From NCBI GenBank assembly GCA_964351995.1, contig CAYGQE010000001.1:1-48196 (forward strand): a DNA stretch of 48,196 bases, read 5' to 3'. The DNA comes from an uncultured Acidimicrobiaceae bacterium (lineage in GTDB: Bacteria > Actinomycetota > Acidimicrobiia > Acidimicrobiales > SZUA-35). Numbering within the stretch: position 1 is the stretch's first letter; the number at the start of each line of letters is the position of its first letter. Under the pieces are notes generated by a model. It had not been told where the DNA came from and searched no databases. It worked only from the letters and a program-made list of their open reading frames with translations. Both the position numbers and the translations under genes were made by a program. Below are positions 1-48,196 of the stretch, in pieces.

Positions 1-212
1 ACCGAAGCCCTTCCGAGCACGTCGCTGGCCTGGCTGGCCGAGGCGAGCACGACACCACTCGCTCCCGCAGCCTCAGCGGTGTGGCACGATGCGCACGAGC
101 GTTCGAGAATCGGCTGGATGTCGGTGCTGTAGACAACGGGGTCGAGCGAGAACGGATCGATCGCTTCTTCGACCAACGGCTCGGCCAGCGACGTGCTCGG
201 AAGGGCTTCGGT
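1..212. repeat. 30-bp perfect inverted repeat (1-30 vs 183-212) flanking a 152-bp segment inside the partial lipoprotein CDS
   Basis: The reverse complement of 1-30 (ACCGAAGCCCTTCCGAGCACGTCGCTGGCC) is identical to 183-212. The repeat may extend beyond the window start. Confidence 0.6.
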
Positions 213-368
213 GGTGTCCGGGGTCGAGGTCGTTGTCTCGATCGGTGTGGCGTCGTCGTTCGGGACGAACAGGTTCGGCTCCTCCACCGCACGCTCGTTC
301 TCCGCCGAACACGCGCCCAACAACGCCAGTCCGAGAACCATCAGACCAAGCAACCAATGAGCGCGCAT
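1..368 (-). CDS. Secreted lipoprotein, partial; the 3' end lies beyond the window start
   Basis: Minus-strand ATG at 366-368. My own translation gives MRAHWLLGLMVLGLALLGACSAENER..., with a signal peptide and an LLGAC lipobox. The frame stays open with no stop down to position 1. The ORF track does not list it because it is truncated by the window edge. Its function is unknown. Confidence 0.5.
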   Translation of the reverse strand, partial: MRAHWLLGLMVLGLALLGACSAENERAVEEPNLFVPNDDATPIETTTSTPDTTEALPSTSLAEPLVEEAIDPFSLDPVVYSTDIQPILERSCASCHTAEAAGASGVVLASASQASDVLGRAS

Positions 369-477
369 GACGCCGACGGTACTCGACTCGCCGAAACCCG
401 ATGGCGCGACCGCGACCCCTGAGGCAACGCGGTGCCCATGATCTTGTGAACTGCTCGAACGACGCATCGACTTCAAG

Positions 478-501
478 TTGGGAGGGGTCGGGTCCTCCCA
501 A
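478..501. repeat. GC-rich palindromic element TTGGGAGGGGTCGGGTCCTCCCAA (copy 1); hairpin with 8-bp stem and 8-nt loop
   Basis: A 24-mer identical to 3575-3598. It sits 1 nt downstream of the stop codon (503-505) of the minus-strand dioxygenase gene, in the gap before the next minus-strand gene. It probably acts as a terminator-like hairpin. Confidence 0.7.
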
Positions 502-502
502 G

Positions 503-1882
503 TCAGTCCGAGATCCAGCTTCCGTGGGCGCCATAGGGCACTCGTTGCGGCAGCTGGATGCTGGCGACCGGCGGCGCTGAGAAGTTCTGAGCGTCGATGA
601 TCACGAAGCTCGACACGCCGGTGGCTTCGTCGTGGACCAGGTTCATGATCCAGCCGTCATCCTCGCCGGCATCAATGGCTCGGGGAGCAAACACCGGCTC
701 GGCGCCGTGCACGTGGTTCCCACCGAGCGAGTGCTCCTCAAAGGCACCGCTGCGCAGGTCGTATTTGAACAGCGACGAGCCGTAGACCGGCTCGGTTCCG
801 TCGTCATCGCCGAGGGCCATCATGTAGCCGAAGCGAGCATCGAGCCCGACCAATCGCTCGTCGACCCGACCGAAGTCTGCGTTGCGGTCGTCGATCTGTT
901 CCTCGGTGACCGTGCCTGCAGTGAGGTCGATGGTCCACTTCCACAGGAAAGATCCGTCATCGGAGTAGTCGTCGCCACCCGAGCCGTAGGCCGAGTCCTT
1001 GCGGGCGACGTGCAACACGATCCGTTCCTCACCGTTCGGCCCGGTCTCTTCGAACGCGTTGACCGGATGGAAGACGTAACACGGCTCGATCTCGAACCAT
1101 CGCACATCAGCGTTGGTGCCATTGCGAGGCATCACGCCAAGCCGCGCCCCCTCTTCCTTCTTGAACTGGAACGGCAATCCTGTGTGGACAACGCTCAGGT
1201 CAAAGCAGAGCGGCAGATCCATGAACACAACGTGATTCCGGGTGACGTTGAAGTCATGCATCATCACCATGTTGGGGATCTCGATCGGCTCGAGCTGCAG
1301 AAGTGAACCCTGCGGGCTGACACGGATGTAGTTGAGGAACGGGGGTTCGTACGACATGTAGGAGAAGGCGAGCAGCTCGCCGGTGACCGGACAGATCTTC
1401 GGGTGAGCCGTCATCGACGTGGTGAGCGCACCGCCGTAATTCTGGACACCGAGCGTGTTGAGTTCGGTGTCGATCCGCCAGGGCCAGTGGCCCTCCTCGA
1501 GGCACAGGATCTCGCCGTTGTGGGGCAGCACGTGGGTGTTGCCCGTGCCTCGCAGAAAGTCCATCGTGCCGCCGCCTCCGGTCCGCTTCGGCTTCTCGCC
1601 GGTGATCCGCTCGGTCTGGATCATGCGGTTGCGGTACCACTCGGCCCGGCCTTCGGACAGACGGATGCCGTGCACCATGCCGTCACCGAAGAACCAGTGA
1701 GCCGACGTGCCCGACTCTGGGTTGGGACCGGTGCGGATGTAGACGCCGTTCAACTCGGGCGGAATCGTCCCCTCGACGACGAGCTCCGTCTCGGTGCGCT
1801 CTTCGTGCATCGGGGCCCAGTTGCCCCGTAGGTGCCACGGCACCTGGACGTCCTCAGTCCCGGGTTCTGTCGTGGTCATCAT
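503..1882 (-). CDS. Carotenoid / apocarotenoid cleavage dioxygenase (RPE65/CCD family)
   Basis: The ORF is 503..2059. I trimmed it to the internal start MMTTTEPG at 1882, because the longer N-terminus would overlap the divergent neighbour. Family-typical length is about 460 aa, with conserved His-containing segments (HWFFGDGMVHG, HDFNVT, HVARKD) spread along the protein. This assignment is family recognition, not a search result. Confidence 0.8.
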   Translation of the reverse strand: MMTTTEPGTEDVQVPWHLRGNWAPMHEERTETELVVEGTIPPELNGVYIRTGPNPESGTSAHWFFGDGMVHGIRLSEGRAEWYRNRMIQTERITGEKPKRTGGGGTMDFLRGTGNTHVLPHNGEILCLEEGHWPWRIDTELNTLGVQNYGGALTTSMTAHPKICPVTGELLAFSYMSYEPPFLNYIRVSPQGSLLQLEPIEIPNMVMMHDFNVTRNHVVFMDLPLCFDLSVVHTGLPFQFKKEEGARLGVMPRNGTNADVRWFEIEPCYVFHPVNAFEETGPNGEERIVLHVARKDSAYGSGGDDYSDDGSFLWKWTIDLTAGTVTEEQIDDRNADFGRVDERLVGLDARFGYMMALGDDDGTEPVYGSSLFKYDLRSGAFEEHSLGGNHVHGAEPVFAPRAIDAGEDDGWIMNLVHDEATGVSSFVIIDAQNFSAPPVASIQLPQRVPYGAHGSWISD

Positions 1883-1955
1883 GTCCTCCCTTTCGTCGAG
1901 CGGCCATCCTGACCTAGCGTCTGTGACGTTCGCCACTCGAAGATCGAGGTACCAG

Positions 1956-3527
1956 ATGGCTGTGCTCACCAAGGATGCTGCTGCAGAGCGAGGCAACGAC
2001 CTCGCCCTCGCTGACGAGGTTCGCACCCGAACGTGGGCCGAGCTCGACACCCATGTCAATCAACTGGTGCACGCCATGCGAGACGCTGGGATCGGCGCTG
2101 GCGACACGATCGCGCTCATCGCCGGCAACAGCGTCGAATGGTTCGAGACCATGTTCCTTGCCGCCCATGCCGGCCTGACCGTTGTGCCGGTCAACTGGCA
2201 TCTCGTTGGCCCCGAGATCGCCTACATCTTGAGCGACTCCGGGGCGAAGGCCGTGATTGCCGGTCACCAGTTCGAAGCAGCGGTCGCCAACGCGCTGGAT
2301 GATCCCTCGACCTCTACGGTCGAGCTCGCCTTGATCACCACCGGGCCCGATGCACCAACTACTGATCGCTTCCAGTCATACGACGAGTTCTTGGCGAGCG
2401 GCTCGGTTGAGGAGCCAGAAGGCCAGAGCTTCGGTGGCCCGATGTTCTACACCTCGGGCACGACGGGTCATCCCAAAGGGGTCAGTGGTTCGCTTGCGAG
2501 CATGCCGCCGGGAAGCGATCCGTCGATCTGGCAGCTGATCGGCAGCGGCATCGCTGGGTTCCTTCCCACTCCCGGCCGGACGGCCCTGTGCGGCCCGGCC
2601 TACCACTCGGCGCAATGGGCATTCTCGTTCTTGCCGCTGGTCGTCGGCTCATCCATCGTGATGCAGCACAAGTACGACAGTGCTGGCTTGCTCCGCATGA
2701 TCGATGAGCACGCCGTCACCAACGTGCACTTGGTGCCAACCCAGATGAAGCGGCTCACCGACCTTCCCAACGAGGTGAAGGCTGGCTTCGATGGCTCGTC
2801 GCTCGAGATGGTCCTGCATGGCGCAGCTCCATGCCCTCCAGGAGTGAAGCAATCGATGATCGACTGGTGGGGTCCGAAGATCACCGAGTACTACGGCTCG
2901 ACCGAAGGATCGGTCATCACGATGATCGATTCGGCCCAGTGGATGGCCAAGGGAGGCAGTGTCGGCCCTCCCTTGCCGGGTTTCGAGATCCTCGTGATCG
3001 ATGATGCCGGCCAGCGGGTCGGGCCGAATGAGAGTGGCACGCTCTACTTCCGCAGCGGGGCCGACTTCAGCTACCACAACGCGCCAGAGAAGACCGCCGA
3101 GGCTCACCTCGAACCCGGTGTCTTCACCACTGGCGACGTGGGCTTCCTCGACGATGAGGGCTATCTCTGGCTGAGCGATCGCAAGATCGACATGATCATC
3201 TCCGGCGGCGTCAACATCTACCCGGCCGAGATCGAGGGAGCCCTCGGCGACCACCCGTTGGTTGCTGATGTGGCCGTGATCGGTGTGCCAAACGATGACT
3301 TCGGCGAAGAGGTCAAAGCCGTGGTGGTGTTGAGCGACCGGGTTTCACCGCAAGACCAGGCCGCAACACTCGACCAACTTCGTGCCCACTGTCGAGAAAA
3401 CCTTGCCGGCTACAAGGTGCCCCGCTCGATCGATGTGGTCCACGAGCTTCCTCGCACCGGCACCGGCAAGGTCCAGAAGCGCAAGCTGCGTGACCCCTAC
3501 TGGGCTGACACCGATCGAGCGATTTAG
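1956..3527 (+). CDS. Acyl-CoA synthetase / AMP-dependent ligase (FadD-like)
   Basis: The AMP-binding motif YTSGTTGHPKGV is present, and the C-terminal GKVQKRKLRD lysine motif is present. I took the start at the internal ATG 1956 (MAVLTKDAAAERGNDLAL...), because the upstream part of the 1794 ORF overlaps the divergent gene. Confidence 0.85.
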   Translation: MAVLTKDAAAERGNDLALADEVRTRTWAELDTHVNQLVHAMRDAGIGAGDTIALIAGNSVEWFETMFLAAHAGLTVVPVNWHLVGPEIAYILSDSGAKAVIAGHQFEAAVANALDDPSTSTVELALITTGPDAPTTDRFQSYDEFLASGSVEEPEGQSFGGPMFYTSGTTGHPKGVSGSLASMPPGSDPSIWQLIGSGIAGFLPTPGRTALCGPAYHSAQWAFSFLPLVVGSSIVMQHKYDSAGLLRMIDEHAVTNVHLVPTQMKRLTDLPNEVKAGFDGSSLEMVLHGAAPCPPGVKQSMIDWWGPKITEYYGSTEGSVITMIDSAQWMAKGGSVGPPLPGFEILVIDDAGQRVGPNESGTLYFRSGADFSYHNAPEKTAEAHLEPGVFTTGDVGFLDDEGYLWLSDRKIDMIISGGVNIYPAEIEGALGDHPLVADVAVIGVPNDDFGEEVKAVVVLSDRVSPQDQAATLDQLRAHCRENLAGYKVPRSIDVVHELPRTGTGKVQKRKLRDPYWADTDRAI

Positions 3528-3574
3528 CCCCAAACGAAGTGCCGGCGGTTCATCGGCGGCACCAGTCGACTGAC

Positions 3575-3598
3575 TTGGGAGGGGTCGGGTCCTCCCAA
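3575..3598. repeat. GC-rich palindromic element, copy 2 (identical 24-mer)
   Basis: TTGGGAGGGGTCGGGTCCTCCCAA sits between the convergent gene ends at 3527 (+) and 3612 (-). Confidence 0.7.
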
Positions 3599-3611
3599 CT
3601 GGCTCGCTACT

Positions 3612-5024
3612 TCAATCGAGCAAGCGGGCGGTGCGCATCACGCCAGTGGCCCGATCGATGAACGTGCCGCTTGCCGCGTCCATGGCAATGATCATGGCCG
3701 GGCCATTCGGATGTTCTTCGAACCACCAGATGCGGTGCAGTTGTGTCGACTGTGTGGCTGTGTCGACGCCGTAGTCAGTTCGGAATGTGAGATCGCAAGG
3801 ATCCTCGGCACTGCAATCGGCATCGGGGTTCGCAAGCAGGTCGAACTGGATGACTTCGGTGCCATCGATGTCGAACCGCTCGATGTCACTCACCGACACC
3901 GCCGATGGCGGGGAGGCGAGGAAGGCCTCGATGTCGTCCATGAGCACGGCCTCACCGGCAACGAGGGGTCCCGCTGTTGGCACCGCATCAACCATGCCGT
4001 TGACCATCACCAGGTCTCGATCACCGGGGCCAATACTTCCCGTGGCCCCGATGGCAACGATCCCGGGGAAGTTCGGGAGCACGAACCAGTCCTCCCCGAG
4101 GTCGAGTACGAGGGCTCGACCGAAATTGTCGATCAGGTAACTACCAGGCTCGACCGGTGAGAAGGGGGCCCCGAGGAGTGGGGGTCCCCCTTCTACAACG
4201 TCGGCTGGCGGGGCCGGCTCGCCAGCTGGCTCCTCAGCCGCAGCCGTGTCGGAGGTCAGGACCTCGTCAAGGCCAGGACCGGTGAACGCCATGCTCGCCA
4301 GCAGCGTGCCGAACGCTGGCTCGAGTGTCTGGGCTTGGTCGGGCTCGAAGAAGGTCATGCCCGCCGTGAGGAGCCCACTTGGCGTTTCAGCGACGAAGGT
4401 GATGCCAAAGGGGAACGGGGACGCACCACTCTGCGGTTCGCTTCCCCGTCGTTGATCTGCGAACAAGAGCGTGTCAGCAGCAGCCAGGGGCGCCTCGGTG
4501 CGGTAGCCAATGAGGCGATACCCGAGGACATCGATCGCCGTTCCTGTTGGTTCGATCGTTGCGCCTGGCACCGACTCGATCGCCGCAATGAAGTCTGCGG
4601 GTTCGCTCACTGGATCGCCGCTCATCAATTGCGAAATGAGCCCAACAGCCGCCGTCGGACCGAACTCGTCAATGGGCCGATCGGAAACAACGACGGTGTC
4701 ACCGGACACGAACAGAGGGTCGCCATCTGCCACCTGGAAGGCCACCCCGCCCATCGAGGAGCCGCGATACAGCTGACGCCCTTCGTCTGGGCGAGTCGCA
4801 AAGGTCACAACATCGACAGAGGCTCCGTCGTCGGCGACATCGGGCTCGGCAGCATCCCGGACATCGCCCTCCAGGAGCGTGGTCTCAGTCGAGTCCACCT
4901 CGACAGCTTGCGTAGCATTCGCGCCGTCAGATGAGTTCGAACAGGCCGTGGCAACGAGTACGAGGGCCAGAACGCCCGATCGAAGTAGGTGCTGTCGGCG
5001 GCGAAGGCGATGGCTGCTGAACAT
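3612..5024 (-). CDS. Secreted lipoprotein of unknown function (about 470 aa, acidic)
   Basis: The internal ATG at 5024 is preceded by GGGGGA 6 nt upstream. The N-terminus MFSSHRLRRRQHLLRSGVLALVLVATACSNSS is a signal peptide with an L-V-A-T-A-C lipobox. I recognise no catalytic motif. Confidence 0.6.
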   Translation of the reverse strand: MFSSHRLRRRQHLLRSGVLALVLVATACSNSSDGANATQAVEVDSTETTLLEGDVRDAAEPDVADDGASVDVVTFATRPDEGRQLYRGSSMGGVAFQVADGDPLFVSGDTVVVSDRPIDEFGPTAAVGLISQLMSGDPVSEPADFIAAIESVPGATIEPTGTAIDVLGYRLIGYRTEAPLAAADTLLFADQRRGSEPQSGASPFPFGITFVAETPSGLLTAGMTFFEPDQAQTLEPAFGTLLASMAFTGPGLDEVLTSDTAAAEEPAGEPAPPADVVEGGPPLLGAPFSPVEPGSYLIDNFGRALVLDLGEDWFVLPNFPGIVAIGATGSIGPGDRDLVMVNGMVDAVPTAGPLVAGEAVLMDDIEAFLASPPSAVSVSDIERFDIDGTEVIQFDLLANPDADCSAEDPCDLTFRTDYGVDTATQSTQLHRIWWFEEHPNGPAMIIAMDAASGTFIDRATGVMRTARLLD

Positions 5025-5091
5025 GTGATTCCCCCATTGTTGGTTCGCGATCCACAACGACGGGCGACCACGCTTTCTGTCGCGGTGACTC

Positions 5092-5117
5092 GGAAATGCT
5101 GTCACGATGTTCCCGTT
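5092..5117 (+). promoter_or_regulatory. ECF-sigma-type promoter: GGAAAT-N16-CGTT, upstream of the ECF sigma gene
   Basis: GGAAAT lies at 5092-5097, followed by a 16-nt spacer and CGTT at 5114-5117. This matches the common ECF autoregulatory consensus GGAAC-N16/17-CGTT. It sits about 40 nt upstream of the sigma start. Confidence 0.4.
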
Positions 5118-5155
5118 GGCGACAGATTCGAGGGAGGTGCGTCGTCGTACCAGGC

Positions 5156-5713
5156 ATGAGGACCCCGAGCGACACGAACGCGGCACCGCTTTGCGCTCCC
5201 GACGTCCGTCAGCACCTCATTGATCTCTACGAAACAACCGTCGGAGATCTCTATCGGTTCTGCCTCTCACGAACGGGAGACCGGGCTGTTGCTGACGACG
5301 CCACTGCCGAAGCATTCCTTGCCGCAGCTCGAACGCTTCGAGAACACCCGGAGTCGGTCGTTGATCGTTCGTGGCTGTTCGTTGTTGCGAAGCGAAGAAT
5401 TGTCGATGCGTGGCGAGCCGAGGAGCGAAACGTTCGAAGACTCAACCGTTTGCGCAAGGAACGATCATCGGCCGACCACGACCCGATCGACGAGATGTTG
5501 GAGGATGGCGGGCGCTCCGAGGCAGTACTGCAGGCACTGCAGTCGCTACCGCCGAGACAAAGGGCAGCGATCACCTTGCGCTACCTCGACGAATGCTCAG
5601 TAGCCGAAGTGGCCGAAACGCTGGGGTGCGAGTACCAAGCCGCTGAATCACTTCTGGCACGTGGGCGACGTGGCTTTTCGATGGCGTGGCAGGAACAGAG
5701 GACACAGCGATGA
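5156..5713 (+). CDS. ECF (sigma-70 family, group 4) RNA polymerase sigma factor
   Basis: Sigma-70 region 2 (DLYRFCLSRTGDRAVADDATAEAFL) and region 4 (LPPRQRAAITLRYLDECSVAEVAETLGCEYQAAESLLARGRRG) are both present. The exact start is uncertain: ATG 5156 is chosen, and the track's 5096 start lies inside the promoter. Confidence 0.8.
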   Translation: MRTPSDTNAAPLCAPDVRQHLIDLYETTVGDLYRFCLSRTGDRAVADDATAEAFLAAARTLREHPESVVDRSWLFVVAKRRIVDAWRAEERNVRRLNRLRKERSSADHDPIDEMLEDGGRSEAVLQALQSLPPRQRAAITLRYLDECSVAEVAETLGCEYQAAESLLARGRRGFSMAWQEQRTQR

Positions 5714-6573
5714 CCGGGGAAAATTCTGAGCTGCTCACCGACTCTGAAATGGCCGAGCTTCTGCGATCACTCGAGACCCACAGTCAGCCGAACTCGGGAG
5801 AACGCGAACGACTCCTCAACGACATGCTCTCTGTTTTCGACGGCGTGAACGAGGCGGACGATCCACGACCCAGCATTGCCACCGTGATCGACGACGAGGT
5901 CACAACGCCACGGAAAGCCTCGACGCTGCGAACCGGCGAGTGGTTCTTGGCTGCCGCAGCCGTGCTGGCCCTCGCCTTCTGGGTCTCGAGACCTGATGTC
6001 TCGAACACCGCCGTCACCGCCTCGGAGACCACCGACCCAGTGCAGTCGGGGCCGACATCGCAGTCGGATGACCCCGGGACTGCAGTGCGATTCTCCAACT
6101 TTGGCGATGGAATACAGCTCCCCTTGCCAGACGGCATCACCGTGGTCGAAGAAACCAGCGATCGAATCTCCTTCACCAGGTCTGCTGATGATCTCTCTGG
6201 CTCGGCCGCCATCGTCCTGATCGCTACAGGGACCACGGACATTGATCAAGAGATCGAGCGTCTCGTTGACGACGAAGCCATCGTCGTCAACGACAGCCGC
6301 GTTCGTGTCGGGGATCAACTCCGCTCTCGCTGGGAAGTCACCATCAGCAACACCACCGCAGCAGATCTCGATTGTGTGGGCATCCAGCCGTGTTTGATCA
6401 TCCCGACCGACGGCGCTGACGTCGTGGTGTGGTCCGGAATCCCGACGATCATCACCTCTCTCGACGTCGATGAGGCCTCGCATGCCGTTTGGCTCGTTCG
6501 GCTCACGAGCTATCAGGACGCACGTGGGCGGACCGTCAGCGGCGAGATGTTGAACGGACTCGAGTTCGGCTGA
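5710..6573 (+). CDS. Putative anti-sigma factor (single transmembrane helix, extracytoplasmic C-terminal domain)
   Basis: The ATG at 5710 overlaps the sigma stop as ATGA, which is translational coupling. A cytoplasmic N-terminal segment is followed by one hydrophobic helix (WFLAAAAVLALAFWV) and a roughly 190-aa C-terminal domain. Calling it an anti-sigma factor is inferred from position. Confidence 0.6.
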   Translation: MTGENSELLTDSEMAELLRSLETHSQPNSGERERLLNDMLSVFDGVNEADDPRPSIATVIDDEVTTPRKASTLRTGEWFLAAAAVLALAFWVSRPDVSNTAVTASETTDPVQSGPTSQSDDPGTAVRFSNFGDGIQLPLPDGITVVEETSDRISFTRSADDLSGSAAIVLIATGTTDIDQEIERLVDDEAIVVNDSRVRVGDQLRSRWEVTISNTTAADLDCVGIQPCLIIPTDGADVVVWSGIPTIITSLDVDEASHAVWLVRLTSYQDARGRTVSGEMLNGLEFG

Positions 6574-6612
6574 CCTGCTCCTGGCCCGCTGCGTTTCATC
6601 TAGCGTTGGGCC

Positions 6613-7356
6613 ATGAAGCTCATTCCTTTGGAGATCGGTCGCCTCGAGGCCAGCCTGTCCATCATCACCGGCGCGGACGACACCGCCACCCTGCCAATTC
6701 CGAGCTGGTTGGTCGAGCATCCCGCTGGCTTGCTGCTGTTCGACACCGGACTCCACCCCGACCTCCAGACCAGCACCGATCGCATCGGCCGCTCGGCTCG
6801 ATTCTTCACGCCCGACTTCCCGGTCGGCGAAGAACTGGCCGCTCGATTGAACGCCCAGGGCATCCGCCCGTCCGACATCACCCACATCGTGTTCAGCCAT
6901 CTGCACTTCGACCACGTGGGTGGCACGGCCGAGGTGCCAGACGCTCGCATCATCGTGCAAGCCGACGAATGGTCGGCTGGCACTGATCCCCGGTTGATCG
7001 AGAAGGGCGCCTACATGCCCGACGACTATGTGCTGGGTCACGACATCCAGACCATCGAAGGGCTGCACGATGTGTTCGGCGACGGCAAGGTCATCTGCGT
7101 ACCGACACCCGGCCACACGATCGGGCACCAGTCGCTACGAGTGAACCTCGATGCTGGCCCCGTCGTGCTCACCGGCGACTGCATCTACTTCCACGAAATG
7201 CTCGAGAGCATGCAGGTGCCGAAGTTCGGTTACGACACCGACCAGCAGAAAGCGTCAATGATCGAGCTGCGGCGGCTCCGAGACGACGAGGGCTGTCGCC
7301 TGTTGTTCGGCCACGACGTCGATCAATTCCGCTCGCTCCCCGCTGTGCTCACGTAG
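6613..7356 (+). CDS. MBL-fold metallo-hydrolase, N-acyl-homoserine-lactonase (AiiA)-like
   Basis: The HxHxDH zinc motif (HLHFDHVGG) is present together with downstream His/Asp ligands (PGHTIGH, GHD). Size is about 250 aa, typical of AHL lactonases. The substrate is not proven. Confidence 0.75.
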   Translation: MKLIPLEIGRLEASLSIITGADDTATLPIPSWLVEHPAGLLLFDTGLHPDLQTSTDRIGRSARFFTPDFPVGEELAARLNAQGIRPSDITHIVFSHLHFDHVGGTAEVPDARIIVQADEWSAGTDPRLIEKGAYMPDDYVLGHDIQTIEGLHDVFGDGKVICVPTPGHTIGHQSLRVNLDAGPVVLTGDCIYFHEMLESMQVPKFGYDTDQQKASMIELRRLRDDEGCRLLFGHDVDQFRSLPAVLT

Positions 7357-9017
7357 GCCCGCCAACCGCCGAACGACGTGACTTCGGTGGAACCTTCCAA
7401 CGCACGGGGCTCGCACACGAAACCGGTGAGCTCCCGACCATCGGCAAGTGTGACGGTGCCGAGAGCAAGCGGTGCAGGAACCATCGTGAGGAAGGTGCCG
7501 AGCGCTGCAGGGGTGAGATCCCAGACGTCGACCTGAAGCGACGAACCCTCGAGATCAAAGATCACTCCCGGCTTCTTCGGCGGTCCACCCTCGAGAGCGA
7601 ACAGTCGATAGGTGGGTGCGGTTTGGGTTGTCTCGCGCCACACAGCGCCAAGGTCGGTCAGCTGCCACTCGAGCGGTTGCCCCTTGAGATGGGCACCAGC
7701 GACGACCAGCGGAATCATCGACTCCGCTCCGGGCTTCGGCTGCGGACTGCCCAAGACTTCACCGGCCACCATCATCAGCAGCTCATCGCTCCATGCCTTG
7801 CCATAGAGAGTGACGCCGAGCGGAACGGGTGACGAGTCGTCAGCTGGAATCGGAATCGAGAGTCCGGCGAGGTCGACCAAATTGGCGAACGTGGTGAAGC
7901 GCCCAAGCACACTGTTCACCCCAACGGGATCGGCCGCGACCTCGGCCAGCGAGGCGCCATGCGGCGTGGTGGGGAGGACCAACACGTCGATCTCGGCCAT
8001 GGCCTCGTCGATTTGGCGACGGAGAATTGCGAGGGAACCGGCGGCGTCGAAGACGTCGATCGCTGAGTATGCGAACCCGCCCGAGATGATCGCAGCGACT
8101 GTCGAGTCGACGGCGTCTAGGTGTTCGGCGATGAAGGCGCCGACCGCGTAGGTGCGCTCGGCCACCCAGGGACCGCCGTAGAGAAGATCGCCAGCGGCCG
8201 CGAAGGGAGCGAAGTCGATGGCCGATCGACGGTCCGCAGGGAGGGCATCGACCATCTCCACGTAGGCAGCGATCGTCCGGTCATCGGCGCCGAAGCTCGC
8301 CAGTACGTCAGCCTCGAGCACGCCGAAGCGAACCGCATCAACCGGCGGAGGCGAGACGGGCGGCCGCGAATACGGATCGGTATGCACGAAGCCCGATGCC
8401 GCTTCCAACACCAAGCGTGCGACATCAAGATCTGCGGCAAAGATCGACACGCAGTCGAGCGTGCGTACGGCGGGAACGACCCCCAGGGTCGACAACCGGC
8501 CAACCGTCGGCTTCACGCCGATCACTCCGCAGAACGCCGCCGGCACCCGTCCAGAACCTGCGGTGTCGGTACCGAGTGCGAAGTCGACGAGGCCACGAGC
8601 GGTCGCAACCGCAGAGCCCGAGCTCGATCCGCCGGGCACGTGCTCGGGATCGAACGGGTTGCGGGCCGTGCCGTAGGGAGAGCGCGTGCCGACCAAGCCC
8701 GTGGCGAACTGATCGAGGTTCGTCTTGGCAACGGGCAGAGCCCCCGCATCGATCAGCTGTTGCACCACCGGGGCGGATCCATCGGGGTCGTAGGCGTAGG
8801 CAGGGCAGCCCGCCGTGGTCGCCATTCCAGCGACGTCGATGTTGTCCTTTGCACCGAAGATCAAGCCGCGCAACGGCACGGCGGCTGCCGGCTTGGCGTC
8901 GATCGCCGACGCCAGCGACCGCAAGACCTCGGCGTTGCCGATCGAGATGAAGATGGCCGAGTCATCCAACTGTTCGATGTCAGAAAAGAATCGATCGAGT
9001 CGCTCTGCAGCGCTCAC
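7323..9017 (-). CDS. Allophanate hydrolase (amidase-signature N-domain plus allophanate-hydrolase C-domain)
   Basis: The amidase signature [10 protein letters not shown] and an upstream Ser/Lys context are present. The roughly 110-aa C-terminal extension is typical of AtzF-type allophanate hydrolases. The start is a GTG at 9017 that overlaps the upstream stop as GTGA. Confidence 0.8.
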
Positions 9018-9706
9018 TTGGAGCTCAGCACGTCGAGCAGAGCTGACGAGGTGGCAACCGCACCGAAGACTCCACCTTGCATCTTCACCATGTGCAGCGC
9101 AGCAAGGTAGTTGCCGTGATCGGTTGCTCCCGTGCAGTCCTCCAACAGCAAGCACTCGAAGCCGCGATCGTTTGCTTCTCGCATCGTGGTGTGGACACAG
9201 ACATCGGTGGTGATGCCGGTGAAGATCAGGTGGGTGATGCCCTTGTTCCGCAAGATCAATTCAAGATCGGTGGCATAGAAACTGCCTTTGCCCGGCTTGT
9301 CGATGATGTGCTCGCCCTCGATCGGGTAGACCTCGGGGACGATGTCCCACCCGGCTTCACCTCGCACCAAGATCCGGCCGCACGGGCCGGGGTCGCCAAT
9401 GCCGGCACCGATCTGCTGCGATCGCCACAGCTTGTTGGCCGGAAGGTCGGCCAAATCGGGCGAGTGCCCTTCTCGTGTGTGAATGACGTACATGCCTGCT
9501 TCTCGAGCGGCGGCAAGCACCTTGGCTGTTGGCTCGAGACCGGCCCTGGTCAGGTTCAGGTCGTAGCCCATGGCATCGACGTAGCCACCGGGACCGCAGA
9601 AGTCGGTCTGCCAGTCGATCAGCATCAGCGCCGTCTTGGATGGATCGATCGAGCCGTCGTATGGCCATGTGTACGGATCAGCGGCAACGGGTGGATAGGT
9701 GGTCAT
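9014..9706 (-). CDS. Isochorismatase-family cysteine hydrolase (biuret-hydrolase / N-carbamoylsarcosine-amidase-like)
   Basis: The protein is 230 aa with the isochorismatase-like fold. A catalytic Cys context ([12 protein letters not shown]) and an Asp/Lys triad context ([12 protein letters not shown]) are present. It is coupled by stop/start overlap to allophanate hydrolase downstream. Confidence 0.75.
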
Positions 9707-9924
9707 GAGGAAGCCTCCGGTTGGAAGAGTGTGAGGGTGTTGATGACGGCACCAGTTGTTCCGACTGCCACGGTGACCGACTCATCGCCCCAATCGTTGG
9801 AGCATCGAACTGTGCTGTGGACGGTCGTTTCGAAGCCACTGCCACAAACCACGATCACACCCGTGCTCGCGTCGAGCATGCCGTCGTACGGCCAGGCAGA
9901 CGGAGTGGTGTCAGGCGCAAGCAT
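9703..9924 (-). CDS. Small hypothetical protein (73 aa) in the coupled operon
   Basis: ATG at 9924 with a GGAGG RBS 7 nt upstream. A TGATG overlap links it to the upstream gene, and an ATGA overlap links it to the downstream gene. It contains a WPYDG motif that also occurs at the N-terminus of the adjacent isochorismatase-like protein. Confidence 0.45.
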
Positions 9925-10661
9925 CAGGTGACCTCCAGGAGAAACCGGTGGACCGCCGCAGCAAAGTCGTCCGGTTGATCGATCAAAACGTGATGGCCGC
10001 AGTTGTCGATCGTTGCAACGTCCGACGACCCTCCAGCGAGGAGGGCAGCCACGCGATGTCGGGCGGCACTTGAGTGAGCACCAACCGTCGTGAGATGCGG
10101 GACAGGGAGTGTCCGCACCTCAGTCGCCGGCGGTTGATACTCACTGAAATGCCGGACTTCACGACAGATCGTGGCGATGTGATCAGCGGCCCAGAGATGA
10201 GCCACAGCCGGCATTCGCTGCCAGCTCTTGGCCCCATACAGACCTTCGAGAAAACCCTCGGCTGCTTCAGGCGTCGGAGTCGCTTCCAGCGCATTCGCTC
10301 CACCCCGCACCCGGTCGTCGATCTCTGGCTCGAGATGGCCGATCAACGGTTCATGGCTCACCGCTGCAACCAGTCCGTCGATGCCGCGAGCGGCACAGGC
10401 TAACGCCAGCGTCGCTCCCCCGCTCACCCCAACAAGAGCAGCCGGAGCACGGGCGGCGACCATCTCGGCGAGACCGTCGACCTGCTCGGCGAGATTGGCA
10501 ACCGCAGGGATCAGGCCATAGCCAGGACGGGTCACCGCCGCCGACGTCGACCCAAAGTCGAGATCGTCGAACAGGCCGGGCCAGAGGCCAACCCCGTGAA
10601 CGCACAAGATGGTGAGCGCAGCACGCTGTTCGACCACGCGCTCGGAAGTCTCGAGAGGCAT
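9924..10661 (-). CDS. Alpha/beta-fold hydrolase
   Basis: An HG oxyanion motif (LCVHGVG), a GxSxG nucleophile (GVSGG) and a C-terminal His (NCGHHVL) are present. The start is ATG at 10661. The track ORF extends to a TTG at 10883, so the N-terminal extent is uncertain. Confidence 0.7.
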   Translation of the reverse strand: MPLETSERVVEQRAALTILCVHGVGLWPGLFDDLDFGSTSAAVTRPGYGLIPAVANLAEQVDGLAEMVAARAPAALVGVSGGATLALACAARGIDGLVAAVSHEPLIGHLEPEIDDRVRGGANALEATPTPEAAEGFLEGLYGAKSWQRMPAVAHLWAADHIATICREVRHFSEYQPPATEVRTLPVPHLTTVGAHSSAARHRVAALLAGGSSDVATIDNCGHHVLIDQPDDFAAAVHRFLLEVT

Positions 10662-11102
10662 GCTCAGCGCATCGTCGCCCCGCCGTTCTAACAAGCGCGA
10701 AGCGGTCTGGTGGTGCTGGATGATCGTCTGGTTGACACGATCGGCAATGAGGAGATCGTGCAGCCGTACGATGCGGATGCGCTCGTATACACAAGCGTCG
10801 AAGGTATGGAAGACGTGTTTCGGGGGTGTTGCCCAGCGGTGAGCAGCCGGGGTCGGCCACCTGAACGGGAACCGTTTCGTCAACGTTCAGTCGGAGAGTT
10901 CAAGCTGGCAACCCAGCGAACGGATTGAACATCAACCGCATGCCGCCGGGGACGATTGCCTCGACATGATCGTTGCCTTCAACCCCTCCGGGAACTCAAG
11001 AACCTGATGGCGGTAGAACGCCACCGCCATGTCGGCCACCATCACTCCGATTGCATCAGCTCGAATGGTCATGACGCCGCGACGAAGCGGTACAACTTCT
11101 CC

Positions 11103-11444
11103 ATGACTGTCGTGAAGATCAACGCACTCGAGATTCCACCCCAGGCCGGCGATGAAATCGTCAAGCGATTCACCGCTCGCATGTCGAGCCTGGCTGATGT
11201 CGCTGGCTTCGAGGGATTCGAACTCCTTCGCCCGACGGGAGAGGCCGAAACCCGCTGGTTCGTCTACACCCGCTGGGCTGACCAAGCGGCATATGAAGGC
11301 TGGCGTGACGGCGATGGTGCTCAGAACGCGCACGCCAAGCCGAACGGAGCCGAAGAGGGCGAAGCGCCGCAGCGCCCCGTCAGCATGGGCGCCACCCTGC
11401 TCGAGTTCGAGGTCGAGGTCGAGGTCGGCCCCAGCGGCAAGTAG
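11103..11444 (+). CDS. Antibiotic-biosynthesis-monooxygenase (ABM) domain protein
   Basis: The ABM ferredoxin-like fold segments are present (MTVVKINALEIPP...FEGFELLRP...WFVYTRWADQAAYEGW). The start is at the internal ATG 11103. The C-terminus carries an EVEVEV repeat encoded by (gaggtc)x3. Confidence 0.7.
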   Translation: MTVVKINALEIPPQAGDEIVKRFTARMSSLADVAGFEGFELLRPTGEAETRWFVYTRWADQAAYEGWRDGDGAQNAHAKPNGAEEGEAPQRPVSMGATLLEFEVEVEVGPSGK

Positions 11445-11617
11445 TACCGGGGTCAGGTCCCTTCAACTTCAACTTCACGTCCGACGAGAGCTGAAGCGAA
11501 CGGCCCTGATCCCGTTTGGAGAATTGGGGAACTCTTGGGGATGTGAAGCCGTTCACAGTCTCAACACCTGCGGCGTGCCAACATGGTCACGTCATCGCCG
11601 ACTGGAGAGGGGGCCGG

Positions 11618-12280
11618 GTGTCTGAGTTCTTTGAAATCGTGTTCGGCCTACCCACGATCCTGTTCACTGCCGCGCTCGCCATCAGCCTCGGCTTCTTCCT
11701 CATCACCTTCCTGTTCGGTGTGGGCGAAGGTGGAGGAAGCGACTTCGACGTCGAGCTCGATGCTGGCGGTCCAGACGCTGGCGGGTCTGACGGTGCCGAC
11801 GGCGACAGCACCGGTGCACTCGCTGGCCTGCTCCAAGCCGCCAACCTGCACATACTTCCGCTGGCCCTGACCTTCGCCATCGTCTCGCTGGTCGGCTGGT
11901 TCATTTCAGCGGTGTGCACCCTGTTGCTCACCTCGGACAACTCTCCCAACTTCGCAGCATCGCTTGCCTTCGTGCTCACTGGCCTCGCCGGAGGCATCTT
12001 CGTTGCCGGTCGAGTCGGTAACCTTCTCAGCCCGATCTTCGTGCCCGCTGTCCACGTCAAGCGCCGTGACCTCATCGGCCGCCTGTGCACCGTGCAGACC
12101 GGCCGAGTCGACCGAAACTTCGGTCAAGCCGAAGTGGTCGACGGCGAACGAAGTACTCATCTCATCCAAGTCCGATGCGAGATCGACAACGATCTTCGCT
12201 CGGGCATGCGTGCCCTCATCGTCGATGTCGACGACGACGGCCGCTTCATCGTGTCGCCCGACGTGAAAGACCTCGTCTGA
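11618..12280 (+). CDS. NfeD-like membrane protein (YuaF/NfeD short form) with C-terminal OB-fold
   Basis: GTG at 11618 with a GGAGAGG RBS 8 nt upstream. There are two or three TM helices, a Gly/Asp-rich linker and a C-terminal beta-rich domain. The position immediately upstream of a flotillin gene is the classic nfeD-floT arrangement. Confidence 0.65.
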   Translation: MSEFFEIVFGLPTILFTAALAISLGFFLITFLFGVGEGGGSDFDVELDAGGPDAGGSDGADGDSTGALAGLLQAANLHILPLALTFAIVSLVGWFISAVCTLLLTSDNSPNFAASLAFVLTGLAGGIFVAGRVGNLLSPIFVPAVHVKRRDLIGRLCTVQTGRVDRNFGQAEVVDGERSTHLIQVRCEIDNDLRSGMRALIVDVDDDGRFIVSPDVKDLV

Positions 12281-12365
12281 CCGGCGCCAGAGCCACACAG
12301 CAAGAGCACGACCGAAGCATCGAAAGCATCAAGTACCGAACACCAAGCATCGAAAGCAGAAACGC

Positions 12366-14327
12366 ATGGGCACCATCATCCTCATTCTCGTCTTCCTGGT
12401 CCTGGGAGTCCTGGCCTTCGCCGTCCTGGCCGGCCTGGTGTACTCATCGCTGTACAAGAAGGTGCCACAGGGCAAGGCACTCGTTGTCTCCACGGCCAAG
12501 AACGTCGAGGTGACCTTCACTGGTCGCCTTGTGATCCCCGTGATCCACAAGGCCGAGATGATGGACATCTCGGTCAAGACCATCGAGATCGATCGCAGAG
12601 CGCACGAGGGTCTGATCTGCGAAGACAACATCCGAGCCGACATCAAGGTCAATTTCTTCGTTCGGGTCAACAAGGCCGAAGAAGACGTGATCAAAGTGGC
12701 TCAAGCCATTGGTTGCGAGCGAGCCAGCCAGGTCGAAACCTTGGAAGAGCTCTTCACCGCAAAGTTCTCCGAGGCGCTCAAGACCGTCGGCAAGCAGATG
12801 GAGTTCATCTCGCTCTACACCGAGCGGGCCAGCTTCCGTGACCGCATCATCGAGGTCATCGGCACCGACCTCAACGGCTACAGCCTCGAAGACGTCGCCA
12901 TCGACTTCCTCGAGCAGACGCCGCTGAGCCAGCTCGACGCCGACAACATCCTCGACTCACAGGGCATTCGCAAGATCACCGAGCTGACCGCCATCGAGAA
13001 GGTCGCTACCAACAACGCTGCCAACGACGAGCGAAAGCAGATCACAGCCAAGAACGTCGAGACCCGTGAAGCCGTGCTCGAACTCGAGCGCCAGCAGGCC
13101 GATGCCGAGGCTCGGCAACGTCGAGAGATTCAGGGCGTGCAGGCTCGCGAGCAAGCCACAATCGACACAATTACCGCCGAAGAGCGACTGCGGGCCGAGA
13201 TGGCCGCGATCGAAGTCGACCAGAAGCTTGGCGTCGAACGAGAAAACCTGCAGCGCGAGGTCGAAGTCGCGGCGAAGAATCGTGAGCGCGTCCTCGCCGT
13301 CGAAGAAGAGCGAGTCAAGAAAGCCGCCGAACTCGAAGACATGAGCCGCCAAGTCGAGACGCTCGCTGCCGAGAAGGCACTCGAAACCGAGATGGGCACG
13401 ATCGCCGAGATTCGCCGAAGCCGCATTGCCATCGACAAGACCGTGGCCGAACAAGAAGAAGCCATCGAGACATTGCGCATGGTCGAGGAGGCGCAACGTC
13501 AGAAGCAGTCAGCAATCATCCTCGCTGAGGGTGAAGCGGAAGCCGCGCTGGTCAAGGACATAAAGGCCGCCGAAGCACAGGCGGCAGCTGCCGAACACCT
13601 GGCCGCCGAAGACGTTCGCATGGCCAAGGGTCGAATGGAGGCAAGCAACCTCGACGCCGCAGCGAAGATCAAGCTGGCCGAAGGTGTCCAGGCCGAAGCA
13701 GCCGCAGTTGGTCTGGCCGAAGTCGAAGTGCTGGAAGCCCGAGCTGCGGCCAACGAAAAGCTCGGTCTCGCCGATGTCACCGTCGAACGAGCCAAGGCCG
13801 ACGCCGTGCGTGAGCTCGGTGCCGCCGAGGCCTCCAAAGTCCGCGACGCCGGAATGGCCGAGGCTGAAGTTGTCGAGGCCAAGCTCAAGGGTGAGGCCAG
13901 CGGTCTGACCGACAAGGCTGCGGCCATGCGCGAGCTCGAAGGGGTTGGCCAAGAGCACGAGGAATTCGTGCGCAAGCTGGAAGCCGACACGAAGGTGCGG
14001 CTGGCACAAGTCGATGCATCCATCGACGTGGCGACGGCACAGGCCGATGCGATGAAGGTCGGTCTGGAGAGCGCCAACATCGACATCGTCGGCGGCTCGG
14101 ACATCTTCATCGACAAACTGGTCGGCGCCATCAGCACCGGCAAGGCCGTCGATGGCTTCGTCGAGAGTTCCGACCTTGCGTCGGCATCGCTCGAGAAGTA
14201 CCAGAACGGTGACGAGGACTTGGTGGCCAAGATCTCCGAAGCCATCGCTGGTCTCGGCGCCGACGGCATTCGCGACCTCTCCGTTGCTGATCTCCTTCGC
14301 CAGCTCGGTGCCGGTCCTCGGCCCTAG
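12366..14327 (+). CDS. Flotillin-like protein (SPFH/band-7 domain plus long EA-rich coiled coil)
   Basis: An N-terminal TM/hairpin helix and an SPFH core (KVPQGKALVVS...IKVNFFVRV) are present. An extended Glu/Ala/Arg-rich coiled-coil region of about 350 aa resembles FloT-type flotillins. Confidence 0.8.
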   Translation: MGTIILILVFLVLGVLAFAVLAGLVYSSLYKKVPQGKALVVSTAKNVEVTFTGRLVIPVIHKAEMMDISVKTIEIDRRAHEGLICEDNIRADIKVNFFVRVNKAEEDVIKVAQAIGCERASQVETLEELFTAKFSEALKTVGKQMEFISLYTERASFRDRIIEVIGTDLNGYSLEDVAIDFLEQTPLSQLDADNILDSQGIRKITELTAIEKVATNNAANDERKQITAKNVETREAVLELERQQADAEARQRREIQGVQAREQATIDTITAEERLRAEMAAIEVDQKLGVERENLQREVEVAAKNRERVLAVEEERVKKAAELEDMSRQVETLAAEKALETEMGTIAEIRRSRIAIDKTVAEQEEAIETLRMVEEAQRQKQSAIILAEGEAEAALVKDIKAAEAQAAAAEHLAAEDVRMAKGRMEASNLDAAAKIKLAEGVQAEAAAVGLAEVEVLEARAAANEKLGLADVTVERAKADAVRELGAAEASKVRDAGMAEAEVVEAKLKGEASGLTDKAAAMRELEGVGQEHEEFVRKLEADTKVRLAQVDASIDVATAQADAMKVGLESANIDIVGGSDIFIDKLVGAISTGKAVDGFVESSDLASASLEKYQNGDEDLVAKISEAIAGLGADGIRDLSVADLLRQLGAGPRP

Positions 14328-14409
14328 GGGGCCTGCCGTTCCTCGGCCCTGGGGGCCTCGTCACTAACAGAGTTGCTCGCTGGCGCTCACAACTCCCACC
14401 TGGGAAGAC

Positions 14410-17400
14410 ATGACTGATACTGAAAGTTCAACAATTGAAGAAGCACCGGCGAGCAGCAATGAGGGGATCTCGCAGGGGACCTATGACTTGCTTCGAGGGC
14501 GGCTGGAAGCCGCGGCCAAGGAACTGGTCAAGCGAGCGGATGCTCTCAACGCCCGGCGGCTTGAGGCGTTCGGTTCAGCCAAGCTCGAACTGCTGACGAC
14601 GGAACGGGTTCGGACCGAGCTCAACACGATCCCGCGCGACATCGCCAACATCGGCTCGCAGATGGTCATGGCCTACAACGCCGAGGTCGGCGTCCGGTCA
14701 GAGGTCCGACCGGAGGACGTCTTCAGCGTCCATCACCTCGAGCCCGGCTCCGAGGGCGACGCCACCCTGTGGTTCAGTCCGAACCCCAAAGGTCTCGACG
14801 GCTCAGCCCTCGATGACGACCAGTTCCGTCGTGACTTCGAAGAGCTCCACACCTACTTCAGTCAGACAAAACTCGAACAGCTCTACGCCGTTGGCCAGAA
14901 GCTGTTGGCGGTGTTTCGCACCGGCCAAGGCGAGGGCGACCTTCGCGTCTTCCGTTGGGAGATCGGACTCGACGACCAGCTGACCTACCTCGACGCTCGA
15001 GGCGATCGAGACCACCGCTTCCCGCCGTCACAAGACGTCTCGTGGACGTTGTCGACCCGCGCCGATCACGTCAACGCCACGCATGTGGGGCTGGGCGAGC
15101 GCGTGCTGATCGACCCGCTCGGCGGGTCGCTGGTGATCCAACTGGCCGATGGCGGAGGCGATGGTTCAGGCACAAAGCTGCTGAGCGATCGCCTCGACCA
15201 CGCTGACCAGAGCTTGCAGGACTGCACCATTCGCTGGGCCAGAGCTGGCGATCTGATGCTGATCGACGTGCTTCCCTACGGCGAAGTTCAGCACCGCTAC
15301 TACATCGTGAATCTGCTGGTCGACAAGGCCGTCCGCATGGATGCGCTGGGGTCTGCGTTCCGTCAGCTACCCGATGGCCAGGGCCTCATCTTTCCCGAGG
15401 GCATCTACCTCAAGACCGGCGAGATGCGAACCTTCGATGTCGACTCTGCCAACGCCGAGTTGCTCGAAGTGGTCCGCTCCCCCAACGGCGAAGACGTGCT
15501 CTACGTCTTCCACGAACGCACCTCCGGCCGTTCCATCTTGTTGCCGTACAACGTGGTGCGTCAGGAAGTGGCGGCACCGATCTGGTGTCACGGTCACACC
15601 GTGTTCGATGACGGAACGCTTGTGGTGTTTCGCGAGGAGCCAGAGCCCACACGCATCCATCCGATGCAGGTTTGGTCGACGCCGTTCGGCGCCGACGAGT
15701 GGTATGCCCAACAGCCACGCACCGCATCAAACCTTGACCGCATCGGTAACGCCAGCCTCGTCAGCGGCATCGCCGACGCACTCTCGCTGTCCCGGCTGAT
15801 CGCCGACGTCGAGCCGTCGACCGCCATCTACACCGATCTCCTGTTGTCCGCTAGCCGATTCGTCGACAGCCATCACTGGAGCGGTGACGAAACTGTTGGC
15901 AACCTGGCCGAGAGCGCCCACGACATACGTGTCGTTGCGGAGCAGGTCATCGACGAGTTCGAGCGTATGCAAGCGGTACAAGCTGCGGCCGCTGCAGCCC
16001 TGGCAGAGGCCGAAGCCGAAGCGCTCAAGATCACCGATGACCTTCGCCTCTCGCCGCCGAAGACCACCGAGGGTTTCATTGACGGCCTGGCCGCGATCCG
16101 TCGCCAGATCGGACACCTCCACACCGAGCGTGAGCGCCGCGGTATCGACATCGCTCGCATCGACGAGCTGATCACCTCGACCACCGAAATCCACGACACG
16201 CTTGCCCAGCAAGCAGCGGCTCACCTCGCCGCCGACGGAGCGTTCGAGCCGTACCACCAGCAACTCACTACGCTCTCCAACGCCACCCCCGCTGCAGCGT
16301 CGTCACTGGAAGCAACCGAGACCCTCGAAGCCGTCGATGCACTGGCTGAATCGATGGATCTGGTCGCCAACACGGTGAGCGATCTCGTCGTTGACGACCC
16401 TCGCGTGCGCACCTCGGTGCTCGAACAGGTGGCGGGCGTGCTCGCCGAGATGAATCGGGTGCGGGCCGGCATCGAAGGCAAGCGAGATGAGCTGATCCAG
16501 AACGAGACCGGCGCGGCCTTTGCCACTGAGCTCGGCTTGTTCGGCCAGTCGATCGCCACTGCAGTCAGCCGGGCCAACACCCCTGAAGCCTGCGACGACG
16601 CGTTGGCCCGTCTCTTGCTTCAGCTCGAACAACTCGAAACCGCTGGTCCCCGCACCGACGACCAGGTCGAGGAGCTCTCCACCAGGCGAGACCAGGTCAC
16701 CGAGGCACTCACGTCTCGTCGGCAGCAACTGGTCGACGATCGCCAGCAGCGAGCCGATCGACTGATCGCCGCCGCCACCCGAACCCTGGACCGAGTGGCC
16801 GAGCGGGCACAGACAATGCCGTCAGCCGACGACGTCAACGCCTTCTTCGCCGCCGACCCCATGGTCGGCCGTGTCCGCAAACTGGTCGAGGATCTCCGCG
16901 AGCTCGGTGAGCCCGTCAGAGCAGACGAATTGCAGTCACAACTCGGCGCCTCCCGGGACCGTGCCGTCCGTGCGCTGCGAGACCGCCAGGATCTCTTCGA
17001 CGGCGACGCCGTGAAGCTCGGCCGCTTTCGCTTCAGCGTGGACGATCGCACCCGCGAACTCACGCTCGTCCCCGGCGAGCATCACCTGCAGGCCGTGCTC
17101 ACCGGCACCGATCTGCGACTCCCCATCGAAGACGAACGACTTGATGCTCACAAAGAGCTCTGGGAGCAACCGCTGGCATCTGAGACGCCCAAGCTGTACC
17201 GATCAGCCTTCCTCGCCGGCGACCTCCTCCTCACCGCACTCAGTCAATTCAATTCGTCTGAACAGCTCGACGGCGAGATCTCGCTCACTATTCCAGAGCC
17301 CAAGATCGGCACGGTCGACGGTGCCGTCACGCCGGGTGACACGACCGCATTGCTCGATCAGGTCCGATCGGCGGTTGATCGGCGCCTCGGCGAGGGGTAC

Positions 17401-19470
17401 GACCGTGGGGTTCATGATGTCGACGCCACGCAGATCCTCGGGGTCATCGGCACCAGAGCCATCGAGGCCGGACCGCTCACGACGCCGAGTGATGTGCGGG
17501 CCAATGCCCAGGTCGTGTGGGCGGGGCTGGCCGATGCATCTCGCCACCTGTGGACCGATCGAGGTCGAGCCATCGCCACCGCAGGCGCAGGCCGGGCCAC
17601 GCTCGACCGGCTGGCCGAGGAGCTGGTCGACACAACCAACAGTGACCGGCGCATGGCCGACTATCTGCTGTCGGAACTCGTCCGTCCAGAGGGCTTCAGT
17701 TTCGCTCAATCCTCCCGAGCCGCTGATCAGATCGCCACCATGCGACGGGACAAGGCGTTCAAAGCGGTGCTCGAAGCGGCCAGAGCCGACGTCGTTGGCA
17801 TCCTCCCGGTCATCGCCGACGCCGTGCAACGAGCGATGCCAGACGAACGCCATGTCGTCCCCGAGATCGCCGTCGCCCTTGCCATTCCTGACCTCGAACG
17901 GCGCACCGTCGATGTCGAGCTCGGCTTCACCGTGGCCGGCCTCAACGGCCGCCACCCCACCATCGTCGACGGCAAGATGACCGGTCGGATCGACGATCTC
18001 CTCGACCAAGTCGCCCAGCACCGGGCAACGGTCCTGCCGATGCACCAGGCCTTTGCCGCTGCTCGGCGCGAAACCCTCGAAGGCTTGCGCAAGACGCTTC
18101 GAGTCGACGACCTCGAGCCCCGAGTGCCCGATGGTTTCGTCCGCAACCAGCTGATCGACCAGATCTACCTGCCGCTGATCGGCGACAACCTCGCCCGCCA
18201 GATCGGCACCGTCGATGACCAGGGTGGCCAGCGATCTGGGCTGTTGATGCTGCTGTCGCCTCCCGGCTACGGCAAGACCACGCTGGTCGAATACGTCGCC
18301 TCTCGCCTCGGCATGGCACTGGTGAAAGTGTCGGGCCCCGGCCTTGGTCACGAAGTCACCTCGCTCGACCCCGGCCAGGCGCCGAGCGCCACGGCGGCTC
18401 GTGAGATCGAACGGATCAACCTGGCCTTCGCCGTTGGCACCAACGTCATCTTGTATCTCGATGACATCCAACACACCGACCCCGAACTGCTGCAGCGCTT
18501 CATCTCGCTGTGTGACGCCCAGCGCAGGGTCGAGGGTGTGTGGAACGGCGAGAGCCGAACGTTCGACCTCCGAGGTAAGCGCTTCGCCGTGGTGATGGCG
18601 GGCAATCCCTACACCGAGTCCGGCGATCGGTTCCGCATTCCCGACATGCTCGCCAACCGCGCCGACACCTACAACTTGGGTGACGTGCTCTCGGGCAACG
18701 AAGACGTCTTCGCTCGCAGCTACATCGAGAACGCTCTCACGGCCAACCCCACGCTTGCTCCGCTGGCAGGTCGAAGCGCAGCCGATCTCCAGCTGTTCTT
18801 CCGGGCGGCTGAGGGTTCGCCGCTCGAAGAATCATCGCTCGAACACGGCTACTCCAGCGCAGAGTCGAGCGAGATCGTCACTGTCCTCGGCCACCTCATG
18901 CGAGTCCAAGAAGTCGTCCTGAAGGTCAATCGGCAGTACATCGCATCAGCGGCCACCGACGATCAGTACCGCACCGAACCACCGTTTCTGCTGCAGGGTT
19001 CGTATCGAAACATGGCCCGCATGGCGTCAAAGCTTCTTCCAGCAATGACCAACGCTGAAGTCGATCGCATCGTTGACGAGCACTACGTCGCCGAGTCCCA
19101 AGCGCTCACCGGTCAGGCAGAAGCGAACCTGCTGAAGCTCGGCTCGATGCGAGGAACGTTGACTGCCGAACACCAAGAGCGATGGGACGACATCCTGCGT
19201 GTGTTCCAGCGTCAACAGCGCCTCGGCGGCGACGACCGCGACCCCGCCACTCGCGTGGTCGCAGCAATCGAGCAGGTGGCGGAAACGCTGTCTCGCCAGA
19301 GCAGTCAGGGTTCACAGTCCAGCAAGCCGGCGGAGCCACCGGTGATCAACATCACCGTTCCCGCTCCCGTCGTGGTGTCGTCACTCCCCGACCCGGCCGA
19401 CGAACCCCTCGCCCCATCGATCGACCTGACGCCAGACGAAGGCCCCGAACCCCCCGACGACCCCCGCTGA
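14410..19470 (+). CDS. Giant 1686-aa protein: long N-terminal region of unknown function plus C-terminal AAA+ (P-loop) ATPase domain
   Basis: This is a single uninterrupted ORF. It has Walker A SPPGYGKTT, Walker B ILYLDDIQ, and an AAA_5/McrB/MoxR-like sensor segment MAGNPYTESGDRFRIPDMLANRADTYNL, at roughly residues 1270-1500. The N-terminal 1250 aa are a mixed beta-rich and long helical/coiled-coil region with no motif I can assign. The C-terminal tail is Pro/Ser-rich. The gene is co-directional with nfeD-floT, 82 nt downstream of floT. Confidence 0.8.
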   Translation: MTDTESSTIEEAPASSNEGISQGTYDLLRGRLEAAAKELVKRADALNARRLEAFGSAKLELLTTERVRTELNTIPRDIANIGSQMVMAYNAEVGVRSEVRPEDVFSVHHLEPGSEGDATLWFSPNPKGLDGSALDDDQFRRDFEELHTYFSQTKLEQLYAVGQKLLAVFRTGQGEGDLRVFRWEIGLDDQLTYLDARGDRDHRFPPSQDVSWTLSTRADHVNATHVGLGERVLIDPLGGSLVIQLADGGGDGSGTKLLSDRLDHADQSLQDCTIRWARAGDLMLIDVLPYGEVQHRYYIVNLLVDKAVRMDALGSAFRQLPDGQGLIFPEGIYLKTGEMRTFDVDSANAELLEVVRSPNGEDVLYVFHERTSGRSILLPYNVVRQEVAAPIWCHGHTVFDDGTLVVFREEPEPTRIHPMQVWSTPFGADEWYAQQPRTASNLDRIGNASLVSGIADALSLSRLIADVEPSTAIYTDLLLSASRFVDSHHWSGDETVGNLAESAHDIRVVAEQVIDEFERMQAVQAAAAAALAEAEAEALKITDDLRLSPPKTTEGFIDGLAAIRRQIGHLHTERERRGIDIARIDELITSTTEIHDTLAQQAAAHLAADGAFEPYHQQLTTLSNATPAAASSLEATETLEAVDALAESMDLVANTVSDLVVDDPRVRTSVLEQVAGVLAEMNRVRAGIEGKRDELIQNETGAAFATELGLFGQSIATAVSRANTPEACDDALARLLLQLEQLETAGPRTDDQVEELSTRRDQVTEALTSRRQQLVDDRQQRADRLIAAATRTLDRVAERAQTMPSADDVNAFFAADPMVGRVRKLVEDLRELGEPVRADELQSQLGASRDRAVRALRDRQDLFDGDAVKLGRFRFSVDDRTRELTLVPGEHHLQAVLTGTDLRLPIEDERLDAHKELWEQPLASETPKLYRSAFLAGDLLLTALSQFNSSEQLDGEISLTIPEPKIGTVDGAVTPGDTTALLDQVRSAVDRRLGEGYDRGVHDVDATQILGVIGTRAIEAGPLTTPSDVRANAQVVWAGLADASRHLWTDRGRAIATAGAGRATLDRLAEELVDTTNSDRRMADYLLSELVRPEGFSFAQSSRAADQIATMRRDKAFKAVLEAARADVVGILPVIADAVQRAMPDERHVVPEIAVALAIPDLERRTVDVELGFTVAGLNGRHPTIVDGKMTGRIDDLLDQVAQHRATVLPMHQAFAAARRETLEGLRKTLRVDDLEPRVPDGFVRNQLIDQIYLPLIGDNLARQIGTVDDQGGQRSGLLMLLSPPGYGKTTLVEYVASRLGMALVKVSGPGLGHEVTSLDPGQAPSATAAREIERINLAFAVGTNVILYLDDIQHTDPELLQRFISLCDAQRRVEGVWNGESRTFDLRGKRFAVVMAGNPYTESGDRFRIPDMLANRADTYNLGDVLSGNEDVFARSYIENALTANPTLAPLAGRSAADLQLFFRAAEGSPLEESSLEHGYSSAESSEIVTVLGHLMRVQEVVLKVNRQYIASAATDDQYRTEPPFLLQGSYRNMARMASKLLPAMTNAEVDRIVDEHYVAESQALTGQAEANLLKLGSMRGTLTAEHQERWDDILRVFQRQQRLGGDDRDPATRVVAAIEQVAETLSRQSSQGSQSSKPAEPPVINITVPAPVVVSSLPDPADEPLAPSIDLTPDEGPEPPDDPR

Positions 19471-19472
19471 AG

Positions 19473-19527
19473 TTGGGAGGGTCCGACCCCTCCCAACTGT
19501 TGCGTGGGAGGGGTCGGGTCCTCCCAA
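19473..19527. repeat. Tandem pair of the same GC-rich palindromic elements (copies 3a and 3b) filling a convergent intergenic gap
   Basis: Copy 3a at 19473-19496 is TTGGGAGGGTCCGACCCCTCCCAA, a variant with an 11-bp stem. Copy 3b at 19505-19527 is TGGGAGGGGTCGGGTCCTCCCAA, identical over 23 nt to copies 1 and 2. Together they lie between the stop of the giant gene (19468-19470) and the stop of osmC (19529-19531). Confidence 0.7.
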
Positions 19528-19528
19528 G

Positions 19529-20053
19529 TCAAGCCAGATCGATGGCGAGGGGGACGGCGCGGCTGAGGGTGTGACCGACCGGCGAGGTGCCGACGACTTT
19601 GGCGTGGAGCTCGGCTCGCTGTTCGTCGGTGGCGTTGCTGTCGAGGTTGACCTTCACCCGAATGGCCTCGTAGCCGGCGTTGCCCTCGGGGTTGAGCCCA
19701 AGGAACGTGTGTAGGTCGAGGTCACCCTCGAGCTCGATCGAGAGATCGTTGATCTCGATTCCGGAGGCGGTGGCGTTCGCGGCGTAGCCAACCGCAAGGC
19801 AATTCCCGAGCGCTCCGAGCAGTTGTTCGACGGGGTTGGGGCCGGTGTCGGCGCCACCCAGCGATGTCGGCTCATCGGAATGGATCGGAGCAAAATCACG
19901 GATTGAGGCGCTCGACCGGAACCCTTCGTGCCACTGAACTTTGGCGTTCCACATGGTCGATGCAAGCTCAGGCGACTCTTGGATCTTGTTCGCCAACCCA
20001 GCGACGGCGGCGATGTCCACGTTGTTGGTCTGAGTGGTTCCAGTTGCGGTCAT
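19529..20053 (-). CDS. OsmC/Ohr-family peroxiredoxin-like protein
   Basis: The family core GPNPVEQLLGALGNC is present, and length is about 175 aa. ATG at 20053 with a GGGGAG RBS. Confidence 0.8.
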   Translation of the reverse strand: MTATGTTQTNNVDIAAVAGLANKIQESPELASTMWNAKVQWHEGFRSSASIRDFAPIHSDEPTSLGGADTGPNPVEQLLGALGNCLAVGYAANATASGIEINDLSIELEGDLDLHTFLGLNPEGNAGYEAIRVKVNLDSNATDEQRAELHAKVVGTSPVGHTLSRAVPLAIDLA

Positions 20054-20077
20054 GGTGACTCCCCTTGGTCAAACTCT

Positions 20078-20096
20078 CTAATCCCGATCGGATTAG
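20078..20096. promoter_or_regulatory. AT-rich imperfect palindrome CTAATCC-cgatc-GGATTAG upstream of osmC (candidate operator)
   Basis: A 7-5-7 inverted repeat lies 25-43 nt upstream of the osmC start. It is conspicuously AT-rich for this genome. Confidence 0.3.
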
Positions 20097-20193
20097 TCAA
20101 CATTCAACCAAGCGAAGCGACAAGCAACAACGTGGGGTCCGCAGTGCACAACTTCGCGAAGGTGGGAGCTGAGAGCCCCAGCGAGCAACTCCG

Positions 20194-21228
20194 TCAGGAA
20201 CCCGCAGGGTTCCCGTAAGCGGAGCGAGCGGTGGTGACTTCGGCGCCGCGTTCTTCTGGTTCGTCGTCGAGCAGTTCAGCTGGGAACCCCGGCGCTGTGA
20301 CGGAGACACCGGTGGCGTCTTCGAGCCGACGGATCACGTTCGGCGACCACTCGCGATCGCCGTAGCGCGCAGCGGCATCTTCGAAGATGTTGATCATGAG
20401 CGGGTTCATCTCGAGCGGGACACCAACGTCGTCGGCAATCGACTGGAAGAGCCCGATGTCCTTCAACACGAGATCCATCGTGAAGCTGATGTCGCGACCG
20501 CCATTGAGAATGACCTGCCCCTCGGTCTCGTGGACGAACGAATTGCCGCTGGAGATTCGGAACGCCTCGTACGTCGTGGCCAAATCGATGCCTGCGGCAG
20601 CCATCGTCGTGAGCGCTTCTGTGACGGCGATCAAGTTGGCGGTGGCGAGATAGTTGGTTGCCACCTTCAGGATCGATGCCGACCCGAGGTCGCCAGTGTG
20701 AAGCACCCGCCGACCCAGGATCGTGAGCAAGGGAAGCACGCGGTCGAAGGTGGCTCGGTCGGTGCCAGCAAAAACCGAGATGTTGCCGGTGGCGGCTCGA
20801 TGGCAGCCGCCCGAGACGGGACAGTCGACAGCGGCGCCACCGGCTGCCGCAACGAGCGCTCCGAGCCGGGTGATCTCGGACGAATCAGTCGTCGACATCT
20901 CGAGCCAGACCGTGCCCGGACGCAACGCCGACAACACGCCGTCGTCAGCCTCCATCACCGCTGCTGAAGCAGCGGGTGACGGAAGGCAGGTGATGATCAC
21001 ATCGCAACGTTCCGCCAACTCAGCGGGTGATGAAGCAGCCGTTGCACCGTCGGCCACGAACGACGCCACGAGGTCGACGTCGAGGTCGCGAACCACGAGG
21101 TCGACACCATTGCGCAGCAGCGAACCAGCGAGCTTGCCACCGACGTTGCCCAGGCCGACAAAGCCAACGGTCGTGGACATCAGATCGGGGGAATGCAGAT
21201 CAATGTCGTTCGAATCCGTGGTGTTCAT
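20194..21228 (-). CDS. NAD(P)-dependent beta-hydroxyacid dehydrogenase (3-hydroxyisobutyrate / 6-phosphogluconate dehydrogenase family)
   Basis: A Rossmann motif VGFVGLGNVGG and family-typical downstream segments are present. The start is chosen at ATG 21228, which overlaps the upstream stop as ATGA. An alternative ATG is at 21180. Confidence 0.75.
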   Translation of the reverse strand: MNTTDSNDIDLHSPDLMSTTVGFVGLGNVGGKLAGSLLRNGVDLVVRDLDVDLVASFVADGATAASSPAELAERCDVIITCLPSPAASAAVMEADDGVLSALRPGTVWLEMSTTDSSEITRLGALVAAAGGAAVDCPVSGGCHRAATGNISVFAGTDRATFDRVLPLLTILGRRVLHTGDLGSASILKVATNYLATANLIAVTEALTTMAAAGIDLATTYEAFRISSGNSFVHETEGQVILNGGRDISFTMDLVLKDIGLFQSIADDVGVPLEMNPLMINIFEDAAARYGDREWSPNVIRRLEDATGVSVTAPGFPAELLDDEPEERGAEVTTARSAYGNPAGS

Positions 21229-21830
21229 GCGACGAGTTTGCCTGGTCCAGCAGCGATCACCGCGGGATCCCACGGGGTTCGAGCGAACACTTCCTGCACC
21301 TCGTCGACAAACGATGCGAGCGAGTCGATCGGGCCGTCCGGGTCGAACGAGTTCTGGTCCCATTGTGCGCAGAAGTCGGCGCAGAGTTCGAACCAAGGGT
21401 GGCCGGCGAATGCGTCCCGACCATTGCGATCACCGCCGAGGTGATGCGAGTAGTAGTAGCTCTGGAACACACCGTGCTGCTCGATCACCCAGCTCACCTC
21501 CTCCCGAACGTACGGACGCAACACACTGGCGGCATATTCGGCGTGGTTGTACGGAGCGAGCGCATCGCCGATGTCGTGCAAAAGGGTGGCAACAACCCAG
21601 TCGATGTCGGCTCCGGCCCGCCGGGCGCGAGTAGCGCTCTGTAGCGAGTGCTGCCGACGAGTGATCTGGTAGCCGTCGAGCGAGTCTTCGAGCCCAGCCA
21701 GTTCAGCAATCAAGCGGTCGGCCAGACCAGCGGCCGCCTTTCGTTCGAATCGATCGAGCATCGCGTAGTCAGCGGCGGTGCCGTGCTGCATCTCGGTGAA
21801 GGACACAGTGGTGTGTTCGGTCGAGGTCAT
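21225..21830 (-). CDS. PhnZ-family HD-domain oxygenase (mixed-valent diiron, C-P bond cleaving type)
   Basis: The protein is 201 aa. It has the HD motif LLHDIGD plus upstream QHSLQ, RAGAD and downstream EQHGV, which match the metal-ligand pattern of PhnZ/MIOX-type HD oxygenases. The start overlaps the upstream gene's stop. Confidence 0.7.
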   Translation of the reverse strand: MTSTEHTTVSFTEMQHGTAADYAMLDRFERKAAAGLADRLIAELAGLEDSLDGYQITRRQHSLQSATRARRAGADIDWVVATLLHDIGDALAPYNHAEYAASVLRPYVREEVSWVIEQHGVFQSYYYSHHLGGDRNGRDAFAGHPWFELCADFCAQWDQNSFDPDGPIDSLASFVDEVQEVFARTPWDPAVIAAGPGKLVA

Positions 21831-23020
21831 GCGGTGCTCTCATTTCGGGCGGCCAGGATCCATTCGGTGATGGGGCCGTCGTGGTCGATGTAGCACCCTT
21901 GCAAATGTCGATGGCCGAGGGTGGGATCGAAGGATGTCCGGCCGTGGAGCACCCGGTGATTGTCGACCACCAGGGTGTCGCCAGCGGACATGCGGTACTC
22001 GAGCTGGCGACTCGGATCGTTGAGCACCTCAGCGAGCCAGCGCCGTCCCCGGTAATAGATGTCGAGCGTCTTCCGATTGGCCAGCGGTGCGAAGTCGAGG
22101 CGAGGTGAGAATCGCAGTTGGCGAAACGATCCGTCCAGGTGACGCTCGATCAGCGGCGCTCGATGCACCTTCACATCCGTGCCGATGTCGTAGCGAAACT
22201 CCACCGGCAACGAACACAACAACTCGTACGCCTCCGGGTCGGCGACGGCCAGATCGTCAACCGCCGCTCGCCCGTCGACCATCGTCGAAGCGCCGCCGGG
22301 TGCATCGTTCACGATGGTGTGAAGGAATTGCAGCCCCGGTGCGGGCGCCCGGTACGGCTGATCGGTGTGGGCCGACAATGCCACCGGGGTGTAGGCAAGA
22401 TCGACCGCCATCGGTTCGGTGCGGACATCGAACAGCACGCCGAAGTTGGTCGCTGAGATCCGTCCAAAGTGCGAAGTGATCTCGTGCAGGGCACCGGGAA
22501 CTGCGGGAGTTCCGCGCAGCACGAAGAAGCCAAGCTCGAAGAAGGCGGTGAGCGCATGACGCTTTGCCGCGATCGCCACATCGACATGATCACCGGCGAT
22601 GGCACCGAAGTCGATGACCGGCACGTCGGTGCTGGCGGCCCGCCACGGAACCGCAGCGGGCGGCCCTTCCCTCTCGACACGTCGATGCTCCAGCGCTCGA
22701 ATCGTCGAGAGCGGCAAACACATCGCGTGTCCATCGGTGAACGTGACTTCGAGCTGCTGGTCGCACGTCAGGCCCGCTCGTACGACCTGCAGGTCGACGC
22801 TGATGTCTGTCGGTTCGATCAGACGCTGGCCGTTGACCGGATCGACAGCGTCCATCGATGTCGAACGCTCCCGCAACCACAACGGGTGGAGATCGATGAG
22901 CTCACAACCCCACCGGAGCAGCACACCACCGTCAACGACACGTACCTCGACACTTCCACGCACCAACACGCCACGATCATCGGTGCAGATGGATCGGCTG
23001 TACAGCCGCCGAGTTGGCAA
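21827..23020 (-). CDS. Fe(II)/2-oxoglutarate dioxygenase of the gamma-butyrobetaine-hydroxylase/TauD family (PhnY*/TmpA-like) with N-terminal DUF971-like domain
   Basis: An N-terminal Cys/His/Trp-containing segment (LRWGCELIDLHPLWLRER) resembles the gBBH N-domain. The C-terminal part carries a TauD-like HxD...H facial triad region (HTDQPY...HGR). The start is uncertain: it is a TTG at 23020, and internal GTG starts are possible. Confidence 0.65.
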   Translation of the reverse strand: MPTRRLYSRSICTDDRGVLVRGSVEVRVVDGGVLLRWGCELIDLHPLWLRERSTSMDAVDPVNGQRLIEPTDISVDLQVVRAGLTCDQQLEVTFTDGHAMCLPLSTIRALEHRRVEREGPPAAVPWRAASTDVPVIDFGAIAGDHVDVAIAAKRHALTAFFELGFFVLRGTPAVPGALHEITSHFGRISATNFGVLFDVRTEPMAVDLAYTPVALSAHTDQPYRAPAPGLQFLHTIVNDAPGGASTMVDGRAAVDDLAVADPEAYELLCSLPVEFRYDIGTDVKVHRAPLIERHLDGSFRQLRFSPRLDFAPLANRKTLDIYYRGRRWLAEVLNDPSRQLEYRMSAGDTLVVDNHRVLHGRTSFDPTLGHRHLQGCYIDHDGPITEWILAARNESTA

Positions 23021-23023
23021 GCT

Positions 23024-23044
23024 GCCATACTCTCAAAGCATGGC
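23024..23044. promoter_or_regulatory. LysR-type T-N11-A box GCCAT-N11-ATGGC in the divergent intergenic region
   Basis: GCCAT at 23024-23028, an 11-nt spacer, and ATGGC at 23040-23044. It lies between the dioxygenase start (23020, -) and the lysR start (23072, +). Confidence 0.4.
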
Positions 23045-23071
23045 TCTCTCGATTCGGTGGCGAACCTCGAC

Positions 23072-23977
23072 ATGAGACCACTCGTGCGATCGGTCGATCG
23101 GCTTCAGCGGCTGGCCACATTCGAAGCGGCGGCACGGTTGGGCAGCTTCTCGGCTGCCGGGCGCGAACTCGGGCTGGCCCAACCAGCGGTGACCAGGCAA
23201 ATTCAGGCTCTCGAGCGAGCACTCGACGTCTCGCTCTTCGAGCGTCACGCCAATCGCAGCACCTTGACCGACGCCGGTCATCTCCTCGCCGACAGTCTCG
23301 ACATCAGCTTCGGTGCGCTCGAACACACGCTCGACGAGATCGCGCGCGTCGACGACACCTTCGTCCTTGCCATGCCGCCCGGCTTTGCCCAGCAACTGAT
23401 CGTTCCCCGGCTCGATGAGCTCCAACGGGCCCTCGGCGATCGGGATCTCCGGCTTTGGCTCTATGACCGAGAGGCAGAACTGGGACACAGTTCGTTTGAC
23501 GCCGCTGTCCGGGTCGGGACAGGAGATTGGGCTGGCTTCGACTGCCAGTTCCTTCTGGCCGAGGTCGTGCTTCCTGTCTCGACTCCAGCCGTCGCCGAGC
23601 AGTGGGGACTTGGCCCTGAGAGTACAGCCGATGATGTCCTGCGGGCCCCGCTACTGCACATGGACGCCGCCGACCGGCCATGGCTGTCGTGGTCAGACTG
23701 GCTGGCCACGTTCGGTCTCGCCCTCACACCTGGGCGGCGCCGAGTGGTCTTCAACAACTACCCGTCGGTGCTGCAGCAGGTCGTCAGCGGTCAAGGCGTT
23801 GCGCTGGCATGGTCAGGTCTCACTGATCAACTGATCGCCGATGACGTACTGACGATCGTTGGGCCATCGGTCGCCTCGGACCGGGCGTACCACGTCACCT
23901 GGAAGCATGGCCGTCGAACCGCAGCGGTGGATTCGGTCAGCACATGGCTGGCCGAGACCGTCGCTCGCCCAGAGTGA
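23072..23977 (+). CDS. LysR-family transcriptional regulator
   Basis: An N-terminal wHTH (LQRLATFEAAARLGSFSAAGRELGLAQPAVTRQIQALE) and a LysR substrate-binding domain are present. The start is at the internal ATG 23072, because the long track ORF is antisense overlap. Confidence 0.85.
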   Translation: MRPLVRSVDRLQRLATFEAAARLGSFSAAGRELGLAQPAVTRQIQALERALDVSLFERHANRSTLTDAGHLLADSLDISFGALEHTLDEIARVDDTFVLAMPPGFAQQLIVPRLDELQRALGDRDLRLWLYDREAELGHSSFDAAVRVGTGDWAGFDCQFLLAEVVLPVSTPAVAEQWGLGPESTADDVLRAPLLHMDAADRPWLSWSDWLATFGLALTPGRRRVVFNNYPSVLQQVVSGQGVALAWSGLTDQLIADDVLTIVGPSVASDRAYHVTWKHGRRTAAVDSVSTWLAETVARPE

Positions 23978-24045
23978 GCGGACAAGAGTCCCGAGATTCC
24001 GGACGGGGCACCTGCGTCGAGAGGCCACCTTCGTAGGGTGCCGAC

Positions 24046-24714
24046 ATGGCCAAACTCATCGACCTCAGCCACGTGATCACCGACGGTATGACCACCTACC
24101 CAGGGCTGCCCGAGCCCACCGTGGCCGACCACCTCACTCGCGAGACAGCCGAGCAGATCTACGGCCCCGGCATCACATTCCAGATCGGTCTGATCACGAT
24201 GTGCACGAACACCGGGACCTATCTCGACGTGCCGTTCCACCGCTTCGCCGATGGCCATGACCTCACCCAGTTGAAGCTCGAGCGAGTTGCCGCAGTGCCT
24301 GCAGTGCACCTCGATCGGCGAAGCGATCTGATTGACGGCAACCGAGCGATCGAACTGACAGACGAAGACCTCAGCAGCGTTGCCGGCCACGCCGTGCTCA
24401 TCCAGACCGGGCACGCTGCCCACTGGGGCACCGACGCCTACTTCGTCGATCATCCATACATCACCAAAGCGTCCGCCGAGGCTCTCGTGCGGGCAGGCGT
24501 TGCCTGCGTGGGCATCGACACCCTCAACATCGACAGCACCGACGGCGGCGAGCGACCGGTGCACACGACGCTGCTCGGCTCAGAGATTCCGATCATCGAA
24601 CATCTCGTTCATCTCGAGCAGTTGCCGGCTAGCGGGTTCACCTTCACCGCCGTGCCGCCCAAGATCCAAGGAGCCGGAACGTTCACGGTCAGAGCCTTCG
24701 CAACAGTCGGCTGA
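24046..24714 (+). CDS. Cyclase-family protein (kynurenine-formamidase-like metal-dependent hydrolase)
   Basis: A putative-cyclase-family segment NTGTYLDVPFH (the HxGTHxDxPxH-type region) is present, and length is about 220 aa. Confidence 0.75.
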   Translation: MAKLIDLSHVITDGMTTYPGLPEPTVADHLTRETAEQIYGPGITFQIGLITMCTNTGTYLDVPFHRFADGHDLTQLKLERVAAVPAVHLDRRSDLIDGNRAIELTDEDLSSVAGHAVLIQTGHAAHWGTDAYFVDHPYITKASAEALVRAGVACVGIDTLNIDSTDGGERPVHTTLLGSEIPIIEHLVHLEQLPASGFTFTAVPPKIQGAGTFTVRAFATVG

Positions 24715-24735
24715 TCAACTTCAGGCGCTCGAGCA

Positions 24736-25692
24736 ATGGCGTCCTCGCATAGTGTCTCGCCCGTGAACTCAGCACCTGATCTTCCCACCATTGGCTTCGT
24801 CGGCCTCGGCAACATGGGCGGACCCATGGCTCGCCGCCTGGCGGCCGCAGGGCACGAGGTCATCTGTTTCGATCTCAACGCCGATGCAATTGCCGAAACG
24901 GTCACTGCTGGCGCCCGTGCCGCAAGCTCCGCCGCTGCGTGCGCTTCGGCTGCCGAACTGTTCTTGACCTCGCTCCCCCGGCCCGACCACGTCGAAGCAG
25001 TCATGGGCGGGCCAGAAGGTGCTCTCGCTGCGTTGCAGCCGGGCTCGATCTGGGTTGATCTCACCACGAACCGCAAAGAACTCGTGCAGGCCTTCGCAGC
25101 GGCAGCGCCAGACGGGGTCACCGTTGTCGACTCGCCCGTCACCGGCGCGGTTGACGGTGCCAGGAACGGAAAACTCACCCTCTTTGCGGGCGGTGACGAC
25201 GCTTCGCTTGATCGGGTCGTCCCCGTGCTCGAGAACCTCGGCCTGGTCATCCGTTGCGGTCCACTTGGCACTGGCAACGTGGTGAAGTTGGTCACCAACC
25301 AGCTGTGGTTCGTCGCTGCAGCAGCGATTGGAGAGGGTTTCGCGACCGGTCTCGCGAACGGCGTCGACCTCGACACCTTGTGGTTCGCCATCAAGGAGAG
25401 CGTTGGCGACAGCTTCGTTGCCCGGCATGACGCACCGTCGATCTTTGCCGGCCACTACGACCCCTCGTTCAGCCTCGATCTCTGCCTGAAGGACCTCGGT
25501 CTCATTCAGGAACTCAACAGACCAATCGATGCCAGCTTCCCCATGACCGACGCAGCCCAAGCGACGTTCCAAAAGGCAGCGGATCGCTACGGCAGCGACG
25601 TCGGCGAGTTGCACGTGGCAAAACAGATCGAGGACGACGCCCAATTGTCGTTCCGGCTCGACGGCGACTGGACCCCGCCCTGGGAGCAGTAG
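24736..25692 (+). CDS. NAD(P)-dependent beta-hydroxyacid dehydrogenase (3-hydroxyisobutyrate dehydrogenase family), second copy
   Basis: The motif IGFVGLGNMGGPMA and a conserved catalytic Lys region (GNVVKLVTN) are present. Confidence 0.85.
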   Translation: MASSHSVSPVNSAPDLPTIGFVGLGNMGGPMARRLAAAGHEVICFDLNADAIAETVTAGARAASSAAACASAAELFLTSLPRPDHVEAVMGGPEGALAALQPGSIWVDLTTNRKELVQAFAAAAPDGVTVVDSPVTGAVDGARNGKLTLFAGGDDASLDRVVPVLENLGLVIRCGPLGTGNVVKLVTNQLWFVAAAAIGEGFATGLANGVDLDTLWFAIKESVGDSFVARHDAPSIFAGHYDPSFSLDLCLKDLGLIQELNRPIDASFPMTDAAQATFQKAADRYGSDVGELHVAKQIEDDAQLSFRLDGDWTPPWEQ

Positions 25693-25821
25693 GCAGCCTC
25701 CCCGACCGGCACGGGGATGACCCCGATGCCTCCGTTGGTCGCTGTGAGAGAATGTCCTTCGGTCCCGGCAAGAACCGTCCGATGAAGACGGGGACCAATC
25801 GCGACCTGGAGGGGTTCCACA

Positions 25822-26445
25822 ATGAAGATCTACGTACCGACCATCACCGCACGACGTCTTGGTGTGACCGGCGCCGGGCTGGTGTTCGCTCTGAGCATGA
25901 CCGGCTGCGGCGCCCTTGCCGAGGAAGCCATCGAGCAAGCCATCGAAGCCGACAGCGGCGAAAGCGTTGAGATCGACTTCGACGGTGACGACGGCACACT
26001 CACCATCGAGGGCGAGAACGGCGAAGAATTCTCGATCGACGTCGACGAAGACGGCGACGGCGGCTCGGTCATGTCGAGCACCGACGAGGACGGCAACACC
26101 TTCGAGATGGTTACGGGCGAGGGCCTCCCCGACAACTGGCCGACCGAACTTCCCGTTCCTCCGGGAACCATTGTCAGCTCGACCATGATGAGCGAGAACG
26201 ATGATCGAATCCTGACCCTCGTGACAGAGGTCGACGACGCCGCCACCGCTCACGACGAGTACGTCGACCAGCTGACCAGCAACGGATTCACGACTGGCAG
26301 CACGTCGTCGTTCGAGAGCGACAGCCAAACCTCGAAGTTCACCGAGGTCAGCAGCGCTGACTGGAACGGCATGATCAGCAGCGGCACCGACAGCGCCGAT
26401 GGCCCGCAGCAACTCGTTGTCAACTTCCAGAGCGTCACCGAATAG
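25822..26445 (+). CDS. Acidic secreted lipoprotein of unknown function
   Basis: GGAGGGG RBS upstream. A signal peptide with an LSMTGCG lipobox is present, and the mature part is very rich in Asp, Glu and Ser. Confidence 0.6.
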   Translation: MKIYVPTITARRLGVTGAGLVFALSMTGCGALAEEAIEQAIEADSGESVEIDFDGDDGTLTIEGENGEEFSIDVDEDGDGGSVMSSTDEDGNTFEMVTGEGLPDNWPTELPVPPGTIVSSTMMSENDDRILTLVTEVDDAATAHDEYVDQLTSNGFTTGSTSSFESDSQTSKFTEVSSADWNGMISSGTDSADGPQQLVVNFQSVTE

Positions 26446-26451
26446 CTGCCC

Positions 26452-28497
26452 TCACCAGTGACGGAGGTCGACCGGCCAACGGTCGATGATCTTGTCGCCA
26501 TCGACCAGCCACATGTCTTGATGACGAGCAACCGTTGGATCGACATGGGCTGGTTGCAGTCGAATCAGATCGCCCACCGACCACGCTCCGGGCTCGTTGG
26601 CCTGCATCGTGATGTGCTCGTCTGAGCAGAACATCACCTTGCCGTGGGCCCACGACGGATTCCCGTGGTCCATGCCCTGGGCCTTGAGGCCGGCATCGGC
26701 GATCACCCAGCCGTCCGGGTGGATGGCGATGACCGTGGCCAGGATTTCCAGCGCCACCGAGAACGGCAGATCGAGGCTGTCGTACTGGGTGTCCATCAGG
26801 CAATAGCTCCCAGCCTGGATCTCGGTGCACCACGTGTTGGTGTCGAAGGTGCCCGTACCTCCGCCGGAGATGATGTCGCCGCCGACCACGTCAGCTGCTT
26901 TCAACAACTCGGCCATGGATGCCTCGACCTTGTCAATGCGCTTCGAGCGGTCCTCGATCATCATCAGATGACCCTCGTAACCCATGACGCCCCGCACATC
27001 GAGGCCAGCCTTCCTTGCTCGCTCCGCAAGCCGGCCGGCATCATCGGGACGACACCCGCACCGGGGCAAGCCGACATTCACGTCGATCAGCACCGAGCGG
27101 ATCCCACCGATGATCGCCGCGTCGAGGGTGGCATCGCTGTCGACGGCAACAGTGATCTGGGCCTGGTCAGCAAGCGCTCCGAGACGGGCGGTGTCGAGAG
27201 TTTCGTTGGCCAGGAGCAGGTCAGACGTGAGCCCGGCAGCGACCAGTCCCTCGATCTCTCGAGGCGTTGCGGCACAGAAAGCCGTGTGGCGATCGGCGGC
27301 CAACCGCTTGGCCAACTCCGTCGACTTGAAGGCCTTCACATGGGGCCGCAACTGCACGCCGGGTCGGACCGAATCCATCGCCGCACAGTTCGCTTCGAAG
27401 ATCGACGACTCGACCACGAGGGCCGGCGTGGGTAGATCTTCGATCGAGCCTGGTTCGCCAGGAAGCCGGCGCTGCCGACGCAGAACCGGCGGAAGCTTGC
27501 CTGTCGTCAGCGCCTCGTGGACCGTCAACGCAATGGTGGGGTCGTTCAAGTAGCCCTCGACCTTGTGGTGGTTGATGGTCTCGTTGTCGACCGTTCCGTG
27601 ATTCAGGATCGGTGGCGTGACAGCGAAGTGTCGATGGTCAAGCGGGTAAAGCGCCACGACGTCACGGGTGTCATAAGCATTGAGCCAGTGGTCGACGGTC
27701 GGCGGATGCAGCATGGGACTGACGGCCTTGCGGATGGCCGTCACGCCGAGCGGTGATCCAATCGTGACGAAGGCGGCGATCTCATAGTCGTGCGCCAGGC
27801 CACCGTGGGCCAGCAGGTTGTAAGCGATCACTGAGCCCAGGGAATGGGCGATCACGACAATGGTGTCGTCCGGTTCGCATTCGTTGAAGGCGGCTGCGAC
27901 CACACCGTTGATCTCGTCCTGGATGAGCTCGTTCCTCAGATACTGAGCGACATCGTTCGTGGCGTAGGCCACGCTGGCACCACTGGCACCCGGGATGAAA
28001 CGATCGAGAATCGACAGCCCGGTGTGCACCCACTCCCAGGTGAGGGCACCACCACCCTTGGCATCTTCGATCGCAGCTTCATCGACCACCTCGGGGTCGA
28101 TCTCGGCATCGATGGCTTCGGCGGAAACGCCAGAAGCATCGAGCACCTCGCCAAGCACCTTGCGCCCGAACTCCGCCGATCCACCGGCTTCCTCGACAAC
28201 CTCGTCACCGAATACCGCATCAGCCTCTTCGAGTGACTCCTCCCGCGTCAGTTCGTGGAGGGCATCGCCGAAGAACGGAAAGATGATGTCGGCTTCATCG
28301 ACTGGGTGATCGAGTCCCAGTCGATCGAAGCCGGCAATCAACGCCTCGAGCCAATGCCGCTTCAGCTCAACTGGGTCTTTCCCCTGCTGGTTTCGGCCGT
28401 GGATGAAGATCAGTTTCGTAGCCACGGCGCACAGTGTTGCACCGAGACGGCCCCGTGGGTCAGTGGCCGGCAGAAACCTTGCCCGTGGTGCGGGCAT
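26452..28497 (-). CDS. Fusion protein: N-terminal alpha/beta-hydrolase domain plus C-terminal DSD1 / D-threonine-aldolase-like fold-type-III PLP domain
   Basis: The N-terminal domain has FIHG and GxSxG (AHSLGS) motifs. The C-terminal domain has the PLP-lysine motif RPHVKAFKS, which is close to RPHAKTHK of D-threonine aldolase / D-serine dehydratase-like enzymes. It is a single 681-aa ORF. The start is ambiguous: ATG 28497 or GTG 28425. Confidence 0.7.
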
Positions 28498-29995
28498 GCA
28501 GATCGAAGGCGTGGCGATTCAGGCCAACGAGGTGGGCCTCGATGTCCAAGTCAGCGAACTTGGCCACGACCTGATCGAGCGCAGCCACCGCTGACGTGTC
28601 CCAGATGCGGGCATCCGAACAGTCGATCTCGACCCGCTTGACCTTCACGTTGTGATAGTCGAATGAGCAAACCAGATCGTTGGTCGAGGCAAAGAACAAC
28701 TCGCCGGTCACGGCGTAGAGACGCTCGTGGTTGTCGGGGTCGACCACGCTGGTGACCTTGACGACTTCGGAGATGTTGCGAGCGAACGCAACGGCGGAGA
28801 GCACCACACCGGCGGCAACGCCGTAGGCGAGGTTGTGGGTGAAGACAACGACCGCGACCGTGACGACCATGATGATCGTCTCGGGCTTTGGCGTGTGCTG
28901 AAGGGTAGGAAGCTTGATGCTGTTCCAATTGAACGTGCCGATCGACACCATGATCATCACGGCCACGAGGGCAGCCATCGGGATCTGGGCGACGAGATCG
29001 CCGAGCACGAGAATCAAGATCAACAAGAAGACACCAGAGGCCAGTGTCGACAGCCGAGTACGACCACCGGAGCGGTAGTTGATCATCGATTGCCCGATCA
29101 TGGCGCAACCGGCCATACCGCCGAGGAAACCGGTGGCGACGTTGGCCACACCCTGACCGCGGGACTCGCGGTTCTTGTCAGACGGTGTGTCGGTGAGGTC
29201 ATCGAGCAACTGGGCGGTGAGAAGGGACTCGAGCAGGCCAACGAAGGCCAGCGTGATCGAGAACGGCAGGATGATCTGCAGCGTCTCGAGCGTGAACGGC
29301 ACGTCGGGAAGGCTCAGGAATGGAAGCGCTGAGGGCAGTTCGCCCATGTCGCCGACGGTCGGGAGGTTGAGATCCCAGTACATGGCGGCAGCGGCAAGAA
29401 CAACGATCGCCACCAGCGGCGATGGCACCGACTTGGTGAGGCGAGGAAGGCCGTAGATCACGCCGAGGCCGAGAGCGATGAACACGAGGTTCAAAGGGAG
29501 CTGGTTCGAGGCGTCATCGCTGTCAGAAAGCACGATGTGCGGGATCTGGGCGAGGAAGATGAGGATGGCAAGGGCATTCACGAAGCCGACCATCACGGTT
29601 CGAGGAACGAACCGCATGAGTTCGCCGATGCCCAGATAACCGAGCCCGACCTGGAGTGCGCCGGCCAAGATCGTGGCGGCAAAGAGGTAGGCAACGCCAT
29701 GCTCGGCGACCAAGTCGACCAGAACGAGCGCCATGGCGCCGGTGGCGGCCGAGATCATGCCGGAACGGCCGCCGGCGATCGAGATGATGATGGCGATCGA
29801 GAACGAGGCGTAGAGCCCGACTTTCGGATCGACCCCGGCGATGATCGAGAACGAGATGGCCTCGGGGATGAGAGCGAGAGCAACAACGAGGCCAGACAGC
29901 AGATCGGTCCGAGGGTTCGACAGCCACTCGGCCTTCATGCGTTCAGCAAAGGATGGCTCAGCACCCACGGGCGCCGGTGTGGAGGTGGAAGTCAT
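28460..29995 (-). CDS. SulP/SLC26-family anion (sulfate) permease with C-terminal STAS domain
   Basis: About 11 TM helices are predicted. SulP signature-like segments and a STAS-type C-terminal domain are present. ATG 29995 with an AAGGA RBS is preferred over the TTG at 30031. Confidence 0.85.
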
Positions 29996-30205
29996 GGGTC
30001 CTTGCGAGGTTGCGAACGGGGGCGAAGACAAAAAGCCGCGTCGTTGCTATCTACTCATCGGCGCCGAAGGCGACGCTATGAGCATTTCGGACTATGTGCG
30101 ACGAGGTCTTTTTTCACACACAGACAGCCCGAGGGTCGACGCGACCGCAGTGTCACACCCCGCGAGGAAGATGAAGAGAGGTTCCCCACCGAGATCGGAG
30201 ACAGT

Positions 30206-30518
30206 CATGGCACAGTTCGCCATTCAGCTCAGCAAGGGTGAGACGATCACCATCAGCGAAGCCGATACCTACCAATTCGAAGGCCCACTCACCACGTTCT
30301 TCTCGACCGGTTCCGGCCGCCAGGTCATCGACTCCTGGAGTACCAGGGTGGCCTCCTACCGCACCGCCGACATCGTTTCGATCGAGCGATTCGATCTCGT
30401 GCTCCCACTGGAAAGCGGCCATACCGAGCACTCAGCGTCAGCCAGCGAGACCGTCCCGACGCCTGATCCCATCCTCGCTCGACAGGAGCTCGACATCCGC
30501 GGGCTTGTTGCGGCCTAA
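30206..30518 (+). CDS. Small hypothetical protein (about 104 aa)
   Basis: ATG at 30206 with a GGAGA RBS 6 nt upstream. Third codon positions are GC-rich, consistent with coding. I recognise no domain. Confidence 0.45.
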
Positions 30519-30539
30519 GGGCCGACTCGGTAGAGAGCG

Positions 30540-31070
30540 TCAGGGTTGGCGGCCGGTGAAGGCGATGAACTGATCCTGCTCGCTGGCGTCAGGGGCGATC
30601 TCGATCTTGTCACCGAACACGCCGCGACCTCGGAGCATGGCGTCCATGGGCTTGATCTGCTCGAAGGCGTGGGTCACCGCTGCCGCCGGCAGGACGTCGT
30701 TGTGACCAATCGTTCGGGACAAGTCCCAGGTGTGCACGAGAAGATCGAGGGTGGGAATTCCCATGGCCTCAGCCACCGGACGCTTGCCGAAGGGGGTGTC
30801 GACTTCGATCTGGAGACCACCGTCGGCCGACATCGCGTCGACCATGGCCTGACGAAAGTCGCTCCACGCCGAGGCAGCATCGCCGTCGGTCACCTCCACG
30901 CCGAGTTGCGCACCCACACCGTGCTGCACGGACACCGTGTGCTCGATGAGTTCGTTGCAGTTCCACTCGTCACAGGGCGATCGTGTCTCGCCGTGCTCGG
31001 CGGTCACCGCTTCGAGTCGCTGACCAAACGCTTCGGCAACTTCATTCCAGGACGCAATTATTGGATGCAT
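30540..31070 (-). CDS. DinB/MDMPI-N-like metal-binding protein (TIGR03086-like, actinobacterial)
   Basis: The protein is 176 aa with a His-rich four-helix-bundle-type pattern (HTVSVQHG...HTWDLSRTIGH). The assignment is family-level only. Confidence 0.5.
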   Translation of the reverse strand: MHPIIASWNEVAEAFGQRLEAVTAEHGETRSPCDEWNCNELIEHTVSVQHGVGAQLGVEVTDGDAASAWSDFRQAMVDAMSADGGLQIEVDTPFGKRPVAEAMGIPTLDLLVHTWDLSRTIGHNDVLPAAAVTHAFEQIKPMDAMLRGRGVFGDKIEIAPDASEQDQFIAFTGRQP

Positions 31071-31174
31071 TGACGCTCACTCTCGTTGCAGTCGACCCGT
31101 GCGGTGTCGAGCGGAAACGTGATGGTAACAAACGCTCCAGACCACCGTCAGAGACGATGATCTAGAGTCGCTCC

Positions 31175-31906
31175 ATGGACATCGACGAAGCAGGCTCGGT
31201 CGTCGTGACCGGAGCAGCTCGCGGCATCGGTGAGACGATCGCGCGTCGATTTGCTGGTGGGGATCGACCATTACTCCTCATCGACCGGGACCCATCCGTC
31301 GCAGCGCTGGCCGACGAACTCGGAGCGCGAGCACTCGTCGTCGACGTGACCGACAGCGCCACGCTGCGCACAACCCTGACACCAGAGATCGAGCGCCGCA
31401 CGCCGTGGCTGCTCGTCAACAACCATGGCGTTTTCGACAAGACCCCGATTCTCGAGATCGATCTCGATCGATGGGATCAGGTGCAAGACATCAACGTTCG
31501 CTCGATGGTCGCGCTCATACAGCTCGTCGCGCCAGCGATGATCGCCGGCGGGCGCGGCGGCCGAATCGTGAACATGGCCTCGATGGCAGCCAAGCTCGGA
31601 ACCCCCGGCGAAGCCGCCTACAGCGCGTCGAAAGCTGGCGTGGTTGCCCTCTCGCGCATTGCGGCAATGGAGTTCGGGGCTCACGAGATCACGGTCAACG
31701 CCATCTGCCCCGGGTACGTCTTGACCGACATGGGGGCGGCGACCCGGTCCGAATCGCAAGTCGCCGAGTGGTCGGCCATGAGCCCTCTCGGACGACTCGC
31801 CTGCCCAGACGATGTGGCCGAGTTGACAATGTTCCTTAGCAGTGAGGGTGCTGGCTATCTCACCGGCGAAGCATTGAACGTGACCGGCGGGATGTGCACC
31901 TGGTGA
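31175..31906 (+). CDS. SDR-family short-chain dehydrogenase/reductase
   Basis: The motifs TGAARGIGETIA (TGxxxGxG), NNHG (NNAG-like) and the catalytic YSASK are present. Confidence 0.85.
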   Translation: MDIDEAGSVVVTGAARGIGETIARRFAGGDRPLLLIDRDPSVAALADELGARALVVDVTDSATLRTTLTPEIERRTPWLLVNNHGVFDKTPILEIDLDRWDQVQDINVRSMVALIQLVAPAMIAGGRGGRIVNMASMAAKLGTPGEAAYSASKAGVVALSRIAAMEFGAHEITVNAICPGYVLTDMGAATRSESQVAEWSAMSPLGRLACPDDVAELTMFLSSEGAGYLTGEALNVTGGMCTW

Positions 31907-31927
31907 TTGTCTGCAAACATCGCAGCC

Positions 31928-32950
31928 ATGACACTCCCTTCTTCGATCGATCCTTCGCTCGCTGACGCCACGTCGACCACGATCAGCCGCATCAGTCCCG
32001 ATCACGGGCCGATCGACCTCCACCTCGTCACCCTCGGTCCCACTGACGGCCAATTGCTGTTGTGCGTTCACGGCTGGCCGGAGAACTGGTACTCCTGGCG
32101 CCATCAGATGACCCACTTCGCTGCGCTCGGCTACCGCGTCGCGGCCATGGATGTCCGGGGCTACGGCCAGAGCAGCAAGCCCGAAGCCGTTGCCGCTTAC
32201 ACGATCGCCGAACTCGCCGGCGACGTCGCCGCCGTGATCGCTGAACTTTCGCCTGATGCTCCCGCCATCTTGATCGGCCACGACTGGGGTGCTCCAGTCG
32301 TTTGGAACACCGCTCGCCTTCATCCCGCAGCAGTGAAGGCCGTCGCCGGGATGAGCGTGCCGTACAGCCCGTCGACGGCCGGAAACCCGATGGAGTTGTG
32401 GGACCTGCTCTACGCCGACAAGTTCTTCTACATGCGGTATTTCCAAGAGCCCGGGGTCGCCGAGGCCGCCTTCGATGCCGACCGGGCTCGAGCCCTGCGC
32501 AAGGTGTATTTCGCGGGCAGTGGCGATTCGCCGGTCGAGCTGTGGACCGGCGATCAGCCGCGGGACATCCCGTTCCTCGACTTCTTGATCGACCCCGACC
32601 CGGCACCGCATTGGATGGATGCCGCAGAGATGACAGCCATCACCGATGTCCATGGCGACGGCCCGATGCACGGTTGGTTCAACCGGTATCGAGCCCAACA
32701 CCTCGATGGCGCGCTGATCGAACCAGTCGGCGATCCGCTGCTGGCCCAGCCGACCTGCTTCATCGCCGGCGAGAACGACATCGTGCGTCACTTCGTGCCC
32801 GGCATGGACTTGTTCGCCGATCCCGGCGCTTCGATGACCGACTATCGAGGGACGACGTTGATCGACGGGGTCGGCCACTGGGTGCAGCAGGAAGCGCCAG
32901 CAGCCACGAATGCAGCGTTGGAAGCATTCATCGCGTCGCTCGAGAACTGA
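31928..32950 (+). CDS. Alpha/beta hydrolase, epoxide-hydrolase-like
   Basis: An HGWPENWYSW oxyanion/HGXP region, a nucleophile segment GHDWGAPV and a C-terminal His (GVGHW) are present. The start is at ATG 31928. The TTG at 31907 abuts the SDR stop. Confidence 0.8.
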   Translation: MTLPSSIDPSLADATSTTISRISPDHGPIDLHLVTLGPTDGQLLLCVHGWPENWYSWRHQMTHFAALGYRVAAMDVRGYGQSSKPEAVAAYTIAELAGDVAAVIAELSPDAPAILIGHDWGAPVVWNTARLHPAAVKAVAGMSVPYSPSTAGNPMELWDLLYADKFFYMRYFQEPGVAEAAFDADRARALRKVYFAGSGDSPVELWTGDQPRDIPFLDFLIDPDPAPHWMDAAEMTAITDVHGDGPMHGWFNRYRAQHLDGALIEPVGDPLLAQPTCFIAGENDIVRHFVPGMDLFADPGASMTDYRGTTLIDGVGHWVQQEAPAATNAALEAFIASLEN

Positions 32951-33040
32951 GTGATCCGATTGCTCGATCGAGAGCCGTTCGATTGACAGGCTTTCTGCGG
33001 TCGTTCCCGTGGACCGCCGTGGTTACACTCTCGGAACCTC

Positions 33041-33132
33041 GGAGAGGTGACAGAGTACGGTCGATTGTGCCTCCCTGCTAAGGAGGTGTGGGTTTACGCC
33101 CACCGTGGGTTCAAATCCCACCCTCTCCGCCA
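33041..33132 (+). tRNA. tRNA-Ser (anticodon GCU), long variable arm, CCA encoded
   Basis: I folded the cloverleaf by hand. The acceptor is GGAGAGG/CCTCTCC with G73. The anticodon stem is CCTCC/GGAGG with loop CUGCUAA, giving anticodon GCU. The variable arm is an 18-nt stem-loop. The T-arm is GTGGG-TTCAAAT-CCCAC. Confidence 0.85.
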
Positions 33133-33152
33133 TCGTGATGTCTCAGGACATC

Positions 33153-33186
33153 GTGAACAGGCCCCGGACCTCGGTCCGGGGCCTGT
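33153..33186 (+). terminator. Hairpin downstream of tRNA-Ser (AACAGGCCCCGGACC-tcg-GGTCCGGGGCCTGTT)
   Basis: A perfect 15-bp inverted repeat with a 3-nt loop. There is no clear U-tract, as is common in high-GC actinobacteria. Confidence 0.5.
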
Positions 33187-33246
33187 TGGGTTCTCCGATC
33201 GTTCGACGTTGCGTCAGTCAGCGCCACCAGCATCGACGCTCGGTTC

Positions 33247-33435
33247 GTGGTGACGATCCGACACGGCGAAACGCAGAGCGTCAGCGTCAATGAGAGCCTG
33301 GCCGACAATCTCATCGTGGACGTCGTGAACGGCGAACTCATCATTGATCTCGACTCCCGGTCGTTCAACATCGGCCGTGATCTCACAGCGAGCGTCACCG
33401 GCGCCGGTCTCGCCGAAGACGAATACGTTGGGTAG
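33247..33435 (+). CDS. Possible small protein (62 aa), uncertain
   Basis: GTG start. Third codon positions are GC-rich, but there is no RBS and no recognisable domain. It lies in the long region between tRNA-Ser and the rpf-like gene. Confidence 0.2.
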   Translation: MVTIRHGETQSVSVNESLADNLIVDVVNGELIIDLDSRSFNIGRDLTASVTGAGLAEDEYVG

Positions 33436-33534
33436 ATCCGCTCACTGGCCTAGATTTAGCGGCTCGTGACTCGTCCTCCCACTCATCTCGCACCCACGGT
33501 GAGAACCGGAGACTCGCTCGCTCCAGCGACAACG

Positions 33535-34143
33535 ATGTCGAAGCGTCCGTCGATTCTCGTGCCGTGGCTTGCAGTCGGCGTAGGCCTCGCTGGGCTCACG
33601 GCCGTACCCGACGCCTCGTTGACCGACGTCGCCGGGGCAGAGACGCCTGTTGCCATCACCGGGTTCCGCTCTGACCAGGTACACGCATTCACCGCCACCC
33701 TCGGCGAGACGGCAATTCTTGCTGCTCCCGATGCCATCACATCGTCGTCATCGGCGGCAGCCATCGGCCTCGGCATCTTGGCGGAAGCGCAACGGGTCAC
33801 GCTGCAGAACGAGCGGGGCGGCCCCGACGCACCGCAAGTGCAGGCCCCGACCCCCGTGTGGGGCGACCGCACGTTTGCCACGGCCCCGACGCAGCGCGAA
33901 GAGCCAACGCCCGAACAGTGGGCCGAGCTCCGTCACTGTGAGGCGACGGGCAACTACGCCGTCACGAATTTCTCCGGTAAGTACCGCGGGGCGTACCAGT
34001 TCGACATCCCGACTTGGGAGTCAGTCGGTGGCGTGGGTGATCCGGCCGCCGCTACCCCGGACGAACAGGACCTTCGCGCTGCTCTGCTCTATCAGCAACG
34101 GGGCTCGTCGCCGTGGCCCGAGTGCGGCCGCTACCTCGACTGA
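33535..34143 (+). CDS. Secreted transglycosylase-like-domain protein (resuscitation-promoting-factor-like)
   Basis: A signal peptide MSKRPSILVPWLAVGVGLAGLTAVP is present. The C-terminal region WAELRHCEATGNYAVTNFSGKYRGAYQFDIPTWESVGG matches the Rpf-type transglycosylase-like domain pattern (CE.GGN...G..QF...TW). The start is ATG 33535. Confidence 0.7.
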   Translation: MSKRPSILVPWLAVGVGLAGLTAVPDASLTDVAGAETPVAITGFRSDQVHAFTATLGETAILAAPDAITSSSSAAAIGLGILAEAQRVTLQNERGGPDAPQVQAPTPVWGDRTFATAPTQREEPTPEQWAELRHCEATGNYAVTNFSGKYRGAYQFDIPTWESVGGVGDPAAATPDEQDLRAALLYQQRGSSPWPECGRYLD

Positions 34144-34174
34144 GCACGATGGGCGCAACCAGCTCAGGACACCC

Positions 34175-35791
34175 TCACAACACCGAGAGTGCTCGTTTCC
34201 TCGCGTGGCCGCCGACTTCGTCATCGATGATCACCGCAGCACAGTTGCGACCTGATGCACCCCACACGCCTGCGCCGGGGAACGTGGCGGCGCCAGTGAG
34301 GAACAGCCCTTCGATCGGCGTGACATAGCGGGTCAGTTCGCGATCCCTCGCCAGCAGGGCGGCCAGAGGTCCGCCGGCGAACGAGGTGGCATGGCCCTGC
34401 GGAAGGTAAAACTCCTGCTCGTACTCGAGCGGGGTGACCGAGCGCCACTCTTGGATCGACTCGGCGAAGCCTGGCTCGAACAGCGTGGCCGCCACCTCGA
34501 GCCACCGCTCTGGTTCGGTGCTGGCCTCCCATCCACCGGTCAGGCCATAGGGAGTGAACAACACCTCGAGACTCAGAACGTGCTCATCCTCGTTGCCCGA
34601 GGGCACAACGGTTCGATCATTGATGCTCGGGATGTTCAGGAACATGATCGGACGATCGAGCACCTTGCCGTCGTTCATCAAGTGGAAGCCACGGTCGATC
34701 TCGGCCAGTGAGGGGGCAACGATCGTGCTCGGCGACAGCGAATCGGTGAACCCTGCGGCGGCGAAGCGATCGCTGTCGAGGTTCTTCCAGGTGGGAAGTC
34801 CAGTGATGCGAGCATCGATCTTGGACTCATAGCCGGCTTGCGGGCTGCGCTTTCGCCACTTCTCGACGAAGTCAGAAGCCGACGCCGGTGGCCCGTCGAG
34901 ACGATGGACGATGGCCTCCCGAGGGTCACACGCCACAACAACGTTCCGCGCCTCGATCACTCGCACGTCACCGTCCGGCCCGTCGGCAACGGCAACCCCA
35001 CGCATGTGCTCGCCTTCGCACAAGATCGACTGCACCCGAGCGCTGGTCTGGATGGTGCCACCCGATGCTTCGAAAGCGGCAGCCACGGCATCGGTGAGTG
35101 CGCCGCTGCCGCCAACAGGCCGACCCGTTGTACCGACGTGCTTGAACGCCCACGCAAGTGCACCCAGACCAGTGCCTGGTGTCTCGGGGGAGAGTCCCCA
35201 CACTGCGGGTCCCGCCGCCATCGCCGGGCCCAGCAGGTCCTCGGAGGTGAAGAAGCTCCGCAGCACGTCGCCCACTGATCGGCGAGACCACTGCAGCACG
35301 GTGAGGGCCGCTGGTGTTGCCCGACGCCCGATCCCCCGTCGAATGAGGTTGAGCGTGGCCGGTGGTTCGGCAGCAAGGCCCATGATGAGTTCAGCAGCCG
35401 GAATCGCGACGGCGGCATAGCGCCGGTAGTTGTCGACTTCTTCAGGGTGGGTGATGGCCAGCGACTCGAGCGTGGCGTCGACGCTGTGTCGGATCGGGAT
35501 GGGGCCGGGAGCATCCCAGCCCCGAGCGACCATCCCAGGATCCATGTCGATGTACTGCAGGCCGAACCGGTCCAGTCCGAGCTCGTCTCGAAGCGGGACG
35601 CTACGCACCATGGTGTGGTCGCAGTTGCAGATGTTGACTCGTACGCCACACGCTGATTCGGTACCAGCACACCCACCGACCTGGTGGCGAGCTTCCAGGA
35701 CCAGCGTGCGCAGCCCGGCCTTGGCGAGGTACGCGGCGCAGACGAGCCCGTTATGGCCACCTCCGACAACGATGACGTCGTAGTCCTGCAT
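34175..35791 (-). CDS. FAD-dependent oxidoreductase of the phytoene-desaturase (CrtI-like) / amine-oxidase superfamily
   Basis: An N-terminal dinucleotide-binding motif YDVIVVGGGHNGL is present and the length is about 540 aa. The start is ATG 35791. Confidence 0.8.
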   Translation of the reverse strand: MQDYDVIVVGGGHNGLVCAAYLAKAGLRTLVLEARHQVGGCAGTESACGVRVNICNCDHTMVRSVPLRDELGLDRFGLQYIDMDPGMVARGWDAPGPIPIRHSVDATLESLAITHPEEVDNYRRYAAVAIPAAELIMGLAAEPPATLNLIRRGIGRRATPAALTVLQWSRRSVGDVLRSFFTSEDLLGPAMAAGPAVWGLSPETPGTGLGALAWAFKHVGTTGRPVGGSGALTDAVAAAFEASGGTIQTSARVQSILCEGEHMRGVAVADGPDGDVRVIEARNVVVACDPREAIVHRLDGPPASASDFVEKWRKRSPQAGYESKIDARITGLPTWKNLDSDRFAAAGFTDSLSPSTIVAPSLAEIDRGFHLMNDGKVLDRPIMFLNIPSINDRTVVPSGNEDEHVLSLEVLFTPYGLTGGWEASTEPERWLEVAATLFEPGFAESIQEWRSVTPLEYEQEFYLPQGHATSFAGGPLAALLARDRELTRYVTPIEGLFLTGAATFPGAGVWGASGRNCAAVIIDDEVGGHARKRALSVL

Positions 35792-35913
35792 CCGAAGAGT
35801 GTCGCAGCGGAAGTCAAACGCAGCCACACCCCGGCGAGCGAATCAGTCGTCGTTCATCAGCAAGACACACTGGCACCCTGATACGCCAGACAGAACGGCG
35901 CTAGTTTGCGGAG

Positions 35914-36687
35914 ATGTCGTCGCGCCGCCTCAGTGAACTCCGAGCCTCGGATCTTCTCGATCATCTGACCGATGAGTCGATCCTGGTGCTGCCGATGGGA
36001 GCCATCGAGCAGCACGGCCCTCACCTTCCGTTCAGCACCGACCTCGAGATTGCCAGAGCCTGCGCCGAAGCTGTCGTCGACCAGGTGGGCGACGAACACG
36101 ACCTCTGGCTGCTCGAACCTCTGGCGTTCACCAAGTCAAACGAGCACGCTGGCACGCCCGGCACGTTCTGGCTGGGGCCCGAGACCCTCCTTCGTGTCCT
36201 CGATGACATCGGTCGCTCGATGGCAGCCACACCGGCTCGCAAGCTGGCCTTCCTCAACGGTCACGGCGGCAACTCATCGTTGATCAACGTGGCGTGCCGG
36301 GAACTTCGCCTCCATCACGGCCTCGAGACGTTCCTGATGCACCCCAACGTGCCACCAGATCAGGGCGGCCCGTCCAGCGAAGAAGAGCTCGGCTTCGGCA
36401 TCCATGGCGGCGTGGGCGAGACGTCGATCATGCTGCACCTGCGGCCCGACCTCGTGCGCATGGAGCTGGCCTCACGCAACGTGCCGGAACACCTGGCTGA
36501 GAACGAGCACGTGAAGTTCGGCGGCACCGTCAGCTTCGGTTGGTTGGCCAGCGACTTCGGGCCAGACGGCCACATTGGTGACCCGACCGGCGCAACTCCC
36601 GAGCGAGGCAAACAATCCTTCGAGGCCGCAGTCTCACGTCTCAGCGCCGCCTTCGGCGAAATCGCCGATTTTCGCTTCCGCACCTGA
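35914..36687 (+). CDS. Creatininase-family amidohydrolase
   Basis: A family metal-site motif (PMGAIEQHGPHLP, D, E...H) is present and the length is about 257 aa. Confidence 0.75.
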   Translation: MSSRRLSELRASDLLDHLTDESILVLPMGAIEQHGPHLPFSTDLEIARACAEAVVDQVGDEHDLWLLEPLAFTKSNEHAGTPGTFWLGPETLLRVLDDIGRSMAATPARKLAFLNGHGGNSSLINVACRELRLHHGLETFLMHPNVPPDQGGPSSEEELGFGIHGGVGETSIMLHLRPDLVRMELASRNVPEHLAENEHVKFGGTVSFGWLASDFGPDGHIGDPTGATPERGKQSFEAAVSRLSAAFGEIADFRFRT

Positions 36688-36702
36688 CGCCGAGGACTGA
36701 CG

Positions 36703-37233
36703 ATGACGAGCGACCCAACATCGCGACTGGTCATCCACTCCCACCCAGTCGCCGACAGCTTGAACCGCGCGCTGTTCACCACCGCGATCGACGGGTTGAC
36801 GACACCATCGGGCGAACCGCCCGCCCACGCCTCGCTCACCGACGGCGATGACCCGACCATCGAAGACCTGCAAGGGGTGTCCACGCTCGTTTTCGTCTAT
36901 CCGACCTGGTGGGGTGGCCCACCGGCCAGCCTGCTCGATTGGTTGGAGCGTCGGCTCGGGCCGTGGATCGATGGCTCGCCGGCGAGCCCCTCCCCCATCG
37001 CGGCGGTCGAGCACCTCGTCGCGATCACCACCCATGGGTCGCCGAAACTGCTCAACCGGATCACCGGCGAGCCGGGGCGTCAACTGTTCAAGCGTTCGGT
37101 CAAGCCTCTCGCTTCGCCCACGTGCTCATGGCACTGGTTGGCTTACTACGGCATCGACGCCGAGAACGCCGACACGCGCTCGGCGTTCGTCACTGGCATC
37201 CCCGAGGAGTTGCGCCGGATCACCAACGGTTGA
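36703..37233 (+). CDS. Flavodoxin-like-fold NAD(P)H-dependent oxidoreductase (Flavodoxin_2 / NQO-type)
   Basis: GAGGA RBS upstream. The segment LVFVYPTWWGGPPA is typical of this fold family. Confidence 0.65.
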   Translation: MTSDPTSRLVIHSHPVADSLNRALFTTAIDGLTTPSGEPPAHASLTDGDDPTIEDLQGVSTLVFVYPTWWGGPPASLLDWLERRLGPWIDGSPASPSPIAAVEHLVAITTHGSPKLLNRITGEPGRQLFKRSVKPLASPTCSWHWLAYYGIDAENADTRSAFVTGIPEELRRITNG

Positions 37234-37789
37234 AGGCTCGCTTCACCCGGTCGGATCCGCTGGCGATCTGCGGGTCTTGAATGGAAACGTAGGTCCGTCG
37301 GCAACGCGGGTTGCAGTTCGCCCGGAACGATCGCATCAGGGTTCGCCGACCGTTGTCACCGGCAAGCAGGGTCGCACGCCGGCCATGGGGCGTGGTGGTG
37401 ACGGCGCCGATGCGTCGTACCGAGGCCAAGCCTGGGCGAACCTTGTTGTTCTCGTTCAGGACGAACCCGACACCCGGCACCATCGTGCGTTCGAGCCAAC
37501 CCTTGAGATGGGCAGGAATCGTGTGGAGCGTGGTCTGGTAACCGAAGAGGACGGCATCGGCGGCCTTCACGTGTTCGACGCTCGCCGCCACATGAGGACA
37601 ACAGATGTTGTCATCCTCATCGTGATAGCGAACGCGCTCCTCGGTGGTCATCACCATCGGAAAGCCAGACGCCTCCAGATCAATGCGGTGAACCTCGTGC
37701 CCCGAGCCAGTCAACGCGGCGCCAGCAACATCGAGTAGCGGCTTTCCCGCTTGGTCGTTCCGAAACCCATCAACGATCAAGACTCGCAC
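37220..37789 (-). CDS. Flavodoxin-like-fold NAD(P)H-dependent oxidoreductase, second copy
   Basis: An N-terminal MRVLIVDGF... motif and Flavodoxin_2-like segments are present. It is convergent with the previous gene and overlaps it by 14 nt. Confidence 0.65.
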   Translation of the reverse strand: MRVLIVDGFRNDQAGKPLLDVAGAALTGSGHEVHRIDLEASGFPMVMTTEERVRYHDEDDNICCPHVAASVEHVKAADAVLFGYQTTLHTIPAHLKGWLERTMVPGVGFVLNENNKVRPGLASVRRIGAVTTTPHGRRATLLAGDNGRRTLMRSFRANCNPRCRRTYVSIQDPQIASGSDRVKRAFNRW

Positions 37790-37807
37790 GGGTACTCCAA
37801 CACGCGA

Positions 37808-37852
37808 ACAGACCGTGCGTCTCTGCTCAGCGAACAGGGACGCACGGTCTGT
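37808..37852 (-). terminator. Hairpin terminator downstream of the ABC-transporter operon (14-bp perfect stem, 17-nt loop)
   Basis: ACAGACCGTGCGTC at 37808-37821 is the reverse complement of GACGCACGGTCTGT at 37839-37852. It sits just after the SBP gene stop at 37890 on the minus strand. Confidence 0.5.
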
Positions 37853-37889
37853 GTCATTACGTGATTGCTCTCAGACTGCGATCGTCAGA

Positions 37890-39026
37890 TCACAGGCCGA
37901 TGGAGTCATCGATGAACTCGTTGGTCACCAAGTCCGAAGACGTGACGCCAGCCGAGTCGGGGAACACGCCACTGCTGACCAAGATCTCGACGACAGAGTC
38001 GACCCGATCCAGGTCGAAGTTGCCGAGGGTGCTGTCTGGGCCGTTACCAACGAGTCCGAGCTCGAGCTGCGACTCGACCGAGTAATCGGCGATGGCCTGG
38101 TTGTAGATCCAGCCGGTCTGGTAGGCCTCGACCAGCTCGATGATCAACTCGTTGGTCGCATCGGGGCTGGTGATGAAGTCGACCTGAGCCTGCTGGATGA
38201 TCGGCGTGATTGCCGCCATGCAGGGAGTCAATTCTTCGAAGTCAGCAGCCTTGACGCTGATCGCTGCGGCGTAGGACTCGAAGCCCATGTCATGGATCAG
38301 TTCGAAGGCCACGGGCTTGCCCCACTCGGGAACCTCGTTCTCGTAGATCGCAGGCTCGGCGGAGGCGAAGCCCTGCTGAGCAATGGCGCCACCCTCGGCA
38401 ACGAACACGGCGGGCGTGCCGTCGTAGGTGTCGTCGAGCTGCGCTTCATCCAAGATGCCATCGGCAACGAGGAACGGGATGTAGGTGGCACCACCGAAGT
38501 AGCGAACGAACGTCTCGTCGGGAAGTTCAGCGACGGTCTCGACCGCATAGGTGTCGGGGTCCCACATGATCATCTGCGGGTTGATCTCGAGCGGAGCGAC
38601 GAACGCAATCGTGGGAAGCTCGGCGAAGTTCTCGACTGCTTCATCGGTCGAGACGTAGCCGAAGGTGATGCTGTCTTCCTGGTACATCTGGGCTGTGACC
38701 TGCTGGAAGCCGATCGCCGGTCCACCGGTGCGAACCTCGATCATGACGCCAGTGTCTTCACCACCGGCAACGAGGGTGCCGGAGACGATGAAGTTGTCAG
38801 CATCGACGGTGTAGTCGTCGCCGACCATCTCGTAGAGCGCACCGTGCTCTGCCTCGGGGTTCCAGTCGGTCTGGAAGACCACCGTGGACGGACAATGCTC
38901 GGCGAGTGAGGCGTTCGCAGCGTCCGTTGCCGTGTCGACGGCTTCCTCGGCATCGCTGCCACAAGCTGCGGCGATCAATGCAAAGGAGAAGAGCAACGCC
39001 AGAAGGCGTTTCAGGGGAATTCTCAT
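37890..39026 (-). CDS. ABC-transporter substrate-binding lipoprotein, NMT1/SsuA/TauA-like
   Basis: ATG at 39026 with a GGAGG RBS at 8-nt spacing. A signal peptide with an LIAAACGS lipobox is present, and the fold is an NMT1/THI5-like periplasmic binding protein. Confidence 0.8.
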   Translation of the reverse strand: MRIPLKRLLALLFSFALIAAACGSDAEEAVDTATDAANASLAEHCPSTVVFQTDWNPEAEHGALYEMVGDDYTVDADNFIVSGTLVAGGEDTGVMIEVRTGGPAIGFQQVTAQMYQEDSITFGYVSTDEAVENFAELPTIAFVAPLEINPQMIMWDPDTYAVETVAELPDETFVRYFGGATYIPFLVADGILDEAQLDDTYDGTPAVFVAEGGAIAQQGFASAEPAIYENEVPEWGKPVAFELIHDMGFESYAAAISVKAADFEELTPCMAAITPIIQQAQVDFITSPDATNELIIELVEAYQTGWIYNQAIADYSVESQLELGLVGNGPDSTLGNFDLDRVDSVVEILVSSGVFPDSAGVTSSDLVTNEFIDDSIGL

Positions 39027-39064
39027 GGTTATTTCCTCCGTTTGGGAACCGGTTGAGATCAACA

Positions 39065-40036
39065 TCAGACGGTTTGGTCGCTCCACTTACCAATGAAGCG
39101 ATTGCCGAGCCATCCAAAGAACAAGAAGACACCGATGCCGAGCAACGACGACAAGATCACCGTGGCGAAAAGCTCAGGGGTCTCTGATGGGCGACTGCTA
39201 TAGGTCTTCAGCAATGAGCCGAGCCCCTTCTCACCTCTGGCGAAGAAGAAGCCGCCGACGATGGCGCCGATCACACTGAGGCCAGCGGCAATCCGCATCG
39301 CAGTGAAGAACGCCGGAAGCGCAGCCGGAATCTGAAGCTTCTTCAACTTGGTGATCCGGCTCGCACTGTGCAGCGCGAACAGATCGTGCTGCCCTCGCTC
39401 AGCCGACTTCAGCCCGAACAATGTGTTCGCCACGATCGGGAAGAACGAGATGATCACACAGACGATCACCTGTGAGTTGAAGCCGAAACCAAAGATCACA
39501 CCGATGAGCGGCACGATGGCCAGCACGGGGATGGCCTGCACGATCACCAAGTACGGGAAGAACGCCTTCTCGATGAGCCGGGATTGGCTCATCACCATGG
39601 CACCGAAGACAGCCAGGCAGGACGCAACGAAAAGTCCAACGAACGACACCTTCACGGTCATCCACAGGGCGAGCAGGCCGTCGATCAGCACCACGCTTCG
39701 GTCGATCTCTTCTGGTTCGAAGGAGACGAACGGAATCACGTCAGAGGCAACCGTTCGGGCCACGTCGACAAGGCCACCGAAGGTCACGCCGTCGATGAAG
39801 CCATCGATCAGAATGACGTGGGGCATCGGCAGGATGAAGCGCCGACTCTCATCGATCGAGAAGTGAATCGCGTACCAAATGGCGACGATGCCCACGAGGA
39901 CGGCCAGGGGGCCGAACGAACCGAAACCAAAGGTGCTGTTCTTCTTCGGTTTGGTCGGGAGGGCCGCACCGACTGCCGGTGTCACCAACGAGCTCTCGGC
40001 CATGAATGTTGCATCGACGTCTTCGACCTGGGTCAT
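39065..40036 (-). CDS. ABC-transporter permease (SsuC/TauC-like, BPD_transp_1)
   Basis: Six TM helices are predicted and the EAA-type loop region is present. An ATGA overlap links it to the upstream ATPase gene. Confidence 0.85.
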   Translation of the reverse strand: MTQVEDVDATFMAESSLVTPAVGAALPTKPKKNSTFGFGSFGPLAVLVGIVAIWYAIHFSIDESRRFILPMPHVILIDGFIDGVTFGGLVDVARTVASDVIPFVSFEPEEIDRSVVLIDGLLALWMTVKVSFVGLFVASCLAVFGAMVMSQSRLIEKAFFPYLVIVQAIPVLAIVPLIGVIFGFGFNSQVIVCVIISFFPIVANTLFGLKSAERGQHDLFALHSASRITKLKKLQIPAALPAFFTAMRIAAGLSVIGAIVGGFFFARGEKGLGSLLKTYSSRPSETPELFATVILSSLLGIGVFLFFGWLGNRFIGKWSDQTV

Positions 40037-40806
40037 GCGTGTGCTCCTCTCAGCGAGTGCGACACCCGGCCGCTGAGTTCAGCGAACGCAGGATCGAAGC
40101 GGAGATCCGGCGACCGGGGGTAGTCGAACGGCACGTCGAATGAGTCGACGATCGTGCCGGGCCGACCAGACATCACCAGCACCTTGGTGCTCATGAACAC
40201 GGCCTCGCTGATCGAGTGTGTGATGAACAAACCAGCGAACCCCTCTTCTTTGAACAGACGGAGTGTCTCTTCGTTCATCGATTCACGAGTGATCTCATCC
40301 AGTGCACCGAATGGCTCGTCGAACAAGAAGATCGGCGGAGACATCACCAGCGAGCGAGCCAGCGACGCCCGCATCCGCATGCCACCGGACAACTGCTTCG
40401 GGAAGTGATCTTCAAAACCGGCAAGCCCGACCTTCTTGATGGCCGCAGCTGATCGTTTCCGTCGGTCTTCCTTACTGTCGCCATGCAGCTCTGCGATGAG
40501 TTCGACATTGGCCATGACCGAACGCCAGGGAAGCAGCGTTGCATCCTGGAACACGTAACCGATGTTGCTTCGATCGACGTCGCAACGACCCGCCGTGACA
40601 TCGTCAAGCCCGGAGGCCAGCCGAAGGAGCGTGCTCTTTCCGCAGCCGGAGGGACCGACCACCGTGACGAACTCGCCGGGGTTGACGTCGAACGTGACGT
40701 CACGCAGCGCCTCGGTGCCATCAGGGAAGGTCTTGCCGACCCCGTCGAAGACGAGGGCCGGAGCGCCAACGGGCTTCGGTTCGGTCAAATCGATCAACTC
40801 CTGCAC
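40033..40806 (-). CDS. ABC-transporter ATP-binding protein
   Basis: Walker A GPSGCGKST, the ABC signature LSGGMRMR and Walker B IFLFDEP are present. GTG start at 40806. Confidence 0.85.
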   Translation of the reverse strand: MQELIDLTEPKPVGAPALVFDGVGKTFPDGTEALRDVTFDVNPGEFVTVVGPSGCGKSTLLRLASGLDDVTAGRCDVDRSNIGYVFQDATLLPWRSVMANVELIAELHGDSKEDRRKRSAAAIKKVGLAGFEDHFPKQLSGGMRMRASLARSLVMSPPIFLFDEPFGALDEITRESMNEETLRLFKEEGFAGLFITHSISEAVFMSTKVLVMSGRPGTIVDSFDVPFDYPRSPDLRFDPAFAELSGRVSHSLRGAHA

Positions 40807-40961
40807 AGGCGCACAATCTACGGGCTGTCGATGGACAGCCTGTTCGAGAAATGTGAACGTAAGGTTTCATACCCCGGCGGGACTCTAGCGAGGCGCCTCC
40901 ACCTTGTCGCCTGGCGAAGACTGCCGGGAACATCGGCCGGCTCCCGCTGGTTGACGCTTTT

Positions 40962-41930
40962 GTGAACAACATCAGTGTCCAGTCACACCTCGATCGCAAT
41001 TGGGCAGAGAGCTCCATGCGAGAAGACGTCACGCGGGCGTTCACGCATCGCCCGATCGTGCTCCCGCCCAAGTGGCTCTACGACGATCACGGGTCGCAGA
41101 TCTTCGACGCCATCACCCGTCTGCCTGACTACTACCCCACCGAGGCCGAGCGGACGCTGCTGGCTGCCCATGCGGCCGACATCGCCGAGCGAACCGGCGC
41201 AACCACGGTGGTCGAACTGGGTTCGGGCACCAGCGACAAGACCCGCACCCTGCTCGATGCATTCCATGCCACCGGTCAGCTCGAGCGATTCGTACCGTTC
41301 GACGTGAGTGAAGCCACGCTCCGAGAAGCAGCCGAGATGCTGGCCCAGCGATACCCCGGCCTGGCTGTCGACGCCGTCGCTGGCGACTTCACCCTCCACC
41401 TCTCTCATCTGCCCACCGAGGGTCAGCGGATGATCGCCTTCCTCGGCGGCACGATCGGCAACTTCTACGAAGAAGAGCGACGCGCATTCCTCGGCGCACT
41501 CGCCGACACCCTCCGCTCGGGCGAATCAATCCTGCTCGGGGTCGATCTGTTCAAAGACGTCGACCGCATCATCGCGGCCTACAACGACGACACCGGCGTC
41601 TCAGAGGCCTTCAACAAGAACGTCCTGGCCGTGATCAACCGAGAACTCGGTGCCAATTTCGAGCTCGACACGTTCAGCTACGTACCCATGTGGGATCCCA
41701 TTCACTCGAGGGTCGACATGCGATGCCTCTCCTTGCTGGATCAGACAGTGCGGATCGAAGGACTCGACCTCGACGTCGACCTGGCGGCGGGTGAGGAGAT
41801 CCGAGTCGAGGTCTCGACGAAGTTCCGACCGCACAAGATCATCGGCGAGGTCAATGAAGCTGGCTTCGAGCTGATCGAACTGTTCGCCGGTAACGGTGAC
41901 TTCGGCCTCCTCCTCGCCACCAAAGAGTGA
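40962..41930 (+). CDS. egtD: EgtD-like SAM-dependent histidine N-alpha-methyltransferase (Methyltransf_33 / DUF2260 family)
   Basis: The N-terminal region PPKWLYDDHGSQIFDAITRLPDYYPTEAE closely parallels the EgtD substrate-binding segment. The overall length and the SAM-binding region fit the family. No egtA, egtB, egtC or egtE is nearby, so the true substrate may differ. Confidence 0.7.
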   Translation: MNNISVQSHLDRNWAESSMREDVTRAFTHRPIVLPPKWLYDDHGSQIFDAITRLPDYYPTEAERTLLAAHAADIAERTGATTVVELGSGTSDKTRTLLDAFHATGQLERFVPFDVSEATLREAAEMLAQRYPGLAVDAVAGDFTLHLSHLPTEGQRMIAFLGGTIGNFYEEERRAFLGALADTLRSGESILLGVDLFKDVDRIIAAYNDDTGVSEAFNKNVLAVINRELGANFELDTFSYVPMWDPIHSRVDMRCLSLLDQTVRIEGLDLDVDLAAGEEIRVEVSTKFRPHKIIGEVNEAGFELIELFAGNGDFGLLLATKE

Positions 41931-42958
41931 GTCGCTTCTACTACGTGAGCCACCCCGAGGTGGCGGTCGACCCTGAGGTACCGGTACCCCAGTGGGGTCT
42001 GAGCGACGTGGGTCGCCGTCGAGCGCACGCCATGCTCGACCAACCCTGGCTGCCGCACGTGACCTCGATCGGGTCGAGCCCTGAGACCAAGGCCCTCGAG
42101 ATGGCCCGCGTCTTGGGCGATCATCTCGCGATCGAGGTCGTGGTGATCAACAACAGCCATGAGATCGACCGCTCAGCGACCGGGTTCGTCACCCACGATC
42201 GTCACGAAGCACTGGCCGATCAGTTGTTCGCAGAACCGGCGGCCTCAGCCGATGGCTGGGAGCGAGCGATCGATGCACAACAGCGCATCGCTGGTGCGAC
42301 GGCTCGGTTCCTGCAACCCAGCGAAGAGAACCATCTCGTCGTCGGGCACGGCGGCGTCGGAACACTCCTGCTGACTCGCTTGCTCGGCGTCGACATCAGC
42401 CGGTCCCACGACCAACCGGGCCAGGGCCACTACTGGGCGTTTGACTGCGAACGACAGCGGGTCGTGCACTCTTGGCGACCGATCGACCTCATTGAGCCAA
42501 CGATCGCCATCGAGTCTCCCGAAAGTGCCGAGGTCGTGCGACTGCTCGAAGCACACCTCGACTTCGCTCGTGCGACGTCACCTGCCGGCCACGTGCACGC
42601 CCTCGATGTTTCGGCGTTGACGACGCCTGACATCACGTTCTGTACCGCCCGCCGAGGCGGCGAGCTGGTCGGCATCGGGGCGCTGCGAGATCTCGGCGCT
42701 CGCCGAACCGAGATCAAGTCGATGCACACCGCAGCTGCTGCTCGTGGCCAACACGTGGCCCGCTTCATGCTGGAGCACCTCGTCGAACTCGCCCGGTCAC
42801 GGTCCTGCACGTGGGTGGGTTTGGAGACGGGGACGATGGACGAGTTCGCAGCAGCTCGGAAGCTGTACGAATCGTTCGGGTTCGCCCGATGTGAACCCTT
42901 CGACAGCTACACCACCAACGAGTTCAGCGTCTGCATGGAAATCCACCTCGACCCCTGA
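41927..42958 (+). CDS. Fusion: histidine-phosphatase (phosphoglycerate-mutase-like) N-domain plus GNAT N-acetyltransferase C-domain
   Basis: The GTG at 41927 overlaps the egtD-like stop as GTGA. The N-terminus has a YYVSHPEV-type RHG-like phosphatase segment. The C-terminus has the GNAT motif A/B region (ELVGIGALR...ARGQHVARFMLEHLVELAR...GFAR). Confidence 0.65.
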   Translation: MSRFYYVSHPEVAVDPEVPVPQWGLSDVGRRRAHAMLDQPWLPHVTSIGSSPETKALEMARVLGDHLAIEVVVINNSHEIDRSATGFVTHDRHEALADQLFAEPAASADGWERAIDAQQRIAGATARFLQPSEENHLVVGHGGVGTLLLTRLLGVDISRSHDQPGQGHYWAFDCERQRVVHSWRPIDLIEPTIAIESPESAEVVRLLEAHLDFARATSPAGHVHALDVSALTTPDITFCTARRGGELVGIGALRDLGARRTEIKSMHTAAAARGQHVARFMLEHLVELARSRSCTWVGLETGTMDEFAAARKLYESFGFARCEPFDSYTTNEFSVCMEIHLDP

Positions 42959-44053
42959 CTAAGCAGGGAGGGTGCCGGAGACGATCTGGCCGTTACGGAT
43001 GACGATGCGGTCACTCGATGCTGAGGCCACGGCCTCTCGGACTGTGGTGGCTCGAATGGCCAAGATGTCACCGTTGGCGGGCATGCCAATGGCCTGGCGG
43101 GCCTTGGCACTCACCCGTTCGTACGCCAACTCCGGCGAGTCGTGACCGGCCATGACCATCAGCGCTGCTGTCTCCAACGGGTCGGCTCGACCAACGGTGC
43201 AAAAGGGATCTTGCAGGTTGTCAGCGCCAGCGCATACGTTGACCCCGGCATCATCGAGTGCCGCTGTGGCGGTGAGGCCCCGAGGCGGAGCGGTTCGCAC
43301 TCCTCTGGCCTGCAAGAACAAGTTCGTCTGCGGCAGGGCGACGACGTTGACCCCGGCTTCGGCGACGGTGGCCGCCACCCGGTCTTGTACTGCCTCGCTC
43401 TGCATCGACAAACTGACGCAGTGGCTCGCTGTTGCCCCGTGTTCGAAACCGGTCGACAGCACCGCCTGAGCCAACAGTTCGAGTTCGAGATGCAACGGGT
43501 CAAGGGTTTCGTCGGTGTGGAGGTCGATGGGAAGGCCGGCCTCGCCGGCGATGGCCAGCAAATCGTTGGTGCAGGCGACCGGGTCTTCGTCGAGGTGAGG
43601 ACACCCACCAACCACGTCGAGCCCCATCGCAATGGCATCACGCAGGATGGCGCGATTGTCGGCACCGGCAAGCCCACCTGAGGGACGGCCAGTGAGGCCA
43701 ACGATCTGGATGTCAACCAGGCCCGCCATGCGATCTCGTACCTCGAGCAACGCCTCCACCGCCGTCGTGCCGATGTCGACGCCGAGATCGACGTGGGTGC
43801 GAATGGCGGTGAAGCCATTGGCCAACGACATCTGAGCGGCTCGCTCGGAACGAGCCACGAAGTCGGCCTTGTCGAGTGTTTCGCGATGAGCGATCCAGCC
43901 GTGGATCGCACCCATGAGATCGCCCCTGGGATTGGGGACGAGATCGGCGGTGAGTGCTTTGTCGAGGTGGGCGTGGGGCTCGGCCGGCGCCGGCAACAGG
44001 AGGTAACCAGCCGCAACGAGTGTTGCTTCGAGTTCTGGGCTGAGGGCGCTCAC
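42959..44053 (-). CDS. Amidohydrolase-superfamily metal-dependent hydrolase (cytosine-deaminase / AtzC-like)
   Basis: The HAHLD and HTDE metal-ligand motifs are present and the length is about 364 aa. The start overlaps the upstream LLM gene's stop. Confidence 0.75.
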   Translation of the reverse strand: MSALSPELEATLVAAGYLLLPAPAEPHAHLDKALTADLVPNPRGDLMGAIHGWIAHRETLDKADFVARSERAAQMSLANGFTAIRTHVDLGVDIGTTAVEALLEVRDRMAGLVDIQIVGLTGRPSGGLAGADNRAILRDAIAMGLDVVGGCPHLDEDPVACTNDLLAIAGEAGLPIDLHTDETLDPLHLELELLAQAVLSTGFEHGATASHCVSLSMQSEAVQDRVAATVAEAGVNVVALPQTNLFLQARGVRTAPPRGLTATAALDDAGVNVCAGADNLQDPFCTVGRADPLETAALMVMAGHDSPELAYERVSAKARQAIGMPANGDILAIRATTVREAVASASSDRIVIRNGQIVSGTLPA

Positions 44054-45204
44054 TGGACCTTCGGCATGACTTCTTCAGCAAAGCGAGTGAGCTGCTCGGC
44101 GGTCTGAGAATACTTGTCGCCTGGCATGTTCGGGAAGATGATCAGGTTGTCGAGCCCACCGAGGAAATCCTTGTAGAACTCGATGCCCTCGATCACGTCA
44201 TCGGCGGTGCCGACGAGCCAGGTCTTGTTCTCCATCGATTCTTCGAGCGTCGGAATACGGCCGGCCACCGAAGGTTTCCCGTCCTCGCCCATGTAGCCAC
44301 GGCTCCAGCCGTAGGGGCCGAGGAACTTCCAGAACTCGTCGTGACCATTTCGTACTTCGGCCATGGCCTGTTCTTTGGTGTCAGCGATCCAGGGCGTCAA
44401 CACGAGGGTGCGCTTGGCACCGGCAGCGAGCGAGCCGCCGAAGGTCTCGTCATGGATCTCGGCGTAGCGGTCCCAGAATTGCTTGGCGAATGAGTAGTGC
44501 TTCAGCCAGAACACACCGCCCCAGCCCTTCTTGGGCACCGTTTCGAGCGTGGGTGGCGACGTGATGGCCTGCCAGGTCTCGTACGGATAGATCGGCTTCG
44601 GGATCAGCGTGAGGTGTTCGACGAAACCACCGCGGTCAGGAATGCCTGGGGGCGGAAACTCGAAGATGTCGCCCTTGAAGCTGAACGTCTCATTGTTGAG
44701 TGCGAGTTCGACGACCTGCATGGCTTCGTCGAACTGCTTGCGGTTGAGCGTGTCGGCGGCGGCCTGATCGGGGTTGTCGAAGCTGCCGATGTCTGTGCCG
44801 AGCGCCCGAGCTTCACGCGGGACCGTGCCGCGGCCGACGCCAAGGATGCCGCGCCCACCTGAGATGTTGTGGACCGTGGCGAAATCTTCGGCCAGCCGAA
44901 GCGGATGCCACTGACCAACGACGTTGAACATCGTGCCGATGCGGATGTTCTTGGTTCGTTCGGCCAGGATCGCGCCGAACATCAGACCGTTGGGGACGAC
45001 CTCGTACCCCTCATGCTGGAAGTGGTGCTCGGTCAGCCAGTAGCTGTCGTAGCCGAGGGTGTCGGAGAGCACGCCCATCTCGAGCATCTGTTCTGACGCC
45101 CGCCAGCACTCGGCGTTCGAATAGCGGCGGTCGGTGGGAGCGGGCATGCCAGCGCCCGCATCGTCCATCTCGACTCCACCAAAGAGGAAAGCACCAATCT
45201 TCAT
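44050..45204 (-). CDS. LLM-class (luciferase-like) flavin-dependent monooxygenase
   Basis: The bacterial-luciferase-like TIM-barrel family pattern is visible at the N-terminus (MKIGAFLFGG..., SYWLTEHHF) and the length is 384 aa. Confidence 0.8.
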   Translation of the reverse strand: MKIGAFLFGGVEMDDAGAGMPAPTDRRYSNAECWRASEQMLEMGVLSDTLGYDSYWLTEHHFQHEGYEVVPNGLMFGAILAERTKNIRIGTMFNVVGQWHPLRLAEDFATVHNISGGRGILGVGRGTVPREARALGTDIGSFDNPDQAAADTLNRKQFDEAMQVVELALNNETFSFKGDIFEFPPPGIPDRGGFVEHLTLIPKPIYPYETWQAITSPPTLETVPKKGWGGVFWLKHYSFAKQFWDRYAEIHDETFGGSLAAGAKRTLVLTPWIADTKEQAMAEVRNGHDEFWKFLGPYGWSRGYMGEDGKPSVAGRIPTLEESMENKTWLVGTADDVIEGIEFYKDFLGGLDNLIIFPNMPGDKYSQTAEQLTRFAEEVMPKVQ

Positions 45205-45266
45205 GACGACCGACGGTACCGGTGTGCCCCCTGGCGTGCCAGACCGGCCTAGGTGAACGCTGTATT

Positions 45267-45731
45267 TCAGGACTGCGGAGCGTCAGCCAGGTGAGCGAGC
45301 AGTGCGTACAGCGCCAAGGTGTAGGACTCTGCACCGAAGCCGCCGACGACGCCGAGACACACAGCGCTCAGCAGCGAGGTGTGGCGGAACTCTTCCCGGG
45401 CGTGCACGTTCGACAAGTGCGTCTCGACCACGGGGATCTCGATGGAACTGATGGCGTCCCGCAGCGCGACGCTGGTGTGGGTGTACGCACCCGGATTGAA
45501 CACCACGCCGTCGGCTTCGGTGCGAGCCTTTTGGAGCGCATCGATCAGCTCGCCCTCACTGTTGGACTGGTAGTGGCTGATCGCCGCACCTGCCTCACCA
45601 GCACGAGCAGCGAGACCGGTGATGATGTCGTCGAGCGTCATGCTCCCGTACACCTCGGGTTCACGGGTGCCGAGCAGGTTGAGGTTCGGCCCGTTGAGCA
45701 CGAGGATTCGGAGGCCTTCAGCGTTCGCCAT
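45267..45731 (-). CDS. aroQ: Type II 3-dehydroquinate dehydratase
   Basis: The protein is 154 aa and carries the [20 protein letters not shown] family signature. Confidence 0.9.
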
Positions 45732-45783
45732 CCGGCGAGCGTAGACACCAAGCAGCGCTGCGTCAGCGATCTACGCTGGAGCC

Positions 45784-46299
45784 ATGGCATCACTGGCGGG
45801 AAACGTCGTGCTCACCGGATTCATGGGCACGGGCAAGACCACCGTCGGTCGCGCTCTGGCCGAGCTGCTCGAATTCGAGTTCGTCGACACCGACCAACTG
45901 ATCGAGGCCGACCACGGACCGATTCCCGTGATCTTCGCCGAGCAGGGTGAAGACGCCTTCCGAGAGATCGAGGCCCAGGTGGCAACCGAGCTTGCTGAGC
46001 GAGCGGGTTTGGTCATCGCCACCGGCGGTCGGCTCATGCTCGACCCTGGAAATGCGACCGTACTCGGAGCATCCGGTCGCGTGTTCTGCCTTACCGCGCC
46101 GGTCGAGGTGATCCTCGACCGGGTGGTGGGCGACGGCACCGCCCATCGTCCGCTCCTGGACGGCGACGACCCCGCAGGCCGGATTCGAGTACTTCTGACC
46201 GAGCGAGAAGCGGCGTACACAGCCTTCGAAAGCGTCGAGACCGCCGACCGCTCCCCCGCAACCATTGCGGCCGATCTCCATCATCGTCTGATTACCTGA
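45784..46299 (+). CDS. aroK: Shikimate kinase
   Basis: The protein is 171 aa with the P-loop GFMGTGKTTVG, and the family-typical length and order of segments. Confidence 0.85.
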   Translation: MASLAGNVVLTGFMGTGKTTVGRALAELLEFEFVDTDQLIEADHGPIPVIFAEQGEDAFREIEAQVATELAERAGLVIATGGRLMLDPGNATVLGASGRVFCLTAPVEVILDRVVGDGTAHRPLLDGDDPAGRIRVLLTEREAAYTAFESVETADRSPATIAADLHHRLIT

Positions 46300-46359
46300 G
46301 CGTTAGGCAAGAATCTGCGTGTGCGGATCCCGCATTGCCCTCTACACTCACTCGCTCAA

Positions 46360-46433
46360 GCGCCCGTAGCTCAATTGGATAGAGCATCTGATTACGGATC
46401 AGAAGGTTTGGGGTTCGAGTCCCTACGGGCGCG
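46360..46433 (+). tRNA. tRNA-Arg (anticodon ACG)
   Basis: I folded the cloverleaf by hand. The acceptor is GCGCCCG/CGGGCGC with G73. The D-stem is GCTC/GAGC. The anticodon stem is TCTGA/TCAGA with loop TTACGGA, giving anticodon ACG. The T-loop is TTCGAGT. CCA is not encoded. Confidence 0.85.
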
Positions 46434-46440
46434 CTGAAGA

Positions 46441-46485
46441 AAGCCCAGGTGAGAAGGCCAGAGAGGCCATCCGCCTGGGCTTTTG
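46441..46485 (+). terminator. Intrinsic terminator after tRNA-Arg (AAGCCCAGG...CCTGGGCTT followed by TTTT)
   Basis: A 9-bp GC-rich stem with an internal sub-hairpin, immediately followed by a T-run. T-runs are rare in this genome. Confidence 0.5.
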
Positions 46486-46526
46486 CGTTCCCGCTGTAGC
46501 CATTGGAGTAGCCATTCGTGGGCGCT

Positions 46527-46709
46527 CTAGGTGCGGTAGTAGGCGCGTCGCACCGAATCAGGGGCATACCCGCAAGAGGCTCCGACCAAGTCGCAGGCGC
46601 TCACGACCGTTAATCCAGATTTCCGGTATTCATCGACAGAAGCCCGGATCTCGTCCAGGTTCATTCCGTGCCCGGGGGATCGTCCTCGCCGAGACGCGGC
46701 GGCGGTCAT
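46527..46709 (-). pseudogene. Possible remnant of a transposase/integrase N-terminal HTH region next to tRNA-Arg (speculative)
   Basis: A 60-aa ORF ends with ...GLTVVSACDLVGASCGYAPDSVRRAYYRT. It loosely resembles the HTH_21 region (ACRxLGVSRSGYY) of IS3-family OrfB. The local GC is slightly lower, and the position next to a tRNA is typical of integration sites. There is no catalytic domain. Confidence 0.2.
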
Positions 46710-46894
46710 TTCCTGGTGCGGACCAGCAACCCCATTGCTTCTTCGCGGCGGCTCCCTCGGCCCTCCGGCAACAGGTGTCCATCGCGGTCGTGCACAAGCG
46801 CGACTTCCCCCGCGGTCATGATTCCATGCCCTTCATGGCAGGGCGCGGATGAGATTCGGCGGCACAGACGCCCGACAGGCGCTTCGCGCCTCGA

Positions 46895-47332
46895 TCAGTT
46901 GTAGAAGACGCTCGCGACGCAGCCGACGACATCGGGTAGCGCCGAGCCATCGAGATCGCGAAAGTCGAGGATGTACATCTCGAACGGTTCTGTCTGGCCT
47001 GGTTCCAGAAAAACGGGAACGCTGCGGCTGCCCAAGATCGCCGCAGTCTCCCCGTCGAACGTCGTGACCTGGACTCGAAAGCCCCTTGCGCTGTCTCCTG
47101 CGTTGCTGATGGTCCCGGAAGCGAACGGCGTGACGTCCTCAACGCGACACACGTCAATGGAAACGCGATAGTCGTCGGGGTCAGCCGTACCCGTCCTCGA
47201 CTCGAGAGAACGGTTCACCGACGCCAGCGCGACGACGCAACCGCCCAAGAACAGGGCGAAGACGGCAGCAAGACCCCAGCCGAACCATCGACGTGACGGC
47301 CGCCCGGGAGTTGGAACCGCCTCGTCGGCCAT
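46895..47332 (-). CDS. Membrane-anchored / lipoprotein of unknown function (145 aa)
   Basis: An N-terminal hydrophobic segment with LFLGGC is followed by a soluble beta-rich domain. Confidence 0.5.
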   Translation of the reverse strand: MADEAVPTPGRPSRRWFGWGLAAVFALFLGGCVVALASVNRSLESRTGTADPDDYRVSIDVCRVEDVTPFASGTISNAGDSARGFRVQVTTFDGETAAILGSRSVPVFLEPGQTEPFEMYILDFRDLDGSALPDVVGCVASVFYN

Positions 47333-47380
47333 GCGAGTGACAGTAGTTCTGCCGCTCGGATGACGAACGAGGCGATGTTC

Positions 47381-48196
47381 CTAAGACTTGGGAGTGAATT
47401 CGAACTCGATGCGGCGGTTCTCCGCCCGACCGGCATCGGTGCTGTTGTCGCCGATTGGAGCGGTCTCACCAGCACCTCGGATCCGGAGGTTCTCGTCGGG
47501 CACACCCTGCAGCGCCAGGAGATCTCGCAGCGACGTTGCCCGACGCAGTGACAGCTCGAGGTTTTCGACATCGGAGCCCTGGCTGTCGGTGTGACCGACA
47601 ACGGTGAGGATCCAATCGTCGCGAGACAGAGCCAGCGCCGTGATGGCATTCAGCGTTGCCTCGTCGAGGTCCTTGACTTCCGAGCTGGCGACATCGAAGA
47701 AGACCGCATCGGCGATGACCACACGGCCAGAAGGCAGCGGCGCATCGGGGTCGACGGTGAGATTGTTCACGACCGGCGTGACCGCATCGATCCCGGCAAG
47801 CGACTCGAACATTTCGTCGGCCGTGGCCTGATCAGGCACCGCGCCTTCGAGGAACACCGTTCCGCCATCGAGCACGATGGAAGCTCCACCACCCTCGGCA
47901 TCCACTTGGGCCTCGAGCTCAGCACCGTCCTCGACCACGATGGTCTCGGAGAGCTGGCCACGAATGGTGAACTCTTCACTGACGTCGTGCAGCTCGGCAT
48001 AATGCCCGGACTTGTTGGCGAGGATGGCGTTGGTGTCGATCGGCAGGTTCTCGACGCACCCGACATCGCCGCTCTCGAGCGGCCCGAGATCGACCACGAT
48101 CCCGCCCTTCACGCCAGCGTCACCGACGTGAATGTGTGAGCGATACGGACCTTCGATGTTGGTCGACTCCACGCTGTAGCAGACCTCGCCCGTCAC
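47381..48196 (-). CDS. OmpA-family protein, partial; the N-terminus lies beyond the window end, and a CHRD-like region precedes the OmpA C-terminal domain
   Basis: The C-terminal OmpA-like peptidoglycan-binding pattern is present (HTDSQGS...NLELSLRRA...GAGETAP...NRRIEFEF). The ORF runs to the last base of the window, so it is likely truncated. Confidence 0.7.
   Translation of the reverse strand: MTGEVCYSVESTNIEGPYRSHIHVGDAGVKGGIVVDLGPLESGDVGCVENLPIDTNAILANKSGHYAELHDVSEEFTIRGQLSETIVVEDGAELEAQVDAEGGGASIVLDGGTVFLEGAVPDQATADEMFESLAGIDAVTPVVNNLTVDPDAPLPSGRVVIADAVFFDVASSEVKDLDEATLNAITALALSRDDWILTVVGHTDSQGSDVENLELSLRRATSLRDLLALQGVPDENLRIRGAGETAPIGDNSTDAGRAENRRIEFEFTPKS

Follow-up and report, generated by a model that had tools for sequence, protein, structure and literature searches.

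The hydrolase locus on the minus strand of the window (the whole 48,196-nucleotide stretch of DNA that was analysed) most likely, with a probability of roughly 80%, represents the surviving downstream half of a biuret/ureide utilization cassette, in which the two-step core is still working, whereas deletions have removed the regulator, the transporter and a partner protein. This reading builds on direct observations of which genes are present, of their active-site residues and of the deletion junctions, together with the observed patterns of selection. The features of the locus are the following.

10661..9924, minus strand: alpha/beta hydrolase, from the ATG chosen in an earlier reading; the frame is open up to TTG 10883
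9924..9703, minus strand: 73-aa ORF, relic of pseudo-BiuH, a catalytically dead paralog of BiuH
9706..9014, minus strand: biuH, isochorismatase-like, 230 aa (NF050097 equivalog)
9017..7323, minus strand: allophanate hydrolase, atzF type, 564 aa, GTG start at 9017 (TIGR02713)
10617..10802, minus strand: 3' remnant of gntR (FCD domain), from tblastn and blastn
10924..11072, minus strand: remnant of a glyoxalase family gene, from tblastn with the L084 glyoxalase and blastn synteny with L083
6613..7356, plus strand: MBL-fold, lactonase-like gene (Pfam Lactamase_B), convergent neighbor

Organization of the locus

The positions of the four minus-strand ORFs and the junctions between them, TGATG (1-nt overlap), ATGA (4 nt) and GTGA (4 nt), are as reported in a previous, sequence-only reading of this DNA, which had described a four-gene hydrolase operon. 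Profile searches identify three of these ORFs as real genes; the remaining one, the 73-aa ORF, is a gene relic. Rather than a complete unit, the set is what remains of a nine-gene cassette whose regulator and transporter were lost. The ATGA and GTGA overlaps are also present in intact relatives (positions 10282-10285 and 10971-10974 in L084) and are thus inherited, not fortuitous. GGAGG motifs are located 7 nt upstream of both the relic ATG and the biuH ATG. The MBL gene, which shares 34 nt at its 3' end with the 3' end of the allophanate hydrolase gene, is a conserved neighbor outside the operon that is also found in the relatives L001 and L083-L085; its product matches the AttM/AiiA models only below their cut-offs. 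As the previous reading had noted, urea carboxylase and the cyanuric acid hydrolase AtzD/TrzD are missing, at least among the ~35 larger ORFs of the window that were scanned with Pfam.

The ancestral cassette and its deletions

The closest syntenic relatives, L083-L085, share the flanking ABM, MBL, AMP-binding and RPE65 genes with the window, encode an alpha/beta hydrolase that is 70-73% identical to the one in the window, and possess an intact cassette with the order (glyoxalase)-gntR-ABC ATPase-two permeases-Bmp binding protein-alpha/beta hydrolase-pseudo-BiuH-biuH-allophanate hydrolase. The cassette is also intact in L086-L089, with hydrolase identity down to 29%, and in L003, L005-L008, L015 and L016. 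By these comparisons, the locus in the window arose through deletions from a cassette that is conserved in actinobacteria. Its lineage underwent four deletions, the junctions of which were located with blastn, tblastn and protein alignments against L083/L084.

One of these deletions removed most of the glyoxalase gene together with the 5' part of gntR. What is left of the glyoxalase gene are the first ~52 codons, frameshifted and truncated: residues 1-35 of the L084 protein match positions 11072-10974, and residues 30-52 match positions 10992-10924 in another frame (tblastn). This remnant is divergent from the ABM gene, the real start of which is at 11103, and the promoter region common to the two genes (11073-11102) is retained. 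Another deletion, of ~5 kb, took the entire transporter, and as a result the reading frame of the gntR 3' end now continues into that of the alpha/beta hydrolase gene. The segment absent from the window compared to the intact cassette encompasses the transporter plus Bmp, and no homolog of Bmp or of the permeases is encoded elsewhere in the 48-kb window. Residues 158-225 of the L084 GntR match positions 10802-10608 (59% identity, E=4e-18, tblastn), and positions 10792-10615 correspond to L083 3804-3990 (blastn), so that the gntR remnant, which lacks the HTH end, runs into the hydrolase within the codon 10616-10614, giving the protein sequence '...SERVVEQRAAL|TILCVHGVG'. The remaining two deletions, internal to the pseudo-BiuH gene, left the 73-codon relic. 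The same relic is carried by L001, a locus of 3.8 kb that begins inside the hydrolase gene, with the transporter region falling outside it.

The 73-aa relic and the alpha/beta hydrolase

The 73-aa ORF matches the N- and C-terminal segments of the window BiuH (BLASTP), and alignments with L083/L084 along with tblastn of the L084 paralog agree that it has lost, in frame, residues 31-123 and 146-172 of a 193-aa ancestor, that is, 120 of the 193 codons, with the junctions at 9835/9834 and 9769/9768. Conserved motifs are eroded (PY to PS, NDRGY to NDWGD) or, in the case of the MSGGIFG loop, gone entirely. The coding signature is weak compared to that of biuH (GC by codon position 0.55/0.57/0.68 and 0.60/0.47/0.75, respectively). 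Relative to L001, the relic has a dN/dS of 0.67, with substitutions distributed 4/4/4 over the codon positions, a significantly weaker constraint than in the intact paralog (0.16, p=0.014); it evolves as if unconstrained, which is compatible with neutral evolution. The ORF is what two in-frame deletions have left of a dead BiuH paralog, and the view of the 73-aa protein as a component of the pathway has to be abandoned.

The first ORF is chimeric. Only positions 10616-9924 are derived from the hydrolase, residues 1-15 of the 245-aa protein come from gntR, and the native hydrolase start is deleted, as indicated by protein alignment with L083/L084. The ATG at 10661 is accordingly an internal gntR codon, and its location in former gntR sequence leaves it uncertain where the hydrolase truly starts. 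The hydrolase itself looks intact at the level of conserved residues. It has the features of a general serine alpha/beta hydrolase, namely a G-x-S-x-G nucleophile elbow, a catalytic His, an HG motif and the fold (Pfam Abhydrolase_6, 43.9 bits; AF2 model with pLDDT 96, TM ~0.7 to esterases and MenH), and carries all 12 invariant columns of a 50-sequence family alignment. Ser80 within GVSGGAT, His223 and the HGVG oxyanion motif are invariant or nearly so in the family; R45 and the invariant H103-E104-P105 motif are present as well, with E104 being a candidate for the catalytic acid. Searches with the sequence and the fold yielded no clue to the substrate: the matches are generic, to esterases or MenH-type proteins, and an esterase gives the best PDB profile score at 42 bits. 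RutD gave no match at E<=0.01, PcaD and BioH scored 16 bits each against cut-offs above 200, and neither RutD nor NicD is among the top 50 structural matches. In all contexts that were inspected, biuH cassettes include a member of this family, which is a conserved partner specific to the biuH cassette and co-occurs with pseudo-BiuH in 15/19 loci (p=1.8e-5). Entry of the substrate through this hydrolase, as put forward in the sequence-only reading, is a hypothetical step.

This conservation, together with the confident fold, could be taken to mean, in line with the fuller form of the sequence-only reading, that all four proteins work in one unusual route, in which the alpha/beta hydrolase makes biuret or another ureide from a precursor and the 73-aa protein, whose ORF retains its GGAGG, its ATG and a stop overlapping the biuH start, is an AtzG-like small subunit. 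Such a route is improbable. The 73-aa ORF shows no Pfam match, including to the GatC/AtzG type; it is similar only to segments of BiuH and pseudo-BiuH, and the adjacent amidase is of the AtzF type. The deleted start and the generic matches of the hydrolase, none of which points to a ureide substrate, likewise argue against this possibility.

The two-step core

The 230-aa cysteine hydrolase scores 423.4 bits against the NF050097 BiuH equivalog (cut-off 370), covering model positions 1-221 of 221, along with 137 bits for Pfam Isochorismatase, and is 76% identical to BiuH of Rhodococcus sp. Mel (6XJM) and 73% identical to BiuH of R. leguminosarum (6AZO). In the latter enzyme, the triad consists of Asp36-Lys142-Cys175, and biuret is bound by Lys145, Thr171, Phe41 and, from the neighboring subunit, Gln215, with kcat/KM for biuret of ~1e5 per M per s in characterized BiuH (PMC5806882). 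The window protein aligns D31/K137/C170 with this triad and keeps the biuret-binding residues K140, T166, F36 and Q210, as well as Q33, the counterpart of Gln38. By all these signs, the protein belongs to BiuH proper and would be a genuine biuret hydrolase. The last gene encodes what appears to be a full allophanate hydrolase of the AtzF type: the 564-aa protein scores 625.5 bits against TIGR02713 (cut-off 511) and 676 bits against NF006043, and combines an amidase-signature domain (Pfam Amidase, 257 bits) with AH_C (146 bits), whereas the AtzE models reach only 171-177 bits, under their cut-offs. The BiuH-to-allophanate hydrolase logic proposed in the sequence-only reading is upheld. BiuH would convert biuret to allophanate and NH3, with Cys170 as the nucleophile, and the allophanate hydrolase would split allophanate into 2 NH3 and 2 CO2; this route to ammonia and CO2 is well supported, and it is a known one.

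Alternatively, the whole locus might be a decaying, unexpressed remnant, with BiuH and the allophanate hydrolase looking intact only because the decay is recent. The four deletions, which took away the regulator and the transporter along with the gntR promoter region, are in line with this scenario, and no sigma-70-like promoter or riboswitch was detected in 6500-11600. Moreover, the identity between the window and L001 is mosaic, from 73 to 100%, which suggests recent recombination and makes the long post-deletion upkeep of biuH and the allophanate hydrolase gene less secure. Against decay stand the 2.4 kb of the two genes that contain no frameshifts or stops, the retention of all catalytic residues, and the excess of synonymous over non-synonymous differences between the window and L001, both of which are lineages with the relic: 44 versus 5 in biuH (dN/dS 0.03) and 190 versus 65 in the allophanate hydrolase gene (dN/dS 0.09). 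The retained divergent promoter region of the ABM and glyoxalase genes also speaks against a silent remnant, and we consider this scenario quite unlikely. Under the preferred reading of a working core, the enzymes would be expressed, possibly from that promoter region, biuret would reach them without a dedicated transporter, and the alpha/beta hydrolase might still do its job.

An activity of the cysteine hydrolase toward triuret, carboxybiuret, an N-carbamoyl amino acid or ureidoacrylate instead of biuret, for which one could cite the Bmp/nucleoside type of the transporter in intact relatives and a 2025 study that left the substrate of archaeal BiuH homologs open (PMC12625717), is highly improbable given the close identity to two characterized, highly specific BiuH with the same substrate-binding residues. 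The scores are 390 (6XJM) and 383 bits (6AZO) compared to 211 for the triuret hydrolase TrtA (6XIX), 104 and 116 for RutB and 37 for the PncA model, so that the pyrazinamidase-like grouping that had been named beforehand as the outcome adverse to a BiuH assignment was not observed.

Pseudo-BiuH in the intact relatives

The full-length paralog that precedes BiuH in the intact cassettes lacks the Asp-Lys-Cys triad and so does not qualify as an active isochorismatase-like cysteine hydrolase. Lys is kept in 0/120 sequences and Cys in 4/120, and Asp is absent in the 31 loci aligned; the replacements are D to G, K to A/S/C/V and C to T/A/P/S/G, with Gln215 changed to Ser in 119/120. Nor is the paralog a TrtA: besides the loss of the triad, it scores 84 bits to BiuH and 45 to TrtA. 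The predicted fold is retained (pLDDT 94, TM 0.80 to BiuH), as are the N-terminal PYxWPYDG arm and the C-terminal loop, which in BiuH enters the active site of the neighboring subunit and here carries Ser in place of Gln215, and the dN/dS of 0.16 indicates purifying selection. Pseudo-BiuH and TrtA-like genes occur together in only 2/29 cases (80 loci compared, p=2.5e-5). It is tempting to speculate, although this is rather doubtful, that pseudo-BiuH is a working subunit in the intact relatives, forming heteromers with BiuH that retune the pocket and replace TrtA, and that the alpha/beta hydrolase acts on a biuret-related compound. If so, the step of the cassette hydrolase could be, for example, a deacylation or decarboxylation, and the window would be a natural experiment in which BiuH and the allophanate hydrolase persist after the loss of the partner, transporter and regulator.

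Relationship to known systems

The BiuH-AtzF branch of cyanuric acid and biuret mineralization in Rhizobium leguminosarum bv. viciae 3841, Rhodococcus sp. Mel and Herbaspirillum consists of these two enzymes, likewise in this order; the window differs in the absence of AtzD/TrzD nearby, in the upstream alpha/beta hydrolase and pseudo-BiuH relic, and in the deleted regulator and transporter. Triuret/biuret clusters of the composition trtA-trtB-biuH-atzF, with bmpA-nupABC and gntR, are present in Herbaspirillum sp. BH-1 (PMC7948467) and in nitrifier MAGs (PMC12625717). The intact relatives resemble these clusters in having gntR, a Bmp-type ABC transporter, biuH and atzF, but their second isochorismatase-like gene is the triad-less paralog and not an active TrtA, and the alpha/beta hydrolase appears to occupy the place of TrtB. 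The resemblance to AtzE-AtzG-AtzH of Pseudomonas sp. ADP, where an amidase-signature enzyme linked to cyanuric acid/biuret metabolism likewise has a small ORF of ~70 aa as its neighbor, is superficial: AtzG is reportedly the small partner of AtzE, whereas the ORF in the window is an isochorismatase-fold fragment and the amidase is of the AtzF type (625 bits). Isochorismatase-like amidases and alpha/beta hydrolases also form the pairs RutB/RutD in pyrimidine degradation and NicF/NicD in nicotinate degradation, with NicD removing a formyl group to yield the NicF substrate. The same two folds side by side and the release of ammonia from an amide or ureide make these pairs comparable by analogy only; specific similarity of the window hydrolase to RutD (by model) or to either protein (in the structural top 50) was not found.

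For the window itself, the outcome is mostly a correction, comprising a known route, one relic and a chimeric start of the first gene, and an annotation as a complete biuret-utilization operon would overstate its content because the uptake system and the regulator are lost. The modestly new part lies in the relatives, where a widespread, constrained pseudo-BiuH and a dedicated alpha/beta hydrolase are found, almost never with TrtA. Many Actinomycetota possess the nine-gene cassette; in it, the dead copy always lies ahead of BiuH, and the alpha/beta hydrolase usually does. Biuret and triuret are fertilizer impurities and products of purine oxidation, and assigning roles to the two accessory proteins would complete the picture of nitrogen use from these compounds in soil and water actinobacteria. 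In databases, the dead copy is labeled "isochorismatase", "nicotinamidase-related amidase" or even "biuret amidohydrolase", and due to this mislabeling the biuret-degrading potential is overcounted in metagenomes.

Core biuret hydrolysis genes

The sequence-only reading described a four-gene operon on the minus strand, and the ORF positions and junction sequences confirm that four consecutive ORFs occupy 10661-7323, with the junctions TGATG, ATGA and GTGA in this order. However, one of these is only a relic, and the start of another is chimeric, so that the locus is an eroded remnant rather than a complete four-gene operon. The ORFs are:

10661..9924, minus strand, alpha/beta hydrolase (Pfam Abhydrolase_6), frame open up to TTG 10883
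9924..9703, minus strand, 73-codon ORF without a Pfam match
9706..9014, minus strand, isochorismatase-like protein of 230 aa (Pfam Isochorismatase; NCBIfam biuret amidohydrolase)
9017..7323, minus strand, amidase of 564 aa with a GTG start (Pfam Amidase and AH_C; NCBIfam allophanate hydrolase)

Profile searches against Pfam and NCBIfam confirm three of the four, the exception being the 73-aa ORF. The cysteine hydrolase is a predicted BiuH, scoring 423 bits against the NCBIfam equivalog cut-off of 370 for biuret amidohydrolase. Among solved structures, it matches BiuH of Rhodococcus sp. Mel (6XJM) with 390 bits and 76% identity and BiuH of Rhizobium leguminosarum (6AZO) with 383 bits and 73% identity, compared with 211 bits for the triuret hydrolase TrtA (6XIX) and 104 bits for RutB. 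The clustering with pyrazinamidase-like subfamilies that the sequence-only reading named as a refutation of this assignment is not seen. The catalytic triad of BiuH consists of Asp36, Lys142 and Cys175, and biuret is bound by Lys145, Thr171, Phe41 and, from the neighbouring subunit, Gln215 (Esquirol et al., PMC5806882). Both sets are complete in the window protein (D31, K137 and C170; K140, T166, F36 and Q210). The 564-aa protein (625 bits against a cut-off of 511) contains both domains of an AtzF-type allophanate hydrolase. Given the homology of these two proteins to BiuH and AtzF, the predicted core chemistry, in which biuret would yield allophanate and NH3, and allophanate 2 CO2 and 2 NH3, is well supported. 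The earlier assignment of the pair was thus right, and the chemistry is already known, the BiuH to AtzF route being established (PMC5806882, PMC7948467).

Deletions in a nine-gene cassette

The proteins most similar to the alpha/beta hydrolase (70-73% identity) are encoded on the long contigs L083-L085, the nearest syntenic relatives with an intact cassette. The gene order there is ABM, glyoxalase, gntR (FCD), ABC ATPase, two BPD_transp_2 permeases and the Bmp binding protein of the transporter, followed by the alpha/beta hydrolase, a 193-aa isochorismatase-like protein, BiuH and allophanate hydrolase. Further outward are a convergent MBL gene and the genes for an AMP-binding enzyme and RPE65; the window has the same flanking genes. 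The nine-gene unit from gntR to allophanate hydrolase is also present in L086-L089, with hydrolase identity down to 29%, and in L003, L005-L008, L015 and L016. In the blastn comparison with L083, the window retains the following segments:

11444-10927, equivalent to ABM together with the glyoxalase 5' end
10792-10615, equivalent to the 3' part of gntR
10616-9881, equivalent to the hydrolase gene starting at the fifth codon

The same comparison shows that the window lacks ~0.7 kb of glyoxalase sequence, the gntR 5' end and ~5.0 kb with the transporter and the Bmp gene. The deletion of these ~5.0 kb would have joined the 3' part of gntR in frame to the alpha/beta hydrolase gene. In the relatives, the proteins at the junction are GntR '...SMHLEVSERVVEQRAAL|ALSRML*' and hydrolase 'MNRSL|TIVCVHGVG'; the fused protein in the window reads 'SMPLETSERVVEQRAAL|TILCVHGVG', a clean junction in the protein alignment, and the gntR remnant is confirmed by tblastn (E=4e-18). 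The clean junction thus marks the ATG at 10661, which has no evident Shine-Dalgarno sequence, as a predicted internal Met codon of the former regulator gene. Judging from these alignments, the window locus is most likely the stump of a nine-gene cassette.

The glyoxalase remnant is frameshifted; the 30-nt divergent region between it and the ABM gene is kept and could drive transcription. A scan of 6500-11600 detected no promoter-like site, no riboswitch and no Rfam element, and terminator-like sites at no more than chance level. In the intact cassette of L084, a perfect 12-bp hairpin (GTGCCTGTCCTC ATGT GAGGACAGGCAC) is located at 8957-8990, downstream of the bmp stop codon and ahead of the hydrolase start, where it may act as a terminator or attenuator within the cassette.

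A conserved pseudoenzyme encoded upstream of biuH

A BiuH-query scan of species-representative genomes yielded 80 loci. In 31 of these, all of the actinobacterial type, the gene directly upstream of biuH encodes a protein of 180-220 aa with 27-43% identity to BiuH. These paralogs (hereafter pseudo-BiuH) keep the motifs PYxWPYDG, VHSTxRxANDRGYECL and MSGGIFGAVG and have lost the triad: Asp is replaced by Gly, Lys by Ala, Cys or Ser, and Cys by Thr, Pro, Ala, Ser or Gly (Cys remains in 2 of the 31); in addition, Gln215 is replaced by Ser. More than 1300 database proteins match pseudo-BiuH at E≤1e-5; among the best 120, which are 45-100% identical, Lys is found in none and Cys in four, and Ser replaces Gln215 in 119. 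Pseudo-BiuH is nearer to BiuH than to TrtA (84 vs 45 bits), its structure model is BiuH-like (pLDDT 94, TM 0.80), and a dN/dS of 0.16 in the intact loci indicates purifying selection. The loss of the triad, together with the BiuH-like fold and purifying selection, identifies the upstream paralog as a probable conserved pseudoenzyme. In two loci, L023 (6287-7693, 469 codons) and L069 (6263-7702, 480 codons), pseudo-BiuH and BiuH share a single uninterrupted ORF in which the internal AAGGAG..ATG of biuH is retained. These joint ORFs suggest gene fusion, which hints that the two proteins might be physical partners.

The family spans the Actinomycetota loci L003-L040 and L083-L089 (e.g., L084 9704-10285), and its members are labelled in databases as 'isochorismatase', 'nicotinamidase-related amidase' or even 'biuret amidohydrolase'.

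The 73-aa relic

The 73-aa ORF, previously taken for a gene of its own, is a relic of pseudo-BiuH. Its sequence aligns with residues 1-30, 124-145 and 173-193 of the 193-aa pseudo-BiuH encoded in the nearest relatives (blastn, protein alignment and tblastn), and therefore 93 and 27 codons have been deleted in frame. NCBIfam gives a faint BiuH match (E=0.0067), and the ORF weakly resembles BiuH in two places that are not contiguous, the WPYDG segment of the N-terminus and the TTDVCVHTT segment. Conserved residues have changed (PY to PS, NDRGY to NDWGD), and the codon-position GC profile differs from that of the neighbours. GGAGG is present 7 nt upstream of both the relic ATG and the biuH ATG. 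An AtzG/GatC-like small subunit can be dismissed given the lack of any such family match and the clear homology to the 193-aa isochorismatase-fold protein.

A protein search for relic carriers returned only the window's own sequence and that of the closest relative, L001, a 3.8-kb sequence that starts inside the hydrolase gene; two metagenome scans, which used the fusion ORF and a DNA pattern spanning the deletion junction, respectively, yielded no further relic-bearing relatives. The two relics are 89% identical, with 8 non-synonymous and 4 synonymous changes distributed 4/4/4 over the codon positions. The resulting dN/dS of 0.67 differs from the rate of intact pseudo-BiuH (p=0.014), and the evolution of the relic fits neutrality.

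Between the same two sequences, biuH shows 44 synonymous and 5 non-synonymous differences (dN/dS 0.03) and the allophanate hydrolase gene 190 and 65 (dN/dS 0.09). Since both sequences carry the relic, biuH and the allophanate hydrolase gene appear to be kept in the absence of pseudo-BiuH. The timing is not secure, since nucleotide identity along the 3.8-kb overlap (window 6613-10362) is a mosaic of 73-100%, which indicates that segments have been shuffled by recombination among related lineages. The alpha/beta hydrolase segment differs by only 9 substitutions, a small basis for judging selection, and dS is 0.04-0.08 in the hydrolase and relic region compared with 0.3-0.6 in the neighbours. Constraint at the nucleotide level, for instance by an RNA element, is an unlikely cause of this low dS because such mosaic identity is typical of recombination and Rfam yields nothing.

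The alpha/beta hydrolase

The window hydrolase keeps all family-invariant residues (HGVG, GVSGGAT with S80, R45, H103-E104-P105 and H223), and the family is constrained in the intact loci (dN/dS 0.21). In every genomic context examined, the hydrolase adjoins Bmp, pseudo-BiuH and BiuH, and the family seems specific to this cassette. Within the 80-locus set, it is present in 19, and 15 of these also have pseudo-BiuH (p=1.8e-5, shared ancestry ignored). The structure model (pLDDT 96) retrieves, in Foldseek, generic esterases, MenH, enol-lactonases and others (TM ~0.7, 16-21% identity); the family profile scores at best 42 bits against solved proteins in the PDB. These searches thus give only generic matches that do not point to a substrate. 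NCBIfam matches are all sub-threshold, with no meaningful match to the RutD, PcaD and BioH models. The pairing of BiuH with an alpha/beta hydrolase is analogous to the RutB/RutD and NicF/NicD pairs. Substrate entry through the hydrolase, as suggested in the sequence-only reading, is only a possibility.

Comparison with known clusters

Clusters of biuH, atzF, trtA and trtB with gntR and bmpA-nupABC occur in Herbaspirillum and nitrifier genomes (PMC12625717). Unlike in these clusters, the second isochorismatase-like gene of the actinobacterial cassette is a dead copy of BiuH. Among the 80 loci, pseudo-BiuH is found in 29 and a TrtA-like protein, the reference copy of which is closest to TrtA, also in 29; the two almost never co-occur (2 loci, p=2.5e-5). 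Bmp is present in 28 of the 29 pseudo-BiuH loci. A limited literature search found no paper linking biuH with an alpha/beta hydrolase or biuret with the Bmp family, and an earlier description of the cassette is possible. Apparently, the cassette of the relatives, with its conserved pseudo-BiuH and dedicated alpha/beta hydrolase, is an undescribed variant of the biuret/triuret cassettes; the modest novelty accordingly resides in the relatives and not in the window.

A further variant (L010, L011, L013, L021, L024, L029, L063 and L069) encodes a shorter amidase in place of the full allophanate hydrolase. This amidase aligns with residues 48-415 of allophanate hydrolase at 33-35% identity, shows no match to AH_C and, in L010, L011 and L013, precedes the alpha/beta hydrolase.

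Other features of the window

At 7323-7356, the allophanate hydrolase gene and the convergent gene for an MBL-fold lactonase-like protein overlap by 34 nt at their 3' ends. The same overlap is present in L001; in L083, 23 nt separate the two genes. Compared with L083, the window contains a ~3.1 kb insertion between the MBL and AMP-binding genes (3527-6613). On the plus strand, a three-gene run (11516-19470) encodes proteins of 254 aa and 653 aa without Pfam matches and one of 1686 aa whose domains are DUF3686 ('ATPase involved in DNA repair'), DUF7902 and AAA. The insertion and the rest of the window include:

within 3527-6613, 524-aa protein without a Pfam match
5096-5713, ECF sigma factor
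5686-6573, probable anti-sigma factor
33041-33129 and 46360-46433, two tRNA genes
35914-36687, creatininase-family gene
40962-42958, EgtD-like histidine methyltransferase (Methyltransf_33), then a His_Phos and GNAT protein

Follow-up and report, generated by a model that had tools for sequence, protein, structure and literature searches.

The 48,196-nt stretch of DNA analyzed here (the window) derives from an uncultured Acidimicrobiaceae bacterium and corresponds to positions 1-48,196 on the forward strand of contig CAYGQE010000001.1 (assembly GCA_964351995.1). It contains three adjacent genes, encoding a YqiJ/YuaF-type membrane protein (gene 1), a YqiK-type flotillin (gene 2), and a giant AAA+ ATPase (gene 3). 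Coordinates of these genes, of the domains of gene 3, and of the neighboring elements are collected in Table 1. A first-pass annotation of the window had reported three co-directional reading frames separated by 85 and 82 nt, as was borne out by the ORF list. The reading frame of gene 1 is listed as 11516..12280 (+), but the internal GTG at 11618, already proposed in that annotation, is the correct start, because it is preceded by GGAGAGGGGG and the resulting N-terminus, MSEFFEIVFGLPT, lines up with those of 19 homologues. The genes flanking the module in the window are metabolic.

Table 1. Genes, domains, and intergenic elements of the three-gene module (residue numbers refer to the gene 3 product)
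Feature	Position	Strand	Remarks
Upstream intergenic region	11445..11617	+	173 nt; likely module promoter region; SD-like GGAGAGGGGG at about 11605-11614
YqiJ/YuaF-type gene (gene 1)	11618..12280	+	220 aa; GTG start
YqiK-type flotillin gene (gene 2)	12366..14327	+	653 aa; ATG start (ORF list)
Giant AAA+ ATPase gene (gene 3)	14410..19470	+	1686 aa; ATG start (ORF list)
DUF3686 (PF12458) region	14521..15876	+	residues 38-489; N-terminal helix, then beta-propeller-like domain (strands 60-423)
Spectrin-like helical rod	15748..16995	+	residues 447-862; long helices and bundles
DUF7902 within rod	16240-16491	+	residues 611-694
Middle domain	16996..18141	+	residues 863-1244; small beta hairpins and helices
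AAA+ module	18142..19311	+	alpha/beta core about 1245-1470; helical lid and C-terminal bundle about 1483-1634
Pro/Ser-rich C-terminal tail	19315..19467	+	residues 1636-1686; predicted disordered (pLDDT below 50 and composition)
Two REP-like palindrome copies	19473..19527	.	between convergent ATPase and OsmC genes
OsmC gene	19529-20053	-	convergent with ATPase gene

In neither of the two gaps was folding stronger than in shuffled sequence (z = 0.56 and 0.29, respectively). No credible terminator-like site was found inside them, so that co-transcription of the three genes in this organism is plausible, to judge from the sequence. The region upstream of the module extends from the stop codon of an ABM-monooxygenase gene (at 11444) to the GTG start, and its position between genes makes it the likely site of the promoter; no match to a sigma-70-type consensus was detected in these 173 nt. 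At the other end, the palindromic element was exceptionally stable (-52.9 kcal/mol, z = -7.5; 0 of 200 shuffles equally stable). The first-pass annotation had described it as tandem palindromic hairpins that close the module. The stable palindromes are real, but RNAfold favored a single 23-bp hairpin formed by the two copies over two tandem hairpins, and a T-tract was lacking. Since the 16-mer TGGGAGGGGTCGGGTC also occurs at 479-494 and 3576-3591, both intergenic positions in the same window, the element is a generic, genome-wide REP-like palindrome and not specific to the module. It may possibly act as a bidirectional terminator without T-tract.

The gene 1 protein showed three hydrophobic segments in a hydropathy scan (about residues 3-39, 71-107, and 111-134). 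It also has a loop that is acidic and variable, and its C-terminal part (about 150-215) is an OB-like domain. Short NfeD or YqiJ-YuaF proteins likewise combine a multi-pass membrane part with a C-terminal OB domain and are encoded directly upstream of an SPFH gene, as gene 1 is in the window and its counterparts are in 69 related loci. Based on a family alignment of 20 homologues, hhalign matched gene 1 to Escherichia coli YqiJ (92.8%, E = 4e-7) across TM2-3 and the OB parts. A Pfam and NCBIfam scan of the gene 1 and gene 2 proteins returned nothing except a weak match of gene 1 to YqiJ_OB (E = 0.054), a family that also matched one of the 20 homologues (E = 2e-4).

The gene 2 protein displayed a single hydrophobic segment (residues 1-31), which constitutes an N-terminal membrane anchor conserved in 18 homologues. 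Next come an SPFH/band-7 domain (about 33-200) and an extended coiled coil (about 210-560), and a C-terminal stretch (IDIVGG...) is conserved as well. The coiled coil is rich in alanine and glutamate (77 Ala and 60 Glu in the 350 residues from 211 to 560) and aligned to that of YqiK. Anchor, SPFH/band-7 domain, and Ala/Glu-rich coiled coil are the features of a flotillin, and the family profile aligned with E. coli YqiK in hhalign over 421 columns that cover the SPFH domain (99.9%, E = 2.8e-32). Pfam Band_7 (PF01145) gave no match to the gene 2 protein even at E <= 10 and matched only four of its 18 homologues; the C-terminal 'Flot' domain (PF15975) was detected neither in the gene 2 protein nor in the 18 homologues. 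By its profile matches, gene 2 thus encodes a member of a divergent flotillin subfamily that is mostly missed by Pfam Band_7. The labels NfeD-like and SPFH/flotillin, given earlier to genes 1 and 2, could therefore not be recovered from Pfam or NCBIfam but were confirmed by the alignments to YqiJ and YqiK.

Gene 3 encodes a protein without any hydrophobic segment, which is hence predicted to be cytosolic. It belongs to the DUF3686 family, defined by PF12458 (E = 1.3e-150), PF25472 (E = 4.5e-20), and a C-terminal AAA+ domain (E = 1.8e-6) in proteins of about 1600-1900 aa. Full-length homologues occur in at least six phyla, and the family comprises 896 clusters at 50% identity among 1.84 billion representatives. 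HMM search and structure prediction, as had been proposed for the N-terminal part, identified within it the DUF3686 beta-propeller and the DUF7902 helical rod. The AlphaFold2 model of the DUF3686 region (pLDDT 86.8) retrieved WD40, Vps18, Sec12, paraoxonase, and prolyl-oligopeptidase propellers in Foldseek, with E-values from 4e-6 to 1e-3 and modest TM scores. The middle domain carries an invariant EGY-RG-HD-DA motif (residues 995-1006). The AAA+ core is closest to the MoxR/dynein/midasin group (MoxR-type AAA_5), with CbbQ and NorQ as nearest structural relatives. Its motifs include Walker A (SPPGYGKTT, K1289), sensor-1 N1399, and the box VII arginine R1417. Walker B (LYLDDIQH) ends in Asp-Asp (D1351-D1352) and not in the Asp-Glu of the canonical hhhhDE motif; both aspartates are invariant in 66 sequences. 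With this deviation, the AAA+ module may work as a slow, switch-like NTPase and not as a motor.

In NCBI, the family is named 'DNA repair ATPase'. This name and the Pfam description of PF12458, along with the long helical region and a weak P-loop similarity to RuvB, are compatible with an SMC/Rad50-like coiled-coil ATPase that acts on DNA and is linked to the flotillin incidentally. Such a role is barely credible given that (i) the RuvB matches are confined to some 35 residues surrounding Walker A, with 17 bits against a cut-off of 282; (ii) the ATPase is of the MoxR/dynein type and has no ABC/SMC head; (iii) Pfam detected no nuclease, helicase, DNA-binding, or other DNA-related domain in it; (iv) its sole invariant partners are two membrane proteins; and (v) no paper supporting the name was found.

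To survey the neighborhood of the ATPase, 80 genome loci were collected, 76 of which included enough upstream DNA to be informative. The loci came from Actinomycetota (48), Gammaproteobacteria (18), Myxococcota (10), Acidobacteriota (2), a Clostridia MAG, and Planctomycetota. A flotillin gene lay directly upstream of the ATPase gene on the same strand in all 76 informative loci (43-72% identity), and a YqiJ/NfeD-like gene was detected in 69 loci. At the junctions of the triad, overlaps of 1 or 4 nt were frequent, with stop and start codons often overlapping. Two reciprocal look-ups starting from the flotillin returned the same triad, as did the most divergent ATPase relatives (25-26% identity). 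All-against-all clustering of the flanking ORFs revealed no other universally conserved gene. Pairwise identities of ATPase and flotillin were strongly correlated (Pearson 0.94), part of which is explained by shared phylogeny. The first-pass annotation had put forward the giant ATPase as third member of an nfeD-flotillin module, to be discarded if homologues showed no conserved neighborhood with such genes; the opposite was found, which supports the ATPase as a genuine third member. By all signs in the genomes compared, the triad is an operon conserved across many bacterial phyla.

A conserved gene order may also arise without a common function, through co-transfer of a selfish cassette or regulatory convenience. 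The variable flanks of the triad are compatible with a mobile cassette, and the evidence at hand is genomic. We nevertheless consider this explanation very improbable: across at least six phyla, order and orientation persist among relatives whose identity ranges from 25% to 90%, and stop and start codons overlap. Unless co-expression and stoichiometry are under selection, such persistence is difficult to account for.

The arrangement had been regarded as unfamiliar when the window was first annotated, but gene order and architectures have been described before. By comparative genomics, Ravi et al. (2024, mSystems, PMC11237479) identified a PspA-CesT/Tir-YqiJ/YuaF-flotillin-AAA+ operon, in which YqiJ-YuaF is followed by a Band-7, coiled-coil, and flotillin protein and then by a beta-propeller, coiled-coil, and AAA-ATPase protein. 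Abbreviated operons without the PspA dyad were found to be widespread, and a chaperone-like role or one in membrane dynamics was proposed, with assembly of membrane-linked complexes as the favored function. All three architectures and their order match those in the window, which therefore supplies, from an Acidimicrobiales-like genome, one more example of an operon known from earlier in silico work. New here are the assignment to the MoxR/dynein type, the Asp-Asp Walker B, and the linkage count of 76 out of 76. No experimental study of any triad member was found in the searchable literature.

Unlike the full-length operon of Ravi et al., the module in the window has neither the CesT/Tir-PspA dyad nor a PLD gene: the upstream neighbor is the ABM monooxygenase, and no PspA, CesT/Tir (DUF2170), PLD, or rhomboid gene was detected within the 48 kb (tblastn for PspA and DUF2170). 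It thus carries the abbreviated form named by these authors. DUF2170 (CesT/Tir-like) and PspA/IM30 genes lay directly upstream of the triad in 10 gammaproteobacterial loci, and downstream a PLD-like gene was present in eight and a rhomboid gene in six of them. The triad carried by plasmid pQBR103 is preceded by a PspA-rhomboid-DUF2491-DUF350-DUF1190-glutathionylspermidine synthase cluster. As in the window, no PspA, CesT/Tir, PLD, or rhomboid gene was detected in 70 of the 80 loci, so the link to PspA is either lineage-specific or in trans. That PspA, rhomboid, and PLD genes accompany the gammaproteobacterial triad strengthens the earlier suggestion of a function in membrane remodeling or stress.

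A possible defense function had been suggested as well. In an anti-phage or conflict system, a horizontally mobile module would detect infection at the membrane and respond by killing or arresting its host cell, in some versions through a PLD-like effector. The patchy cross-phylum distribution with nearly flat identity between phyla (38-46%), the presence of the module on 13 plasmid or megaplasmid records, the HKD/PLD gene attached in eight loci, and one divergent locus near RNA-repair-like and HipA genes fit such a role. However, PADLOC-DB 2.0 yielded only marginal P-loop matches for the ATPase (IetA, E = 1.3e-3; LmuB, E = 3.3e-3) and none for the other two proteins. Among 134 immediate neighbors, no PADLOC family matched more than four; the commonest matches (mad3, AriA, GajA/PtuA; DrmC) parallel four ABC_tran and three PLDc_2 hits and therefore look like generic ABC-ATPase or PLD similarity. 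No phage record with the module was found, the flanks in the window are metabolic, and the abbreviated form has no obvious effector. With PADLOC and phage records offering no support, a role in defense seems improbable.

E. coli yqiJ-yqiK and Bacillus subtilis yuaF-floT are homologous to genes 1 and 2 and occur in the same order, with the common architectures of membrane segments plus OB domain (YqiJ, YuaF) and of TM, SPFH domain, and coiled coil (YqiK, FloT). In E. coli, however, yqiK is followed by sibD/ibsD and not by an ATPase gene. QmcA-YbbJ forms an SPFH-NfeD cage, and the SPFH cage of HflK/C surrounds the AAA+ protease FtsH. The best analogy in mechanism is HflK/C-FtsH, where an SPFH scaffold and a membrane-proximal AAA+ ATPase are functionally coupled, although FtsH combines its AAA+ domain with an M41 peptidase and with membrane anchors, neither of which was detected in gene 3 by Pfam and hydropathy. 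MoxR ATPases typically pair with a VWA partner. Compared with the MoxR remodelers CbbQ/CbbO, NorQ/NorD, and RavA/ViaA, gene 3 is about six times larger, has its own propeller-and-rod N-terminus, differs in its Asp-Asp Walker B, and lacks a VWA family among its conserved or frequent neighbors. Vps4/CdvC likewise is an AAA+ protein linked to ESCRT-III, as the triad is linked genomically, in some lineages, to the ESCRT-III-superfamily protein PspA.

We consider it somewhat probable that the triad forms one operon for a membrane-associated, ATP-driven machine, i.e. the abbreviated form of the PspA-linked YqiJ-flotillin-AAA+ system, which serves membrane maintenance under stress. Gene order and its conservation, the signs of translational coupling, co-variation, the identified domains, and the predicted locations (three membrane segments in the product of gene 1, one in that of gene 2, none in that of gene 3) all enter into this reading; functional coupling of the three proteins would follow from it. 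The YqiJ-like protein and the YqiK-type flotillin would co-assemble into an oligomeric SPFH scaffold at the cytoplasmic face of the membrane, for which the solved SPFH-NfeD and SPFH cages provide a precedent. The scaffold may then recruit the giant ATPase from the cytosol by physical contact through its beta-propeller and spectrin-like rod. There, the MoxR/dynein-type module would oligomerize and, provided that it is active as an ATPase, remodel the scaffold or the proteins held by it through assembly, disassembly, or extraction. In some lineages, its substrates might include PspA/ESCRT-III-like polymers. Counting against this reading are the Asp-Asp Walker B, the lack of a conserved VWA partner, the failure to detect PspA, CesT/Tir, PLD, or rhomboid genes in the window and in most loci, and the missing promoter consensus. 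The triad probably acts at the cell membrane under stress, with maintenance or repair of the membrane during envelope stress as its presumed biological role.

In a variant of this proposal, the flotillin-YqiJ platform would merely localize the ATPase, and the latter would, in the manner of MoxR proteins, help other membrane protein complexes to mature or assemble, with no remodeling of scaffold or PspA. S. aureus FloA-NfeD reportedly stabilizes unfolded proteins, and CbbQ and NorQ, which come closest to the ATPase in structure, activate specific enzyme complexes or bring them to maturity. The chaperone-like assembly role favored by Ravi et al. (PMC11237479) points in the same direction. We regard this variant as unlikely, if worth serious attention, since no candidate client gene is conserved beside the triad, a VWA adaptor is missing there, and the ATPase is linked so tightly (1:1) to a single flotillin subfamily, with which it co-varies, as to suggest that the flotillin is more than an anchor.

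A machine that remodels its own scaffold invites a bolder, rather doubtful extension. The giant protein might be a bacterial counterpart of eukaryotic and archaeal scaffold-remodeling ATPases, in which a coat-like propeller and rod arm carry a built-in MoxR/dynein-type AAA+ ring that assembles or disassembles flotillin cages and, where present, PspA/ESCRT-III polymers. A Vps4-like ATPase is apparently absent from bacteria (review PMC7619361). If the extension were true, the giant ATPase would provide flotillin and PspA systems of bacteria with the ATP-dependent regulator that they supposedly lack; being invariably encoded beside one flotillin subfamily, it is an obvious candidate for controlling scaffold or polymer assembly and disassembly. 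The value of the triad lies in offering a well-defined experimental target more than in discovery. Correct labels for the families of genes 2 and 3 would also improve genome annotation, as 'DNA repair ATPase' is a misleading public name and, for most members, Pfam fails to recognize the partner flotillin. Homologues of the latter are named 'flotillin family protein' or YqiK in the databases.

Relatives of the giant ATPase were collected by scanning GTDB, represented by one genome per species, for conserved ATPase motifs, which yielded at least 595 confirmed members. The best 80 loci among these were analyzed with 10-kb flanks. By record title, they comprised 48 loci from Actinomycetota, 10 from Myxococcota or 'delta', 18 from Gammaproteobacteria or proteobacteria, two from Acidobacteriota, and one each from a Clostridia MAG and Planctomycetota. 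A flotillin gene was located directly upstream of the ATPase gene and on the same strand in 76 of the 80 loci (tblastn with the window flotillin, 43-72% identity); in the four loci without a match (L024, L029, L066, and L078), the ATPase gene starts less than 380 nt from a contig end. The YqiJ-like gene was detected in 62 loci by tblastn and in 67 by clustering, with two more copies inside over-extended ORFs. Many junctions between triad genes are overlaps of 1 or 4 nt, the usual sign of translational coupling. When all ORFs of the 80 loci were clustered against each other, only the triad genes and shadow ORFs were common to most loci. The triad was recovered again in a reverse look-up from two flotillin homologues, as well as around the most divergent ATPase relatives (25-26% identity). 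Across 67 loci, the pairwise identities of ATPase and flotillin were correlated (Pearson 0.94, Spearman 0.85), a pattern compatible with joint inheritance, to which shared phylogeny also contributes. Three Streptomyces loci (L051, L059, and L069) showed no intact YqiJ/NfeD-like ORF ahead of the flotillin gene; this lineage may be able to dispense with the small protein or may be losing it. In another Streptomyces locus (L037), the OB-like part of the YqiJ-like protein looks degenerate.

SPFH and NfeD-type genes thus adjoin the ATPase homologues, and this conserved neighbourhood supports the proposal of the first-pass annotation that the three genes form a real membrane-associated, ATP-driven module. 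The module is not an unrecognised one, however: the triad operon has already been described (Ravi et al. 2024, mSystems 9:e00847-23, PMC11237479; preprint 2020). In that description, a CesT/Tir-PspA dyad is combined with three further genes, one of which codes for a 3TM protein with YqiJ/YuaF as its prototype; in some cases there is also a PLD gene, and the supplementary table contains the same gene order in Dokdonia donghaensis. Literature searches with DUF3686, PF12458, DUF7902, and flotillin plus MoxR gave nothing relevant, general SPFH papers left the giant ATPase unmentioned, and an experimental study of the operon was not found in these searches. We are highly confident that the three genes belong together as a conserved functional unit of the kind already published, and the window adds a further case of an operon defined in silico.

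In the window, the ORF list agrees with the annotated arrangement of three co-directional genes separated by spacers of 85 and 82 nt. The GTG start of gene 1 at 11618, as originally annotated, is preferred over 11516 because it is preceded by GGAGAGGGGG and because the resulting N-terminus aligns with those of 19 homologues. Neither spacer contained a credible terminator-like site or RNA structure beyond chance (z 0.56 for the 85-nt and 0.29 for the 82-nt spacer), and a sigma-70 promoter scan returned no match. Each spacer carries short direct repeats: ahead of the flotillin start, two copies of AAGCATCGAAAGCA lie 30 nt from one another, and ahead of the ATPase gene there are two copies of TCCTCGGCCCT(A/G)GGGGCCT, the first of which includes the flotillin stop codon. 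With these repeats, the spacers fold no better than shuffled sequence.

Coordinates of features in the window and of segments of the giant ATPase
Feature	Position	Strand	Basis or location
ABM-type monooxygenase gene	11103-11444	+, same as triad	upstream flank
Gene 1 (YqiJ-like) ORF	11516/11618-12280	+	ORF list
Direct repeat AAGCATCGAAAGCA	12315-12328, 12345-12358		before flotillin start
Gene 2 (flotillin), 653 aa	12366-14327	+	ORF list
Direct repeat TCCTCGGCCCT(A/G)GGGGCCT	14315-14334, 14340-14358		spacer before ATPase
Gene 3 (giant ATPase), 1686 aa	14410-19470	+	ORF list
Walker B Asp-Asp	18460-18474 (residues 1351-1355)		giant ATPase
REP-like palindrome TTGGGAGGGGTCGGGTCCTCCCAA	476-499, 3574-3599, 19473-19527		three intergenic positions
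OsmC-like gene (peroxiredoxin/osmotic stress)	19529-20053	minus, convergent	downstream flank
PF12458 (DUF3686, 'ATPase involved in DNA repair')	residues 38-489		Pfam, E 1e-150
PF25472 (DUF7902)	residues 611-694		Pfam
AAA/AAA_5	residues 1279-1402		Pfam
N-terminal helix	residues 17-54		predicted (AlphaFold2)
Beta-rich domain	residues 60-423		predicted (AlphaFold2)
Long helices and bundles	residues 447-862		predicted (AlphaFold2)
Mixed middle domain	residues 863-1244		predicted (AlphaFold2)
AAA+ core	residues about 1245-1470		predicted (AlphaFold2)
Helical lid and C-terminal bundle	to about residue 1634		predicted (AlphaFold2)
Disordered Pro/Ser tail	C-terminal, after bundle		predicted (AlphaFold2)

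Genes 1 and 2 had no significant match in Pfam or NCBIfam, and searches of PDB sequences, run with the flotillin alone and with a profile of 18 sequences, returned only a prohibitin-2 coiled coil (E 0.34). Since these databases gave nothing usable, homologues from the related loci were aligned and the family profiles were compared by hhalign with YqiK and YqiJ of E. coli MG1655. The gene 2 family matched YqiK over the anchor, the SPFH domain, and the coiled coil (probability 99.9%, E 2.8e-32), and the gene 1 family matched YqiJ over TM2-3 and the OB-like domain (92.8%, E 4e-7). Close homologues of gene 2 bear the public names 'flotillin family protein', 'YqiK', or 'SPFH domain-containing'. Pfam Band_7 matches four of 18 members of the gene 2 subfamily and misses the window flotillin; annotation based on Pfam would leave many of these flotillins without a label. 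Hydropathy analysis indicated three segments in gene 1, one N-terminal anchor in gene 2, and none in gene 3.

The giant ATPase was modelled in two parts with AlphaFold2 from a 66-sequence alignment (pLDDT 86.8 for residues 1-870 and 87.8 for residues 840-1686). A fold search for the middle domain gave no assignment, as the AAA+ core dominated the match list. Walker A (GYGKT), sensor-1 N1399, and the box VII arginine R1417 are all invariant, and so is, across the 66 homologues, a Walker B motif (LYLDDIQH) with Asp-Asp in place of Asp-Glu. DnaA, a slow and regulated ATPase, has a similar DDIQ Walker B; by analogy, the Asp-Asp motif may point to slow, switch-like hydrolysis. The family is rare but widespread: in a set of 1.84 billion representatives, the family defined by the N-terminal 870 residues comprises 896 clusters (50% identity). 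Among the relatives collected, those nearest to the window protein are encoded in Acidimicrobiales MAGs (58-62% identity). In public records the ATPase partner is uniformly labelled 'DNA repair ATPase', a mislabel. That gene 3 acts in DNA repair and adjoins a flotillin gene only incidentally is very improbable: the database name is the one point in favour, and the similarity to RuvB is confined to about 35 residues surrounding the P-loop, with scores far below cut-offs.

As the most likely mechanism, an AAA+ remodeller of MoxR/dynein type would be brought to the membrane by a flotillin/YqiJ scaffold and would serve envelope-stress functions there; we give this specific scheme about an even chance of being correct. 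HflK/C-FtsH and Vps4-ESCRT-III offer analogies only and are not families to which the triad belongs. An anti-phage or conflict system appears unlikely, as PADLOC returned only marginal P-loop matches for the three triad proteins and no PADLOC family matched more than four of the 134 immediate neighbours. The commonest neighbour matches seem to be unspecific similarities to ABC ATPases or PLD proteins, because they parallel four ABC_tran and three PLDc_2 Pfam matches in the same set. Furthermore, none of 50,697 phage records showed a tblastn match. The giant ATPase gene was found on 13 plasmid or megaplasmid records.

Directly 3′ of the ATPase stop codon, the first-pass annotation had placed tandem hairpins. 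A stable palindromic element is indeed present (-52.9 kcal/mol, z -7.5), but RNAfold pairs its two inverted copies of TTGGGAGGGGTCGGGTCCTCCCAA into a single 23-bp hairpin rather than two separate ones. As a 16-mer of this palindrome recurs at 479 and 3576, both intergenic, it looks like a REP-like element repeated throughout the genome. Possibly, it also serves as a terminator without T-tract between the convergent genes. In the window, the flanks of the triad encode an allophanate hydrolase/amidase, an isochorismatase, a hydrolase, the ABM monooxygenase, OsmC, a dehydrogenase, and a TauD-type dioxygenase; neither the ABM monooxygenase nor the OsmC-like gene is kept beside the triad in other genomes. 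PspA, DUF2170, PLD, and rhomboid genes were not found in the window. A PspA-like coiled-coil candidate at 29-30 kb, a region of high A-over-T skew, proved to be a minus-strand ORF resembling membrane transporters.

Other lineages have neighbours of their own. In 10 gammaproteobacterial loci (L034, L047, L052, L056, L063, L067, L072, L073, L076, and L079), the gene immediately upstream of the YqiJ-like gene encodes PspA/IM30, and in nine of these loci a DUF2170 (YjfI-like, CesT/Tir-like) gene stands before it. Downstream of the gammaproteobacterial triad, a PLD-like (HKD) gene occurs in eight loci and a rhomboid gene in six. On plasmid pQBR103 (L082), the triad comes after a run of PspA, rhomboid, DUF2491, DUF350, DUF1190, and glutathionylspermidine-synthase-like genes, a yjf-like arrangement with PspA and polyamine-related genes. 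Recurrent neighbours in Streptomyces (L042, L043, L049, L054, L055, L057, L066, L074, and others) and in L083 are a divergently oriented PucR-type regulator (GGDEF_2 and HTH_30) and a 660-aa membrane protein with a TrkA_N domain, an adjacency that may be due to local synteny or to some connection with ion homeostasis. Finally, at L087 (22-3232 and 11191-12811), a HipA toxin pair, R2K-domain genes, and genes for an RNA ligase and a kinase-like protein (HD/AAA_33) adjoin a highly divergent triad (ATPase 26% identity), the sole conflict-system-like context among the loci seen.

Follow-up and report, generated by a model that had tools for sequence, protein, structure and literature searches.

A three-gene locus and its conservation

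The window analysed here, a stretch of 48,196 nucleotides, carries on its forward strand a module of three genes that ends in a very long ATPase gene. The first (11618..12280) encodes a YqiJ/YuaF-like, NfeD-type membrane protein of 220 residues, in whose alignment an N-terminal transmembrane segment is followed by an acidic linker, two more transmembrane segments and a C-terminal OB-like domain; public data contain a gene call for exactly this 220-residue product, with a GTG start at 11618. The second (12366..14327) encodes a transmembrane-anchored SPFH/flotillin-like protein of 653 residues with an Ala/Glu-rich helical region. The third and last (14410..19470) is an intact, uninterrupted open reading frame for a 1,686-residue ATPase that combines the Pfam regions DUF3686 and DUF7902 with an AAA+ module and has no transmembrane segment. 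Around the module, the window carries ordinary metabolic genes, and no PspA gene adjoins the module. Two G+C-rich hairpins (19471-19498 and 19505-19526; no strand assigned), read from the sequence, sit in the 58-nt gap between the stop codons of two convergent genes, those for the ATPase and OsmC, and probably form a bidirectional terminator (19471..19526) at which the operon would end. A scan for T-tract terminators did not detect these hairpins and found no T-tract terminator for the operon, and a sigma-70 promoter scan found no promoter for it.

The first two genes are of the type of the NfeD–flotillin pairs YqiJ-YqiK of E. coli and YuaF-FloT of B. subtilis, a likeness that is based on weak YqiJ_OB and YqiJ_N matches and on Band_7 matches in orthologues, the window proteins themselves lying below the cut-offs. 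To our knowledge, those model operons contain no ATPase gene. The YqiJ-like protein of the window matches Pfam YqiJ_OB at E 0.042, and its orthologues reach 2e-4 for YqiJ_OB and 0.015 for YqiJ_N. The flotillin-like protein of the window has no Pfam match even at E≤10; of 17 orthologues that are 43–71% identical to it, five match Band_7/SPFH (best E 5e-11), and the profile of its family gives weak matches to QmcA (E 0.0076) and flotillin-1 (E 0.43).

In all of the loci that have upstream DNA (76/76), the gene immediately 5′ of the ATPase gene, in the same orientation, encodes a flotillin-like homologue; the median gap is about 117 nt. ORF clustering finds a co-oriented YqiJ-like homologue 5′ of the flotillin-like gene in 72 of 80 loci, and tblastn with the window protein recovers an upstream homologue in 57 loci. 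The loci span Actinomycetota, Myxococcota, Gammaproteobacteria, Acidobacteriota, Planctomycetota and one Clostridia metagenome-assembled genome. Apart from lineage-specific PspA and rhomboid genes, no further conserved neighbour family accompanies the trio in 80 loci, among which there is neither a conserved VWA-domain partner nor a conserved McrC-like one; the ATPase itself has no VWA match. Among gammaproteobacterial loci, 10 (of 81 loci in all, pQBR103 counted) have a PspA/IM30 gene immediately 5′ of the module, and six have a gene for a rhomboid protease immediately 3′ of it. On pQBR103, where the annotation names the orthologue of the flotillin-like protein an SPFH domain protein, the trio comes after a yjfJKLMC-like PspA cluster, whose yjfKLMC-like genes are seen in none of the other loci. 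A first-pass annotation of this DNA missed the operon partners, which tell more than any other feature of the locus, because it stayed inside the ATPase reading frame.

The operon of ATPase, flotillin and YqiJ/YuaF-like protein has already been described by comparative genomics (Ravi et al. 2024, PMC11237479), with a proposed role in sub-membrane assembly and with the ATPase joining the NfeD–flotillin pair in some cases only. The window copy shares its Pfam architecture, length, invariant motifs and three-gene order and differs in nothing essential, adding a lineage-specific Pro-rich tail; lacking the CesT/Tir-PspA dyad that longer operons have, it is an ‘abbreviated’ form. The window gene is one more member of this widespread, already described family, which counts more than 2,000 homologues, at least 595 species and 642 clusters at 50% identity.

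Domain architecture of the ATPase

Full-length homologues of 1,600–1,900 residues, 38–91% identical and drawn from many phyla, have an identical Pfam architecture, and because such full-length orthologues exist, we can rule out that 14410..19470 is a frameshift artefact or a chance reading frame; the first-pass annotation had raised the prospect of a frameshift splitting the gene, and there is none. The set of DUF3686, DUF7902 and C-terminal AAA is precomputed for most of the best 120 homologues, so the combination of a single AAA module with so large a protein, once thought unusual, is the norm of a family that falls into hundreds of clusters at 50% identity. In the AlphaFold2 (AF2) model, the domain order runs from an N-terminal helix through a beta-propeller-like domain, about 400 residues of long helical bundles and another helical domain to the AAA+ module; the tail behind it is disordered.

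The N-terminal two thirds, which the first-pass annotation could assign to no family, belong to DUF3686 and DUF7902. The DUF3686 region (aa 38-489; 14521..15876) matches PF12458 at E 1.3e-150 and 502 bits against a gathering cut-off of 25, covering profile positions 1-448 in full. It comprises an N-terminal helix (aa 16-54) and then a propeller-like all-beta domain (aa 60-425), modelled with about 27 strands at high pLDDT, whose Foldseek matches are WD40, kelch and other propellers (DCAF1, Vps18, Sec12, KLHDC3 and the clathrin N-terminal domain) at a probability of 1.0 and a TMt of 0.3-0.42. A long-helix bundle region follows (aa 447-862; 15748..16995) and contains DUF7902 (PF25472; aa 611-694, nt 16240-16491; E 4.5e-20, 72 bits). 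In the AF2 secondary structure, a small beta subdomain comes next (aa 867-906), and after it a second helical domain (aa 931-1158); the two together lie at 17008..17883. These limits lie close to the beta-rich block at residues 100-470 and the helices at 500-1150 that had been read from the translation. The second helical domain carries a near-invariant motif, R..EGY(D/E)RGVHDxDA (aa 992-1006, nt 17383-17427), which a pattern search finds in 159 of 201 homologues and whose invariant alignment columns are R992, E995, G996, Y997, G1000, H1002, D1003 and D1005.

Beyond the AAA+ core lies a C-terminal helical region (aa 1431-1634; 18700..19311), a lid plus an extra helical domain predicted by AF2 as helices with pLDDT above 90, in which RTEPPF.LQGSYRNM forms invariant alignment columns. 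The protein ends in a Pro/Ser/Asp-rich tail (19312..19467), with 14 Pro, 9 Ser and 6 Asp in its final 60 residues. The earlier description of this tail as disordered agrees with a pLDDT below 50 over most of aa 1650-1677, and its standing as part of the architecture does not hold, the tail being unconserved and varying by lineage: 95 to 562 residues (median 110) follow LQGSYRN among homologues, and 152 follow it in the window protein.

The AAA+ module and its relatives

The alpha/beta core of the module (aa about 1245-1427; 18142..18690) matches Pfam AAA_5 and AAA above the cut-offs, has a mean pLDDT of 86.4 in the AF2 model and gives 645 Foldseek matches in the PDB at E≤1e-3, of which the best 50 are all AAA+ ATPases. 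A single AAA module near the C-terminus, as first proposed, is borne out by both Pfam and the structural comparison, and the profile searches place this domain within AAA+ (AAA_5 and AAA) and not in an ABC/SMC type. Walker A reads GYGKTT (aa 1286-1291, nt 18265-18282), within a PPGYGKTT that 191 of 201 homologues share and that agrees with the AAA+ consensus GxxxxGK[ST], and Walker B reads LYLDD (aa 1348-1352, nt 18451-18465). A pre-sensor-1 beta-hairpin (aa 1373-1386) precedes the segment NPYTESGDRFRIPDMLANRADTYNL (aa 1399-1423, nt 18604-18678), the NPYTE...PDMLANRAD stretch of the family. From position and conservation, Asn1399, which follows beta4, is a putative sensor-1 residue, and Arg1417, inside the invariant PDMLANRAD, a putative arginine finger. 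All three motifs are where the first-pass annotation had placed them, Walker A to the nucleotide.

The DD Walker B that it had pointed out is real: in every homologue examined (about 198), ILYLDD keeps the Mg-binding Asp and has Asp in place of the catalytic Glu. There is precedent for a DD Walker B in DnaA and the switch-type STAND NTPases. A 39-residue Walker B query against the PDB for DD-type relatives such as DnaA returned no match. The exchange of the usual catalytic Glu for Asp suggests that the ATPase may be slow and switch-like; the general Walker B consensus, hhhhDD/E, covers DD as well (PMC2323615).

Of the Pfam AAA models, AAA_5 alone covers the core from end to end (E 9e-8, above the cut-off; profile positions 2-126 of 139), and the AAA_3 match is marginal (10 of 15 family members, best E 0.0089). 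Among the best 50 Foldseek matches, the closest solved folds are the MoxR-type proteins CbbQ (CbbQ2) and NorQ, followed by MCM and RuvB. When the protein, its family profile or the AAA-core profile was compared with PDB sequences, the only matches were to classical AAA proteins and RuvB, over the P-loop half; in these searches, which leave the AAA+ clade unsettled, the P-loop half scores higher with classical AAA proteins, among them Rix7, NVL and p97. The likeness to MoxR-type proteins (CbbQ, NorQ and RavA; AAA_5/AAA_3) consists of the whole-core fit of AAA_5, the pre-sensor-1 hairpin, an NP..E..G....P....R segment with the putative sensor and Arg finger and the top structural matches (TMt 0.54-0.61). 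The ATPase differs from them in its marginal AAA_3 match, its DD rather than DE Walker B, the absence of a conserved VWA partner and about 1,250 extra N-terminal residues. Of the AAA_5/McrB-like sensor that had first been proposed, the AAA_5 part is supported for the whole core and the McrB part is not, as no McrB chain is among the best 50 Foldseek matches and no McrC-like neighbour is conserved. At the position of the pore loop of classical unfoldases, the ATPase has LGHEVTSLDP; this sequence contains no aromatic residue, and threading of a substrate is therefore doubtful.

Possible functions of the module

Because the flotillin is always, and its small partner nearly always, encoded upstream, the ATPase most likely acts on the membrane and not on DNA. 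We think it rather probable that the ATPase is the soluble subunit of a three-gene membrane module, together with a YqiJ/YuaF-type protein of three transmembrane segments and an OB domain and an SPFH/flotillin-like scaffold. We favor, with moderate confidence, the reading in which this AAA+ protein would remodel or chaperone the flotillin scaffold from the cytoplasm in membrane stress. The invariant flotillin, the YqiJ-like gene, the PspA and rhomboid linkage and the lack of transmembrane segments in the ATPase count for this reading, as do the SPFH/Band_7 matches of partner orthologues, an AAA+ fold that in the model is nearest to MoxR-type remodellers and that has an unbroken Walker A and conserved putative sensor-1 and Arg-finger residues, a predicted propeller-like N-terminal domain and the independent description of the operon by comparative genomics. 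Against it count the sub-threshold Pfam matches of the window partner proteins, the lack of an adjacent PspA gene and the pore loop without an aromatic residue. Conserved synteny is a functional link, and it says nothing on the substrate of the ATPase.

AAA+ modules generally oligomerise into rings, and the single module of this protein may likewise form one, presumably a hexamer. The beta-propeller and helical bundles could tether the ATPase to the flotillin assembly on the cytoplasmic side, or to clients that this assembly holds, and ATP binding and hydrolysis might then drive assembly, remodelling or disassembly of the scaffold under membrane stress, in whichever direction. Such a mechanism would be analogous to NorQ and CbbQ with their partners, Vps4 with ESCRT-III and FtsH inside the HflK/C cage. 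HflK and HflC form an SPFH cage that encloses FtsH, a membrane-anchored classical AAA protease. That system likewise pairs an SPFH scaffold functionally with a membrane AAA+ ATPase, by analogy only; the window ATPase, unlike FtsH, has neither a protease domain nor a transmembrane segment. With Vps4 and ESCRT-III, of which PspA is a bacterial form, the module shares an AAA+ ATPase genetically coupled to a membrane-remodelling polymer, PspA being linked in some loci; in contrast to Vps4, the ATPase lacks an MIT domain and is of another AAA+ clade, and PspA is not an invariant partner.

The ATPase could instead be a MoxR-like chaperone whose client is not the flotillin, which would be a platform for localisation only, with the propeller recognising another membrane protein or a PspA-type polymer to insert, mature or extract. 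NorQ and CbbQ, its closest folds, do remodel specific client enzymes, gammaproteobacterial loci include ones with linked PspA and rhomboid genes, and the idea fits a published suggestion that such modules work with PspA homologues encoded elsewhere (PMC11237479). We nevertheless consider it unlikely, as no client or VWA-adaptor gene is kept beside the trio and PspA linkage is limited to the 10 of 81 loci noted above and absent from the window, which leaves the flotillin as the sole invariant partner.

A DD Walker B can also be likened to that of switch-type STAND NTPases, and the module might be a conflict or defence system, for example one of abortive infection by membrane damage, with the ATPase as sensor or switch and the membrane proteins as effectors. 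Its patchy spread over phyla, its variable flanking genes and the presence of the gene on megaplasmids or chromids in 13 records would suit such a role, as would a large multidomain protein with a repeat sensor domain and a DD Walker B (hhhhDD/E, PMC2323615). We regard this as quite improbable, given that PADLOC returned no significant match (best IetA, E 0.0013, over the P-loop only), that the window neighbours are metabolic genes and that the fold fits AAA+ remodellers rather than STAND proteins.

The family bears the NCBI name ‘DNA repair ATPase’, and an SMC/SbcC-like coiled-coil enzyme acting on DNA, for which that Pfam/NCBI name and a weak coiled-coil-type PADLOC match to LmuB (E 0.0033) might speak, is barely credible here: the AAA+ module is contiguous and C-terminal rather than an ABC/SMC head split by a coiled coil, a Pfam search of the ATPase found no DNA-binding or nuclease domain, no conserved DNA-metabolism gene lies nearby, the invariant partners are membrane proteins and the literature searched holds no mention of DUF3686 or PF12458. 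The name, which finds no support here, is very probably a historical misannotation that spreads by automatic annotation and masks a probable membrane function. In the literature searched, pairing flotillin with ‘DNA repair ATPase’ or MoxR gave nothing relevant, two SPFH papers (PMC2636767 and PMC13086221) leave the ATPase unmentioned, and we found no experiments on the DUF3686-ATPase/flotillin operon.

It is an unsettled question by what means bacteria build and turn over flotillin scaffolds and link them to stress responses, and the ATPase bears on it. We tentatively raise the possibility that the ATPase is a dedicated, ATP-driven assembly or disassembly factor for bacterial flotillin cages, in which the propeller and helical regions would cover the SPFH dome with a coat-like layer, and recycling it would fall to the AAA+ ring. 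If so, flotillin microdomains would have their first known energy-dependent regulator, and the ATPase would be a prokaryotic parallel to the logic of Vps4/ESCRT-III and NSF/SNARE. A giant AAA+ ATPase that is genetically locked to a flotillin–NfeD pair across at least six phyla is a concrete, testable candidate for such a regulator.

Domain layout and family of the ATPase

The 1686-aa ATPase is encoded by an uninterrupted ORF (14410..19470, + strand) in a window of ~63% G+C. NCBI data contain an identical protein, encoded on a contig of 262 kb, and full-length relatives of the same length class occur at 82–91% identity (some) and 38–72% identity (many). We therefore exclude a chance ORF, as well as the sequencing frameshift splitting the ORF that the first-pass annotation had contemplated. 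Among the matches listed, the nearest genome loci are Acidimicrobiales MAGs. The family is sizeable, with >2000 protein matches at E<=1e-10 and the gene carried by at least 595 species representatives, and its NCBI name is "DNA repair ATPase".

Pfam assigns the N-terminal part, previously thought unassignable, to DUF3686 ("ATPase involved in DNA repair" in Pfam; aa 38–489, E 1.3e-150) and DUF7902 (aa 611–694, E 4.5e-20), and both AAA (PF00004) and AAA_5 exceed their cut-offs further along the protein. When used as a query, the N-terminal domain retrieved 642 clusters at 50% identity, 201 of them at E<=1e-30, and it is always N-terminal in its host proteins, the complete ones being 1600–1900 aa long; the architecture that had seemed unusual is thus the family norm.

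The ATPase is soluble, with no TM segment, and is made up of a domain resembling a beta-propeller, bundles of helices and a single AAA+ module of MoxR-like type with intact nucleotide-binding motifs. Two AlphaFold2 models, built from 94-sequence alignments, cover aa 1–1200 (mean pLDDT 88.2, pTM 0.55) and aa 1181–1686 (mean pLDDT 86.4). The first predicts a helix (aa 16–54), an all-beta domain of about 27 strands (aa 60–425), long helices of up to 58 residues (aa 447–862), a small beta unit (aa 867–906) and a second helical domain (aa 931–1158), with nothing resembling a second AAA module, which bears out the single module proposed earlier. The second contains the AAA+ alpha/beta core, a beta-hairpin (aa 1373–1386) that would be the pre-sensor-1 hairpin, just ahead of the strand ending at Asn1399, and helical domains that follow the core to aa 1634.

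The AAA+ module and its conserved motifs

AAA_5 is the sole Pfam model spanning the whole AAA+ core (profile positions 2–126 of 139, E 9e-8); PF00004 aligns only to the P-loop half, and AAA_3, the MoxR-proper model, matches marginally. Profile searches of PDB sequences found the classical AAA proteins Rix7, NVL, p97 and Rpt3 together with RuvB, over the Walker A region only. In target-normalised structural comparison, the MoxR-type proteins CbbQ2 and NorQ were the best matches (TMt 0.54–0.61), followed by MCM and RuvB. We take the core to be a divergent, MoxR-like AAA+ module of the type that bears a hairpin. CbbQ2 and NorQ are the closest folds, but we rejected a bona fide MoxR identity because no VWA partner gene is conserved among the related loci. 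The first-pass annotation was right to call the module AAA_5-like, although it is not McrB-like in particular.

The positions first proposed for Walker A (GYGKTT, aa 1286–1291, nt 18265–18282), Walker B (LYLDD, aa 1348–1352) and the sensor segment (NPYTESGDRFRIPDMLANRADTYNL, aa 1399–1423) were exact on checking. In 15- and 94-sequence alignments of homologues, SPPGYGKT, (L/I/V)DDIQHT, MAGNPYTE, PDML.NR.D and LQGSYR.M (inside a conserved RTEPPF.LQGSYRNM) are invariant, and in most sets the residues Ala1415 and Ala1418 vary little or not at all. A charged, near-invariant motif, R..EGY(D/E)RGVHDxDA (aa 992–1006, nt 17383–17427), belongs to the second helical domain, well away from the AAA+ module. 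It equals the nucleotide-binding motifs in conservation, and its EGY(D/E)RGVHDxDA portion (aa 995–1006) is among the stretches invariant in the two alignments.

The DD reading of Walker B extends to all of the ~198 homologues containing the region, none of which has DE. Among switch-like NTPases, DnaA and the STAND proteins typically have such a motif, and its invariance here suggests that hydrolysis may be slow or regulated. Priming of the attacking water is normally the task of the second acidic residue of Walker B; hhhhDD/E is the general consensus of the motif (PMC2323615).

The Pro-rich tail described from the sequence stands as to composition (14 Pro, 9 Ser and 6 Asp in the last 60 residues) and predicted disorder (pLDDT <50 from about aa 1650), but the family as a whole does not share it: past LQGSYRN, homologues carry anywhere between 95 and 562 aa (median 110), and the window protein carries 152. 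Three homologues from Acidobacteriota and others (P0077, P0097 and P0116) carry an extra conserved C-terminal extension of ~200 aa past a low-complexity linker, and another (P0042) has a PASTA domain (PF03793) among its listed domains; the window protein has neither.

Genetic linkage to flotillin-like and YqiJ/YuaF-like genes

The ATPase is bound to a flotillin/NfeD-type pair by an obligate genetic link. A homologue of the 653-aa ORF is the immediate upstream neighbour, in the same orientation, in 76 of the 76 related loci with upstream DNA (the 4 others end at a contig boundary), at a median gap of about 117 nt. Ahead of it, ORF clustering placed a homologue of the 11618..12280 ORF at 72 loci, and tblastn, queried with the window protein, at 57. 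Besides these two upstream genes, no conserved flanking gene family was found across the related loci.

The 653-aa protein (12366..14327, + strand) carries a TM segment at its N-terminus, as well as a helical region rich in Ala and Glu. It has no Pfam match even at E<=10, Band_7 and Flot models included, whereas 5 of 17 orthologues, 43–71% identical to it, match Band_7/SPFH (best E 5e-11); automatic annotation may therefore leave this gene unnamed. Together with weak family-profile matches to QmcA and flotillin-1 and the annotation given to the orthologue of pQBR103, a Pseudomonas megaplasmid, as SPFH domain-containing, these matches point to a protein of SPFH/flotillin type. The 220-aa YqiJ/YuaF-like protein (11618..12280, + strand) combines three TM segments with an acidic linker and, at its C-terminus, an OB-like domain, and it matches YqiJ_OB and YqiJ_N weakly.

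Linkage of PspA and rhomboid genes to the module is recurrent: among gammaproteobacterial loci, 10 have a PspA/IM30 gene immediately upstream of the three genes and 6 have one for a rhomboid protease immediately downstream of them (loci of this type are L034, L047, L056, L063, L064, L067, L071–L073, L075, L076, L079 and L081). On pQBR103 (L081, NC_009444.1 85395–104317), the three genes follow a yjfJKLMC-like PspA-rhomboid-DUF2491-DUF350-DUF1190-glutathionylspermidine-synthase cluster.

Possible function and genomic surroundings

Exactly this operon was described through comparative genomics by Ravi et al. (mSystems 2024, PMC11237479), who list three components, including the 3TM YqiJ/YuaF protein, in the same gene and domain order as the window (supplementary table). 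They report operons with CesT/Tir-PspA in some lineages and more widespread abbreviated, PspA-less ones, and they propose a chaperone-like role in sub-membrane assembly. The literature that we searched yielded no mention of DUF3686 or PF12458 and no experimental work on the operon. The window gene is a further member of this computationally known family, and the question of what an AAA+ motor does for a flotillin scaffold does not originate with it.

We consider it fairly probable that the AAA+ module forms a ring, that the propeller and helical part would dock it either on the flotillin assembly of the cytoplasmic side or on clients of that assembly, and that ATP turnover would drive assembly, remodelling or disassembly under membrane stress. 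The loop equivalent to the aromatic pore motif of unfoldases reads LGHEVTSLDP, which argues against a classical threading mechanism. The main alternative, rather unlikely in our estimate, is that flotillin merely localises the ATPase, whose client would be another membrane protein or a polymer of PspA. Involvement in conflict or defence would fit the patchy, plasmid-tolerant distribution, but it is improbable, as neither a PADLOC search nor the annotation of the window neighbours gave it positive support; these are ordinary metabolic genes (allophanate hydrolase, isochorismatase, ABM monooxygenase, OsmC, HIBADH-like dehydrogenase, TauD and LysR). A role in DNA repair, suggested by the database name alone, is very improbable for an AAA+ rather than SMC/ABC-type ATPase in which no DNA-related domain, and beside which no DNA-related neighbour, was found.

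Two G+C-rich hairpins after the ATPase stop codon (19471–19526) occupy the stretch that separates the converging ATPase and OsmC genes and may be terminator or REP-like elements. They have a TGGGAGGG(G)TC motif in common, with further copies at 479–489 and 3576–3586; its count in the window is not above chance with one mismatch allowed. Three long ORFs on the − strand (3612–5186, 524 aa; 5767–7128, 453 aa; 24769–26412, 547 aa) matched nothing in Pfam at E<=0.001 and may be unknown proteins or high-G+C shadow ORFs. The LysR-type ORF (22469–23977, +) overlaps the divergent TauD-family gene (21827–23020, −) by about 550 nt, and its HTH domain does not begin until aa 212, which probably places the real start of LysR around 23100.

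Follow-up and report, generated by a model that had tools for sequence, protein, structure and literature searches.

A LysR-controlled dioxygenase-HD protein-dehydrogenase operon possibly dedicated to hydroxylation and oxidative cleavage of a trimethylammonium compound

A hydroxylase gene followed by a gene for a small HD-domain protein is the design of the phosphonate-cleaving pairs PhnY*/PhnZ and TmpA/TmpB, and a pair of this design in an uncultured Acidimicrobiaceae bacterium raises the question of whether it also acts on a phosphonate. The HD family concerned is widespread and unstudied. The operon is hosted by a marine actinobacterium, and the window, that is the whole stretch of DNA that was analyzed, spans 48,196 nt. 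The initial annotation assigned the locus to a PhnY*/PhnZ or TmpA/TmpB route within a larger cluster, and its observations were confirmed: six ORFs with clear domain matches lie on the strands it described, and the three HD-protein motifs it named are present.

20194-21228, minus strand: HIBADH1, beta-hydroxyacid dehydrogenase (NAD_binding_2, 5.6e-38; NAD_binding_11, 2e-21)
21225-21830, minus strand: HD protein (HD, 1.7e-7; motifs QHSLQ, RAGAD, LLHDIGD)
21827-22969, with the ORF reaching 23020, minus strand: dioxygenase (TauD, 1.6e-40)
22970-23071, no strand: divergent intergenic/control region of ~100 bp, assuming that the dioxygenase starts at GTG 22969
23072-23977, plus strand: LysR regulator (HTH_1, 1.3e-20; LysR_substrate, 2.6e-18; ATG 23072 in frame)
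24046-24714, plus strand: cyclase / kynurenine-formamidase-like hydrolase (Cyclase, 7.6e-23)
24736-25692, plus strand: HIBADH2, second beta-hydroxyacid dehydrogenase (domain match, 3.6e-40)

The conserved unit is smaller than the cluster first proposed and consists of LysR divergent from dioxygenase-HD-HIBADH1. The stop codon of the HD gene and the start codon of HIBADH1 overlap in ATGA at 21225-21228, which bears out the proposed translational coupling; the ORF 20194-21396 is over-extended, and the true HIBADH1 start is ATG 21228. The dioxygenase and HD ORFs overlap by 4 nt (21827-21830, ORF coordinates). The probable start codon of the dioxygenase is GTG ~22969 and not TTG 23020; a 342-aa public gene call would leave its N-terminal domain truncated. 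The cyclase and HIBADH2, which had been counted as members of the system, are lineage-specific neighbors outside the conserved module. The cyclase is confined to close relatives (L005, L090 and L092), with other genes inserted beside it, and is absent from L001, L004, L006 and L007; an FA_desaturase gene splits it from HIBADH2 in L090 and L091, and HIBADH2 is absent from the more distant Acidimicrobiia loci. HIBADH2 is possibly co-transcribed with the cyclase across a 22-nt gap. HIBADH1 belongs to the operon in Acidimicrobiia alone; its homologues there are 75-93% identical, and its role is weakly constrained because it is missing from the module elsewhere. Its best NCBIfam model is 2-hydroxy-3-oxopropionate reductase (173 bits, under the cut-off of 397), and a catalytic-Lys motif, GSASILKVATN, was read from the sequence.

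The dioxygenase can be assigned to the Fe(II)/2-oxoglutarate hydroxylases of the GBBH/TmpA/TMLH group, within a clade termed here D-type. It carries the Fe triad H218/D220/H359, an onium cage of F193/F197/Y210/Y377 with cage and triad spacing identical to that of TMLH and BBOX of carnitine biosynthesis, and the clade signature D207, R307 and D309. The best solved relative is TmpA (6npb, E 1e-56), and the protein is 34% identical to a TmpA orthologue. TmpA is also its best NCBIfam match, with 306.5 bits where 400 are required, followed by gBBH (234 against 415) and TMLD (144 against 268), whereas true TmpA controls score 577-582 bits and pass. The DUF971-like N-terminal domain of the initial annotation stood in part: Pfam did not detect GBBH-like_N (former DUF971) in the window protein, while the protein does align with TmpA in its N-terminal part, and PF06155 is found in some of the relatives.

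Residue roles for the comparison were taken from PMC9296572 and PMC7764450. The phosphonate site of TmpA is Asn/Asn/Arg, with Asn187 binding the phosphonate (PMC9296572). In the window enzyme the site is not of this type: N187 is replaced by an invariant Asp, D207, and N287 by P306, while the Arg equivalent to the phosphonate-binding R288 is conserved. An acidic side chain would be unfavorable at the phosphonate position. In TMLH, Asp231 binds the alpha-ammonium group of the substrate, where BBOX carries Asn191 (PMC7764450), and D207 lies in the exact register of Asp231 (F193-F197-D207-Y210-H218-D220 versus Y217-W221-D231-Y234-H242-D244), so that the window enzyme is like TMLH and unlike BBOX at this position. 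The signature table and an NJ tree show that D207, R/K307 and D309 mark one clade of HD-linked dioxygenases, sister to TmpA in the tree, with members in Acidimicrobiia, SAR11, Marinomonas, Alteromonas, Dongia and Steroidobacteraceae and including four fusion proteins.

The HD protein has the complete H..HD..H..H..D set of diiron ligands (H61, H85, D86, H96, H119 and D158), which is invariant in 85 sequences. A Foldseek search with its AF2 model (pLDDT 90.5) returned PhnZ and TmpB at the top, matched over the full length (PhnZ: E 7e-6, TM 0.61/0.68, 25% identity; TmpB: TM about 0.6), and hhalign gave 97.4% probability against PhnZ/TmpB. The match to MIOX, a larger protein, was weak (E 0.27, TM 0.47/0.38), and at 20.4 bits the Pfam MIOX hit stayed below its gathering score of 25. 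The HD protein thus does not group with MIOX, nor the dioxygenase with gBBH, and on grouping the phosphonate idea was not refuted. Membership in the phosphonate families was not borne out. The HD protein scores 33/25/24 bits on the PhnZ/PhnZ1/TmpB models, on which true members reach 108-352 bits and cross-hits between subfamilies 108-227. On the NCBIfam Phn-HD model TIGR03276 it reached 32.8 bits over a match of only ~50 residues (cut-off 214.6), and on the TmpB model 24 bits (cut-off 300), compared with 351 bits for true TmpB. We place the protein in a distinct, uncharacterized family and predict that it acts as a mixed-valent diiron oxygenase.

Four PhnZ/TmpB sequences served as references for a comparison of motifs. 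Five features invariant in these references are absent from the HD protein: the Tyr/Glu loop (YxxE, replaced by LxGY), the His after the HD dyad (HDxGH, replaced by HDIGD), the Lys/Arg after the fourth His (AKRY, replaced by FQxY), the S..S..QGG motif, and the arginine that precedes the last Asp (RxxD). The PhnZ Tyr/Glu pair, named initially as a check, is not conserved, Tyr24 being Leu and Glu27 being Tyr. The 13-residue insertion that TmpB carries after the HD dyad is also lacking.

The gene neighborhoods of the HD family were compared at 84 loci. A set of 80 loci comprises the top hits of an Acidimicrobiia profile and is thus not an unbiased sample; members of the family were found in at least 596 species genomes, SAR11, Rhodobacteraceae and Alteromonas among them. 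The HD gene usually follows a hydroxylase gene of TauD, PhyH or Rieske type, is fused to one, or lies in carnitine-catabolism operons. A TauD-type gene is located upstream in ~19 of the 84 loci, and ~17 Rhodobacteraceae and related loci have a PhyH-type gene in this position; L033 has a Rieske-domain protein and L082 a homologous upstream ORF. Ten long relatives were tested, among which seven are TauD-HD fusions (P0388, from Dracoamoeba, P0395, P0428, P0431, P0460, P0472 and P0495) and one is an FA_hydroxylase-HD fusion (P0412, whose cluster includes a Mantoniella protein). Genes for gBBH, carnitine dehydrogenase (CDH) and BKACE recur in association with the family: in a SAR11 island, gBBH-CDH-BKACE stands beside a row made up of an acyl-CoA synthetase-like (AMP-binding) gene, a D-type dioxygenase and HD, in that order, and eight loci carry BKACE-HD-CDH/thioesterase-ACAD-ACS operons. 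A BCCT transporter gene lies 3′ of HD in Marinomonas, MttB and a dimethylglycine-dehydrogenase-like gene adjoin HD in L072, and ABC components of amino-acid, polyamine or peptide type are adjacent in 10-11 loci. Of the 84 loci, only three have phosphorus-related genes near HD: L004 with PhnD/E at a distance of 3.6 kb, L046 with a PstS-like protein directly after HD (216 bp downstream), and L072 with a phosphoesterase/PLC-family gene after HD. True PhnZ and TmpB loci, by contrast, are accompanied by phnCDE, by a Na/Pi symporter or by a gene of the alkaline-phosphatase family.

These observations bear on a route of TmpA/TmpB or PhnY*/PhnZ type, in which C1 hydroxylation of an aminoalkyl- or trimethylammonioalkyl-phosphonate and C-P cleavage would release phosphate and glycine betaine or glycine, with HIBADH as an accessory. 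TmpA/TmpB of Leisingera caerulea are a 2-trimethylaminoethylphosphonate hydroxylase and an HD-domain mixed-valent diiron oxygenase, and the window pair is alike in its GBBH-like Fe/2OG hydroxylase with an onium cage, its small HD protein and the LysR gene divergent from the pair, a layout identical in true TmpAB loci. The order of hydroxylase and HD oxygenase also recalls the 2-aminoethylphosphonate pathway of PhnY*/PhnZ and Gimesia PhnZ1. The closeness to TmpA, the fold, the shared layout, the conserved Arg and the neighbors in L004 and L046 favor a phosphonate route. However, both proteins fall far short of curated cut-offs that true controls pass, the HD features and TmpA Asn187 are replaced or lost, and the window operon differs from the known systems by its extra coupled dehydrogenase and by lacking phnCDE or a Pho-type context. 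The family context is carnitine and quaternary-amine catabolism, not phosphonate uptake or phosphorus acquisition, and Labrenzia/Roseibium genomes have true TmpAB together with this HD family. We therefore regard a phosphonate route as unlikely, and the initial interpretation as partly supported, namely in the design of the pair, the HD ligands and fold, the relation of the dioxygenase to TmpA and the coupling of HIBADH1.

An even smaller probability is given to a metal-dependent hydrolase, acting for example on phosphocholine or another quaternary-amine ester, or to a housekeeping enzyme, for which adjacency to a hydroxylase would reflect a shared pathway rather than oxidative cleavage. Most HD proteins are phosphohydrolases (PMC8177086), the public name of the family is 'predicted HD phosphohydrolase', HD stands solo beside purF in eight SAR11 loci, and L072 has the phosphoesterase/PLC-family neighbor. 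Nevertheless, the closest structural matches came from the three known small HD oxygenases and not from hydrolases, the six-ligand oxygenase-type site is complete and invariant, and fusion or tight coupling with four unrelated hydroxylase superfamilies argues for a hydroxylated substrate; this makes a hydrolase very improbable.

Because the phosphonate-binding residues are missing, a non-phosphonate quaternary amine is the probable substrate. We tentatively favor, at somewhat less than even probability, a LysR-controlled three-gene operon that would hydroxylate and then cleave a trimethylammonium (onium) compound, a substrate suggested by a few residues and gene neighborhoods. The aromatic cage of the dioxygenase, judging from its conserved residues, would hold the onium group while a methylene carbon is hydroxylated, and Asp207, Arg307 and Asp309 would recognize the far end of the substrate in a pattern like the alpha-ammonium recognition by TMLH Asp231 and unlike the Asn/Asn/Arg of TmpA. 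Judging from the fold, ligand set and gene fusions, the HD protein may then use a diiron cofactor and O2, as PhnZ, TmpB and MIOX do, to cleave the molecule by a four-electron oxidation adjacent to the hydroxyl just introduced, which would yield a shorter betaine carboxylate. The leading candidate substrate is N-epsilon-trimethyllysine (laminine) or a shorter analogue, which would give the 3-hydroxy compound and then gamma-butyrobetaine, glyoxylate and ammonium; both laminine and gamma-butyrobetaine are among listed seaweed betaines. In Acidimicrobiia only, the coupled beta-hydroxyacid dehydrogenase might reduce the aldehyde fragment, e.g. glyoxylate or a semialdehyde. No HD oxygenase is known to take part in the biosynthesis of carnitine. 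The established pathway relies on an aldolase together with an aldehyde dehydrogenase (PMC7764450). Counting against the favored reading are the closer relation of the dioxygenase to TmpA than to eukaryotic TMLH (306 versus 144 bits), the retained R288 equivalent, the three phosphorus-related neighborhoods, the solo HD genes by purF, the carnitine operons with HD that have no adjacent hydroxylase, and the existence of a fungal fusion enzyme, PhoF, that does cleave C-P bonds.

HD oxygenases have precedents for C-C rather than C-P cleavage in MIOX and SmaO/SmaX, the latter converting Asp via beta-hydroxy-Asp to aminomalonate in RiPP biosynthesis (PMC12186529). SmaX, like the window HD protein, follows an Fe/2OG hydroxylase, and provides a precedent for cleavage of an alpha-hydroxycarboxylate (PMC12186529). 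By analogy, the dioxygenase could place a hydroxyl on the alpha carbon of beta-alanine betaine (or DMSP), beside the carboxylate, and the HD protein could oxidatively decarboxylate the resulting alpha-hydroxy acid, releasing CO2 and leaving glycine betaine (or dimethylsulfonioacetate). Such a substrate would be isosteric with TMAEP and fit the sister relation to TmpA; the BCCT and LysR genes of Marinomonas and the abundance of the HD family in SAR11 and roseobacters are consistent with it. This alpha-oxidation nevertheless appears rather improbable, a little more so than the phosphonate route: one would expect an enzyme for a plain carboxylate to retain the Asn pair of gBBH instead of gaining two Asp, HIBADH1 would have no role, the hydroxylase-less HD genes in carnitine operons would be unexplained, and SmaX acts on a peptide with a mono-iron His/His/Asn site (PMC12186529) where the HD family keeps six ligands.

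The LysR gene is kept with the dioxygenase-HD pair in Acidimicrobiia, Marinomonas, Alteromonas and Dongia, and a divergent LysR was found in L001, L004-L007, L014, L016, L025 and L046. Among NCBIfam models, the window regulator comes nearest to the choline-sulfate utilization regulator, with 194 bits, and to GcvA, with 172 bits, without reaching either cut-off. No sigma-70-like promoter was detected in the control region (22970-23071). It contains a palindrome of T-N11-A type, TGGCAAGCTGCCA, at 23015-23027, for which a regulatory role is unsupported because it is absent from every related locus checked, and another short palindrome, GGCTGTACAGCC, at 22996-23007.

Six real genes lie at 20194-25692:

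20194-21228, minus strand: HIBADH1, a beta-hydroxyacid dehydrogenase
21225-21830, minus strand: HD-domain protein of 201 aa
21827-23020 (ORF), minus strand: TauD/GBBH-like Fe/2OG dioxygenase
23072-23977, plus strand: LysR regulator
24046-24714, plus strand: cyclase-family hydrolase
24736-25692, plus strand: HIBADH2, a second beta-hydroxyacid dehydrogenase

The three minus-strand genes overlap at both junctions and are therefore translationally coupled, as the initial annotation had read them: the stop codon of HD shares an ATGA with the start codon of HIBADH1, and the end of the dioxygenase ORF overlaps the start of the HD ORF by 4 nt (ORF coordinates). Alignment with homologues suggests that the dioxygenase starts near GTG 22969, which would leave a divergent control region of ~100 bp. 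The LysR/dioxygenase intergenic region contains two perfect short palindromes, GGCTGTACAGCC at 22996-23007 and TGGCAAGCTGCCA at 23015-23027, the latter being of the T-N11-A type. This T-N11-A box was found in the window but in none of the related loci, and thus is probably not a conserved operator. A promoter and terminator scan gave no signal exceeding the shuffled controls.

The LysR gene is divergent from dioxygenase-HD-HIBADH1 also in four loci of more distant Acidimicrobiia (L001, L004, L006 and L007), none of which carries the cyclase or HIBADH2. In the close relatives (L005, L090 and L092), the cyclase, HIBADH2, OsmC and giant DUF3686 ATPase genes are syntenic. An FA_desaturase gene is inserted between the cyclase and HIBADH2 in L090, and a 432-aa ORF between LysR and the cyclase in L092. 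Because of these insertions and the absence from distant Acidimicrobiia, we treated the cyclase and HIBADH2 as lineage-specific neighbors outside the system, and a place for them in the pathway as a conserved feature was rejected. Among the relatives that carry an organism name, the closest are MAGs of Ilumatobacter and Ilumatobacteraceae, both marine Acidimicrobiia. The only public names are 'HD domain-containing protein' or 'predicted HD phosphohydrolase' for HD, 'gamma-butyrobetaine hydroxylase' or 'TauD/TfdA family dioxygenase' for the dioxygenase, and '3-hydroxyisobutyrate dehydrogenase' for HIBADH1.

HIBADH1 and HIBADH2 both contain NAD_binding_2 and NAD_binding_11 domains, and the catalytic-Lys motifs read from the two sequences are GSASILKVATN and GTGNVVKLVTN; neither protein reached an equivalog model in NCBIfam. 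Among the HIBADH1 homologues listed, all 120 show 75% identity or more, and those that carry a name belong to Ilumatobacter or other Acidimicrobiia. The sole distant case (66% identity) is found in locus L072, beside an aldehyde dehydrogenase gene and 8 kb from the HD gene.

The HD protein keeps six residues, H61, H85, D86, H96, H119 and D158, in common with 30 close homologues and 85 sequences from several phyla. They align with the ligands of TmpB and PhnZ, and H..HD..H..H..D is the ligand set of diiron HD oxygenases (PMC8177086). Foldseek with the AlphaFold model of the HD protein (pLDDT 90.5) retrieved PhnZ first (E 7e-6, TM 0.61/0.68) and TmpB second (E 1e-3, TM ~0.6), leaving MIOX far behind (E 0.27, TM 0.47/0.38). 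Profile-profile comparison of the HD protein with four PhnZ/TmpB sequences gave a match that spans 135 columns, with a probability of 97.4% and an identity of 25%. The scores on the PhnZ, PhnZ1 and TmpB models were 32.8, 24.6 and 23.7 bits over ~45-60 residues, missing the curated cut-offs of 214.6, 300 and 300 bits, respectively; genuine TmpB, PhnZ and PhnZ1 members reached 108-352 bits on the same three models, subfamily cross-hits included.

The YxxE loop gates substrate and O2 binding in PhnZ (Y24/E27) and TmpB (Y30/E33) (PMC8177086). When these Tyr and Glu residues, which had been singled out for comparison in PhnZ, were located in the HD protein, the loop proved to be lost and replaced by L51-D52-G53-Y54, with Leu in place of Tyr and an invariant Tyr in place of Glu. 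A 13-residue insertion that follows the HD dyad in the PhnZ/TmpB references is missing from the window family. Further residues that are invariant in the four references, and which probably contact the phosphonate, are altered: the His after HDxG is replaced (HDIGD in the window family), AKRY after the fourth His reads FQxY, the invariant S..S..QGG motif is missing, and the Arg three residues before the last Asp has become a variable position. Invariant in the window family itself are Y54, R58, R68, D89, W114, Q123, R138, C154, Q159 and F162. Thus, the HD protein is a homologue of the same fold as judged from structure and profile, but its low scores and lost motifs place it outside the PhnZ, PhnZ1 and TmpB families. 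Grouping with MIOX, one of the outcomes that would have told against the initial phosphonate reading, was not observed, since the protein scored 20.4 bits on PF05153 against a gathering score of 25 and the fold match was weak. A SmaX-type mono-iron site (His, His, Asn) was also rejected, as all six ligands are kept.

For the dioxygenase, the best solved relative is TmpA (6npb, E 1e-56), and human BBOX matched with E 6e-26. The 2-trimethylaminoethylphosphonate dioxygenase (TmpA) model NF049936 aligned with the whole protein at 306.5 bits, short of the curated cut-off of 400 bits. Genuine TmpA orthologues were recovered from Aliiroseovarius and Labrenzia plasmids, and those in L086 and L087 passed this model with 582 and 577 bits, respectively. 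The window protein also missed the cut-offs of the gamma-butyrobetaine dioxygenase model TIGR02409 (234 versus 414.75 bits) and the trimethyllysine dioxygenase (TMLD) model TIGR02410 (144 versus 268.3 bits). Among 28 dioxygenase homologues, the Fe triad H218/D220/H359, the 2OG-binding R371 and the residues F193/F197/Y210/Y377, which make up an aromatic cage for the trimethylammonium group, are invariant.

TmpA binds the phosphonate through N187, N287 and R288, and BBOX binds its ligand through N191 and N293 (PMC9296572). This TmpA triad is not kept: N187 corresponds to the invariant D207 and N287 to P306, a position occupied by Asn in SAR11, while R288 is retained as R307. The equivalent of the carboxylate-binding BBOX Asn191 is Asp in the window dioxygenase. 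The gBBH-type paralogues that adjoin carnitine dehydrogenase (CDH) in SAR11 keep Asn there, and have N, A and M at the positions of D207, 307 and 309. In TMLH, whose cage and triad are W221/Y217/Y234 and H242/D244/H389, specificity is thought to be due to binding of the alpha-ammonium of trimethyllysine by Asp231, a residue homologous to BBOX Asn191 (PMC7764450). The spacing of TMLH Y217-W221-D231-Y234-H242-D244 is identical to that of F193-F197-D207-Y210-H218-D220 in the window, and by its register with the cage and Fe ligands D207 is the predicted equivalent of Asp231. A signature table and NJ tree placed the HD-linked dioxygenases in a single clade sister to TmpA, with members from Acidimicrobiia, SAR11, Marinomonas, Alteromonas, Dongia and Steroidobacteraceae as well as four fusion proteins, all of which have D207, R/K307 and D309 (D-type). 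Lying in the register of TMLH Asp231, this Asp/Arg/Asp signature suggests a trimethylammonio amino acid as the substrate. The initial match to PhnY*/PhnZ or TmpA/TmpB held for the fold, the six ligands, the Fe triad and the cage, but broke down at the curated cut-offs, the YxxE loop and the residues N187 and N287.

We compared the surroundings of the HD gene in 84 loci, 80 of them scanned as the best matches to an Acidimicrobiia profile; the counts hold for this sample rather than for the family at large. The gene immediately upstream encodes a GBBH-like dioxygenase in ~19 loci and a PhyH-family dioxygenase in ~17; BKACE and, in SAR11, purF each precede HD in 8 loci, a PotD-like binding protein in 4, and a Rieske-domain protein in 2 (L033, and a homologous upstream ORF in L082). 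The BKACE loci have the operon BKACE-HD-carnitine dehydrogenase/thioesterase-acyl-CoA dehydrogenase-ADP-forming CoA ligase. Four SAR11 loci combine gBBH-CDH-BKACE with a second set, an AMP-binding acyl-CoA synthetase-like gene followed by a D-type dioxygenase and HD; the synthetase-like product may handle the acetoacetate released by BKACE. In Marinomonas, LysR is divergent from dioxygenase-HD-BCCT transporter, and in L072 an MttB-family methyltransferase and a dimethylglycine-dehydrogenase-like gene adjoin HD. A further 10-11 loci have ABC components of the amino-acid (SBP_bac_3), polyamine or Dpp type next to HD. PDB searches with two neighbor genes from Granulosicoccaceae returned no matches.

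Phosphorus-related genes were found within 5 kb of HD in 3 of the 84 loci, namely L004 (PhnD/E), L046 (PstS-like, 216 bp downstream) and L072 (phosphoesterase). In contrast, genuine TmpB/PhnZ loci contain an alkaline-phosphatase family gene, phnCDE or a Na/Pi symporter. The reading first given to the pair, a phosphonate substrate undergoing C-P cleavage, can draw on these three loci and on the conserved Arg307; every PhnZ/TmpB-specific substrate motif is lost, however, the anion site of the dioxygenase has Asp instead of Asn, and the gene context is that of carnitine and betaine. These features argue against a phosphonate, which we regard as an unlikely substrate.

The strongest phosphorus-related context seen for the HD family is that of L046, a Dongia MAG, in which the orphan PstS-like (PBP_like_2) gene at 10786-11835 (plus strand) lies 3′ of dioxygenase-HD, and a PAS-HisKA histidine kinase gene at 5544-6938 (plus strand) lies ~0.9 kb past the divergent LysR and 1.8 kb upstream of the dioxygenase. 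The Labrenzia sp. THAF191a plasmid (L087) carries a genuine LysR, TmpA-TmpB-alkaline phosphatase family locus, and chromosomes of the same genera group, Labrenzia, Roseibium and Stappia (L024, L031 and L064), carry the new HD family, with an amidase gene upstream of HD in L024. This suggests that the two HD families are not redundant.

In the eight SAR11 (Pelagibacteraceae) loci L045, L058, L062, L069, L073, L080, L083 and L084, HD stands alone directly 3′ of purF (~8510-10550 in each); the gene order is dnaB-...-cvpA-purF-HD, and the vicinity lacks a hydroxylase gene. HD is followed by a thioredoxin-like DUF255 gene in L045 and by a GCS2-type glutamate-cysteine ligase gene in five of these loci. 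The arrangement fits no pathway reading.

When one genome per species was scanned for the family pattern, relatives of the HD protein were confirmed in at least 596 species, with 50-61% identity to the window protein across phyla. The carriers include Rhodobacteraceae, Mesorhizobium, Hoeflea, Roseibium/Labrenzia, Kiloniella, Alteromonas, Marinomonas, Steroidobacteraceae, a Dehalococcoidia MAG and at least 12 Pelagibacteraceae genomes. HMMER against 1.84 billion representatives recovered 324 proteins at E ≤ 1e-30, these being representatives at 50% identity, and 1372 at E ≤ 1e-10. Ten long matches were tested, of which seven are TauD-HD fusions (P0388, P0395, P0428, P0431, P0460, P0472 and P0495) and one is an FA_hydroxylase-HD fusion (P0412). 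In the MMETSP transcriptomes, P0388 derives from the amoeba Dracoamoeba jomungandri, and P0513, an FA_hydroxylase-HD protein in the cluster of P0412, from the alga Mantoniella antarctica. The D-type signature is present in four of the TauD-HD fusions. Where HD is fused, the residues Y54 and R58 that are invariant in bacteria have been replaced (GA.V..Y), and HDIGE stands in place of HDIGD.

Hydroxylation followed by HD-mediated oxidative cleavage is supported by the recurrent coupling of HD to four unrelated hydroxylase superfamilies, covalent fusions included, by its full set of diiron ligands and by a fold like that of PhnZ/TmpB. SmaO/SmaX is a precedent in which an HD oxygenase cleaves a C-C bond of a non-phosphonate after Fe/2OG hydroxylation (PMC12186529). 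As a tentative proposal, to which we give somewhat more credence than to C-P cleavage but still well short of even odds, the family may be a new class of mixed-valent diiron oxygenases for C-C cleavage of beta-hydroxylated onium compounds. The candidate reaction would be a MIOX-like four-electron cleavage of 3-hydroxy-trimethyllysine to gamma-butyrobetaine, glyoxylate and ammonium. This route would fit the adjacency to gamma-butyrobetaine/carnitine catabolic genes, the amino-acid-type transporters near HD, and the coupled TSR/glyoxylate-reductase-like dehydrogenase in Acidimicrobiia; solo HD genes and carnitine operons without a hydroxylase are not accounted for. Seaweed betaines include laminine (trimethyllysine), gamma-butyrobetaine and delta-valerobetaine (PMC8000310).

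The literature searched had MIOX, PhnZ (with PhnZ1), TmpB, PhoF and SmaX as its only HD-domain oxygenases, and nothing on this HD family, on HD genes within carnitine operons or on trimethyllysine catabolism by bacteria. The type of module is known, and what is new is the HD family, its residue signatures and the probable substrate class; the main caveat concerns PhoF, a fungal fusion enzyme that cleaves C-P bonds and lay outside the comparison. A further HD oxygenase family, spread over at least 596 species genomes and protist hydroxylase-HD fusions, would widen HD-domain chemistry. If the proposal is true, SAR11, roseobacters, Alteromonas and marine Acidimicrobiia, and marine protists by means of fusion enzymes, would use a previously unknown O2-dependent entry into carnitine and glycine-betaine catabolism that takes the place of the aldolase and aldehyde-dehydrogenase reactions known from textbooks. 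With trimethyllysine or another betaine as the substrate, the family would open a new way into the network of gamma-butyrobetaine, carnitine and glycine betaine. SAR11 is generally regarded as a dominant marine heterotroph, and its presence among the carriers implies that the substrate is likely an abundant dissolved nitrogen or carbon compound. As distant PhnZ homologues named 'HD phosphohydrolase', members of the family might be taken for phnZ in marine phosphonate surveys with loose criteria; published figures for the abundance of phnZ vary widely (PMC10574752).

Elsewhere in the window, the stretch 12366-19470 (plus strand) holds the gene of the 1686-aa DUF3686/DUF7902/AAA protein and, before it, a 653-aa ORF without a Pfam hit. 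L090 and L092 have a homologous protein of 1686-1693 aa next to OsmC, and after it comes a 649-aa gene for which no Pfam match is on record. The gene at 26452-28497 (minus strand), syntenic with the cluster in close relatives only, overlaps a SulP transporter gene (28460-30031, minus strand) by 38 nt and encodes a 681-aa protein, in which an N-terminal region of ~330 aa with no Pfam hit on record precedes a C-terminal part matching Ala_racemase_N and D-ser_dehydrat. D-threonine aldolase, whose substrates are beta-hydroxy-alpha-amino acids, belongs to this group. An RPE65-family carotenoid oxygenase (503-2059, minus strand), an AMP-binding enzyme (1794-3527, plus strand) and an allophanate-hydrolase-like amidase (7323-9155, minus strand) appear unrelated to the operon. 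An EgtD-like, histidine-specific SAM methyltransferase (Methyltransf_33, 7.6e-99) is encoded at 40962-41930 (plus strand) and coupled by a 4-nt overlap to a downstream gene at 41927-42958 (plus strand), which points to synthesis of a trimethyl-histidine betaine of the hercynine/ergothioneine type in the same genome.
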